Below are positions 1 through 64,000 of a stretch of 64,000 nucleotides of DNA, in pieces. Every line of letters starts with the position of its first letter. Position 1 is the stretch's first letter. Below the pieces are notes generated by a model. That model had not been told where the DNA came from and did not search any database. It saw only the letters and a program-made list of their open reading frames with translations. The position numbers and the translations under genes were made by a program. The stretch is from Octopus vulgaris (taxonomy: Eukaryota), in assembly GCA_951406725.2 (NCBI GenBank), contig OX597829.1:54498001-54562000 (forward strand), in the 5' to 3' direction.

Positions 1-33
1 CGGTTTCAGCCGGGTTGGTAACAAAAGGGTTAA
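1..33 (-). mobile_element. End of a piggyBac-type MITE (same family as 48200-48419)
   Basis: Near reverse complement of the 48200 terminus; ends AAAGGG+TTAA. Confidence 0.75.
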
Positions 34-349
34 GAGAACCTTTTAATCTTGGTGAAGACATAAGAGCCTCTGTAGTGCTATGGAAAAAAAAATGCAATCC
101 AGTAAACTATGTAAAGAGAAATGAAGTTGAATATGAAACTTAAAGATGTGCCCCCCCACCCACCATCACCACCACCAACATCACCATCATCATACCTTCA
201 CAGAAGAGCAGTGATGACCCTTCCAAATCATGTCAGCAGAAATAAAATGACAATGGGGATGATTAACAGGTATCGTTCTATCGTGAAGCATGTTAAAGGT
301 AACTTTCTGCATCATTACTGTCAAAAATATAATATAATTCTAATAATGG

Positions 350-510
350 TAAATATGGCTGTGTGGTTAGGAAGCTTGCTTTCTAGCCACATGGTTTCAG
401 GTTCAGTCCCACTGCATAGCAACTCGGGCAATTGTCTTCTACTATACTCGCAGGCTGACCAAAGCCTTGTGAGTGGATTTGGTAGGCGGAAGTTTCCATT
501 GTGTGTGTAA
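350..510 (+). mobile_element. tRNA-derived SINE family 1, 5' half
   Basis: A box TGGCTGTGTGGT, B box GGTTCAGTCCC; similar to 6730-7130. Confidence 0.8.
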
Positions 511-871
511 GTGCTCGTGCCTTCAAACTGAGAGGAGGGAAACTTTGACCCGTTACACTCTTGGAGTGTAACGGGTGCTTTTTGGATTCCTCCAGCATGG
601 GTACTTTTATGTGTCACAGGCACAGGTGCCAGTTTACATGACACCGGCATTAGCCACGACAACACATAATGGGCATTAAAATTGCATTCGATAAATTTAA
701 AACAAGGTTGTCTGACACAACAGTTTTACAGGAACCATAATTTACTGACTACTTTCAAAGATTTGAGTCATCTTCAGGTAACAACAGCGTGCAGTCATGT
801 TGCAAAATATATCTTCAGAAATTATAATAATAAAAAAAAAGATAAGAATTATAAAAAGAATATTTAAATAC

Positions 872-999
872 CTCTTAAATACCATAATATCTTGAAACTT
901 TGATTTCTCGTGGTAGAGCACTTCATCTACTTTAAGGCACATGCTATAACCAGACCACAGGTCACACTCTTCTCGAAACCATCCATTTTCCAATGGCAT
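872..999 (-). CDS. SRM: Spermidine synthase, first coding exon ([42 protein letters not shown] + 2 nt); gene continues left of the window
   Basis: Matches the eukaryotic spermidine synthase N-terminus (human [38 protein letters not shown]). Phase-2 donor AAGAG|GTATTT at 872/871. Acceptors ttacag| (exon from 1014) and aaacag| (from 1004) lie just upstream of the ATG. Confidence 0.93.
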
Positions 1000-1309
1000 T
1001 TTTGCTGTTTAAAACTGTAATATACAAATAGGTTTAAATCCATTGAAATAACAATAACCAAGCATTTGACTATATTCTACAAACAAGATACAAGCACTCA
1101 CCCACCACCCACTCCATTTCTAAGTTCCTGATCTGATAAAGTCACGTCAAGCAGTCTCTCATTTCATCTCTATCATCATCATTTAACATCCACTTTCCAT
1201 GCTGGCATGAGGTGGATGGCTTGACAGGAAATAGCAAGGCCAGGGGCTGCACCAGGTTCCATAGTCTGTTTTGGTTTGGTTTCTATGGCTGGATGCCCTT
1301 CCTAATGCC

Positions 1310-1526
1310 TATTTCTTTATTACCCACAAGGGGCTAAACACAGAGGGGACAAACAAAGGTATTAAGTAGATTAGATCGACCCCAGTGCGTAACTGGTACT
1401 TAATTTATCGACCCCGAAAGGATGAAAGGCAAAGTCGACCTCGGCGGAATTTGAACTCACAACGTAATGCAGATGAAATACCGCTAAGCATTTCGCCCGG
1501 CATGCTAACGTTTCTGCCAGCTCGCC
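1310..1526 (-). mobile_element. tRNA-derived SINE family 2 (MetaSINE-like core) with a target-site duplication
   Basis: Core GCCTTTCATCCTTTCGGGGTCGATAAATTAAGTACC. GCCCTTCCTAATGCC is duplicated at 1295-1309 and 1524-1538. Confidence 0.85.
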
Positions 1527-2595
1527 CTTCCTAATGCCAACCACGCCATAGTTTTTACTGGCTGCTTTTTACATGGCACCAGCACCCACACCAATGCTTT
1601 TCATATGGCCCCTTGGTTTTAGGATTTCAATTCTGTAGTGGTGGGTGGGTTTTCTTGAGTACAGCAATGTGCCACATATCTCAGTCCTCTTTCCTCTCTT
1701 TCATAGGACCCAGCATTTTCAGATTGGCCTTCAATACTTTGTTCCATGTCTTCCTGGGTCTCCATCTTCCACAATTTCCCTCCACTTTAAGTGATCGGCA
1801 CTTCTTTATACAACTGACCTCAACATAATTAGATTTCATGAGTAAGATTTATGCAATAAAAACCTATTCATTAATTAACTTCTGTAATGATTATGTTTGT
1901 CTGTCAGAGCAACAAGAACCATTTAGTCATCATCGAGGATGATTAATGACTAATGATTAATGGTGGCTTTATTTAGAGTGAAGAAGGATTGTGCACTGTC
2001 AGCCTCAATCTTTCATCAGTGACCATCTTCAAACTTTCAATCCAAAGGCAAAACTAGGTTGAGATGACTGGGAATGGAAACGGATACAGCAGAAACCACA
2101 CCTTGCTCTCTGCACCCCACAATGCCCTGTTGCATCCACCTTCTTCTCCGTTAAACCATGAAGGTCTCTTTCACAGAAACTGCCACATCCAAGCTTCATG
2201 CACATAAATAAACAAACCCTAATATGCTATTTTACCCATAATTGGGACCTTGACAGGTGCCACTACTCCAAGTCAAAGCAGACCAGGAAACAATAGTGTC
2301 TAAGAGACGGTTCCACACTCCTCAGGAAACTGAAATTCCTGCACCAGGGCCATACTACAAGATGTGACTTAAAGTCATACCCAGGTCAATTTATAATAAT
2401 GTACATCAACCAAAGGACTTATTCTTCCTCTCATCCCCCATACTGTGTCTCACTTGCTCAACACTCTGCAACAACTTTTCATATGACCCCTTGGTTTTAG
2501 GATCTCAATTCTGTTGTGGTGGGTGGGTCTTCTTGAGTACAGCCATGTGCAACATATCTCAGTCCTCTTTCCTCTCTTTAATAAGGCCCAGAGAC

Positions 2596-3350
2596 ACTTG
2601 TGCATTGTCTGTTATTGATTTTGTCAACTATACAGTACGGTAGGGTCAGTCTATGAGAAAAACAGCACCATGATGCAATTCACTCTGCCAGAAATTTGGA
2701 AATGACATAGCAATATTGCTTGGCATTCGCGCCAGAAGCTCCAATGTGAACATTTCAGAGTGTTTGGGTGTCAATCTGAGGACACGTACTGAGAGTGATA
2801 AAAATCAAACATCCAATCAACCTCAGACTCAACATGGGGAGGCCTACATCAAGTGCCTGGAGGAAGTAGTGCTGCCCTGAGTCAAGAGGATGGGTGCTGG
2901 AAGACCCTATGTTCTGGCATCAGGACTCTGCACCATGCCACACAAACAGGGGAACCCAGTCATGGCTGTCAGACAATTTCTGCAACGACATCACCCCTAA
3001 CATCTAGCCACCTAACTCCCCAGATTGTAACCCCCTTGATTATTATGTATGGGGCACAGTTAAACGAGAGACCAACAAAACTCTTTGTAACACCAAAGAT
3101 AAATCGAAGGCAAGAATTATGGCAGCATTCACCAACTTAAACAAGGAGACTGTCCAGAAGAGTTGCAGGAGATTCTGAAGTTGTCTGGAGGCCATGGTTA
3201 AAGCCAATGGCGATTTTATTGAATAAATTTACTCTTTAGTATTTCAAGATATTTTTATGTAATTTTGCTAAATATATCTGTTAAAATGAGATGCCAGTGT
3301 TATTTTCCTTTATGTGTAATTTAGATGACAATTTATTCACTGCACCCAGT
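2596..3350 (+). mobile_element. Same Tc1/mariner family, left end missing
   Basis: Colinear with 24055-24820; right TIR retained. Confidence 0.82.
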
Positions 3351-4276
3351 AGATATATATATATAAAATGTACTGATTTGTGAACAAAATTCAACAAAAA
3401 ATGTATATATATACAGTTGGCTGCTTTCTTGTATGAGCAAAGCCATTACTAGAAAGAATCATTGATAACACAATGTGAAGCCCTTGTATGAATCTTGAAC
3501 CCTGCCAAAGATTTGCACATTCTATTGCATAATGCACAACTGTGCTGGCTGTCAGAGGAAACAGGTTCTACAGTATGAATTCTTCTGACATGTCTTTTTA
3601 ATCTTCCAGCTGAAAGGCACACCTTTCCACAGGTTGCACATGTTCTGTTGTCAACAATAGCTGTATCATAAATTATGAATCATCGTCGTTTAATGTTTGT
3701 GCTTTCCATGCTGGCATGGGTTGGACGGTTTGACTGAGGACTGGCAAGCCAGAAGGCTGCACCAGGCTCCAATCTGATCTGGTAAGCATTCTACAGCTGG
3801 ATGCCTTTCCTAACACCAACCACTATGAGTGTATAGTGGGTGCTTTTTACATGCCACTGGCACGAAGGCCAGTCAGGCAATACAGGCCTCGGCCACACTT
3901 GAATGGTGCTTTTCACATGCCACTGGCATGAGAGCCAATCAAGCGACACAGGCAATGACCAAGCACAAATGCTGCTTTTTACATGCCACTGTCACGGGAC
4001 CAGTCAGCCAGCACTGGCAACGACCACACTCGAATGGTGCTTTTTACATGTCCTTTCTCTCTCTATACATATATATACTTTATTTAAAGCAGCAGAAAAT
4101 TCAACAAAACCTGTTACGCTGAGTTTCCCGTTGCCATTCATCGGACAGTTTTTGCAAAGCTTCGAATTCTGTCCCCTCACTCTCGCACTGCTTTGTTGTT
4201 TTACCAGCACAACCAACGAGACACACATTGCACTCTATTATACGTAAGATTATTTGAGTGACAGCAGAAGACATGT

Positions 4277-4652
4277 ACTCTTTTACTTGTTTCAGTCATT
4301 TGACTGTGGCCATGCTGGAGCACTGCCTTTAGTCAAGCAAACTGACTCCAGGACTTATTCTTTGTAAACCTAGTACTTATTCTATCGGTCTCTTTTGCCA
4401 AACTGCTAAGTTATGGGGACGTAAACACACCAGCATCGGTTGACAAGTGATGTTGGGGGGACAAACACAGACACACACACACACACATACATACGACGGG
4501 CTTCTTTCAGTTTCCGTCTACCAAATCCACTCACAAGGCTTTGGTTGGCCCGAGGCTATAGTAGAAGACACTTGCCCAAGGTGTCACGCAATGGGACTGA
4601 ACCCGGAACCATGTGGTTCGTAAGCAAGCTACTTACTACACAGCCACGCCTA
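4277..4652 (-). mobile_element. tRNA-derived SINE family 1, full length
   Basis: Reverse-complement copy of 6730-7130 including the GTAAAAGAG tail. Confidence 0.88.
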
Positions 4653-6280
4653 TGTAATAGGAGATCCTTTATTTTAAAAAAAAACTTGTGAGAGTTGGGT
4701 GACAGGAAGAGTAAGCAGCTGTAAGATGTCTCCAAATATACATTCATTTAACTCAAGCTAACATGGAAAAAAAAAACAAATGGAACACAAGGAGAAAATG
4801 TAAACATACACACACACACAGATAACTTTGGTTTCTAATGGACTGAGATTTCTGGAACTACAATTTATTTCAAGTGTTTTTCTATTGTATAATAGACCCG
4901 TTACTATCTTCACCAGAGTTCTTTGTAAACGAATCACTGGGAAAAAAGGCAACGGTTCTAATAAAATGTAAATCACTTTTTTTTTTTACTTTGATACCAT
5001 TTTACATTAAACACTTGTTTAACGAGTAATTTCATTCATGTTTAGCCATAAAAATAAAAGAAAATAAGAATTGATAAGATTCTTCACTGATGCATGGAAT
5101 TATCACTTAAAAATTTTGATAGGACACATACGGGGCAAAAACAGTATGGCTATTGATGCTTTTATAAAGTTCTCCCTTCAAAGGGTCAGAGTTATCATCT
5201 GGAATTACAGATTTGTATAAGCTTTTGTGTCACCCTGAAATGATTTGATAATGGTACCATGTCAGATATATATTATACTGAACATGCACACGCAAGGTCC
5301 AGAAAGTGATGCCAGTTAACTTGGTAGCTTTAAGCCAGAAATTTGGCTGTAAAATAGCAATGAAAGTTTATTTGGGAACAAAGAACAAAACCTAAGCACA
5401 CACAGCTGGATTATGAACCAATTCCCACAATGCAAAACAGTTCGTTTTATTTTTTTTTTTTTTCAATTTTCATTGTCACAATACAAACATTCCATACGAT
5501 GTCATTTGTCTCATTCAGCTCGTTAACTGCTAATGACTACAGTTCTCTTGTCATGTAACAGCACTAACTATTACTATACACAATTTCACAATAAACTTTT
5601 AATATTAAAGGAAAAATTACTGCACTTTCATTTCACTGCCCAGGTTTACTTGGCCATTGCTGAACATTATTTTACATTCACTTCATTATGCAAATCTCTG
5701 CCAAGTTCTGTATCATATAGCGAAAGATTCTCCAGATTTTTGTTACCTTGAGCCTTTACCAATGAATGCAAAAGGTGTTGAGAAGTATTGTTGACCATTT
5801 GCAGTGTGCTGAGAAGTCTATGTGTTGTCTCCGAAATTGATATTTTATCACATTTCAAATATTTTAATAATTGATGCCTTCTTGCTGTAAACATTTAATC
5901 AGACTGTACTGGAATGGGTCGGATGATCTAACAAGATCTGACAGGTTGGAGGATTAGATCCTGCTCCACCATGGTTTCTATGGTTGGAATCCCTTCCCAG
6001 CACCATCCAATTTTCATGTGCTACATTCATGCCATTGGCACTAGTGAGGTTGCCATGCAGCTTGCTTGGAGAACCCAAGGGGAGGTGCTTTATGAGAGGA
6101 GGTGGGGCAGAGTAGGTCCTTGTTGTAGGAGAGCTACGTGGTTACTCACATATGTGAGAGAGAGAGAGAGAAATGAATCAGTTATTGCTGCAGAGACAAA
6201 ATGGTGCTGATGAAGTGTCTCAGGAGCTAAAACCTATTTAACCCTTATTTTGAGCTTCAAAACATTTGAATATTTATACT

Positions 6281-6510
6281 TTAAGCCTTCAACATTCAGA
6301 TTATTCTGTCAAATGTAAAACCTGTTTATTCATATTGCTTAGAAATTAATCATACATTATGTCATAGCTTTGAAATGTTGATTATGTGGTTGTAGATTTG
6401 TAGAATGGCATTGTAGGGGAAGAGTGAGAGGTCAGATCCGGCTGGTTTGAGCATAAAACAGGTAGAATATTTGAGCCAGGTGTGACCAGTTTAAAATGCT
6501 AAAGTGTTAG
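6281..6510 (+). mobile_element. piggyBac-type MITE, second family, degenerate
   Basis: Similar to 49130-49358 along its length. Confidence 0.7.
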
Positions 6511-6729
6511 AAATAGTGGATTATATTCATCTTTGAATTTTGTTTTTTAATGCCACAATTTGGGAGACGTTAGGATGTTTCTACAATAGTCTGAGGCTTT
6601 TTTTATGTATCTTTTGGAGCTGATAATTCTTGTTGTTGTTTTATCCTGTTCTCAGTTTATTTACAATTTCCAACTCATAAATCATTCCGAGTTACAGCAA
6701 AGACAATTTTCACCTGAAATGCCAACAAC

Positions 6730-6897
6730 AGGCGCAGGAGTGGCTGTGTGGTAAGTAGCTTGCTTATGAACTACATGGTTCTGGGTTCAGTCCCACTGCG
6801 TGGCATCTTGGGCAAATGTCTTCTACTATAGCCCCGGGCCGACCAAAGACTTGTGAGTGGATTTGGTAGACGGAAACTGAAAGAAGCCTGTCGTATG

Positions 6898-6928
<31 letters not shown>

Positions 6929-7130
6929 TTGTGTGTCTGTGTTTGTCCCCCTAGCATTGCTTGACAACCGATGCTGGTGTGTTTACGTCCCCGTCACTTA
7001 GTGGTTCGGCAAAAGAGACCGATAGAATAAGTACTGGGCTTATAAAAGAATAAGTCCCGGGGTCGATTTGGTCAACTAAAGGCGGTGCTCCAGCATGGCC
7101 GCAGTTAAATGACTGAAACAAGTAAAAGTA
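6730..7130 (+). mobile_element. tRNA-derived SINE family 1, full length
   Basis: Pol III A/B boxes, internal TA/TG microsatellite, 3' end TGACTGAAACAAGTAAAA. Many copies in the window (also 7200-7380, 8705-8906, 25540-25710, 35365-35490). Confidence 0.9.
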
Positions 7131-7338
7131 ATTAAAGACAGAATTATCAACATCGCAGCCTTAATAGCACAATTACAGATAATAATTTTCTCTTTCAGCA
7201 GCAGAGGAATGGCTGTGTGGTTAGAAGTCTGCTTCCCGACCACATGGTTCTGAGTTCAGTCCTACTGCACAGCACATTGGGCACTTGCTTTCTACTATAG
7301 CCTTGTGGGTGGATTTAGTAGAATCCAAAAGAAGCCTC

Positions 7339-7369
<31 letters not shown>

Positions 7370-7377
7370 CACACATA

Positions 7378-8700
7378 CACATGCTGATGACCTTGTTCTT
7401 ACTGCAAAATCTGTAGTAGAATTGGAGAAGAAATTCCAGGTATGGAAAGAAAACCTGGAATAAATGGGCCTTAAAGTTAACCTAAGAAAAAAGCTGTTAG
7501 CAAGAAAGTAGATAAGACTTTTTCCTTCAGGTAAATGGCCATGCTCAGTATGTAGGAAATGAGTTGGAAGTAATTCCATTCATTGCACACAAAAGGTGCA
7601 GTGGAATCACAGGTAGATTAACAGATAAAATTGTCTTTGATGTGGCAGATGTGCAGGAAAACTAAGCACTAAGGACATACATGACTTAATCTCTGTCAAA
7701 TGGTCAGGAAGATCTTTTGAGGGAGTAGATAGTTTCTGTTACCTAGGTGACCAAATTAGCAATGGTGGAGGATGGTTTGAAAGTATTGTTGCTAGAATAA
7801 TAGGATGGAGGAAGTTCAAAAAGCTATTACCTCTACTAGCAACAAAAAGGACTCTCACACAGAGTAAAAGGCAGATTCTATGATGCTTGTGTACAACTAT
7901 ACTCCATAGCAGTAAGACAGGAGTTCTGAATGCAGAGGACATGCATAGACTAGAGAGATATGATGCTAGTATACTGTGTGGGATGTGCAACAGAATATAA
8001 CCCACTTGTAACAAAAATAAAAAATTTCACACACTCTAACTCAACAAACCATCCCTATGCTTATGCTTACCTCTCACTCCCTAATCCCGTCCTCACTGCC
8101 CTGCTCACTCTATCATTGCTTTCCTGTTGTTGTCCCCACCCTTCTATATACCCACGAGTAACTGCATTCCCCACCACCACACTCTGTGCATTCATGTGAA
8201 TCACTTCTCCCTACTGACGCACCCTTGGCAATTACTCTGATCTCCATACCTTGAGGATATGCCCTGGCACTTCACCACCCTCTTGCTCTCTTCTACCCCC
8301 TCTCTCCTTGATCACTTGCTCTCTCTCCCTCTGACTGGATAACCATGTATCTCCTCTACAGCAACACACATTCTAAGCTCTCATTACCTGGTACAAGACC
8401 ACCTCTTCAAATGCCAACACCTCTCAACAGATCTTGGTGACCCCCACCAGTGCTGGTGCATCCGGTCCACTCTGTAAAGTAGTTGGTGTTTGGAAGGGCA
8501 TCCAGCTGTAGAAACCATGCCTTAATAAACCTTGCCAGTGCTGGTGTCACGTAAAAAGCACTCATTCCACTTTGTAAGGTGGTTGCTGTTGGAAAGGGCC
8601 ATAAAAACCCTGCCAAAACAGTGAAGCCTGGTGCAGTCTTCTGCCTAGCCAGCCCGTCAAACCATCCAAACCATGGAAAACGGGCGTTAAATGATGATGA
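7378..8700 (+). mobile_element. RTE-clade LINE remnant (RT motif to (GAT)n tail)
   Basis: HADDLVL at about 7380, VDSFCYLGDQIS at about 7725-7760, 3' end at 8440-8700. Confidence 0.75.
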
Positions 8701-9309
8701 TTTGTGAGCGCGCGCATCTGTGCTTGTCCGCTTGACTACCAGTGTTGGTAAGTTGTTTATGTCTCTGTAACTTAGCAGTTCGGAGAAAGAGACAGACAGA
8801 ATAAGTGCCATGCTTAAAAAACAAGTACTAGGGTCGAATCGTTCGACTGAAATGATTCAAGAACGTGCCCCAGCATGGCCACAGTCTAATGACTGAAATA
8901 AGTAAATACTTATCACTGAAAGGAATATTTTCTGGCATAAGTTTGGCAACCACGGTTTATTGTTGTTGTCCAGATTTCCGAAACTGGTTTCCGGGTGGCG
9001 AGGATTTTACCAATTCCAGGCATAAAGGGACATAACTCGGCTACGTTTTGATATTTTCCTCGTTATTTTAGATAAAAGTTAAATTATTCGGCGGATAGAA
9101 ATTATTATGAGACTGTTCATTTATCAAATGCCTTCGATCTTTAAATAGTATCACAAAATCTCTCAATGCAACAAGACCCAAAGAGACAACCACCACGTGG
9201 TCAATAGACATGCTACATATTACGGTCAATCTCTCTTATGTCACACCCGAAAGTCTAAAAGAAAAAGAAAAAAGACTGGCTAAAATACATCAGGATACAT
9301 TATGCCGTA

Positions 9310-10080
9310 ATTCTCCATTTCCCGCAAACTGAAGACTCGTTTAAAATTAGATCCAGAAGCATGCATTCGAAAATGCGCCAGAATTTCCTCGCCAAACTAG
9401 TTCTTGGTTCTCTCTACCATAATAGCTTTTCAGCTCTTTCGACAATAAACGTATTTGCATATTATGTAGTTCAAGATCAATAAAATTGCAGCAGCGAGTC
9501 TTGGTACATTCAACGATTGCATGATGACCTGCTTCACTGTGAAGAGGTTCGACCTGTTTTCCGTATGACCGATGAATGAATCCAAGTCTCGAAAATGCAT
9601 CGCCTTCTGTTTATATTCTAGATTTGATGAAGAGCTTATATATGAGGGCAAAAGGAAAGGTAAAATATATTGACGGTGCTTCTTGTAGATCAAAGGATAC
9701 TGTCGAGTATTCACCCCAAAAAAACCTTGCCGTCAATAATTTGCCGAAATACTGCTCCAGATGATACAGCTTCACCAGATCAATAGACACCATACGAAAG
9801 AACGTGATGGGTTTCGACATTATGCTATCAATCAGTCTGCCCAGCAAGATGGTCGGTTTTGGTGTGATCCTCTGAGCACATAGTTGATACATTGGGTGTA
9901 AAACAATGAGGACAAGGCTGATCTTGACCATGACGGACAAAAAGAATCACATGAGTCATTGAGAATCAGTACTTTCACTGTGGTGAAAGTTACAAAGATG
10001 CAAGTGTTCTTGTCTGGATCTCCGTTGAGATTTACGTAGAGTTCCAGTTTTGCGCAACTTCCCCGGTATTTTACTTCATG
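9310..10080 (-). mobile_element. Ancient L1/Tx1-like LINE ORF2 remnant
   Basis: TILLGRLIDSIMSKP...LLTARFFWG resembles the post-RT LTLxGR...SK...F.W region of L1-group elements; disrupted. Confidence 0.4.
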
Positions 10081-12822
10081 TTGTCTTATTTAGCCCATTA
10101 GCATTAAATTAAACAAGCCATTTCAGATCCAAATATTCTACCTGTTTTAAGTTCAAACTGTCCAAATCCTACCTCTCACACAAGATGTGATTGTTTATCC
10201 TAAAAATGATAAATTCAGAACAATAACTAAGCAATGCAGTAGACAGAATAACCTGAATGCTGACTGGGGTTGCATTCCGGCCGTGAAAAATATTGGAATT
10301 TCTTTTACAAGGGGAAGTGATTTCCATTATAATATCAGGCCCCACCAAAGTCCTAGCATGGCTGCAGTTCAATGACTGAAAAGCAAAAGATTTTTATTTA
10401 AGCGGCATTCCTTGATCAAAACATCGATTCGGCTGTTTTTGTGAAAAGCTGAAAAGCACATGGTCAACTGTCATGAAATGAGAAGAGGAGAAGCAAGCTG
10501 ATGGGTTGAACGGGAGTGCGTGACCTCATCACAATGAAAAGGTAAACAAGACCGATTGAAGCGGAAAAAAACCCATTTCATTTCATTGTGGTTTGATAAT
10601 AAAATAGAACTGAAATATTTGTATTGGTTTCATTTATTTCATCGAAAACAACTATTAAAGAAAATCGCCATCTGGTACGAAACAACTGAATCCAATTAAA
10701 CAATTATAACCACGAGTAAATGAATTTGTGCTCCTTTCTTACGAATAATATCTAATATTGGCTAAATCGCCCTAATGCCTAATGTTTTTATCTTTATTCT
10801 GGTGATACTTTCACTATCGAAGTTTTTAAGTCTTTAAAGTTCAAAGACACACTTTTAGATATAATTCCTTCCGACAAAGAAACACATAAACGAAACCGTA
10901 AAATGTAACTTGTCGTATTATGGCATGAAGTTCTTTTCCATTAATAAGACTGTGAGAGACTTTGGAATCTGGCTGCTGCAGCTATGCTTTCTAGCAGGTC
11001 GATTAACCACGTGGGTATTCCCGTTAGTTAACATAGCTTTCGTTTAAGATGAAAGATATTTAATAATAAACATTCACCTAACAATTTCTAATATCTTACT
11101 TCGTAAAAAAAAATTGCATCGGTTTGAATAATTAGTTTTATTTTACCTAAAAGTAATAAAACTTCGTAAAACATTGGTCTGATTAAGTGGGGGTGTTTTT
11201 AGTTCCATTCCTTCAATTGGTAAAACTTTACAAACAATTCTGAATCGCTATCATGTTTTCTACGCTGCAATCGTTTTAGTTCCAACACGCGATCTCAGAT
11301 CAAAACACTTGCCATAGCAAGCACATGTCTGTAATTTAAAAAAATAAATTGATGGTGCTTCATTATCCCCCAAATAGAACGAATTGACCGTTGCACAAGG
11401 TTGGAAAAAAGAAAAAAAAAAGGGTAAAGTTCTACAATCAACGACAAAAACTGTCTAGATTTAATTTTTAAAAATTAAACAAAAATATCTCACAGGTATA
11501 TGTTTAGCAGTGAATGGCCTGATTAGTATAAACGTAAAAGTACAATCTGTTTAATTTCAATTAATGACTAAGAACCAGTTCAAACCAAAGATTAGAGGAC
11601 AGAGATTTTAAAGGGAAAATGAAAAATAAACGTAGAGGAAGGTTCCTATTCATAATTTCTATTAGATGGTTTTAACAATAACAATTATGGCCATGCCACC
11701 ACGACGGAACATTCGGGTTACGAATTAGAAGGGGAAATCACTACCAAAATATTTCAAAATACTAATTCCCATTTTTTGATGTCATGAAAGAGAAAGTGAG
11801 GTTTTCTTCGTTCAGCTTTTCAAAGACCGTCTGTGTTTCAACTAACAAAATTATTCAAACCAGCTTAAAATGCAGTGAAATTTCTAACCAAATGTAAAAG
11901 TAAAACCCTAATTGCTGATCTTCGATCAATTATAAATACGATTATATTAAACACGAGTATTCGCACTAATTAAAAGTTAAAATCTAAATACAATCAAATT
12001 AGTGGATTATAATTTTAAAAGAATTACATCAATTAAGATATTTGTGCTTAGAAATAACAATTCTAATTATCACGAACACATGTTGCAAAATACTAAAATG
12101 TTTTTCACAAACTGATATTTTAAACATTATTTTGAATAAAGGCTTAAAAATTTCCTTTCTCATTTTTCGTTTTGTTTTTCTCTAATAATTAATTACTTTC
12201 ATAATAATGAAGAGGCTTCTGATTATATTATCTTGTTCTTTATGGAGATTAGCAATTTGTCATTATGGCAAAATATTTGCATTACACCGCATTTGTTAAC
12301 TTGCAGATAAAATGAAAATGAAAAGAACCAGCAACATTGGTTCATAGAATATAAACAGTAAAGTGTACCTTTCGTGTAGGCGATGCGTTCAGCAAGAGTG
12401 GTCAGCAATGAATGATACGCTAATACATCTAACGGTAGATTTTGAAAGTGTGGGTGCCATGCACTCAAATGAATAACACTCAAAATTCAGATAACCTGGA
12501 TTTTCTCCGTTTACGCCGGGATTTTTCGAGTTTTATTTTTGTACCACGCACTTCAAAATAATGGGGTGGGGGGGAGTCTTTTATTAAAAATCCTTTTTAA
12601 TCGATAATTTTTTTTAACGTTGCCCCCCCCCTCCTTCTCCCTCTCCTTCGTACCTTCACGCCAGCCCCCCCTCCCCATCAACCCCGCTTTTTTCGTAAAA
12701 ACAGTGTTTGTGTTTGTGTGTGTGTATGCATTCACATATTACTATTACTACTACTACTATTACTACTACTACTATTACTACTACTACACACATACGGGGG
12801 CCCCCCCGAAGAGTCAACTCAC

Positions 12823-12927
12823 CTTCCGGGTATTCGAACAACCCATCACAGAGTTATCAGCTTCACTGACTTTCGGGGAGATGGTAGGGGATACGGTCTA
12901 TATAATTGCCTCATACTTTTCATCGAC
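12823..12927 (-). other. Candidate 5' leader exon (probably of spermidine synthase) carrying uORFs
   Basis: Acceptor ttgtcttttcaaccttcgtag| and consensus donor AAG|GTGAGT, inside the CpG-rich non-repetitive block. All three frames entering from the acceptor hit stops, so it is not an internal coding exon. Confidence 0.55.
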
Positions 12928-13003
12928 CTACGAAGGTTGAAAAGACAAATTTGTTCTCAGGGTGTTGCGTTATGGTCCAATGCCCAAAGTATTCGTGCCC
13001 TCG

Positions 13004-13063
<60 letters not shown>

Positions 13064-13485
13064 AAAATAGTTAATCTGTAATCTTTAACTCGACAAAATA
13101 TATTTTGCTTCGCCCACAACACTTCGCGAAACTAACGCATTTTTGTTTTCATATTCGTTTCATACACAATTTTTTTCCACCCGATTTTTTGTTTGTTTGT
13201 TTTGTTTTCGTTTCCGGGTATTAAAATTAGAGATGTTCATTTGTAACCTGAGAAGGCAATTAGGAAGAAAGGAAAATCATGCGTGTGTGTGTGTAAATTT
13301 GTACGGAGATGTACTGGCATGACAAGTGTTTTTGATTTGGGATCGTGTGTTGAAACTAAAGCGACAGCAACATAGAAGGACAAATTTGCCATTCAGAAAC
13401 ATACAAATACACAAAGACTGCTAATTTCAGTTAAACATTTATAGTTTGTAACATTTTTTGTCGCTTGAAATTGCGACCTACTCAC

Positions 13486-13558
13486 TCGAGCGCTACATAC
13501 TACAAACAATAATAGGTGCTATTGATTTATATGAAATCAATAGCCTTTGTGTGTTACT
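13486..13558 (-). other. Candidate first non-coding exon
   Basis: Inr-like TCAGT at 13560-13556, donor CGA|GTGAGT at 13486/13485, an 11-bp hairpin (13518-13544) and an ATG-TAG start-stop (13498-13493). Confidence 0.3.
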
Positions 13559-13607
13559 GAAAGGCTAACTTGAAACTTTCATGCTGCTACAACTGTTATA
13601 CATATAT

Positions 13608-14522
13608 ACTAGCAGCTAAACTCAGTTTCACCCGGTCGGTTTGGATGGTGTGGCTGTAAAACCCGTTCTGTGTAAGCATTCGTCTTGTTTGAACACGCTT
13701 ATGTTAAAAAACAATTTTAGAATGACTTCTTTCTGTCAAAACGCTAAAAATAACTGACCAACAACAACCAAAAAAAAATATCAAGATTCAACCAAATAAA
13801 AATATAAACCCAAATACTAAGCGAACTTTCCTACTTAAATTGCGCGCGCACACATTCACATAACCCTTTTACATATACATATATTCACACAGAGTTGAAA
13901 TGCGGTTTGGTTTATTTTTTCAGCGTACAATTTTCATCATCCCACTACCAAGTATGATATCACCCCTTCCTTCCTTATTCATGTATCACCCCTTCCTTTC
14001 TCATTCATAAACACAAGAGTATTATTATAGTAGATTATCTCGGTAACCATGGGAGCTATGAAAAAAATATGACATTACCCCTTCCTTCCTTATTCATCTA
14101 CCACCCTCTTCCTTTCTCATTCATAAACACAAGATTATTATTATGGTAGATTATCTCGGTAACTAGTGGTTGGCATTAGGAAGGGCATCCAGCTGTAGAA
14201 ACTTTGTCAGATGAGATTGGAGCCTGGTGCAGCCTTCTGGCTTTCTAGCCCTCAGTCAAACCGTCCAACCCATGCCAGGATGGAAAGCAGACGTTAAACG
14301 ATGATAATGACGAACCTGGAACCATGTGTTTGGGAAGCAAGCTTCTTACCATTCCACTCCTTGTATCTTGGTTGGTCAGTTATTTTTAGTGTTTTGACAA
14401 AAAATGTCATTCTAAAATTATTTTTTAATGCAAGCATGCTCAAACAAGACAAATACTTACACAGAGCAGGTTTTACAACCACATCATCCAAACCACCTGG
14501 GTGAAACTGAGCTTAGCTGCTA

Positions 14523-14524
<2 letters not shown>
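13608..14524. repeat. ~155-bp inverted repeat pair with Helitron-like CTAG ends
   Basis: 13608-13762 is the diverged reverse complement of 14371-14524. Confidence 0.85.
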
Positions 14525-14599
<75 letters not shown>

Positions 14600-14601
<2 letters not shown>

Positions 14602-15720
14602 AATCATTATCATCATCATCATCATTAAACACTTGTTGTCCATGCTGGTATGGGTTGGATGGTGTGACCATAGCTGTTAAGCTGAGGGGCTGCTCCAGAC
14701 TCCTGTCTGATGTGGCATGGCTTCTACAGCTGGATGCCCTTCCTAACACTTTACAGAGTGTGCTGGGTGATTATACGTGGCACCGCACAGGCTCTCTTAA
14801 ATGGCGCCACACAGGTTCTTTTGCATGGTGCTATGCAGGTGCTTTTATGAGGCACCACCATTAATGCTTTATACCACCCGAAGGATCAGTCTTAACATTT
14901 CTGCTGTGAGGTATGGCAAGGTGCCAGACATCTCGGTCCTTTGTCATCTCACCTGAAAGGTTCATTGTCCTGAGGTCATTCTTCAGTACTTCATCCCATG
15001 TCTTCCTGGATCTCCCACTTCCCCTTGTTCCATCTTTTAGAGATTGGCATTTCTTTATGGAGCTGACAGCATCCATCTGCATCACATGACCAAACCAATG
15101 CAGTCTTCTCTCTTGCTCACAGCATCTAATTCTTCTTATGCCTAACTTCTCTCTCAGAACACTAGCACTCTCACAGATGTACACTTACATTACACATCCA
15201 ACAGAGCATACTAGCCTCATTTCATTCTAACCTTTACTTCTCTTCTACATCCAGGGCCCACGTCTCACTAACCATGTAGAATTGCTGTCTGTATAAATAC
15301 ATCATACAATCCTCCTTTCACTCAGAGAAACTTTTCGTGGCCAACAGAGGTAACAGCTTTCTGAATTTCTTCCATCCTATTCTTATTCTAGCTTTCACAC
15401 TTTCTGTGCATCCTCCTCCACTACTAATTTGTTTCCCTAGGTTACAGAAATTATCTACTACCTCTGATGAGCCACCAAAGCTTTTGAGAGAATTAATTTC
15501 CTGAGTCTCTAAAGTTTTTATGTATCCTGTGCATCTTCCACATTTGAAAACTATCTTCTGATAACCCTCCAATTAACCCACAGCACCTCTTGTGTCCATT
15601 GCTTATACTGGGCACTCAGTATGAAGTTCCTGCCTACACTTTTCCTACAAATTGAACAGGGCCACCTACCTGAGTGGAATAGGGTCATGTCAGTTTTCTT
15701 GCTTAGCCATCTATACATCA
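14600..15720 (-). mobile_element. RTE-clade LINE, 3' portion, degenerate
   Basis: RRLHWFGHV...GRSRKTW and VDNFCNLG...ARIRIGWKKF motifs, then a 3' region ending in (GAT)n. The same 3' region recurs at about 1171-1830, 3678-4050, 14167-14310, 22880-23370, 25253-25510, 26513-26800, 35490-35800 and 62030-62280. Confidence 0.85.
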
Positions 15721-15884
15721 TACATAATATATACACACTATCAATAGTCTACTCCTTCCAGGGCAGCCAAAACAACCTCGTTCTGTTATGTTAAATTCCT
15801 CTCAAACGAATATAGGATACTTACATCCTCTTCCTCTTGCCATCTCAGTTGTGTTTCACACACTTATAATAATAATAATAATAA

Positions 15885-16400
15885 TGAAATTATTGTATAC
15901 AGTGCTCAGGTGCACCACAACTTGTCAAAAGCGCATATAAAGCATATGCAGTAATGTACAAATGTCTGGAAAGCGAACAATGCATGAGCCAGATACATGC
16001 TTGCATGTGTATGGAGGGTAGAAAATCAGGTGTAGTGTTGGCGAATCTCAAGAAGCATGGAAGTTTTGAAGGATGCAGTGCTCCGACAACTAACAACTGA
16101 TGCCGGCAGTTTGTTCTATGCTTCATGGGAGCTGTGCTGTTTTCTGACTTTGTAAACATGTCCGCGGGTGTTAGACAGGTGGAGTTTGAAGAGGTGCTCA
16201 GAGTTATTGTTTGTAAGATGGTTAATAATTTTATGGGTGTCTGCCAAGTCAGCTGCCAGACGTCGGAGTTTCAATGTGTCCATGCCCAGGGAAGTAAGGC
16301 GTTCAGAATATGGCAAATGCCTGATGGAGGTTATTCTCTTGGTTACACATCGCTGAACGGTTTCCAGACGATTAATATCCTGGGCAAGATAGGGAATCAC
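15885..16400 (-). mobile_element. CR1-group LINE 3' end
   Basis: LETVQRCVTKRI...LPYSERLTSLGMDTLKLRRLAADL...TRGH; ends at a TAA microsatellite. Confidence 0.85.
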
Positions 16401-16568
16401 TACTTTCCTTTACAGAATTTGTAGAAGTTTAAGCAAAACATAAATAACACCACCTTCCCCTTCACTTTGAAGTGAATGACTGCGACTCAAGCTAACAAGA
16501 GAGCCTCTATATGGTTATTTGACCTGCTGAAAATAGCAGTCAAACTTCGTTCAGATCGTACATCATCA

Positions 16569-16782
16569 TTAACCCCTTAGCATTCAGATTATTTGTATTG
16601 TTTTGAATTAATCTTGCATTAACTTGTAGCTTTGAAGTTTTAAAGATGTGATTGTTTAGTTTTAGAGTGACATTAAATGGTAGGTGTGAGAGGCCTGATC
16701 TGGCCAGTTTTGGCCAGTCTGAACATAAAATGGGTAGAAAAATTGGGCTGGATATTGCCAAATTTAAATGCAAAGTTGTTAA
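16569..16782 (+). mobile_element. piggyBac-type MITE, second family
   Basis: TTAA-CCCCTTAGCATT start, TTAA end, shared body. Confidence 0.72.
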
Positions 16783-18479
16783 ACAAACACAGTCACATTA
16801 AATGATATATTCATGAAAGTATGAAAATGCTTTTGCTTCAAATTACACAATCCTAAATGGATTGGAATGCTTTAATGCTAAATTATTTTTAATAAAGCTG
16901 ATTGAAGATGGCTGGTGCATTCACCAATGTTCAAGTACATTTGTGTCATATTTGGCTATGCTAGGCTCCAACAGACCTGATAACTACTTCAACATAAATG
17001 TTTGGCTTAACCAAATGAGCCTAATTAAAGAATTTGCAATTAATGGAACAAAATTAGGACACAAACATTTATTCTCAATTAATTACTATTAATGTTAGTC
17101 AAACTAGGCTTTAGAACTTTGAGCTTGTTATTTTCAAAATTATTGTACATACATATAAGTATGAAAGCATTTTTCTATGTTCAGAGACATAAGACAATTA
17201 AATTCTCTTAAGCAGACATTCATATAATGCACACACTCACACACACATACATCAGATGTACGCACACATACACACACTAACTAATGCACAAACATAACAA
17301 AGTGAGGCTGAATTGACTTATATTTACCTCATACCTACTTATAAATACATAATTTGTTATCTAAATAAGACCTATATTTCTCATCTACTTTCGCTGTCTC
17401 TCCACTTAATTATCTACCCACACAATAAACAACCCAAATGCTTTCCTGTCAGTCTGACAGGCTCTATCCATTTATGCATGCATGGTTATGTGTATGCAAG
17501 CACACATACATACACACGCACACACATATATATCACACACTCACACACATACACATGTGTATGTTCATATATATGTATATATCTACAACATATGTGGGAA
17601 ATTCTGTCTGTATGTGTGTTTGTTTGTGGAGTTGTTAGCTAACTCCTCCTACATAGTTTTATCAATTTTGATGAAACTTGACATGTGAGTAGAACTCATG
17701 TCTGGAAACCTTGTGACATACTTAGATTGTTGAAAAAAAAATCGATAATAGAGTCCCTGGAAGGGATCCTAATATATATCCATGGGAAATAACCCATTCC
17801 TTTTCCTAAATTATTTGGTATAAATCAAATTGAGTATGCTTATTTCTTAGTATTTTTCAATTCAATTTTTTTAATTGTTAGAGTTATTTTCACAATTTAT
17901 CCAGTACAACTGTTAAACAAGTAAATAGTATTTTCCTAAACAATAGATCCACTTATTTTGGTTAGTGACTTATTCCTGAATATACCAACACTAGCACCCA
18001 TGAGGATAATATTCTCTGGTAAAGCACAAAAGCCCTTTTCAGAGTTATTTACTTTGAATTGTTATTATCTCATATCTGATTAGCCTGTTATTACATGATT
18101 TTAGTATACATACCTTATTAGTATTTCCTCCGATATTCTATATACTCTGGGAATGAATTAAAGCCCTTTTCGAGGCTACTTTATCGGGTAACTAATTTCA
18201 TGTTATTACATAATTGACTTCACAATTTGGGTATTCATCACTTATTGGGAATTCCTAAAAACAAGATTCTGTGTAAGACAGTTTGGTATTCTCTGTAAAT
18301 GCACAAAAACCGTTTTAAGGGCTACATACTTAGTATTGTTGTTATTGGATTAGCGAAACAATTATGAAAATGGAACCAAGGCATAAGCCCCACTTTCCAT
18401 GTGTGTGTGTGTGTGTGTGCACTGGGTGCTTTTTAGTGAATTCACTATGCAGCTTGCAAGTCCACAACCTTTGACCCCA

Positions 18480-18690
18480 GGTTTTGGTTCCATACCTGGA
18501 ACTTCATTTCCAGTTCTGCTACAGATTTTGCTATATGAGCAAGGTCATCAACATATGGTAGTCATAAATTCCTCTGTTATGGCCTGGAGGACTATGATGA
18601 ATAAGAGGGGACTGAGAACTGAGCCCTGGTGAACTCATACACTTAATTCATCTTTGTACACATGGCTGACTCTCAACCACCTGATAGCAC
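18480..18690 (-). mobile_element. RTE reverse transcriptase fragment
   Basis: Minus strand reads VHQGSVLSPLLFIIVLQAITEEF...YVDDLA. Confidence 0.75.
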
Positions 18691-18729
18691 CCCTATATAT
18701 GGCTTGTGTAACCTTGCAAATACACTAAA

Positions 18730-19548
18730 GTTGCAGTTGTGGATAAGACACTCTGTCAGGTAACAAGCTCTTCTCAGTATGTAGGAAAGGTGTTGGATGG
18801 AATTCAATTTGTTGCACTCAGGATCTGAATTGATCCTAAGGCCCTGTTCAGGGATGTGGGGCGGCATGATGTCACTCTCACTGGGGACACATGCAAAGAC
18901 CCTCACAGTTTGAGGGATCTTGGTTTTCATGACGTGTGGGACTTCACATGGATTGCAAGTTGTTCTGGGTGTTGTGCAACTGATCCCAGCAGAAGTTCTT
19001 TCCATCTGACAAGAACCAGATTATCCTTGGACCAACAGAGATGCCTTAGTTTCTTCAGGAGCTTCCTTGCCTTTGTCAAACAGTTCTCATTTGCTTTTGC
19101 TATCAAAATTTATTCCTTGCACTTCTTGTATGAGTGGTGGTGAAGGTCCTCATTCAGGGTCAGCTTCATGATGGCAACTCCAGTACCCATCTCCCACACT
19201 AAAGCCCCAAATTCCCTTGCTCAGATTTTCCATCACCTTGTCCGGCAGTTGTCGGATGAATTCCGGAGTGCAGATGCAGTCAGAATGCCTCCTGTGTCTC
19301 TTCCTGTTGGCCACAGCTTCATAGTCTCCACTGCAATTGTCCATGTCAGCCTTTACAGTGGTTCACAGCTCATTGAGCAGCAGTCATGATGTCAGCATTT
19401 TGATACTCAGAGCGAATCCTTGTGATACAGGAAACTCTGTTCCAATATTCAGATGGCTTCCAGTCCGCTTTCCTCCACTTCAATACATGAAGCTGTTTTG
19501 GAAAAAGGAAACAATAAAATCATCAAATTTTGCCCAAACACCCTGTAT
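18730..19548 (-). mobile_element. Tc1/mariner-like transposase remnant
   Basis: TIR-like CAGGGTGTTTGGGCAAAATTTGATG at the right end; HTH-region remnant (RKRHRRHSDCICTPEFI). Confidence 0.5.
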
Positions 19549-19552
19549 ATAC

Positions 19553-19590
<38 letters not shown>

Positions 19591-19923
19591 ATGCATGTGT
19601 CTGTATGTGTGCATGTGCATACACACATGTGTGTTTGTGCATATGTGCATGCATAGTTTGTGTGTGTGTGCATACATGTGTGCGTGTGTGCATATTCATT
19701 AGCATCAAGATGTCTGCTTTTGTCTTTTTGAATTTTTTTCTTCCATATTGGACTGGAAATGTCTACACCATGTCTACAAGTCCCGATTTGTCTCAATCCT
19801 CTACCATTAGATCTAATCCTATTGACTAGGGTTAATACCCTAATAGTAACCTTCAGCCCTTCTGTACTTTCCACTATCAATACACCCCAGTTCTTCACCA
19901 GGTTACTGTCCATAACCTTTCAG

Positions 19924-20035
19924 CTATTAAACTGTTAATTTATTAAACTGTTAATCTATTAAACTGTTAATCTATTAAACTGTTAATCTATTAAACTGTT
20001 ATTCTATTAAACTGTTAATCTATTAAACTGTTATT
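19924..20035. repeat. 16-bp tandem repeat (CTATTAAACTGTTAAT), 7 units
   Basis: Directly visible. Confidence 0.92.
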
Positions 20036-20544
20036 CTCTCATACATTGACTTGCATCTGCAATCTGTTCTTTTATTATCTCTTTGCACAAGTCTCCCCCC
20101 CCCCCATCAACATTTAATTTCCTTTTTTTTTTTTCACAACACTTCCTTTTACATGATCTAAAAAGGAAGCCTGCATGTGGCTGTCTGACCTGCTAGATAT
20201 GGCAGCTGAATCTCCCTGAAATTGTCACAAACCACCATCTTTGAAAATGACTTGTCGGATAATGTGGTTCAGGTTCCTTAGATTAAACCACAAAAACAAA
20301 ATATTCACTCACACACACACACACACACACGCATGCATGCATGCATATACACACACACATGCATGCATATACACACACACAGATAAACCAATCCAATAAA
20401 CTGTTCGGATGGACAGTTAAAAGCTTGTGTTTATTATTTCAAACATTGACTTCTTTGCAGAAACGGTCACCCATTTTGTTGTTTATTTAACAGATTTCAA
20501 AATTGCCCAAGATTCACTCATTGAATAAATTATCTTTTATCTGT

Positions 20545-20930
20545 TACCTTTTGCTTCTTTCAGTCATTAGACTGTGGCCATGCTGGGGCACCACCTTGAA
20601 AAATTTTAAAGTCAAATAAATCGACCCCTCAGAACTTATTTCTACTATAATCCTTATTTCTACTATATTCTATCGGTCTCTTTTGCCAAACCACTAAGTT
20701 ATGGGGGACACAAACATACCAACACCAATTGTCAAACAGAGACAGGGAACAAACACAAACACACACACATATTTATAACAGGCTTCTTTCAGTTTCCATC
20801 TACCAAATCCACTCAGAAGTCTTTGGTCGTCGCAAAGCTATAGTAGAAGACACTTGCTGAAGGTGCTATGCAGTGGGACTGAACCCACAATCATGTGACA
20901 CAGAAGCAAAATTCTAACCACACAGCCATT
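20545..20930 (-). mobile_element. tRNA-derived SINE family 1, older copy
   Basis: Colinear with 4277-4652. Confidence 0.82.
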
Positions 20931-20992
20931 GTGCAAGTTAATTTTTTTTGTGTGTGTGAGAAAAATGTGAATATTACAGAGTTTTGAAAAAT

Positions 20993-21383
20993 TACCAGGC
21001 ATTGCTCGGGTTTGTAAGGGAAATAAATATATAAGCATTTTTAGAGAGTTATAGCCAAAAAAATAGCAAAAAAATGCATTAAAAATGGAAAAAAAATGAT
21101 GGTAAATTTTTTTTTAAATCGTTGACTCATCGTAGACATTTTTAGAGAGTTACTTCCCTTATATAATAGCGATAAAATACATTAAAATGGAAAAAATTGA
21201 TGGTAAATTTTTTTAAATCGTAGACTCATCGTAGACGCGCGCCAATACCCAGAAGGGCTCGATATGAATCACGACTATAAGATACCCGGTTTTTGGTTAA
21301 ACTGCACCGCAAAATGTGGGAGTAGTTGGGAATCTAAATCGTAGGAGACAGACAGCACACAACCTCACTTTTATATATAAAGA
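20993..21383 (-). mobile_element. Non-autonomous Helitron, same family, 3' terminus eroded
   Basis: Reverse-complement copy of 27463-27850. Confidence 0.8.
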
Positions 21384-21499
21384 TTTGACTGAATAAACGT
21401 AAAATATGATTTTACTGAAATTGTAATTACAGCTGGTTCTATTGGACTTATCTATAACATACAACATTCCAATCAAGAATTAAGTGACGGAAGAATACA

Positions 21500-22205
21500 T
21501 ATGCAGGAATCCCTAACGACATCATGGTTCCAGGTTCAGGGTCACTGAGTGTGTCAAGTGTCTTCTACTGTAGCCTCCAGCCGACCAAAGTATTGTGAGT
21601 GGATTTGGTAGGCAGAACTGGTGATGTTCCTAAAAAGGGACAGATAGAATAAGCCTAAGAAGAGATAGAAAAAGCCTAGAAAGGGACAGATAGAATAATC
21701 TTAGAAAGGGACAGATGGAATGATTCTAAAAAAGGGACAGATAGAATAAGGTTAGAAAAGGACAGATAGAATATGCCTAAAAAAGGAAAGAGAATAAGCC
21801 TAGAAAGGGACATACAGAATAAAGCTAAAAAGGGACAGATAGAATAAGCCTAAAAAGGGACACTTAAAAGGAACAGATAGAATAATCCAAAAAAGGGACA
21901 GATAGAATAATCCAAAAAAGGGACAGATAGAAAAAGCCTAGAAAGGGACAGATCGAATAAGCCTAAAAAGGGACAGATAGAATAAGCCTAGAAGGGAACA
22001 GATAGAATAAGTCTATAAAGGGACAGATAGAATAAGCCTAGAAAGGGACAGATAGAATAATCCTAGAAAGGGACAGATAGACTAGCTTTAAAAAAAAGTA
22101 TTAAAGTTGTATTATTTGATTAAAAACTTCTTCAATGTGGTGTCCCCCACCCCCATCTTTTGTAGCATGTCCACAGTCTAATGGCTGAAACAAGTAGAAG
22201 ATAAA
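21500..22205 (+). mobile_element. SINE family 1 copy with an internal minisatellite expansion
   Basis: SINE head at 21500-21620 and tail at about 22090-22205 flank the tandem array. Confidence 0.65.
21629..22080 (+). repeat. ~25-bp minisatellite (AAAGGGACAGATAGAATAAGCCTAG), about 18 units
   Basis: Imperfect head-to-tail units with no spacers. Confidence 0.92.
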
Positions 22206-23369
22206 AGAAATAGATGTGATATTTGAAGAGAAATGTAGTCGAGCGTCAGACCAGCCCTTGTGGTTTGCTTATTAGTAAAACTCAGCATTTCCACCAGCTG
22301 TACTTTCGGTATTGATTCCAGATAAAAAAATGCAAGGCAATGGTTTTGAGATAAATTTAAATGTGTCACCAGTTGAAATATGTCTGAGAGATATTTTTAT
22401 GTTCTGTTAGCATAGAAATAAGAAAGTAGTTTTGTATCTTAGCTTCAAATAATATAAACAGATTAGAGGAAATTGAGATGGTTGTAACCTAGTTTTTGAC
22501 AGAAAAACACATTAACAGACACGAACAGATTTTAGCCCTTGGCCTATTAGCCAAAGGTCAAAGCTAACTCCACCACGATAATCACTACAGCATATCAAAT
22601 GTATGGCAACTGCAGCAAGTATTAAAGTATTTATGGTTTCTGGTTTGACCAGCTGCCACAGGCTGTTGTCAGCACAAACGCACATTGATACAAATAGAAA
22701 AACTATAGATTTTTGTCTATCAAGAAGATCGTTTTAAGCACTTTTCTTAATATTTCATCTGGATCAACAGTGACCCAGTCTAAGTCTTGTAAGTAATAAA
22801 TGAAGTTTTTCTTGATCTCAGTTCTCTCAGCCACTTCAATACCTTTATTTCACCTTCTTTCATGGACTTTCAAATGACTGTCATCATCATCATCATCATT
22901 CAATGTCTGTTTTACCATGCTGGCATGGGTTGGACGATTTGACAGGAGCTGTCCAGGCTCCATGCCTATCTTTGTATGGTTTCTATGGCTGGATGCCCTT
23001 CCAAATGCCAACCACTTTACAGAGTGGCACTGGGTGGTTTTTATGTGCCACTGGCACAGGTGCTTTTTATGTGGCACCAACATTTACAATCTCACAAGAT
23101 TAGGATCACCCAGCTGAGGAGGGATGCAGGGGACAAGCCTGTATGCAAGGGCAACCGTGGTTTTACTTAGCTTGATGTGTCTTCTCAAGCACAGTAAACT
23201 GCCGTATTTCTCGGTCCCTTGACAACCGCTCTGTGAGTCCCAACATCTGTAGATCCTTTCTCGCCACTTCATCTGTCACTTATTCCCGGGTCTACCCCTT
23301 ACATATGTTCCCTCTACAATTAGAGATCAGCACCTCTTGACGCAACTATCTTCATTCATACAGTATATC

Positions 23370-23640
23370 AAAAAATATGGTTTGCTCTTTTCAATAGCAG
23401 TTGATGCTTCAAAGAGAAGCGCAATAAAGAATTTCCCAATACTTCAGAGATGCTTTCATTTTAAGAAGGAAGTTCCACATGTGATGTGCCACATGGGATG
23501 TGCCACTCGATTTTTACAATAATGAATCATAAGAGAAAACTACTAATGAAACTGTCGATTTCGGGTCTGGATATGAATAAAGTGTTTTCTAGATAGGCAC
23601 AACATTATTTATCAAAAAGTGAAAATGGCTCAAATAAAAA
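23370..23640 (+). mobile_element. Possible hAT-like transposase fragment
   Basis: FSIAVDAS...FPI motif; part of it recurs at about 32205-32310. Confidence 0.4.
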
Positions 23641-23967
23641 AGAGGTTGATTTGATTGTTAAGAACATGATAGTATTAAAAACCTTCTGACTATAGACATT
23701 TTCCTACAGTTATTAAATTTCAATACTATCATGTTCTTAACAATCAAATCAACTTCTCTGTCTGTATATCTATCCTCTTTATAATGTTGGCAAACGAACT
23801 GGAAATAAGTATATGTATTGTCCGTTTGATGGAGGATCTCTATAAATGGCTGAAGATTGCTCAACATTTTAAAACTGATGCAATACTTACAATGTTTAAT
23901 AAAATGAAGTAACATGAAACGATCGTACCAAATTACCAAAGATATACTCGTTGCTTATTTTGAGTAG

Positions 23968-23998
<31 letters not shown>

Positions 23999-24004
23999 CA
24001 CATA

Positions 24005-24821
24005 TAGGGTGCAATGGGTAAATTGTCAACATTTTACATTTTTAATTTCAAACATGCACATTGTTTGTCTTTGATTTTGTCAACTACATAGTATAGTAGG
24101 GTCAGTTGGGCACTGTCTGTGAGAAAAACAGCATCATGACGCAATTCACTATTCACTCTGGAAGTTCCAATATGAACATTTCAGAGTATCTGGGTATCAG
24201 TCTGAGGACATACACCAAGAGTGATAAAAATCAAACAGTTAACATCATGGTGTTTGGAGTGATCACAAGTGATGGCGACCTTATGCCTTCATTTCTCTTC
24301 CCATACGGCGTCACACTCAGCACAGAAGCTTACATCAAGTGCCTGGAGGAGGTAGTACTGCTCTGGGTCAAGAGGGTGGCTGTTGGAAGATGCTATGTCT
24401 AGCAACAGGGCTCTGCACCATGCCACACAAGCAGGAGAACCCAGTCATGGCTGTCAGATAATTTCTGTGACCACATCACCCCTAAATTCTGGCCACCTAA
24501 CTCCTCAGACTGCAACACCCTTGCTTATTATGTTCAGTGACAGAGCAACAAAACTCCTTGTAACACCAAAGATGAACTGAAGGCAAGGATTATGGCAGCA
24601 TTCACCAACTTAAACAAGGAGACTCTCCAGATGAGTTGCAGGAGATTCCGAAGTCGTCTGGAGGCCATGGTTAAAGCCAATGGCGATTTTATTAAACAAA
24701 TTTACTCTTTAGTATTTCAAGATATTTTAATGTAATTTTGGTAAATATATCTGTTAAAATAAGATGTCAATGTAATTTTCATTTTTGCATCATATAGACA
24801 ATTTATTCACTGCACCCTGTA
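24005..24821 (+). mobile_element. Tc1/mariner-superfamily element (maT/DD37D-like), internally deleted
   Basis: TIRs AGGGTGCAATGGGTAAATTGTC / GACAATTTATTCACTGCACCCTG with TA flanks; MVFGVITSDG, SAPCHTS and WPPNSSDCN remnants. Confidence 0.85.
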
Positions 24822-25717
24822 TATCTATCTATCTATCAATATATATATATATATATATATTGATAGATAGATACATACATAGATATAGATAGATATATAT
24901 ATGTAATAACTATATCATAAAGACCTATGTGGTTCAATTCTCCATAATTTATCAGCCTTCGGGTATGTTTATATACTAGACAGTAAATATCTATATATTA
25001 AATTTGGCTGAAATTGCTGGGTGGGCTATATAGACGAATGGAATGTATATGGAGCCATGAAAGTATTTATGTCATGTTGGGACCCCACTGGTTCAGCCCA
25101 TCATTTTTCAGTTATTTGTTTAGATTATATCACACTAATTGGAGTCTATATTATTATAATAACATATAATTGTAGTTATTATTGTATAAAGACCTATGGG
25201 GTTGCTCTTCCTGTACTTTATCAGCCTTCGAGTTTGTTTGCAAATTTATATATCATCATCATCATCTCATCATCATCGTTTAACGTCCGTTTTCCATGCT
25301 AGCATGGGTTGGGCGGTTTGACCGGGGTTCTGGGAAGCCAGAAGGCTGCACCAGGCTCCAGTCTAATCTGGCAATGTTTCTACAGCTGGATGCCCTTCCT
25401 AACGCCAACCACTCCATGAGTGTAGTGGTTTTTCTTTACGTGCCACCGGCACAGAGGCCATAGGAGACTGGCAAACGGCTACGATTGGTTGGTTCTCTTT
25501 ACGTGTCACCGACATATATATATATATATTTATATATAGGCACAGGAGTCAGGAGTGGCTGTGTGGTAAGTAGCTTGCTTACCAGCCACATGGTTCTGGA
25601 TTCAGTCCCACTCACATGGCACCTTGGACAAGTGTCTTCTACTATAGCCTCAGGCCGACCAAAGCCTTGTGAGTGGATTTGGTAGAGAGAAACTGAAAGA
25701 AGCCTGGTGTATATATA

Positions 25718-26092
25718 TCTTTATATATAAAAGTGAAGTTGTGTGTCTGTCTCCTACGATTTAGATTCCTAACTACTCCCACATTTTGCGGTGCAGTTTA
25801 ACCAAAACCGGGTATCTTATAGTCGTGATTCATATCGAGCCCTTCTGGGTATTAGCGCGCGTCTCTTGCCAACCATCATTTTTTTCCATTTTAATGCATT
25901 TTTTCGCTATTAAATAAGGGAAGTAACTCTCTAAAAATGTCTACGATGAGTCAACGATTTAAAAAAAAATTTACCATCATTTTTTTTCCATTTTTAATGC
26001 ATTTTTTTGCTATTTCTTGGCTATAACTCTCTAAAAATGCTTATATATTTATGTCCCTTACAAACCCGAGCAACGCTGGGCGATACTGCTAG
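25718..26092 (+). mobile_element. Non-autonomous Helitron, same family
   Basis: Near-identical to 27463-27860; inserted in the TA run of a SINE. Confidence 0.85.
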
Positions 26093-26094
26093 TA

Positions 26095-26106
26095 TATATA
26101 TATATG

Positions 26107-26153
<47 letters not shown>

Positions 26154-26462
26154 TACAAGATAAGAAAATGGAGAAATACATCTAAATCAAATATCAATTA
26201 CCAGATAATACTCGATCACATACTTTATTAAACCACCACATAAGAGACTGTAGGGTTAAACATAAAAAGCAGAACAAATCAGTGTACATAAAATAAAAAG
26301 TGTACATAAAAGAGTAATGTTGTATAATATTCTACTTATTATACAACATTACTCTTATATTACACTTTTTTATGCACATTCCTTTATGTACACTGATTTG
26401 TTCTGCTTTTTATATCTGGTAATTAATATTTGATTTAGATGTATTTCTCCATTTTCTTATCT

Positions 26463-26500
<38 letters not shown>

Positions 26501-26510
26501 CATATATATA
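26095..26510. repeat. AT-rich long palindrome (foldback)
   Basis: 26151-26207 pairs with 26413-26469, 26263-26292 with 26383-26412, and there is a central stem at about 26310-26357. Confidence 0.85.
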
Positions 26511-26803
26511 TATCATCATGATTTGATTAACGTCCATTTTCCATGCTGGCAAGGGTTGGACAGTTTGACTGAGGTCTGGAGAGCCAACGGCAGCACCAGA
26601 CTCTAATCTGGTCAGGCAGAGAGTTTTTACAGCTGGTTGCCCTTCTTAACGTTAACCACTCTGAGAGTGTAGTGGGTGCTTTTTACATACCACTGGCACA
26701 AGTGCCAGTAAGACGGGCTAGGCAACGATCACATTTAGGTGGGGCATTTTATGTGCCACCGGCGTAAGAGCCACTCACAGGATACTGCCGTTGATTGGTG
26801 CTT

Positions 26804-26840
<37 letters not shown>

Positions 26841-27462
26841 ATTAGTGCGTCTATATTTGTCCCCCAACCATCGCTTGGGAACCAATGTTGGTGTGTTTAT
26901 GTTCCTGTAACTTAGCAATTCGGTGAGAGAGGTGATTGTTGGAGTTGCTACCATGATGCTGGCCCTGAATGTTATCTAACTATCTGTGAAATCTATGGTT
27001 CCTTTTACAAACCTGAAGAAGGTGAATGCTTATATCTTTTCTGTTCTATACAGCAATGGTCACACTTAGTGAATTTTTTTTCAATGGTGAACTGAGTCAG
27101 GGAATCAAATAAAGCTGTCTGCAAGTGAACTCATTCAAAGCAGTGTTTCAAATATGTACCAACTTTTCAGAAGAGGGCCTAGCAATGGTAAATAAAGGGC
27201 AGACATATCCATAAATAAAAAGCGATAGCATGTAATTTCAAACCAGACTCAATGACCAGAGTTAAAAGAAAATATTCAGAATAATGAATAACTGAGTGGG
27301 AGAAATCACTGATTAATGATTGAATGGCTTGGTTTTTGCTGGATTAAAATAAGCATAAAATAGCAAGTTTGAATTTCCATATAATATAAAATAAATAAAG
27401 CTAAAGTGATTATTTATTGTTTTTCTGATATGTTTAAATTGTATAAAATGGAAAAATTAAAA

Positions 27463-27860
27463 TCTTTATATCTTTATATATAAAAGTGAGGTTGTGTGCT
27501 GTCTGTCTCCTACGATTTAGATTCCTAACTACTCCCACATTTTGCGGTACAGTTTAACCAAAACCGGGTATCTTATAGTCGTGATTCATATCGAGCCCTT
27601 CTGAGTATTAGCGCGTGTCTACGATTTTAAAAAAAATTTACCATCATTTTTTTCCATTTTAATGCATTTTTTCGCTATTAAATAAGGGAAGTAACTCTCT
27701 AAAAATGTCTACGATGAGTCAACGATTTAAAAAAAAATTTACCATAATTTTTTTCCCATTTTTAATGCATTTTTTTGCTATTTCTTGGCTATAACTCTCT
27801 AAAAATGCTTATATAGTTATTTCCCTTACAAACCCGAGCAACGCCGGGCGATACTGCTAG
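27463..27860 (+). mobile_element. Non-autonomous Helitron
   Basis: A|TC start, subterminal GC hairpin CCCGAGCAACGCCGGG, CTAG|T end, no TSD. Confidence 0.85.
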
Positions 27861-28389
27861 TGTGATATAAACGAGTGTGTGTGTGTGTGTGCATTTGGTA
27901 ACCTATGATTACATATGCAATATCCTCCACTTCAGGACTACCATGTGTGCCACAACCTTATTTTCTGTAATCTGAAAACAGCCACACTAATTTGAAGATA
28001 AAACAGAAACAAGATATAGAATTTAGGGGACCTGTTTGGTGAGGCTGTCAATCAATGGTAATTTTGATGTTTTGTTGGATGGACCTTTAAGGAAGTTGGT
28101 ACATGTCATAAGACTTGTCAGTGTCAACTTTTAGCCTGTGATCTTCAAATATTGTGACCCCCCAAGAGTCTCTTATATGTAGGTGAGTTCAGTCATGGTT
28201 AAGTACATAATTGCCATCTGCAGGTCTGAAATGGTGCTTGACAGTGTTTTAAACTTCAACAAGAAATATATGAGGCTGAGTCAGAAAGCAATGCAGTTTT
28301 TATCATAAGAGTCATTTTTTTTTTTTAATGAAAATATTTGATTAGAAAATTACTATTTCTAAATCAAACAACATGAGATATTCAACATC

Positions 28390-28430
<41 letters not shown>

Positions 28431-29080
28431 CTTTTTTTTTTCTTCTTTCAAATTTGCTTCCATTTCTTGCCGTGTGTCTTCCCGACTCCTAGGGCAAAGA
28501 AACTGATAGTATACATTGGTAGGCCATTAAACTAAACTCACTAGTTCGTTCATTTTTTTTTTTAAAGTTAAATTAAAATACATGGGTAGTAATAGTTCTC
28601 ACATCGACAATGCTCTTCTCAATACGTGTGATGTACCAGTTAAGACAATCTTTTGCACTTCTTGCAGGGATGGTAAGCCAGGGATCATTCTCATATAATT
28701 TTCGGTTCCCTTCTTGATCATTCCTAGTGCTCCTACGATCACTGGTATTGTAACCGCCTTGAGATGCCACATTTTCTCAATTTCAATGAGCAGGTCTTTA
28801 TATTTTCTGAGCTTGTCAAACTCTTTCGTCGAGATATTATGATCACAGGGGATGCTCATGTCGATCAATAAGCAAACTTTATTGTTTTGGTCTTTCACAA
28901 CAATATCTGGTTTATTGGCTTTGATGGTTCGGTCTGTATGTACTGGAAAGTCCCACAGAATGGTTACATTTTCTCCTTCAGTTTCAGCTTCAGGGTGGTG
29001 ATTATATCACTTGTCGGCAGTTTTGATATTGTAATGCCGACTTATTAGCCAGTGGAGATATTGGCCAACTCTGTCGTGTT
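28431..29080 (-). mobile_element. R4/Dong-like non-LTR retrotransposon, RLE domain and 3'UTR
   Basis: KPDIVVKD...CLLIDMSIP...KYKDLLIEIEKMW...PVIVGALG; abuts a TAA repeat. Confidence 0.85.
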
Positions 29081-29083
29081 ATT

Positions 29084-29148
<65 letters not shown>

Positions 29149-29150
<2 letters not shown>

Positions 29151-30261
29151 GTAACAAAACAGGCAAAGGAATATCTAAGTGAATTCCAAATACAACAAAT
29201 TTCGGAATTAGAGATAGGCATACAAGAAAAAAGCACAGAAAAAGCTAAATCTGCGGCCTTAGATATTCTGAATGATAAATGGCAAGAAAAACCTCTCTAT
29301 GGCAAATACCCAAAGAGAGCGAATAATGCAGATGTTGACAAAGCCCTGATCCATCAATGGCTAATGGCCTCTGGCTTAAAATCTGAAACAGAAGGGTTTA
29401 TCATATCAGCTCAAGATCAATGCCTACCAACAAGAAACTACCAGGCCAACATATTAAAGAACGACAGTTGCCCAACATGTCGTGTATGCCAGCAACAAAA
29501 TGAAACCATTGATTATATGGTCTCCAAGTGCAGTCTTCTAGCGCCTACAGAGTATCTCAACAGGCATGATAGAGCTGCACAATATATTCACTGGGTAATC
29601 TGCAAAAACCTGGATTTGCCCCATGAAAAAAACTGGTGGAAACACAAACCACCCCAGTGCTTGAAAATGACCACATCTCACTCCTCTGGTACTTCACCAT
29701 TCAAACTGACAGAAAGATAGATGCAAATAGGCCAGACATCATATTGAAAGACTTCAAGCAAAGAACATGCCTCCTCATTGATATGAATGTCCCAATCGAT
29801 ATAAACGTATCTGTCAAGACCTACCAAAAACTGAGCAAGTATAAAGATCTTGAAATAGAAATCAGCGAAATGTGGAACCTGAAGACTAAAACAATACCTG
29901 TTGTCATAGGTGCCCTGGGAATGATAGCAAAAGGGGCTGATTGCTACCTAACTCAGATACCAGGAAACCCCAAAATGGCAGAAATTCAAAAGATAGTGCT
30001 CATGGGAACTGCTCATATCCTACGCAAAATACTTTCTATGTAATCTCAAGTTTTAAAACAAACATTTTTTTATTATTATTTTTTTTTTAAATATTTTTTT
30101 AATTTTTTATTTTTTAGACATCCACTAGTACAACACAAAAAACAACCAAATATATGGCACACTAGGCATAACAACAACGTAAACTTCCAACCTGTTGTCT
30201 CTTGAGGTCTCCGGGTGAGACTTGAAGCCAACTTGTACAAATATAAAGCAAAAGTCAAACT

Positions 30262-30262
<1 letters not shown>
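29149..30262 (+). mobile_element. R4/Dong-like non-LTR retrotransposon, 5'-truncated and frameshifted
   Basis: SETEGFIISAQDQ, CRVC..ETIDY...C zinc-knuckle remnant, RHD, NRPDIILKD..CLLID, PVVIGALG; ends in a long (TAA)n. Confidence 0.88.
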
Positions 30263-30341
<79 letters not shown>

Positions 30342-30353
30342 TAATAATAATAA

Positions 30354-30660
30354 TGGGCTGATTGCTACCTAACTCAGATACCAGGAAACCCCAAAATGGC
30401 AGAAATTCAAAAGATAGTGCTCATGGGAACTGCTCATATCCTACGCAAAATACTCTCTATGTAATCCCAAGGTTTAAAACAAACTTTTTTTTTTTTTATT
30501 TATGTATTAGACATTCACTAGTACAACACCAAAAAAAACAACCCAAATATATGGCACACAAGGCATAACAACAACGTGAACTTCCAACCTGTTGTCTCTT
30601 GAGGTCTCTGGGTGAGACTTGGAGCAAACTTGTACAGACATAAAGCAAAAGTCAAATATA
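30354..30660 (+). mobile_element. Further 3' end of the same Dong-like family
   Basis: Repeats 29934-30262 and sits between two (TAA)n arrays. Confidence 0.85.
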
Positions 30661-30751
30661 TAATAATAATAATAATAATAATAATTATAATAATGAAATT
30701 ATTGTATACAGTGCTCAGGTGCACCACAAGTTGTCAAAAGTTGTAGCACCC

Positions 30752-31068
30752 TGTAGTAAAGATTGTTTGCCAACATAACATGGCAATCCTGGTTTAGGAC
30801 GAATGTTGCTATAATTTGGCCCCAGGAGACATCGTCTCCAGCTGGCTATAACGACACGATCTGTGTCCTTATATTTTCGAACAACGGAATATAGCATCCC
30901 CACGCAGCTCAAAACAATATCGTGAATTCTGGGTTACTTTCCTTCGAAGATATGGCACAGATCGTGTCATATAGCCAGCTGGAGATGATGTCTCCTGGGA
31001 CTAAATTACCCCAACATTAGTCCTAAACCAGGACTGCCATGTTATGTTGGCAAACAATCTTTACTACA
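30752..31068. mobile_element. MITE/foldback with ~125-bp TIRs
   Basis: TGTAGTAAAGATTGTTTGCCAACATAACATGGCA... mirrored by ...TGCCATGTTATGTTGGCAAACAATCTTTACTACA. Confidence 0.85.
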
Positions 31069-31415
31069 AATTATTTAATATTTAGTACAAATGTAATGGA
31101 ACACATATTCCTGGTCTATGATTATTAATTTTTTCTTTTTTTTTTACCAGATACACGAATAAATGAGCCATTTTCAAAAGGGTTGCCCTGCTAGAAACCT
31201 GTCAGAAGTAAAAAGCAGTGACTGACTTCCTGAAGGAGAAATTCTTGTAAGAATTTACAAGACTGAAAAATGTTTACAAAGATAAAGCTTTAAACTAGAG
31301 CAGTATGTGAAGGTGGACATACTGCCTAAATCACAATTCAACTCACCAAAAAGATTTCCATTTTCAGAAGGAAGCACCATTTGGTTTTTACAATAATAAT
31401 AATAATAATAATAAT

Positions 31416-31592
31416 ATATTTCTTTACTACCCACAAGGGGCTAAACACAGAGTGGACAAACAAGGACAGACAGACGGATTAAGTCGATTACATCGACCCC
31501 AGTGCGTAACTGGTACTTAATTTATCGACCCCGAAAGGATGAAAGGCAAAGTCGACCTCAGCGGAATTTGAACCCAGAACGTAACGGCAGAC
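31416..31592 (-). mobile_element. SINE family 2, 5'-truncated
   Basis: Same core and tail; flanked by TAA repeats. Confidence 0.8.
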
Positions 31593-31607
31593 AATAATAA
31601 TAATAAT

Positions 31608-32200
31608 ACTGAAATTATTGTATACAGTGCTCAGGTGCACCACAACTTGTCAGAAAGTGCGTATAAAGTATATGCAGTAATGTACAAATGTCTGAGAAGT
31701 GTGTATGAGTCAGATACATGCTTGCGTGTGTATGGAGGGTAGAAAATCAGGTGTAGTGTTGGCGAATCTCAAGAAGCATGGAAGTTTTGAAGGATGCAGT
31801 GCTCCAATAACTAACAACTGATGCCGGCAGTTTGTTCTATGCTTCATGGGAGCTGTGCTGTTTTCTGACTTTGTAAACATGTCCACGGGTGTTAGACAGG
31901 TGGAGTTTGAAAAGGTGCTCAGAGTTATTGTTTGTAAGATGGTTAATAATTTTATGGGTGTCTGCCAAGTCAGCTGCCAGACGTCAGAGTTTCAATGTAT
32001 CCGTGCCCAAGGAAGTAAGGCGTTCAGAATATGGCAAATGCCAGATGGAGAGTATTCTCTTGGTTGCACATCGCTGAACGGTTTCCGGATGATTAATATG
32101 CTGGGCAAGATAGGGGTTCCAGACCGGTGATGCAAATTCCAGGTGAGGTCGCACCATAGCTATATAAAGCTGCAGATAGATAGCCGGAGAGCGGTAATGA
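31608..32200 (-). mobile_element. CR1-group LINE 3' end, second copy
   Basis: Highly similar to 15885-16400; the extreme 3' end also occurs at about 30692-30741. Confidence 0.85.
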
Positions 32201-32309
32201 ATCCTAAGAGAAAACTACTAATGAAACTGGAGATATCAGGTCTGGATCTGAATACGGTGTCTTCTGGATAGGCACATTAATCAAAAACTGAAAATGGCTC
32301 AAATAAAAC

Positions 32310-32915
32310 CTTAACCCTGCAAATTGTCGGCATGCTTCATAGTGATTGCTTGTCAACAAGGAACAAGCAAATACTTTAATTAGAGCCGGTAGATGCATAA
32401 CCGTTGATGAGCTGGCATCAGAACTTGGAGTTATCAAGACATTATCAAAGTTACTTGGATATTCAAAAATGTGGCCACTGAGAGGGTTAATGGGTTGCAC
32501 TGTGCTCCTTGAACTTTGCAAAAAAGACAGAATCTTCTTCAAAGGCTCGTAACAAGTGATGAGACTTGGATTCATCATTGTAAACCTGAATCAAAAAGAC
32601 AATCAATGGAATTGTGTCGTCCAGTCAATCTAAAGACAAGAAAGTTCAAAGCAGAAAAGTCAACTGGAAAAATCATGGTGGCTATCTCTTGGGATGTTCA
32701 AGGTGTTATTTTTATCGAGAGGAGAAACAGTCAACTTTAAAAGCGTACACTGAAACCCTCAAAGGACTTAGAGCAAGAATTTACTGTGTAAGATATGGAG
32801 ATGGATAAAATGCTTCAACACTACAAACCTCAGAACAAGGGAGGCAATCACTTCTTTTGGGTGGACATCTCTGTCACATCCTCCTTACTCGACTTATCAC
32901 TCTCAGATTTCCATT
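32310..32915 (+). mobile_element. mariner transposase remnant
   Basis: LVTSDETWIHH..PESKRQSME, GKIMVAISWD and HPPYS motifs; frameshifted. Confidence 0.85.
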
Positions 32916-33807
32916 GAACCACAGATGTGAATCTGAGAGTGCTAACTTGAGAGGGGAGGACGTGCAGGAAAGATCAAGGAATGAACCCTAAATTTTTCAC
33001 TGGGCTCAATATTAACTCTCATCTACATGATACATACCTCTGTACATAGAAGCTTTTTCAGACTACCCTGGTTATTCACCTACTCCTAGCTTTCTTAATA
33101 CCTACCAGATCAATGGAATGAGGTGCTCTGTTGCAGGCCTTCTCTTGGTAGACCAATTGCTGTATATAAAGAGATTTACTTCTAGCTAAGTATTTCTCCT
33201 GCAGTTATCTCATTAGAAAGATATCATCAGTAGTACCTCTTCTTCATACAAGTTTATACCATTTCTAATCAAATTTGCAATAACTTTTTCTGTAACTTCC
33301 ATGATGTATCTTACAATTTGATACCTTTGTTATTTCCTCCCTCTAATGCATTATTTTCCCCGCTGTAACAATTTACTATAATTCTGCTAGCCGGTCTCTC
33401 TTTTGGGTCTACTCGGAGCAGCCTCTCCATCATCTTCTCATTGTCTCACATTCATGCCTTTTTCCTGCTCACATTTTACACTGTGACAACTAGAGATGCA
33501 AAGTATTCAGAATAAAAAGACAGACTATCAGAGAGAATTGAGACGACATCAAGAAGTGTATACAGATTAACAGTGGTACATTTACTGTCACTCAGGACCA
33601 GCTTGTTATTCTGTAAACTTCACGTCTCTGATCCTCACGCCCTACAAGTGCAAACTTCTTTCTTGACATCTGCTTCTTTTTAAATATATCTGTTGTCCAG
33701 CTTCCTTTTTAGCTTTTTGATATTTGTCTTTGTAACCCCCTTTCTTCCAGTCTGCCAGACCTGTCTAAGCCCATTATATCACTTTGCATGAGGTGTTGCT
33801 CCAACCA

Positions 33808-34038
33808 GGCGGCGAGCTGGTAGAAACATTAGCACGCCGGGCGAAATTCGTAGCCGTATTTCATCTGTCGTTACGTTCCGAGTTCAAATTCCGCCGAGGT
33901 CGACTTTGCCTTTCATCATTTCGGGGTTGATAAATTAAGTACCAGTTACGCACTGGGGTCGATGTAGTCGACTTAATCCCTTTGTCTGTCCTTGTTTGTC
34001 CCCTCTGTGTTTAGCCCCTTGTGGGTAGTAAAGAAATA
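33808..34038 (+). mobile_element. SINE family 2 (MetaSINE-like), full length
   Basis: GGCGGCGAGCTGG head, GAGTTCAAATTCC B box, same core. Confidence 0.85.
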
Positions 34039-34487
34039 CATATACTTGGTGTGTGGCCTTCAGCAGACTGTTCCATTAGATACGCTTGCATTTGACTACA
34101 AGCCTTTATTTCATATCATCAAATGCTCCAATACTTCTCTGAACATCTTTTTCGTGGTTCTCTAAAATTCCTTATTTTTCTTCTCCAAGTTGTCTTGAAA
34201 CCTTAGCATATCTTGACCATATTTTTGTCCCACAACCACTTTAATTCTTTCTGCCATGAAGGAATAAAGTAAATATACCGCATGTAAATATTCAAAACAG
34301 GTTTACATTAACACCAAATTTAATTCATCCATGACTTATGTCCCATTCACCACAACTAGAGAAACAGTTTTAGCTCCTGAAATCCATAATCACTATTCTG
34401 TTTAGGGAAAGGCTTAATATTTACAGTTACCTGTCTATCTTATTGCCAGGTGAGAATGGAAGTCTACCTAGCTTTTTGTGTTCACCT

Positions 34488-35261
34488 CAGTGGTTCTCAA
34501 CCAAGGTTTATATGACCTTTGGGGTTCTATAGAAGATTTTGTCATTAAAGTTTGGTGCAATAGATTGGTTATATTTCTACAATATGTGAAGGTGCATGGC
34601 TCAGTGGTTAGAGCATCAGGCTTGCAATTGTGAGGTAGTGAGTTCAATTCCCAGACGGGGCCGCATGTTGTGTTCTTGAGCAAGACACTTTATTTCCCAT
34701 TGCTCCAGTTCACTCAGCTGTAGAAATGGGTTGCGACATCACTGGTGCCAAGCTGTATCGGCCCCTTTGCCTTTATCTTAGATAACACCAGTGGTGTGGA
34801 GAGGAGAGGCCGGTATGTATGAGTGATTGCTGGTCTTCTATAAACAACCTTGCCCGGACTTGTACCTTGGAAGGGAATTTTCTAGGTGCAATCCCATGGT
34901 CATTCATGACTGAAGGGGCCCTTTATCCTATGTAAATATAATAGCAAGAAGGGACGCTGGTATGCATGGGTGACTGATGGTCTTCTATAAAAACAACTTT
35001 GCACAGAATTGTTCCTTGGAGGGGAATTTTTCTAGGTGCAATCCCATGGTCATTCATGACTGAAGGGAGTCTTTAACCTCTTTATTTCTACAATATATGA
35101 GATACTTTAACAATTTTTTATACAATTCCTAATAATATTTAATTATAAAAATAGGATTTTCTTAATCAAGTGGCTATAGGAGGGGGCGGGGCATCTGAGT
35201 AAAACAAGAATCAAAAGGTCTGTAAGCAAAAAAACTCCCCAAAAATGGCTGTGGACCACTG
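34488..35261. mobile_element. Old hAT-type MITE interrupted by the CORE-like SINE
   Basis: Termini CAGTGGTTCTCAACC and GGCTGTGGACCACTG; no intact 8-bp TSD. Confidence 0.55.
34590..35080 (+). mobile_element. tRNA-derived SINE family 3 (CORE-like) with a duplicated 3' tail
   Basis: TGGCTCAGTGG A box, GAGTTCAATTCCC B box, CORE-like TGTGTTCTTGAGCAAGACACTT...CAGCTGTAGAAATGGG. Tail repeated at about 34950-35080; related copy at about 49930-50150. Confidence 0.75.
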
Positions 35262-36467
35262 ATCTAAGTTGTAGGTCATCAGGTGGCCAGCTGGTTGCAA
35301 ATGTTGGTCATTTGAATCACAAAACTCCAGTAGACTTGACTCTTTCTCATCCTTGTTGCTGGAGTGCAGATGTGGCTAAGAAGTTTACTTCCCAAACACA
35401 TGGTTTTGGGTTCAGTCCCATTGCATGGCATCTTGGGCAAGAGTCTTTTGCTATTTAGCTTCTGACCAACCAAAGTCTTATGAATGGATTTCATCATCAT
35501 CATCATCATCAGTTAACGTGTGTTTTCCATGCTGGCATGGGTTGGATGGTTTAACAGGAACTGGCAATACCAGGCTCCATTGTCTGTTTCTACAGCTTGA
35601 TGCCCTTCCTAACGCCAACCACTTTACAGAGTGTACTGAGAGCTTGTCACACGGCAACAGCACCAGTGCACTTTATGTGGCATCATCATCGACGAGGTCA
35701 CCAAGTACCTTGTAAGACAAGAGGCAAAACCCCCTCAACTGAAACGGAGGGGACAGTATTAAGGGGTGTGGCTTTGTGTCAGTTGAAAGACTAAAAGTAC
35801 AGAGGGACAGAGATAGTGTCTTACTGTAGATACATGGATATTCCAATTGGAAAAGAAAAGACAGTGATAGAGAGGAGAGGATGATGAAGATGTGTTTGGA
35901 CGTGCCCTAGAGCAGTAATTCTTAATGGTGGGGAATACACTCCATTGGTGGGGTCTAAATTTTTTTTAGAGGGACATGAAATTGCGAAGTTTTTTTTTTC
36001 ACAGCAAACACACTACACCAATACTCAGCCTAGCCAGACCGATCTCTCCAGCCAAGTTTAGTGTATGAAGACTGTTTGGTACAGCATAGCACTATTTCTT
36101 TTTCTTTTTTTTTTGTAATCAGTACTAAATGAAAGAGTTACTGGTAGATTATTTTGTATTAAATAATTGTGATAAAATATAAAAAATTTTTTTTTTCCAA
36201 CTACTAGTGCGGCATACAATTTTCTGGTAAGTTATAGTGGGGCCTGGAAGAAAATAAGTTGGGAAACACAGTCCTTGAGGGATACTGGGGTAATGAGAAT
36301 AGGTGAGGTGATTTAGAGGTCTGGACTGGAGAGTGGGTAGGGTAGACAATTTTCTAAGAGTAAAATCTTTGTCTATTAATGGTCCTATTTTTTTGTTTTT
36401 ACCCCTCTCTCTCTCCTAAAAATTTATCTGTCCTTGTGATTATAACAATTTGGAGTAGTTTTCAAGA

Positions 36468-36963
36468 TACCATAAATCCTCGAGTATAATACGCAGGTGA
36501 TTTTTAGAGGGCTGTACCTCTGAAAAACCTAAACCTTGTGTATAATATGCACCCCTTCTCTAACTTGAGTCAAGGAGGTCTATCTAACGTCCTTGGTTTG
36601 TAAAAATGTATACGGTAACGTCCTTTATTATTATTGTATATATAACATAATGCAAACGTGTAGCTTTTTTGTACATTTTGTTTGCAGAAAATAAAGAAAT
36701 AACAGTAATAACGTTTAATAAATGTTGCTTACTGCAAGTTATGAATGGTTCTTTTATGACTTCATTGCTTTCAGGCTTAGCTTAAGGTATTTTCGCGCCT
36801 GACATCACAAAATGCGTCTAAACATTGTCGGACAGCAAATAGAGACTCAGACATTGCTCAGAAAATAATTTTCATTTTTAACCTCGTATATAGTACGCAC
36901 TAGGGATTTTTACCATTAAATTTTGGGGAAAAAAATGCGGATTATACTCGAGGATTTACGGTA
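36468..36963. mobile_element. pogo/Tc2-like MITE
   Basis: TA-CCATAAATCCTCGAGTATAATACGCA ... TGCGGATTATACTCGAGGATTTACGG-TA. Confidence 0.85.
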
Positions 36964-37764
36964 CTGATAGCAAAATGTTATCTAAACATCTGGCAAAAGT
37001 TAGTTTTTTAATGAAATATAGGATATATATGTGGTTGCTTGTAAAAGCTAGTTTTCTCTCCTTTCATATCCCAAAGCCTTGGGAACACACTTTCTCAGTG
37101 GAACCAGCACTTATTTTCATATCTAGAAAATAAACCAACAATTCAATATATCATCTGCAGGATACGTATGTGGCACTGACTTGAGCAAGAGAACTAAGCC
37201 ACCAGACCATGGATCAATGGGTACCAGGCTGCACACACAGAATAAATTCTATTCCTATTTGATTCACTATTACAGCCTGCAGGGTGTTTTTGCATTATAT
37301 ATATATACATGTAGTGTATCTTTTACACATGTGATTCCCTGGTCTGTGGAATAATTTTCATGCACGAAACTGGTCCATGGACTTGGATTACTCTAATAAT
37401 TTTTTATGAAATGGAAACAATGCAAAAATAACCGTCATTTTTTCTAATCACAGATATAGCATTTTGTACCATACTTATTAGCTAAGCTAGCACTACCAGT
37501 TAATTCCTTTCAAAATGTTTTATTAGTCTAACACAGTAATATCAAGATTGTTAAAGGGTAGATAATCCAGTTGATTCAGTATACATTTATGATGAGGTTT
37601 TAAAATTTCAACTATAAACGAAAAAAAAAAAAAATCTTAGTTTTCATAAATGGAATGATACACAAGCTTCAAATAAAATTTAAATCTTATTACAATAATC
37701 CTGAAACTATTTCATGGAATAATTTAGAGTTGCAAATTTCATAGTATCATTCAGTTATTAAATT

Positions 37765-38169
37765 TATTTAACATTATTTACATTTGACGGATATTTGTTC
37801 TCATCTTTTGTTGTTAACACAATGTTTCAGCTGATATAACCTCCAGCCTTCATCAGGTGTCTTGAGGAAATTTCGAACCTGGGTTCTCATTCCTAAGGTA
37901 TTTTTAGATTCTTTTATTATTATTATTATTCAGGTCACTGCCTGGAATTGTACTTGGGATCTTGGTATTAGTAGCCTATGCTCTTAACCACTATGCTTTA
38001 TTCATAATGGTTAAGAGCGCAGGCTACTAACACCAAGATTCCAAGTGCAATTCCAGGTAGTGACCTGAATAATATCTAAAAATACCTTAGGAATGAGAAC
38101 CCAGGTTCAAAATTTCCTCAAGACACCTGATAAAGGCTGGAGGGTGTATCAGCTGAAACATTGTGTTAA
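37765..38169. mobile_element. Head-to-head inverted pair of a tRNA-headed SINE-like element with a Penelope-type hammerhead-like tail
   Basis: 37814-37995 mirrors 38003-38169. The head TGGTTAAGAGCGCAGGCTACTAA is tRNA-like. The minus copy reads ACAC CTGATGA AGGCTG...CAGCT GAAAC ATT GTGT. Confidence 0.7.
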
Positions 38170-38227
38170 ATATAAAGCTAGAAACATTTATATTATAATA
38201 AAACAATAAACATTTATACTATAATAA

Positions 38228-38270
38228 ATCAAATAAACGAACACAAACTTTTATTACATTTCTTTTTATT
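38228..38270 (-). terminator. Polyadenylation signal region
   Basis: Minus-strand AATAAA at 38270-38265 and 38255-38250, followed by GU/U-rich GTTTGTGTTCGTTTATTTG. Confidence 0.6.
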
Positions 38271-39211
38271 CATGAACAACTACAAGTCATAAGTCTAAGA
38301 TAACAAGTTAACTTGTGCATCATAACAGGGGTGCCCCCACTGAAATAGTTGGAAGGGAAAATAACTTAAAAACAACTAAAATGGAAAAACAAAACCCCAT
38401 AAAAGTCAAACTTTTTCAAGCAAGGGACGTGTCCATCTGCATTGAGTTGTATGAGAGAATGTGTGTATCAGTGAGTGTAATGAGTGTGTTCGTCTGGCTA
38501 TTAAGGAGACAGGCTATATTGTCCATATTTGGTCAAACTCACTCAACAATTGTATTTAAAAATACAGTAGCAGGACTGCCATTGTCCTTAACAGTAATAA
38601 TAATAATCACCATATACATATGTACACACACACGCACACACACACAGAACTGGTATTAATTTACTAAGGATATCTAAATGTTTATTTATATATGTATGTA
38701 CATATATGTATATATTTATACAGACACACACAATCACTCACACACTCATACACACACATGAATAATAATATAATAATCTAATTTTGCCAATATAAGGGCA
38801 GTAGAAAAAGGTCATGACAACAATCAATTTCAGTGACGGGCTTCCCATTCATTAGTGTAACTTTAACCTTTAAAATAATTCTCCCAAATTTACACTGTTT
38901 TCCAAGGGACCTCTAAATGAATACAGACAACATCCATCATACACTGTATAAGGCCCAAACAAAAAAAAAAAAAAAAAGGGAAAAAAATTAAAATGAGATT
39001 AAAGGAGGAGAAATAAGCTTATTATAAGTGAACAGTAGGATAAATAGTCAAAACAAAATGTTAATGCTATGAATTAGATAACAATATTAATGGAATCTTT
39101 CAAATAAACAGAGGGCTATTGACTTGGAATGAAGTTATTTAAAAGACCCATTTCAAAATTAGTGACAACCAACAATCCGAACTCGGGGAAAATGTTGGAG
39201 AACAACAAGAA

Positions 39212-39258
<47 letters not shown>

Positions 39259-41922
39259 AAAAGGATTTTTTAGTTTATTTTTTTCCGGTAATTTTCTCAT
39301 ACAAAACAAGACTTGAATATTTATTACAGCGGCATATTTTTGATTTCAAGTTTTATTTTGTTGAGAACTGAAGAAAAAAAAGAAAGAAAAAAATAAACAA
39401 CCCAGAAGTGAAATATACAGATGAATAAAAAAAAAAAAAAGAAAGAAAAGATAAAATGAAAATCAGATAAGAGATTTCAAGTTGATTTTGCTGCTTATTT
39501 GGAGGGAGAGATTTGTGTAATATCTGTGAGATTTCTAGGCAACAGCCAAAATGATAAAAGGGAAATTAAACTTTCTTTTGGAAAAAGGGAAACAGAAAGG
39601 CTCTGTTATAATAAAAAGGAACAGAGAAAGATAGATTAAATGAAGAGGAAGTGTGAATATAGCTTTCCTGCTGTATTAGGCATTAAGCAACCATCTTGGC
39701 TGATAGGTCTTTCTCACTGTCTCCTCAAGCAGTGTTGACTTATTAAGAATACTTAACGTGTATGAAAGTGAAAAGGAAGCATTTAAAGGCTTCGTTAGAT
39801 GGTTTCTGTTTTTTTTTTTTGTTGCTCTCTCTCTCTTTCTCTCTCTCGCTCTCTCTCTCATCAGTAATCTATAAGAGCTAAATAGATTTGGAAACTGATT
39901 ATCTTTTATATAAAGATACAGAGCCCATTTGTTTTTCTCCAATATTTTTTTTTTTTTCTTTTTTATTATTTTTTAAAATTTTCATAAAGGTAGTGAATTG
40001 CTTGATGAATTTAATCTGCACCAGATTTCGGCTGAGAGCTGTACACATCTCACACCATCAACTGGTGTACTGAGTAGATCTGGTTCCCATTTCAGCAGCT
40101 TATATAGAGTTAAACATTAAAAAGGAAGTTAGAGAGGATAATTAACAGAAGTTAATTGATAAATACAAATAAATAATCCAAGGCTCCTAAAAGAGTGTAC
40201 TTTTCTTTCATAACAAGACAGGTAGTTGGTTTGTGTAGAGTAGACTGAACAAAAACACCAACCAAGTGCTGCCAGTAGGTCTTCCTCACATGCAAACATT
40301 CATTTACAGATATACGAAGGGGAGGGGGAATCATTGGTGGTTTTTGGTTTTCTTTTTTCTTTTTTTTTTTTTCGAGATTCAGATTGCATCATGAAGCATT
40401 GACACAAGCTACAGTTAGGAATTTGAAACAATTTAAACAAATAAAAAATAATTGAAGAGAGATTTCATTCAAAATTTTATTTTCAAACAGCCTATAAAGT
40501 ATATCTTAATAGTTCAGGATTTTTTTACGTTTTTAATTTTTAACCACAATTTTATTAAATTAAGAGGTATGGAAGCTGCTAGGAAATCCACCATACACTA
40601 ATTTAAAGAGTTTACTTTTAATAATAATAATAATAATAATAATCTCTTATTTCATCATCAAAGTAAGAGAATACTATTTTAAGATTGTGTTGTACATCAT
40701 GAACAAGTATTTTGAGCCATACTTGTGTAAATATCTAGTTACACTGAAGAATAATTGCAACTGCCAAAAACAGGTAAGGACAAAAATAAAAGGTGGGGTG
40801 AGGGGAATTAACGGGGTAGGGGAGAAGGGGGGGGAAAATTGACTTTACAGAAACTATTTACATGAAGGGAAAATTAATTTAGAAAGGAAATTAATGGCAA
40901 TAGCAGCACTATAAAACAATATTTATGTGGAAATAAATAATGTTAGTGTCCAGGTTTATGACAGCACATTCATCATTGATTTAAATACATGAGCCAATAG
41001 ATGTCTAAGTTATTTCTTAAGCTATCAGAAAAGAATTGGCTAAAATAATTTCAGTTATATGACTAATATGGAAAAATAACCCCATTTCAACCACATACAC
41101 CAGCAGTGTTTACAAATTGCTGTGATAGATCATATACTAACCAAATGAAATATTCAATATATATTTTTTAATGGTGATATTATAACTAACACACCATTTT
41201 TAAGTGGATTTTATTTTATACATAAATTATTTATTTTATTTATTTTGTTTATTTTATTTGTTTTTTTTACAATTTTATTTATACAAATTTTCACAAACTA
41301 TAATTAAATACATTGAAAGCCAGCTTAGTGGCTTCTCTTCACTATGTTGTGAGTGGGCATAGCATGGTTGTGTCAGAGAAATGTAAGGTATTAGGAGAGG
41401 ATAGGTATCTGGAGAGCAAGGAGAAGGAATGCAGGCATACATGCAGATAATGCACAGAAGTGTGAGAGAAAACAAAATGATGAGAGAAATAATGGAAAGA
41501 CAACACATGCAGCAACATAGATACACCGTATAGTTCCTAAAACATTCACAGAAGGGGAGGGGCAGGGAGATCTCAGATAACAATTGCAAATTACATTAAC
41601 ATGTCCATAATTATTATATTAGTAATACTTCTGAGAGTATAAACATAAGTATACGTCTCTACAAAATTCATACACATTAACATATACACAATACACACAC
41701 AAGCTAACACCCACACATACACATACACATACACATTGAAGAGCAGAACAAATATATAAAGCCCACAAATGTGTACAGAGTATACACCCACCCTTACTAC
41801 GTCCAGCCTTGACAAAAAAACATTCATCCAACCATCTGACCCACCCTTCCCCCCACTCCCTACAAATCTACACTAAATATGTTGCTTTGGTCAAAAGAGT
41901 CCTGCTGCTGGAGCCAGATGCT
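38235..41922 (-). other. Syb: Probable ~3.7 kb synaptobrevin 3'UTR
   Basis: No recognisable TE, U-rich on the minus strand, ends at tandem AATAAA signals. Confidence 0.6.
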
Positions 41923-41948
41923 TCACTTATTTTCATTCACTTGCCAAA
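41923..41948 (-). CDS. Syb: Synaptobrevin last exon, coding part (V)WQVNENK*
   Basis: Long poly-T tract plus cttaaatttcag|TT TGG CAA GTG AAT GAA AAT AAG TGA, followed by a long TE-free UTR-like stretch. Confidence 0.82.
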
Positions 41949-42121
41949 CTGAAATTTAAGAAAAAAAAAAAAAAAAAAAAAAAAGAGAACATCAATATAT
42001 GTGCACACATACATACATACACATATATATATATACATACACAAAATCAAAACATGCTATGTTAAAGCGTATTTTTAAAACTAGTTTCATGAATCAAATA
42101 TATACACACACACACACACAC

Positions 42122-43000
42122 GTGGGGTATAGATGGTATTTGTGGACAATTATCAGTACATTACTCTCTTCAAACCAATTAAAAGGATTTCCCTATGGCA
42201 GACAAAATACAAGAAACGAAAGTCATTATTGCCATGTGTGTGTGGGAAAACAACAATTTAGAAAATTGACAACATTTTATATGTTGCAAGATCTTTCAGA
42301 TGGAATTGGAAGCCTCTCGTGAGAATGTTTAGGGGTTTTACCTCCCACTCTTTGATACACTTCATTCTCAAAGAACTATCAGGAAACAGCAACTCATCCA
42401 GCCTTATTGACATGGATCCCAGAAAAATCAATAAGGGCCATCACCATAGAACTTCTGGTATCAGAATTATTGTGCATAAAGACATTCAATACAAGTCGTT
42501 TGTATTGAGGAGGGACCAATTCCGCAAAGACACAGAACTCCATTTGATCCCTGCCAAGCAGTTGCTTAACAAGGTTTAAAACCCCTCACAAACATGGCCT
42601 GCTTTGGTTCTCTGATGGGAAAAACTCTTCAACCAAGACCCGAAATCTAACAAGAGAAATGAGAGATGGCTATGTACAGATGCTTCTGATGGCTTTAGGA
42701 ATGGTGAGTAAAGAAGGTCATATCATGCCAATTCTCATCTTTCCACAGGATCTTAGAATTTTTATGATAATCCAACACCAAACTTGGACTACTACGTTTG
42801 GAGTGTTTTTTGAAGGGAGACTAATCAACATCATCACAATACCATAGCTCCCCTGAAGGCTGTCATTATCCAGGTGTGAAGTAAAAGCTATTTAGTGTAG
42901 GTTTGTCAACTATTCTGGTTCTGCATTGAAACAATCGTTGCAGCTGAAGGTGGACTCACAGAATAATCTTAGAAGAAAGATTATCGAGAACTTGTCCACG
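42122..43000 (+). mobile_element. Degenerate Tc1/mariner (maT-like) element in the last synaptobrevin intron
   Basis: Remnants IIVHKDIQYKSFVLRRDQF, WFSDGK, MALGMVSKEGHIMP and IVAAEGG. Confidence 0.6.
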
Positions 43001-44552
43001 AAATTTTATTAAATACATTTGGTTTTTGCTAAATTAGAATTGTTTACCAAAATTACTAAGTATGTCCTCAAATACATGCACAGGATGTGAGAAGTATGTG
43101 TATACATACACCTAACCGAGTATATATACATACACACACGAAAACACATTTGCACACATATGACAAAGAAATTGTGTATGAGACTGCAAGCAGACAAGAA
43201 AACATTCTACTATGTAAAATTGAATTTCTTTTCACTGTTACTTTTATCAAAATGCTACATAGCTAACTAAATATAAAATATAGATTGGTCCAACCATAAT
43301 TATGTATATTACAACATTTCAATGAAATCTATTAATTATTAAATTTATAAAGCATGACCTTCAATCAAATACATATGAAAACATTAAAATTCTTTTTAAT
43401 TATTTTACATAGTAGCATTTACATGTTAGTAGAGTTAGAAAGAAGAAAAAATAACATCTTTAACAGCAATAATTGAACAGTGATGGAGCAATTATAACTT
43501 CATAACTTTGAAAGAAATGGATATTAAAGTTTAACAGTACAGGAAATTTAACCTTCTGTAATAACATTAAAAATATTAAGGTAAATAAAAATGTACACTA
43601 TCAAAATAAAGCGTAAATATTCAGACATTAATAAACACCAAGGCACATTCTAATATGAGTAGTGCATGGCAGCACGGATACAGCACCATACAGTTGAAAT
43701 TCTGTTGTAGACGATTTTGCTTTTCACCTCCACTGAATCAACAAGACCAGTATCAAGAGCATACTGAAAGTTCCTCAACTATTTCCTTTCATTATAAACC
43801 AACAAGTTTGTTTCAATGTGTAATGTAGCTTACTTTACAAAATTAATGTTTTGGATTACTTGGAGATTTACATATTCTGAAGCCACCATCAAACTATTTC
43901 AAACCTATGCTTCAAAACCATTTAAACACCAAGTACTGAAGCAACAAATTACTAATATATTAGTAATAAAAGATCTCAATACTGTATCACATAAAAAAAT
44001 TAAAAAATCAAGCTTAATTTAAAACTTTTCTTGAAATATTTTAACAATATTTTGCATAATCTTTCACTGCAAAACAATTCCTTACTACTTAGGGTCTGTA
44101 TAATTCTTTTGTATATAGTGAACACTCTTTTATATGTTCAGTTACACTCTCTGATCACTTTGCATTCAGTTAGTGCACCTTCCACCATTCCATGCATCAT
44201 GCTCAATTTACTCCTGCTGTTATGTAATATCACATTCTGCACTCCTGTTTATCACTGTTACAAAAAGTAAAGTATCCCCTCAATATATGGATTCCATAGA
44301 ACTTACTAGGATTCTCATATAAACAATCTTAGAATACTGAATTAAATGAAGGCTGTGTGATTGTTAGGTAACTAGTCTCCAGAAGTAAGAGAAATAAATA
44401 TTTGGAAATATGCACAAGTGCACAGAAACCACAAGTTCTTTTTGGACTGTTTTATATGTAAGTTCTGAAGAAATAACTATACATTTTAAACTATATCAAT
44501 TATACAAAAATGTTTAAAATGAACCTGTTCTATCACATAACCCATTAGGATT

Positions 44553-44593
<41 letters not shown>

Positions 44594-44816
44594 AATAAAA
44601 CATATCAGGAAAGAAACACACTCTAAAGAATAGAGCAATAATTGTTACAACAAAATTTTAATTCTGGTCATAGAGTTACCAAAGGTTTCGTATTTGTCAA
44701 GGTCAAAGCCTTGTGGACAGCTTCTCAGACTATACAAAGATGAATTTAAACTTTCTACCACGCAAACATAAGGAAACACTAAGATATCAAGATTTAAGGC
44801 CCAATGTATAAACATG

Positions 44817-44872
44817 TTAATGAGGATGGGTTGTCTTCTCTGGACCATATGATAAAATAACCGAAAACAGAC
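44817..44872 (-). CDS. Weak candidate synaptobrevin tail exon (G)LFSVILSYGPEKTTHPH*
   Basis: Acceptor gctgattagtccttttcag|; the phase-1 frame is hydrophobic then polar; lacks the VW signature. Confidence 0.22.
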
Positions 44873-45022
44873 CTGAAAAGGACTAATCAGCAAACAGGGA
44901 GATCCGATTTTCCAGTAGATAGCGCTTGAAGTGGACACGTTTAGGTTTTTTTTTGTCTTTGTATTTTTTTTTTTTGTATTGAATCTGACGAGCTGTCCAC
45001 ATGGCTTTGGCAACTATGACCA

Positions 45023-45062
<40 letters not shown>

Positions 45063-47503
45063 ATATTTAACATCGAAATGTTAACAAAGACAGGAAATAG
45101 AATAAAAACAATTTGTTTTGCACAAGAAAAAAATTGTTGATGCAGAGTAAATATTGGAATGAATATTTCCATGTACTCAATTGCTGATTGCTAAATTTTA
45201 ATTAATGTGGCTAGACACTATTCAAAATCAAAAAGGAAATAATTCACCAAGTGACCAAGGATGCAGGGAACACCAGCATTGCTAGAAATTAGAGTCAGAG
45301 ACTCTAGCCACAAAAGCACATGTTCTATGTACTGACAAGGGAGACAACCTCCATACTGCGAGGGTATTAGATTGGCAAGCCAATTTGGCATGAAAACTTC
45401 ATGCTCATCAGTAGCACTCCGTTGTGGGTGATGAAGCTGAAATTTCAGTTGTAAGTATTTATAGCATTTGCCATAGGAATCAGTGGCTGATTCAGCAAAA
45501 TGGTAATGTGAAAATTATGAAATAACTAAGGAGGCTAGGCACAATTTAAAACCAAAAAGGAAATAATTCACCATCACTAAAATGTGAGCAAGGATGCAGG
45601 GAGCGCCAGCATTGCTAGAAATATATGAAAAGGCATGATTCTCAAGCTTGTATGAGAAGCTGCTACATAAAAGCCATATCAGAACAGCTGATACAAAAAC
45701 TCATTCACTCGACTACTGTAGCACATCATGAATAATGGGGGGGGGGGGGGATCTCAATATTATCTGGAAAGCATTAAATGTACATAACTAAATGTTTCTC
45801 CAACAAAAGATGGAAAATTTTGACTTTACAAAAAAGGCTTACTGTGTCCTACTTTTGTAGCCCTACTGAAACTGTTCTATTACATGCAAGTAGTTAGCTG
45901 GAAAACTTAGATGCAACACACAAACCCTTCTTCTTAGCCCATACCATGTCTCCATCTAGCTGACGATGAGCAGTGCCAAGGAGAATGGTGAGATGCGAGT
46001 GTGATGAAATGTACATACAGACCAAAGAGTGTGGATGAGAGAATGGATTTTCAAAGAAACTGCTACATGGTAACTCCTCACACTGCTATATCAGTAGCCA
46101 GATCTTTATCCAGTTTTTAAATAGCAGTATATCAACACTGACTGTACATCGCTCAGTATATTAAATATACAAGATAAAGACTGCTTCAATACTGGACCAG
46201 AAACACTGACATGCTTGCACTAAATAGCTCTGATTTCTTCAACTAAATCATATAAATATTTTGCATGAGGAAGCATGTTTAAATTGTTGCATTTGTCAGT
46301 GCTTCAACTATTTACAAGTTATTTTGGCATGGTTTTTGCTGACAGACCTTACTTTGTTTGAAATAAAGAGTTATTTAAATAAAATTTTTAAAAACTCTAT
46401 AAAAAATTCACTACTACTTTTCCACTGTTATTCTGACTTAATTTCAAAATTTTGAATTATCGGATTCCAGAAGTTGTCAAACACCAAGCTGATTTACAAA
46501 ATTCAACATTATAACTTTGTCTACATTAACAGTAGCTGATGTAACAATTGTTATAATCTACATCTTATTTTTTTAATGTATTCCATGAAACACCATACAT
46601 GATTAATCAACGTTACATACCATCTTTCATTTGAAAATCAATATTCTTAGGAAATATCACTTTCTCCCATAATGTCCTTATTAATGTAATGTACCCTTAC
46701 AATTTCCAAATAATCTAAAGAGAGAACTCTTACATAAGAATTCTTTATTTACTTACTATGTATATAAGATATTTAACTCACTGAATTATAGAATAAAAAT
46801 TGTCAATTCATAACCCTTCAAATTTTAGAAAACAAATACCTCACATGCACATATCAGAGTTTTAAAAACAATATTAGAAAAAAAAAAGCCCATCTCAGTC
46901 ATTATTTCACCTACAATCTCTAACTTTTACATGTCTGAAATAACTATTAAATACTTGCTCTAGTTACTTCAATTGTAAACACACTCCACTTTTAATTTAC
47001 AAAATGCTTTTATTCTCTACACACCATACTAGTTTTAATAACAATTCTTCAGTTCTAAAGCATTAAATCAAATTATAATTAATGAAGTATATTTGCATTT
47101 TGATGCAATTATAAGTGATTTATAAAAAAATAAAGCAACACTGTTAAGGAACAATATGAAGTAATATTTGAACCACATAATTTTGAAAAACTGCATCATC
47201 ATCATCCCAAATAAAAAAATTAATACTTGCACTGCTTTACCATTAAATTAGATTCTTAATGGAAATAGTAAATTGTATTTTGTTGGCTAAAGGTTTTATC
47301 TGAAGTAACACTATGGGTAATGATTTGAACAATCCTTAAAACTCAGTAACAAGATGAACTTTCATACACAATTCAAAAACTAAGACTGACAAAAAAAAAA
47401 AAAACTAAAAAAACCCACATACACACAAGTATAAAATAATAAAATTGGACCATTAAAATAATTACAAAAATCACAACATCAAAAGAATGAAAATAATCTA
47501 CCA

Positions 47504-47529
47504 TTAGCCATATTTGTTGGCTACCCAGA
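47504..47529 (-). CDS. Syb: Synaptobrevin tail exon (V)WVANKYG*
   Basis: Branch-point-like CTAAC plus ttttcatttctcttctctaatttgccatgcag|TC TGG GTA GCC AAC AAA TAT GGC TAA. Possible donor ATG|GTAGAT at 47502/47501. Confidence 0.75.
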
Positions 47530-48199
47530 CTGCATGGCAAATTAGAGAAGAGAAATGAAAATAACGTTAGTATAAGATCCGTCAAAGGATAAGATTAGTG
47601 AAAAGAAATTGGAGTAAATTTAGTTCTATTACTGTTATTTATAATTATGATTAGGAAAATTCAATTAAACAAGCATTTAATTTTGTAGTCATATAGTAAA
47701 TGTCTTTAAATATTAAGCTAGTGATTTTTGAATAAGTATTTGAGTAAAATGAGAATTATGCAAATTGATAATTACAAAACTGTAAAATGTTCAATTTTGA
47801 AGAAAATATATTAAACTATTATTAACTTTACAAGACCATAATCTAATAGTTTCCATTTGTAATGCAAAGCTATAAAACTTTGTGATGCGTTCAAACAATG
47901 CTACATTTAAAATTAACAAATAACTTTACACAACATCTAAAAGAAAACACACACAAACATACATAAATAGTATTCAAGAAGATAGGTGAACTTAGTGCAC
48001 ATTACACAACAAATTAAAATGCATGCACCATATTAAAAATCGGAAAAGGCTATTTTAAAAGGAATTATATATTATAATCTGATATTCTATAGTTGCCTAA
48101 AATTTAAATTTACAAGTTTTTCACCTATTGTAAACTGTAGCTTTTAAATTCTATTGTTAGTGTTCGGCTTTGACAAGAAATATTTAAAATACACATCAT

Positions 48200-48419
48200 T
48201 TAACCCTTTCATTACCAACCCGGCTGAAACCGGCTCTGGCTCTGTAGTACAAATGTCTTGCTTTTCACAAGTTTTGAATTAAAATCTTCCAAACCTTAGT
48301 CACAATTTATACTACTAACAATAGCTTAATGATAAAGTTATTTTACTAAATTCTTTGTTATATTTAAAATAATTGAAAGAAACACAGAGCATCTCAAAAT
48401 ACAGTAACGAAAGGGTTAA
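48200..48419 (+). mobile_element. piggyBac-type MITE
   Basis: TTAA-CCCTTTCATTAC ... GTAACGAAAGGG-TTAA terminal inverted repeats with TTAA target duplication. Confidence 0.85.
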
Positions 48420-49129
48420 GTCGTTACTCATAAATTGAACATAAAAGAATCAATGAATACACATTTTACAAATTAATGTTATGTATATACTTAGAATTCT
48501 TTTAAATTTTTGAATGTTCAGTTTGTATAGTAAAACTGGTGTAATGAATTCATAAAAGTAATTACAAAGTAATTATGGATATAGATTTATACAAAAACCC
48601 CAAATATATCCTGTACCAGCCCATCTTTATAACTATTCTGAAATTATTTCTTGCTGCAATACAAACTATTTTGGCCTCACCTCAGATATACACCAACTGT
48701 TAACTATAACCGAACGTAGCTACTTTTGTTTCAACAGGCACAAAAGCAGACTGCAAGACAACTAATGAGCCTTAAAAGATATTAGTGGTCTTATAGATGA
48801 TGTCTGAGAGCAAAATTCTCAGTACATATTCCTCTAGCATCTTTAAACCCTACAAATATTCACTCCGGAAGAAACAATATTTTAAAGATTTTTCAAACAT
48901 GGTTTCAACATCAAATAAACTGAAATGATTTACATCATCAGTTTCTTAAAGTTCTTTCACTTCAAGATGATTTGTATGAGAAATAAAGATAAGGTAGAAA
49001 ATACAATTAACATTAATATGTTCTATAACAAGCTCAAACAAAACAGATATGAGGCTTTAATTAAAACCACATTAGAGAGAGAAACCTAATTCAGGGCCCC
49101 TCATTCGAGTGAATCTGTTAGCAATATGA

Positions 49130-49358
49130 TTAATCCTTTAGTGTTCGCATTATTCTGCCAAAATTAATCCTTTTTTATCCACATTGCCTTGAACTAATCA
49201 GGCATTATCTTGGTGCTATGAGATTTTGATGAGGTAGCTGTTAATTTTTAAAACGACATTGTAGGGCTGGTGTGAGAGACCAGATCTGGCCAGTTTGAAC
49301 ATAAAACAGGCAGAATACTTTTGGTCGGATATGACTGGTGTAAATGCTAAAGGGTTAA
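49130..49358 (+). mobile_element. piggyBac-type MITE, second family
   Basis: TTAA-TCCTTTAG ... CTAAAGGG-TTAA; body shared with copies at 6281, 16569 and 50732 and partial copies near 10090 and 49775. Confidence 0.8.
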
Positions 49359-50731
49359 GTGTGCTACATGGGAAGATATACTGTATAAATAAAAAAACTT
49401 ACTAGAAACTACCTGTTCAAAACCCAAGACTTCTTGTAAGAATAGAGACAGTACTGTGCATGTACACAAACACACGTGTATGTATGTGCGTGTGTGTATG
49501 TGTGTGCGTGCATGCATGCGTGTGTATGCATAAGGGAATTAATAGACAAAGTGTTTTTACTCTAAGCATGAGTCTAGATTCTACAATAAGTCATTAAATG
49601 AGTTCACATATTATTTTATGTTTCTCCAACAACTTTGCTTGAATCGTTTAGAAAAACTTAATCTCAGATCTGATGAATTGCTGTATCAAGGACAGGTCAA
49701 TATTGCAAGTATCTAAAACACTACAATAAATATGAGAGAAAATGAAGGGTTTTAGCCAAATGAATGAAGTCTCAACATTCAGACATTTCAGTCAAATGCA
49801 ATACTTATTCATTTATATTGTTTTCAATTAATCACACAATGATCTGATTATTTTAAGAATGACATTGTAGGTGAAGAGTAAGAGGCCATAAAACAAGTAG
49901 AATATTCGGGAGGGATATAGCTAGTCTGTGGAGGTGCATGGTTTAGTGGCTAGTGTTGGATTCATGATTGTGAAATTGTGGTTTTAATTCCTGGATTGGG
50001 CAACGCATTGTGTTCTTGAGCAAAACACTTCATTTCAGGTTGCTTCAGTCCCCTCAGCTGCCAAAAACAAGTGATACCGTGACAGACTGGCATCCAGTCT
50101 GAGGAATTATATTCAGAGAAACTGGCTTTATGCTCCTTGTGGAGTAATGAGGACTAACCAACCTAGAGCTAGTTTAAATTCAAGAAGTTTAAACAAAAAT
50201 TATTTTTTCTTACGATGAATAAACTAATATTATATTTAATTATTGCTCAATATTAATCAGAAAGACAAAGTTTTCAAAATGTATATTTCACAGCAATGAT
50301 ACAATTCAAGGAAAAGATTATTGGCATCTAAAATAATTAGAACTCTGACAAGTCATTTCAAGGAAACTTGTGCAAAACTGAGATAAAGAGATGAGGAACA
50401 TCATTCTTTATGTTTAAAAGGGGTAAAATCCAATACTTTAAAGAATTGGAGTCTAAGTAATTGGTAGTTTGTGTTTGATTCCTATAAGGGCTGATTTAAC
50501 CCGTGGCTAAGAACTAATAAGATGAATATTTGATCAACTGCACCAATATGTTCCACCAAGTGCTATACATTAGACTAGTTATTGCTTTTGTTTCACTTCC
50601 AGGACAAAAGAATATTCTATCCCTAGAAACAATATTTTGGGAAAAAACAAAACCAAAGAAACCATTAAAATTTAAAATGGTAAACTTTCACATGGTCATT
50701 CAACCTGGCAAAATTATAGCCAGCCATAATC

Positions 50732-50954
50732 TTAACTCTTTAGTATTCAGGTTACTCTCTCAAATGTAATGCATATTATTTCCATATAGTTTTCAATTAA
50801 TCATGCATTATCTTGTAGACGAGATTTTCATGGTGCGACTGCTTATTTTTAGAATGGCATTGTAGGTGTGAGAGGCCAGATCAGGTTAGTTTTAACATAA
50901 AAATGGTAAAACATTTATGCTGGATATGGTTCAGTTTGAATGTTAAAGAGTTAA
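50732..50954 (+). mobile_element. piggyBac-type MITE, second family
   Basis: TTAA-CTCTTTA ... TAAAGAG-TTAA. Confidence 0.75.
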
Positions 50955-51653
50955 ATCACACTTTACTGCTTCAAATGATTTAAGCTAAGAACTGTCATTC
51001 AATTAGATCATTAAATACTATTAATTTAATCACACTAAAATAGACAAAATAAGCATACTAATACTTAAGGTCTCCTACCCTAAAAAAGAGGCAACGTGTT
51101 TTGATAAACGACTTTTTACGTTGAATATATTAGAATATCCAAAAATAATATATCTTTTAAAAATCAGTCAATGAAAATCAATACCAGAATTCTAAATTCA
51201 AATAGATAATCACTAAATAGTACTAAAATCTAACATCTACAATCACTAAGTAGAACCAAAAATCTAACATCTACAAAAAGGGTTATGAGAAATTTCGCCG
51301 TAAATATTTTTGCTGTTGAAAAATTAGTCATAAGAAATTTCGTTATGACTTCATCACAGTTTTTTAATGTTTGACATTAAAGATTTGCCTATTTAATGCT
51401 TTTACAAAGCAATGATTTATTTATTTATTTATTTAACAAAATGCTGATATAATTGTCCATACAGTGAATTTGTCTTAGGGCGAATTTTCTCAACATGTAC
51501 AAGAAGCTAACTTTTAAAAGATAACAGTATTCCTACATTTTACTCCCTACAACCATTAAAAATAAAATTAAAAAATGCATATACAGTCAAAATCTCTTAG
51601 CAAAAATGAACTTCATAAGCCACAAAATAAAAATATCTAAAAAATGATACAGA

Positions 51654-51692
<39 letters not shown>

Positions 51693-51945
51693 TTGTGTGC
51701 ATGCACACACAATTTTGAAATATTTTTATGTTTTTAAGTGCAACAATTAGGAAAATTCCTGTGCTAAAAAAAAAACATCCTAACACCAGAAAACCAATAC
51801 ACACAGTATAACTACACTTGAATCTCGGACAAAACATCTACCTCTATATACAACACGTACAACATCTAATGAATACCAAGATTGTGTTGGATAGTGCAAA
51901 TATATTCATAAGACAAGAAATTTTAGCTTACACATCGCAAAGTAT

Positions 51946-51962
51946 TTATGCGAACACCCAGA
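51946..51962 (-). CDS. Syb: Synaptobrevin tail exon (V)WVFA*
   Basis: ttcctatttctttgtcttcctacctatcacag|TC TGG GTG TTC GCA TAA. Phase 1 gives the Val-Trp ending seen in mollusc VAMP TMDs. Possible donor TGT|GTAAGC at 51932/51931. Confidence 0.72.
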
Positions 51963-54251
51963 CTGTGATAGGTAGGAAGACAAAGAAATAGGAACAGATT
52001 AGATGTTGTATATAAATTTATGTACATATATAATCTATAACATTTATATAACTGTCTTGCATAACTGCAATTCATAAAACAATCATCTCATTGTATTGTA
52101 TGCAATATTAAGAATGTGTAAAGGTTACACTTAGTGAATTTCAAGCAGTAATAAAGAAAAACATGCAAATTGAACGAGTTAAATCAAATAAGAATGGATA
52201 AAGGGAAAAACAAGCTCACTAGAAAACATTTCTTTTTATATTTATATATATGAATGTGAAAATATGTGTGGTTAAAGAATAAATAATGTTAAAAGTTACT
52301 AACAATGAAGAGACTCAAAGAGAATATATCTCATTTGAATGAAATTTTAATTTGTCAATACAATGAGTTAACAAAACATTTTAAAGTTTGCACAGACACT
52401 CAAAATATATTAAATATGAATAAATTAGAATACCAATTAATACAAACCAAGATGTAATGTAGATATTTAAATTTATATACTAAAAAAAAAATTCAACTTG
52501 AAAAGATTGAAGAGTTTATCGCTACACATTAGAAAAGATGAATAGTTAAAAACACATACAAATTAACATTTTAATCTTAAAATATAAAAATGTAGTTTAT
52601 ATAAATATCAAATTAGAACTTTATTAAATTGAAATTTAAAATAATTAGTATTGTCAAACTTGAAATGAATCTAAGTATTTAGTTTTAAAATGTAAGAAAA
52701 ACTCAATCATTTGAAACATTTTAAAAAGGATGAAACAAAATATATAAATTTGAATAAATACTAAAGAAAAACAGCTAATGCAAGCTATCTTGTAGTGGAA
52801 TGCTTTCACTGAATTCTACAGTAATGTTCAATTATAAAACATTTTATGCAATGAAATTGAAGTGAAATATATGAGTATATGAAGTACGTACAAAGAACAG
52901 AAAGCAAAAATGAAAGGGACAAAGTGAGAAAATTTCTTGTCAAAATCTAAATTATTAATGGTTTTTATTTAAAAACCTCATAAAAATCCAGAAAACATTT
53001 TACTTATAACATTCAAATACCAAAATCTTATTCCTATGTATTAAAAAAAGAGAAAAAAAAAACAACATTTAATCCAGTTATTTCACACAGGTACACAATA
53101 TATGTAGCCATAAAAATTATGAATTGTGCTGAAATTATTTTTCAAATAAAGGAAAGAATTCAATTCATTAGATGAATAATAAAATTTAAATAATATACAG
53201 AAAACACAAATGTGTAATATATATTTACAATCTACCCCTCTTCAGACATTAACTAAGACCATGATGAAAACAATTTAATCCAAGATCATAGAAACTTAAG
53301 ATTTTAATACAGAAAGATTTTGTGAAGTTGGGATTAATTATCAAAATGAGGAAAAAAAAAACCACATTGTATTGCTAATCAAAATACAAATGGGAATCTT
53401 ATTTGAAAAGCGTAAGAAATTATGGAAATTCTTTTCCATATTATAATATAATAGTTAAATCTATTATTCAAACAGCATTACTATAAACTAAGTTAAAAAT
53501 TAGCATTAAAAATTAATCTTCATACTTTTTATTTTAAGAAACTAACAAAATGGAATCATTGCTACATTCATAACTGTCTCTTTTTGAAGAGTTTTTTGTG
53601 GCTGTTGACCAATTAACCTTAGTACACTTGTCCAAAAATGCCAGTCACTATTCATAGCATAGTAATAATGTTAATGATAATTCAGTCTATAAAATACGTT
53701 CTGGAAATTTATAAATCAGCAAGCAGAGTGATTTCACAAAATAATGCTACTAATTTAACTATGGGTGGTTGTCCAAATGAACTACATACTATATAAATAC
53801 ACAATTGCTCAAGACCAGTTATAGGCCTTTCGTTGTTTCTCCATGGTAATAAAATAATAATAAAAATAAAACAAAATATAAAATTTATCTTCTGTTTTGT
53901 TAGACTGATGAAATTCTTGATCATAATAAAAATATCAATGATATTTTTTATCTTTAATTTGACATGGATGAATACTCTTAAAAGCAGTTTTCAGAGCAAT
54001 GGATTGGCTGAATCTGTAAGATATTGGACGAAATAAGTTGGATTATTTGAATATGGGTCTGTACATTGCACTGTTCAAATCCACCAAGATCATCTTTGCT
54101 TGTCATTGTTCCAAAGATTAGCAAAATAAGTGCAACTCAAGAACTGTGGCTGATTTAATCAACTACACAACTCTCCAAAAGGAGACTTTCTACCTATGTT
54201 AAACATAAGTTTATGGTATCAATTTTTTTCATTAAACATTTGAATACTAAA

Positions 54252-54846
54252 TCTAATATAATAAATGTGAAAACTAATTTCTGTGTGTCAGTGTGTCACA
54301 CTTTGATCCCTTCTCTCGCTATTCAATGTAACTTCTACTGTTGATGGGATTAATAAGAGAAAGAGTAGGTATGTGAGAGAGTTAGGGACTAAACACTGAA
54401 TTCATTTTCTTAGTACCACCACATCTGCCATACACCCACCAGACTTCTGACACCACCACCATCAATAACTGACTTCACCACCATGACCAGTCTTTCACAT
54501 CTTTCACTCTCACTGTCATCCCTGACCATCTCAGCTAGCACCACCACCACCACCACCACAACTACACCTCATACTATTACTATCCCCCCATTACCATCAC
54601 AAAAAGGCTGAAAGGTGTGTGTATGGCAGAGGTGGTGGCCATGGTGGTACTGTTGTTTATCATGCAGCTTTGCAATAAGTTCCAAGTTGACAAATTATAT
54701 CACTGTTTTGATGAAAATTGCTCAAGTTGAATAAAATTTAATATGTACTCAATGCATGAAGCGTCATTGTTGGGCCCAAGTCCCAATGAAGAGCCCTCCA
54801 CAGGAGCCAGCTTAAGAGCCACCCAATAGAGCGGCTTTTAAGCTAG
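54252..54846 (+). mobile_element. Probable non-autonomous Helitron, different family
   Basis: A|TCTAATATAATAAA start, GAGCC...GGCTT subterminal stem, CTAG|T end. Confidence 0.55.
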
Positions 54847-57757
54847 TATCTTCTATATTCAAATATAATCTAGAGAAAAAAGTCATCATCAGGCAACTTG
54901 ACAAAGAAGAACATTTGGGAAATAGCCTTGCCTAAAGGGTATTGACTAGAATTCAATATTTCTCAGTATGAACAAGCAACTAGTTTTAGTCTGGACTGTG
55001 GCCATTACTGGTATAGAACCTTCAAAAATTTTAGTTTAAATCAATACTAATACTTTGCCTTGTACTTATTTTAATGACCTTGGAAAGAGAAATGTAATGT
55101 CATCCTGGAACAGGATTTAAAAATCAGGACAAAGGGGAGTAACTAACTCTCCTCAAGTTATTCTGACTTGCTCTTTGCTAATTCTGCCCACTATAAACTA
55201 CTTAATAAACATATGTAAATAGAAAAAAACATGAAAATATATTAATATTTTATTTACAAACATATTCACACATTTGAATAAATACACACAGGCTCACACA
55301 TACTGAGCATCCAAAAAGACAAACTGCTGCTCACTACTTTTGTACATCTTTTCATTCACAGCTGCAGTTTCAGCTACTTAGTTATATATAATTGTTGGGA
55401 AAAGTTGACAGTTGTCACCTGCTGGCAAAGAATAAACTGCATGAAATGTTTTAAGTTGTGCAATGTTTATGGTAATAAGGCATAAAGCAATGGATGTGAA
55501 AAGATTAATGGAGGGCAGGGAAGGATGAGCTAACAGAGAACATCCAATGAAACACTTTACTTGCATAAAAAAAAAAACTGAGCATACACAGGAGAACTAT
55601 GAAAGCAGACAGACAAGGATTGTTGGCTGTGCTGGTATAGATATATATAATGTGTACAGATGAAATTCTGACATAAATTGACCAAGTGAGAGACAGGGAT
55701 CGATGAAGTCAAATCTAAAGGTTATGTAAGATTTCAAATAGCAGGATTCAGTATTGCAAACAAGTATGATGAAAAGAAAATGTTAAAAACCATCACATTG
55801 TTTCGAACATAACTTAGATGATGCTTATACAGAGTTATGAAGAGTTTGAAATAAACGACCATTTTAAGATGGGCAATTTTGTTGCAATAGAATCAGAGAT
55901 GACCTCAAGCAAGTTGATATCAAAAATGAATGGTTTAACAACCCCAAGATGTTTGAATGTGGAATGAAAATAAGTCATTTTATTTAAAAGACAAATTTGA
56001 AAAAAATCTAAGAAAACAGCATAAATATAACAAAAATTCTAAAATATACCAGAGAATTAAAGACTAATAAATGTAAATAAATAGATTGACTATAAGCTAT
56101 GAAATGGAGGAAACATGGATTTTATGAAATGGCTAGTTGAGTAAATGAAATGATTTATGAGGAACAAAGAGTTGGTTCAGAACATCAGTTATAATTAATA
56201 AGCATTTAGTCCTTACAAATGTTAAAAAACACAGCTTGCCAACACAAAATGTAAAAGTATCAAAATTTGATATAAGTCAGGTAAACAATTTCACTAATAT
56301 TTACTATGGTTACAGATACAATTGTTCACAACAACTGATAAGATTAATGCAGATTAATGCAACAACTTTAAAGTCAGAAAAACAAAGTTAATTATTAAAA
56401 TAAAGACGAGCTAAAAATATAGATCAGACGATATTTACATCCATAAATGTAATAATGTTCACATTATTAGGATTATTCTTTAAAATATATATAATTGGGA
56501 TAATTTGAAAGCCAATTTATGAAACAAGTTTCTGGTTAATTTGCTTCTTAGATTGCTTTTAGACAACATTTTAAAAACATTTCAAAATGAAATGGTTCAC
56601 AGCACCTTCAGCTTATTTTGGCCAAGTGGAGATAAGCAGCTAACATCTCTATAATTGATTTCAGATATGTAACCTCTCTGAGCAAATTTCTTTAGTTGTG
56701 AAAAGAAACCTTTTAATTCCTATTTACTATACCTACCAAGAATTCCCTTAACATTTCTTCCAGGTTACTGCAGTGTAATACACAAGGTGCTTATTTTGTT
56801 TTTATCTTTATATACTTTTGTTCATTCTAACTTGTTTTTACCAATTAAAGATGGCAATTACTTAAAAAAATTTTTTTTTTTAATCACTCGCAGATCCAAG
56901 ATGGTACACTCAAGTAATTTTTAGTATTAGAAACATAAACACGACTGACAATTTATCATGGAATAAGTCACTGAGATATACAACAGGGATCAATGTATGT
57001 GGCAGAAGAGTTTTCAATAAACATGTATATAATGTGCTTCCTCACTAAATGATACAACTCTGAAACCAATCACAGAATATCAAGTTCTTTGTAGAATAGG
57101 TGTATGTCATGGAGAAGTTTATCAACACAGAATTAACAATAATCCTTAACAAGCAACTGGAATCCATAAACTTCCTTTCTCTTAGAAACTATCTTTGATG
57201 CAAATTTTAGCTGTGAAAATGTTATCTAGCAACATTTTGTATAAACAAACTGTATTAGCAGTCAAACTCCTACCATTTTAATAATCTGCACAAAATTATA
57301 AAGAAAGTATATGGTTGTTCTAATAGTGACTCATCTGTTTTCTATCCAGACTCTCAGACTAAAATTATATCTGGGTTTCTATGACACAGGAAGCTGAAAC
57401 TAGGAACCTATTACATTGGTTTTCCAAACTTCTTTCATGTATTGGCATGAGTAGTGTTTTGTTTAGGGAAAAATCATTTAGCCCTATCATCAGCCAATTT
57501 GTCTGAGAAATCTGAGTTATACTCTCGTAGTGAATGTGATCCAACTATTTTTAGTTTGGTTCTAGCTTCACTCAATCGGATTGGGACCCAATATTTCTGG
57601 CATCAAAATATCTTTATCAGCCTTTGTTATTCAGGTCGGTTAAGTACTAAATTAAGTAATTAAGACTTAACTACGTTTGGTGTCAAAATACTGGCAACCA
57701 AACAAGGTATCATACAAAAGACATGGAACCAACCATGCAATAATCTTAGATTGACTT

Positions 57758-57786
57758 TCAATGAGCAAGTAAGCCAAATATGAATG
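57758..57786 (-). CDS. Syb: Candidate synaptobrevin tail exon (A)FIFGLLAH*
   Basis: Long pyrimidine tract ending ctttgtatttag|; read in phase 1 it gives a short hydrophobic tail. Confidence 0.4.
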
Positions 57787-58137
57787 CTAAATACAAAGTT
57801 AAATTGAGAGAGAGAGAGAGAGAGTTGCAAAAGATGGAAAAACAGAAATGAAGATAGTAACATAATATACAGGATTATCATAGAAAGTTGATTAAATTTA
57901 ACATTACTTCCAATTTAGTGTTTTTGAGAGTTGGGATTGAAAACCTGATCCATCTTTAATTAAACAATTAGTATATTATATAAAGCATTTAAAAAGTGAG
58001 TTAATAGACGCATTACAAATTGAGGTATTTCATACACTGGAATTGAGAGAATATTAGAGCAGCACAAAAGAACTGACATCTTCTTTGCAATACAGTGTTA
58101 GAATAGATGGCAGTTCGTAAGACCAACAATAACTTAC

Positions 58138-58189
58138 CAATGATAATGATAATAATCACAAGTACAATGGTAACAAGAATAGCGATCAT
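58138..58189 (-). CDS. Syb: Synaptobrevin alternative transmembrane exon B (MIAILVTIVLVIIIIII + G)
   Basis: ctcttttacag| acceptor and TTG|GTAAGT donor. Same length (52 nt), same phases and same ending (ATC ATT G) as exon A; no charged residues. Confidence 0.9.
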
Positions 58190-58964
58190 CTGTAAAAGAG
58201 AATTTCAAAAAAGCCAAAAGTGCAAATAAATAAAAAAATTATAAGTAAAAAGAGATAACATTGTTTAACCTCTAAAAAGATTGACTTCAACATTATGAAA
58301 AAGTTAAAATTAACTGATGCTCAAAAGCAGCTTAAATGCTTTCTGATTTTTTTTTTTAATTATCTTTTTAAATTTCATCTCAAATTGAGTAGATGAGCCA
58401 TTCTCATGAAATCTTATGATTAGCAATCTAATATAAGAGGTTAAAATTTCGACATAAAAAAAAAAAAAAATTTGGCGTGCAAGTGCAAGATAAAAAATAA
58501 TGACATTCCAGAATATATTTCAAAGAAGAAGGAAAAAGAAAAAAAAAAAAAAAAAGAAAATGAAAGAATGAAAGAAAGATAGCAAATTTGCTTTGCGTGC
58601 TATGGGGAAAAAATCCAAATGCAAATTGTCAAAGTATATAAAATTTGAAATAAAATTTCTAAATTGGCATTCAGTGCTGGAGAAAAGAAAAACACTTTCA
58701 AGATGTTGGTTCAGTAACAATCAGCTTTCATCTGGTTGAAAGATTATTTTTTTTTTTTATTTCATTTTTTACCACTCAACATATTTTCACACAGTAACCC
58801 ATACTTTCTGCTCATTTTATAAAAGATAAAATTTAAAACAAGCAGAAAATTACTGCATATCATACTGAGTGGGTAAAAAAAAAAAAAAAAGTGTAATTTC
58901 CAGGAAGCTGTTGTAAACAAACTCAACAAGAAAGTGATTGATAATCGATGGCACCAGCACTTAC

Positions 58965-59016
58965 CAATGATTACAGTGACAATGGCTGCCACAATCGCAC
59001 CAAGAATTATCATCAT
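58965..59016 (-). CDS. Syb: Synaptobrevin transmembrane exon A (MMIILGAIVAAIVTVII + G)
   Basis: tttcag| acceptor and TTG|GTAAGT donor; 52 nt, phase 0 to 1; typical MMIILG VAMP TMD start. Confidence 0.95.
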
Positions 59017-60679
59017 CTGAAATTATCCAGTAATAAGGCTTCATGATTTATCATACCATGTTCATAAAATAATTCTACCAGGCTGTATACATTCTAAAAT
59101 TTAAACTCCTTAATTATTTAATCGAAAGAAAACAAAGAGAAGAAAGGAAATGGTCATCACATTTCATTTTTATATAAGATATGTGTTATGGATCAAGTAT
59201 CCATAATTGAAGATCTTAACTGTTATCCTGCCAAATTACATACAAAGGCAAATTGAAGATAAGCTTCTTATGTCACAACTCATGGAGACAAAAAAATGAA
59301 GCAGGCACATCTAATTCGAATTTATGTACAATTAAAAACAGAGTTTATTTAAAGCCGCAATCGTAGCCTAATGTAATCTTATGGAAAGTCATGACTGTGG
59401 CTTTTAGCAGGGTAACAGTTAATATTTTAGAATTACAGAGAGTATGAGTCAACATATTTAATTATCTGAACACTATATTTTTTAAAGCTGTTAAAAGACT
59501 ATTCTTACATGTATAAAATAGTGCCAAGAACATTCTACAATGTAAATGAATACATTTTAAAAAAGAAATTTAAATGCTTTAAAAATTTTTTAAATAATGT
59601 TTTGTACATATTTTTTAATCCAGAATAAGATTCCAAAATTAGTTCACAAATTACGAGGATATAAGAAAATTACTTTTACAGCTTTAAAGTCACTTTAACT
59701 TAGTAAAATAATATACAGATATAAATTAACTATATATTTCATCGTTTAACTGCCACTCTCCAAGCAAAGATGCATTGGAAGATTCAATAGGATCCAAAAA
59801 ATCATAGGACCAAGACATGCTCTAATGTCTTTTATTGTGGTTTCCAAGGCTGGATACCCTAACAACCACTTGACAGAGCATACTAGTTGCATTTTCATGC
59901 TACCAAGAAGACTAAAAAAGAACTTAAAGTGGCCCCTAAAACTGAAGGAGACTTTAACAGCATAATAATTTTTAGCAAGGTAATGAAAGACAGTAAAGAA
60001 TGATAAGAGGAACAGTTTTTTAGCAGTGTGGTGGTAGTGGAGGAGCAGGTAGTGGAGGGAAGGAAACGGGGGGGGGGAGGAAGGTCAGGGTCAATGGTTA
60101 GCAAGAAAGGAAAGGATAGAACTGTAAAGGTGATGAGACAGGTTGTGTAGAGGGGGTATTCTGCATTATAAGAGTGAGTATGAATGGTAGGCCTGAGGGG
60201 AAGGGAAGATGAGTGGCAAGAATCCAAGAAGAGATAATAAGAGAGGAGCAAGAGTTGTTGTGGGGGGGGGGGGGGGCTGGTGTGGGAGAGATGGTGTAAA
60301 AGCTGTGGGGAGGGAGAGAGAGAGAGAGTATACAACCACACATTTGAAATGGGTTTAAAATATTCAAAGAGATTAACATTTGACCACTTGATAGTATAGA
60401 ACTTAACAGCAATTAAAAGTTAGACTTTTAAAAACATTTGTTTCATTATATATGAATTCATTAGAAAAATAAATTCCTCAGATTCAATACAATATAGGTC
60501 AAATATTTCCTAGTAATACTTTACTTTTACTTATAAATAAAAATTGTTTTAAGAATACGTCTTTTAGATCAATTAATTTCAATAAGTTTAGGTCTTAGAG
60601 TATATAATTTTATCAAAATTTAATAAAAACAACTACCAAGAGAGAAAGAGTGTGATTTTAACCATAAAACCAAACCTAC

Positions 60680-60759
60680 CTTGCAGTTTTTCCACCAGAA
60701 TTTACGTTTGAGTTTTCCAGCACTTGCTTCAAACTGTGAGGCACCTGCTTGAAGTGCAT
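60680..60759 (-). CDS. Syb: Synaptobrevin exon [27 protein letters not shown]
   Basis: tttttag| acceptor and AAG|GTAGGT donor, 80 nt; canonical juxtamembrane WWKN motif. Confidence 0.98.
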
Positions 60760-62751
60760 CTAAAAAGAAATTTTTTTTTTTTATGTTAAAAGATAGCCTA
60801 AAGTGCTATAAGACAAAATATTACAAACCATTTAAAACAAAATTAGGAAGTTTACTTCATGTCTAGGGATATTTTACAAGTCAAGAAAAAACTATGCAAC
60901 AAGATGGTGTAATAGTTTTTAAGAAAAGATGCTTTTACATTCGTCAGCTGTATTTGTTACAATTTCCAAACAAATGAAATGGAAAAAATGTAATAGCCAA
61001 GAGAGAGCCTGTCAAATAACTTCATTAAAAAGAATCATCAACCCAAGTTTATTCAAGTATTCTTTTCTGTCAGTTTCTGCACAACAACAGTTTACCAGTA
61101 TGTCACACCCAAAACATTGAAATTACAGCTTTTTTAATGACCTATTTAATAACGTTCTCTCAATTCCTCATTTTAATTTGTACTATAGGAAAATGTTGAT
61201 AGCTTTCACAGATCAACTGAGATTGGCAGGATTGTAATTATATGCTTAGTACAAACAATTGCAAAAGAAACAGGAGGAAATTCTTGAGGATTGATATTCA
61301 GGAGAGAAATAGGCAAGTTAAAAGTTCAGGTTGGGTGATGAAAAGCAGTATGAGTGATAATAAATTGATTCATTGGGTTAAGCAAGATTCAGAAAGGATA
61401 TAGAACGTGTATCAATCGGAAACATAAATAGGGAAGTTCCACCCACACGTAAGAAAACTTTTCATATACCCTACACCAACAAACCAAACTACATCTCTTC
61501 TCTTCCTTACATTTCCTCCTTCATACCCTATGCCTATCTCTCATTCCCCAATCCTGTCCGCATGGTACTGTTTCTCTGTAGCAAGCCCCCTCCTACTCTA
61601 TATACCCAGGTTTTCACCTCACACTTCCTCTCCCCCCTCTAATCACACTTCTTTGGCGATATCCTGCCACTTATATTAAGACCTTCAAACCTCAAAGGTA
61701 TGCCCTGGCACTTGCCACCATCCATATCTCTCTCTTCCTTTACTTGACCATCCCATTTATATTCTGATCCATGTCCATTGGGAGTATGCCCAGCACTTTC
61801 CCCACTCTGTCTCCTTCATTTTCATCAGGTTAGATAACCATGTATCTCCTTTGTGGCAGCACACCTGTTTCTGTCTTCATTCCTGATCTCTCCCTCTCTC
61901 CGGCTGGGCAACCTTGTACCTCCTCTACAGCAAAACACATTTCTGACTCACTATAAGCTTTCATCATCACCTCTTTCAATGCCCCCTCCCCTCCTAAAAG
62001 ATCTTTGTCTTGCAGGTTACATGGTGACCCTATCAGTGCAGGTGCTACTTAAAATGCATCCAGCTGTAAAACCCTTGTCAAAGCTGACCTGACTTGTGCT
62101 TGTGCCATGTAAAAAGCACTAAGTCCACTCTGCTGAGTGGTTGGTGTTAGGAAAGGCATCCAGCTGTAAAAATGCTGCCAAAACATTCACAGAAGTCTGG
62201 TACAGGATGCTGCTTGGCCGGCTCCTGTCAAACTGTCCTACCCTTGCCAGCATGGAAGGCAGATGTTAAACGATGATGAAAATATAATTTTGTAGAAAGT
62301 TCAGAGCAACAGAGTGAAAAGAAGACAAGAGCTAAGAGATGTGAACACTGAAGTCACCAGGACAGAAGTACATTGAACGAAAGTAACTGGAAATTTTTGA
62401 TGCTGCTATCCAGATGAGAGAGAGAGTGACTGCGCCATCTTTCAGAGTAAAGTTGAATTAGTGACAGTAAAGATTAGCTAGAGACATCAGGTGAGAAATT
62501 TGTCTTGAGTGCGAGTTACTTACATGTTAATATCAGATGAACAGGTAGATACACTATTACTGACAGAATACATTGATTAAATTACACTATTTTTTAACAA
62601 TACACCAAACAGAATTCTCAAGCCTGACAAAAACATTTTCAGTTTCATTTTATTAGATTCCAAATTAGCCAGTCGTTTAGATGAGGATTTAGATAAATTC
62701 AAAATTTATATTTGCATGTCATGTAAGAAATGAAGTTTTAATAAAACTAAC

Positions 62752-62830
62752 CTGCTCTGTCATCCAGTTCAGAGATTTTAGAATCTCTTTCCAAAACTTT
62801 ATCAACATTCACGCGCATAATATCTACAAC
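62752..62830 (-). CDS. Syb: Synaptobrevin exon [26 protein letters not shown] (R-SNARE zero-layer Arg)
   Basis: ttttctacag| acceptor and CAG|GTTAGT donor, 79 nt; phases match both neighbours. Confidence 0.98.
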
Positions 62831-63075
62831 CTGTAGAAAAAGAAATATATATATATATATATAAATATATAAAATGCAACAGCATTAGTAATTTATGCTT
62901 CAAATAACCATTTTCATTACTTTATGAAAAATATTTTAAGCTGGTAAAAGAAATTTTTAAGAAAACTGTATGAAAAAAATGAAAGTAAAGATAGTCTTAC
63001 ACAAAAAATTTGAAGGACTCACTTTGCAAAAATTAAGATTGAATAATAAAGCATGAACAGAATTTTATGAATTAC

Positions 63076-63181
63076 CTCTTCAACTTGAGCCTGTGTTTGT
63101 TGCAACCGTTTACTTTGCTGGACAGGCTGAGGAGGGCCTTGTGGTGGGCCGGGAGGGCCACCAGGCTGTGGTGGGCCTGAC
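63076..63181 (-). CDS. Syb: Synaptobrevin/VAMP exon: Pro/Gly-rich N-terminus and start of the SNARE motif (SGPPQPGGPPGPPQGPPQPVQQSKRLQQTQAQVEE)
   Basis: tttctttag|G acceptor and GAG|GTAATT donor, 106 nt. RLQQTQAQV is the synaptobrevin signature. The exon starts in phase 2, so the start codon lies outside the window. Confidence 0.97.
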
Positions 63182-63803
63182 CTAAAGAAATATATTAGAC
63201 AATAAATTAACACTTTGCTTTTGAAATGAATTTAATCCAAATAAGTTTCATAATTTAGACATCTTACTTTAAAAGGAATCTAATACAAAAACTAACTGAA
63301 AGCAATCTGACAAATTTAGTTGATAACTATATTTTAAAGGAATAAAATAATTATCTCCGTAATCAATAATTTATTTTGATTATTCAAAACAAACTTTAAT
63401 TAGCAAACAAACTTACAAAGCTAAAAAACTTCATGCTTAATACTTAAACAAGATTGGATTAATCATACTGTACATCCCCACAAAAAATGATAAAACAATT
63501 TTTTGGCAAGATATATCAAAAAGACAAGCATGACTTAATTTTTAGCAATGAAAAAAGAAGTAAATTCAATGTATTTTTTTAAGACAATAAAATTATCTCA
63601 AATGAAGATATTACACTAAACTAGAAACATTTCAACAACCTTATGGAAATCAAGAAGATTTGCTACCTTATAACTGCTATAGAGAAATTGTTTCTGGAAA
63701 TCAACTTAAAGAGATTTTCATAAATATAAGATAAAAGAATTACAAAAAAGAAAAAATTATATAAAATCAAGATAGAAAGAGTACACACACTTGTGTGTGT
63801 GTG

Positions 63804-63834
<31 letters not shown>

Positions 63835-64000
63835 CCACACACACACACACACATCTTTGGGATGTTGTATAATGTGTCCAACAGAACAGTACATAAAATT
63901 TCAAGCATTTATACATGCAGCATCTGTACAATATAAGCACAGAAAACTAAAAAAACTGAAAGAGATAGTTCTATAGAGTGCAGTATAAACACAAAAATTA

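Follow-up and report, generated by a model that had tools for sequence, protein, structure and literature searches.

The synaptobrevin locus of Octopus vulgaris raises the question of how a single v-SNARE gene can supply different membrane anchors to one unchanged SNARE core. In this study, the window (the whole 64,000-nt stretch of contig OX597829.1) was found to contain an octopod synaptobrevin gene on the minus strand with two 52-nt transmembrane domain (TMD) exons. We propose that the constant core is followed by one of the two TMD exons, then by two cassettes that each carry a stop codon, and then by a common last exon; that the first tail included ends the protein; that the choice likely tunes vesicle fusion or sorting by cell type; and that this layout is ancient. 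We put the probability of this reading at about 0.7.

The N-terminal exon (63076..63181, minus strand, 106 nt) encodes the proline-rich part and the start of the SNARE motif (SGPPQPGG...QAQVEE) and matches named octopus and squid synaptobrevins. The SNARE-motif exon with the central arginine (62752..62830, minus strand, 79 nt) is entered from the next exon by a contig of run X9, with a loose end at 60761. The end of the motif and the juxtamembrane linker (...KFWWKNCK) are encoded by an 80-nt exon with a phase-0 donor (60680..60759, minus strand), in which 26 of 26 residues are identical to the squid synaptobrevin 1L4A. The R-SNARE motif, the central arginine and the WWKNxK linker place the gene in the secretory R-SNARE family (synaptobrevin/VAMP1-3, PF00957), and its relatives carry PF00957. 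The single C-terminal TMD and short luminal tail are also present, as TMD exons of 17 residues and tails of 5-8 residues that are spliced in RNA-like contigs. The synaptobrevins of squid (PDB 1L4A) and Aplysia (P35589) have a core orthologous to that of the octopus, the squid entry being without an anchor. A search of G000 gave the octopus synaptobrevin gene and one VAMP4-like locus. A second VAMP gene in the window was considered and rejected, the matches NVDKV at 46527 and KLKRK at 33715 being due to chance. Homologue, cluster and representative searches for full-length cephalopod isoforms returned only P0001, P0002, P0123 and P0150. The single retrieved record named O. vulgaris, P0123, continues past the TMD1 donor unspliced and lacks all of the tails, which suggests that gene models may miss the splicing of anchors and tails.

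The junction evidence comes from contigs of four runs (X13, X9, X5 and X19), whose RNA nature was guessed by the tool. At least 20 runs contained the region 41200-41960; none is recorded as RNA, and 14 of 20 were guessed to be RNA.

The TMD1 exon (MMIILGAIVAAIVTVII; 58965..59016, minus strand) is of class A, similar to VAMP1/2, and has a weak acceptor with 12 pyrimidines in 22 positions. The TMD2 exon (MIAILVTIVLVIIIIII; 58138..58189, minus strand) is of class B, similar to VAMP3, and lacks the usual Trp2. Both exons are 52 nt long with the same phases and a phase-1 GTAAGT donor, and they are identical at 33 of 52 positions. Inclusion of both shifts the frame, as in the geometry of a mutually exclusive pair, and TMD1 and TMD2 are likely mutually exclusive. 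Frameshifted models with both TMD exons are found in Physella, Lineus and P0332. The joint between the core and TMD2 (60680-58189) was present in all four runs, and TMD2 is identical to the TMD of the transcript-derived protein P0150. No TMD1 joint was found among the joints listed, its sole trace being a 25-nt contig overhang in X13. The depth of the TMD1 bin was 0 in three of the four runs, and this was not counted as absence because contigs drop minor paths of equal length. A search for docking/selector pairing around the TMD exons gave 98 inverted repeats; the 25 of these that were listed were mostly A/T runs, and none was persuasive.

Downstream of the TMD exons, the earlier note had described an array of alternative tail exons with strong acceptors at 51962, 47529 and 41948, and weaker candidates at 57786 and 44872. 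All five acceptors open the peptides described, each followed by a stop: VWVFA, VWVANKYG, VWQVNENK, AFIFGLLAH and GLFSVILSYGPEKTTHPH, respectively. The three VW tails are real and used, but they do not form a plain array, as 51962 and 47529 open internal, stop-carrying cassettes stacked ahead of one common last exon, and whichever is included first determines the tail. Cassette A (51932..51962, minus strand, 31 nt) encodes VWVFA; the last base of the stop is at 51946, and the exon's own donor, GTAAGC at 51931, follows after 14 nt. Cassette B (47502..47529, minus strand, 28 nt) encodes VWVANKYG; here the stop is complete at 47504, leaving 2 nt to the exon's own donor, GTAGAT at 47501. These two donors were overlooked in the earlier reading. 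The shared last exon (39250..41948, minus strand, far end approximate) encodes tail C, VWQVNENK, with a stop ending at 41923, and the 3' UTR, with AATAAA at 41279-41215 and at 39279. The tail exons also contribute the final turn of the membrane helix. Read-through after 51932 was seen at a depth of about 18 and may be a minor form.

Three Val-Trp starts are unlikely to occur by chance, as had been argued before. Between 58130 and 41000 there are 849 AG sites, of which 29 pass a simple strong-acceptor filter. Val-Trp starts follow three of these 29; on the opposite strand and elsewhere in the window, the proportion is one of 123 (P = 0.0004 by motif frequency, 0.0035 by the rate over all AG sites and 0.022 by Fisher's test, the motif having been chosen after the data were seen). 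In a comparison of the 849 sites with 162 distinct tails from other animals, 47529 ranked first, 41948 second and 51962 eighth; this last rank falls inside the decoy range, and tail A is a weak match to other animals. The candidates at 57786 (rank 152) and 44872 (rank 57) found no support, with no joint at either among the joints listed; 44872 also fails the strong-acceptor filter and is crossed unspliced by contigs of X9 and X19. Neither the stretch from the core to TMD2 nor the sequence beyond 41900 gave a convincing extra tail exon.

In X13, 58138 is joined to 51962 at depth 136 and 51932 to 47529 at depth 112, and the contigs run from TMD2 through A and B to the last exon; the first record of X13 has 58 nt (30+28) ahead of 41948. 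In another run, TMD2 is joined directly to 41948, and two further runs are compatible with this. All four runs have a contig junction or boundary at 41948/41949, and record 9 of X19 extends 1855 nt past 41100. In X9, X5 and X19, the bin depths hold cassette inclusion below the depth of the TMD2 joint, indicating that the main path there skips A and B. The cassettes were seen in one run of four, with no direct joint from TMD2 to B among the joints listed. Further joints, at 47.7-50.9 kb and 44515-58454, were set aside because they fall in repeats. A model of alternative last exons, each tail being terminal with its own 3' UTR, does not describe this locus, since the exons at 51962 and 47529 are followed in X13 by a further splice to 41948.

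Two of the three tails have counterparts in other animals. Tail B corresponds to VWVATTYG in Mytilus and a chiton, AWVASKYS in a clam and VWIATKYA in a priapulid, and tail C corresponds to VWAVE(D/E)NK in Mytilus and to the tail of P0150, which combines the identical TMD2 with VWTVNDNKKGGN. These counterparts across molluscs and a priapulid indicate selection on exactly those residues. Together with the splicing of 51962 and 47529 in X13, they bear out the claim that these are genuine alternative VAMP C-termini, contrary to a situation in which 41948 alone is used and the other VW segments are not conserved. The design of stacked stop-cassettes was also found in two of ten short-tailed, mRNA-like contigs of unrelated animals: one (L019) encodes VYFTT and a stop, then VWATTS and a stop 16 nt on, and the other (L044) encodes VYATQS and a stop, then VYASSG... 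7 nt on. An identical core with two TMD forms was present in all ten pairs tested (seven molluscs, two hagfish and one tick). Aplysia records, like the octopus gene, have both TMD types with a short and a long tail; the Aplysia last-exon tail is long and Gly/Pro-rich, whereas that of the octopus has 8 residues.

The earlier note had counted two TMDs and at least three tails as six or more possible anchors. This combination is seen in relatives, with five of six TMD and tail classes among the retrieved Mytilus records and four of four across two hagfish, these isoforms being mostly database models. In the octopus, the tails number three, the choice among them is hierarchical, and two of the six pairings were seen, only TMD2 with VWVFA and TMD2 with VWQVNENK. 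It is possible, although we hold it to be less than probable, that the exon choices are coupled and the isoforms of importance number two or three, such as one neural and one general form, with no free six-way code. One dominant path per run in all four runs, always via TMD2, agrees with such coupling, as does the joint inclusion of A and B in X13, where B is only UTR. Against it, the VAMP3-like TMD is paired with a short tail in X13 and with tail C in others, the Mytilus and hagfish records hold nearly all or all combinations, and the peptide of tail B is the best conserved, which implies its translation.

We also considered whether the cassettes mainly control the mRNA level as poison exons or UTR elements, with incidental peptide differences. 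Like poison exons, both cassettes contain a stop in frame, with an exon junction downstream of it. Decay is generally expected when the stop lies more than 50-55 nt ahead of the last junction. By exon geometry, the stops lie 42 or 14 nt (A) and 2 nt (B) from the last junction, so that escape from decay is predicted, and unlike those of poison exons they end a complete protein. As the form with A and B is dominant in X13 and molluscs and a priapulid share conserved tail peptides, a role mainly in mRNA level is improbable. Srrm3/4-dependent neural micro-exons are 3-27 nt long and preserve the frame. The octopus cassettes resemble them in being very short and in belonging to a gene of vesicle traffic. 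They differ in being 31 and 28 nt long and in ending the protein instead of keeping the frame. Of the UGC motif that such micro-exons have just ahead of the acceptor, a 3-mer common by chance, cassette B has a copy at -10 and cassette A has none. One RBFOX-type TGCATG site lies 227 nt after cassette A, which is uninformative at a regional rate of 0.66 per kb.

The closest known system is the C-terminal splice variants of VAMP1. In the available text of PMC5288468 and in bird and mammal records, the mammalian VAMP1 (SYB1) isoforms A-D also have one SNARE core and a phase-1 donor after a 17-residue TMD exon, with the last few residues swapped. Mammalian VAMP1 has a single TMD exon and, according to the same text, isoform D arises by donor read-through (c.340+2/c.342), the exon layout of VAMP1B-F being outside this comparison. 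In contrast, the octopus gene has two TMD exons, and its tails come from a stack of spliced stop-cassettes leading to a single last exon.

Returning to the two-tier choice of anchor and tail, the core-to-TMD2 path with or without A and B is observed, and TMD1 would substitute for TMD2 in some cells, probably neurons. Inclusion of A would give VWVFA, skipping of A with inclusion of B VWVANKYG, and skipping of both VWQVNENK, all with a common 3' UTR. The resulting anchors are predicted to differ, with hydrophobic runs of 22, 21 and 19 residues and 0, 4 and 6 polar or charged luminal residues. The β-branched content of the TMD sets fusion-pore speed, and C-terminal charges impair release (PMC4972536), and the available text of PMC5288468 describes human VAMP1 as crippled by a lengthened luminal tail. 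As anchor features such as the hydrophobic run and luminal charge alter fusion in mouse VAMP2, we propose the function by analogy, and the earlier idea that the octopus anchors may form a sorting or fusion code is plausible.

Another suggestion is that one tail sends the protein to a different organelle, as VAMP1B goes to mitochondria. A mitochondrial tail anchor of the VAMP1B type has a shortened TMD followed by several basic residues. Available portions of the literature (PMC5288468; PMC2659752) show that mitochondrial VAMP1B and VAMP1A part at the same exon boundary and have a few different residues at the C-terminus, and tails B and C of the octopus each have one lysine. The parallel fits poorly, since no octopus anchor has more than one basic residue (K/R), tail C is neutral overall, the apolar runs are 19-22 residues compared with 18 listed for VAMP1B (PMC2659752), and TMD2 is strongly hydrophobic (sum 63.7); we regard such redirection as improbable. 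The view that the Val-Trp segments upstream of 41948 reflect cryptic acceptors or noise in splicing, and that 41948 alone matters, is largely refuted and very improbable, for although cassettes in a single run and the weak conservation of tail A would suit it, the cassettes are the dominant X13 contig path with exact GT-AG ends, tail B ranks first of 849 sites, and the same design recurs in L019 and L044.

The anchor switch may also bear on the vertebrate paralogs. In class scoring over 17 residues, a length too short for a tree and open to convergence, octopus TMD1 scored +20.7 (class A, with 14 of 14 VAMP1/2 records) and TMD2 scored -11.6 (class B, with 11 of 11 VAMP3 records); leave-one-out assignment was correct for 14 of 14, and the VAMP3 set was obtained by a class-B query. 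Without Trp2, octopus TMD2 is less B-like than the others (-20 to -32), and scores were ambiguous for the second tick TMD (-6.3), the priapulid (-9.1) and two echinoderm TMDs (+3). The mouse TMDs fit the same scheme (PMC4972536 Table 1). VAMP1/2 and VAMP3 (cellubrevin) are separate genes in jawed vertebrates, whereas the corresponding TMDs are alternative exons of one gene in the octopus, seven other molluscs and hagfish, which suggests from sequence comparison that the jawed-vertebrate paralogs split an ancestral TMD exon pair. At even odds, a single secretory synaptobrevin gene of the ancestral bilaterian would have carried a two-tier switch, a mutually exclusive TMD pair and stacked decay-evading cassettes, kept in the octopus, other molluscs and hagfish, while in jawed vertebrates VAMP1/2 would have retained one TMD exon and VAMP3 the other. 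No description of anchor or tail splicing in invertebrate VAMPs was found in the literature searched, with a mention in key earlier papers being possible; the available part of a Tritonia transcriptome paper contains nothing on isoforms. If this origin is true, the split between synaptic and general v-SNAREs would have begun as anchor splicing alone, and vesicle type would have been specified first by the membrane anchor and not by the core.

The role of the v-SNARE anchor and luminal end in fusion has so far been argued mostly from engineered mouse VAMP2 mutants. In the natural octopus isoforms the core is identical and only the anchor and the tail differ, which offers a ready set of constructs. 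This gene also presents a compact way to swap a C-terminus that needs no new 3' UTR and for which no decay is predicted, and it offers a possible origin for the difference between VAMP1/2 and VAMP3. The matching anchors and tails in distant animals suggest that the tuning of vesicle release from one gene by means of anchors and tails is likely old.

An octopod synaptobrevin (VAMP) gene lies for the most part within the window, on the minus strand at 64000-41000, with coding exons at 63181-63076, 62830-62752 and 60759-60680, the last of which is identical to squid synaptobrevin 1L4A in 26 of 26 residues. A squid-core search of the window's genome gave four matches, namely three exons of this gene and one VAMP4-like locus, so within the limits of that search the genome seems to have no other VAMP1/2/3-type gene. 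The VAMP4-like exon (locus L008, 1501-1602; G000:C12), the sole other genomic match to the core, has VAMP4 as its best PDB match. Two protein records look like incomplete models: P0123, named O. vulgaris, matches the TMD1 frame and then, by reading through the TMD1 donor, the window's intron (59016-58762), and P0001 ends by read-through past the third exon. Each uses a frame-preserving minus-strand N-terminal cassette upstream of the window (P0123, 42 nt, L001 1113-1072, SGPQNPQAGPGGPP; P0001, 33 nt, L002 about 9827-9795, EDNGDWTVVVR), and similar pieces are present in chiton and abalone records. Judged from these sequences, the N-terminus is modular as well.

The transmembrane anchor is encoded by two alternative minus-strand exons, TMD1 (59016-58965) and TMD2 (58189-58138), each of 52 nt with a phase-0 acceptor and a phase-1 donor, and identical to each other at 33 of 52 bases. 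Inclusion of both shifts the frame. The resulting stops would not make such transcripts decay targets, and double-TMD forms exist among the records of Physella, Lineus and the protein P0332, so it is probably splicing that keeps the two exons apart, in a leaky way. The TMD1 acceptor is weak (12 pyrimidines of 22 versus 16), which fits a regulated exon. TMD2 is the more hydrophobic, with Ile/Val at 12 of 17 positions versus 9 of 17 in TMD1.

The earlier note proposed an array of alternative tail exons, three beginning with Val-Trp at acceptors 51962 (tail A, VWVFA), 47529 (tail B, VWVANKYG) and 41948 (tail C, VWQVNENK, in the last exon), and weaker ones at 57786 and 44872. All five acceptors and peptides read as it gave them. 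Among 849 AG sites at 58130-41000, 29 passed a simple strong-acceptor filter and 3 of these start with Val-Trp, against 1 of 123 strong acceptors in control stretches; the excess has P of 0.0004 to 0.02 across three tests for a motif picked post hoc. Comparison of the 849 sites with 162 distinct tails from other animals put 47529 and 41948 in first and second place by score (39 and 38; next 28) and 51962 in eighth. The two weaker candidates found no support, as 44872 ranked 57th and 57786 152nd, and neither has a splice joint among those listed in four sequencing runs; contigs pass 44872 unspliced. Three of the five proposed tail exons were thus borne out.

These four runs (X5, X9, X13 and X19, from four studies, of 23 listed) were compared over 41100-60900; all are contigs, three guessed to be RNA and one unlabelled, and the joints given here are those listed, 14 further ones lying beyond the listing. 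The core-TMD2 joint was present in all four. X13 contains joints from TMD2 to 51962 (depth 136, side 31 nt) and from 51932 to 47529 (depth 112, side 28 nt). We infer that the 47529 exon is spliced to 41948 in X13, because the 58 nt preceding 41948 in its last-exon contig are accounted for by the 28-nt exon and a 30-nt overlap. Thus A (51962-51932) and B (47529-47502), both on the minus strand with their own GT donors, are cassettes spliced serially into a shared last exon rather than alternative last exons, and the note's reading is supported in part. In X19, one contig (depth 99.9) contains the last exon, the core-TMD2 joint has equal depth and bin depths limit the cassettes to at most 43 and 57, so TMD2 is spliced directly to 41948. 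The cassette maxima of 21-73 versus joint depths of 493 in X9 and 324 in X5 are consistent with the same skipping. No TMD1 joint is among those listed in the four runs. An X13 contig begins 25 nt within the core exon, matching the branch expected for TMD1 (given the first 5 bases common to TMD1 and TMD2, and assuming a 31-mer graph), and the 24-nt overhang in X9 does not fit; this is a hint only.

AATAAA clusters in the last exon (41279-41215 and 39357-39279), with an X19 contig reaching about 39250, suggest short and long 3' UTRs. Contigs cover the last intron (42100-47200) in all four runs, and in X9 the coverage climbs toward the 3' end; slow removal or retention may be the reason. The region between cassettes A and B (47700-50900) is repeat-dense, with very high contig depth drawn from elsewhere in the transcriptome.

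The stop would come from the first tail exon included, with one 3' UTR common to all forms: inclusion of A would give VWVFA, skipping of A with inclusion of B VWVANKYG, and skipping of both VWQVNENK. Two of the six possible anchors, TMD2+A and TMD2+C, were observed directly in octopus. As a rule, a stop more than 50-55 nt before the last junction triggers nonsense-mediated decay. The A stop lies 14 nt upstream of its own donor and, if B is included, 42 nt upstream of the last junction, and the B stop lies 2 nt upstream of that junction; being under this distance, mRNAs stopped in A or B would escape decay. The stops resulting from double TMD inclusion also fall outside predicted decay targets. 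The tail cassettes would count neither as poison exons nor as classic micro-exons. We give the exon architecture described here a probability of about 0.9.

Counterparts of tail B are VWVATTYG (Mytilus, chiton), AWVASKYS (venerid clams), AWVASTYG (oyster) and VWIATKYA (priapulid), and those of tail C are VWAVE(D/E)NK in Mytilus and the transcript-derived protein P0150, with identical TMD2 and the tail VWTVNDNKKGGN. Short tails (VWATS, VWATQG, VWASTG, VWATQ) occur repeatedly in gastropods, ticks and echinoderms, and tail A may belong to this class, the match being weak. All 10 tested pairs, from 7 molluscs, 2 hagfish and 1 tick, share an identical core while differing in TMD form. Of the possible combinations of TMD and tail class, 5 of 6 occur among Mytilus records and all 4 when the two hagfish are taken together; most of these isoforms are database models. 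Among 54 of 78 metagenome loci examined, 27 resembled mRNA and had a complete anchor, and 10 of these had tails of at most 8 residues; in 2 of the latter a second tail can be recognised shortly after the stop (L019, 33-nt unit; L044, 27-nt unit) under a loose filter that gives doubtful matches farther out too. Possible second tails were also seen in L011 (VWVVT..., 113 nt on) and L013 (VWLS, then a stop, 26 nt on).

A class score built on the A and B TMD forms of 7 non-cephalopod molluscs (leave-one-out 14/14) places octopus TMD1 in class A (+20.7) and TMD2 in class B (-11.6), the lack of Trp2 in TMD2 counting against the latter. Jawed-vertebrate VAMP1/2 fell in class A in 14 of 14 records (15 given, one without TMD), and VAMP3 in class B in 11 of 11, a set drawn by class-B query; the named jawed-vertebrate matches of that query were all VAMP3 (10/10). 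Hagfish have both classes, and the mouse TMDs in Table 1 of PMC4972536 agree with this division. Scores are intermediate for some TMDs of tick, priapulid and echinoderms, and convergence over 17 residues is a possible source of the likeness. We hold it an even chance that a single ancestral bilaterian gene had both TMD exons, of which VAMP1/2 and VAMP3 each kept one.

Invertebrate isoforms are numerous in public annotation; no account of paired TMD exons, stacked stop cassettes or the VAMP1/2-versus-VAMP3 link was found in the openly readable papers searched. C-terminal splicing of VAMP1, reportedly treated by Berglund in 1999, works like the octopus design. PMC5288468, PMC3123573 and PMC2659752 describe four VAMP1 isoforms differing in 3-5 residues, 1B being mitochondrial. 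The octopus tails would complete the membrane helix, with apolar runs of 22, 21 and 19 residues in A, B and C, then 0, 4 and 6 residues. In mouse VAMP2, fusion-pore expansion is governed by the beta-branched content of the TMD (PMC4972536), and release is impaired by charges at the C-terminus (Ngatchou 2010, as cited there); in human VAMP1, a longer luminal tail lowers exocytosis (PMC5288468). By analogy with these effects, the choice of anchor and tail in octopus would rather likely serve tuning.
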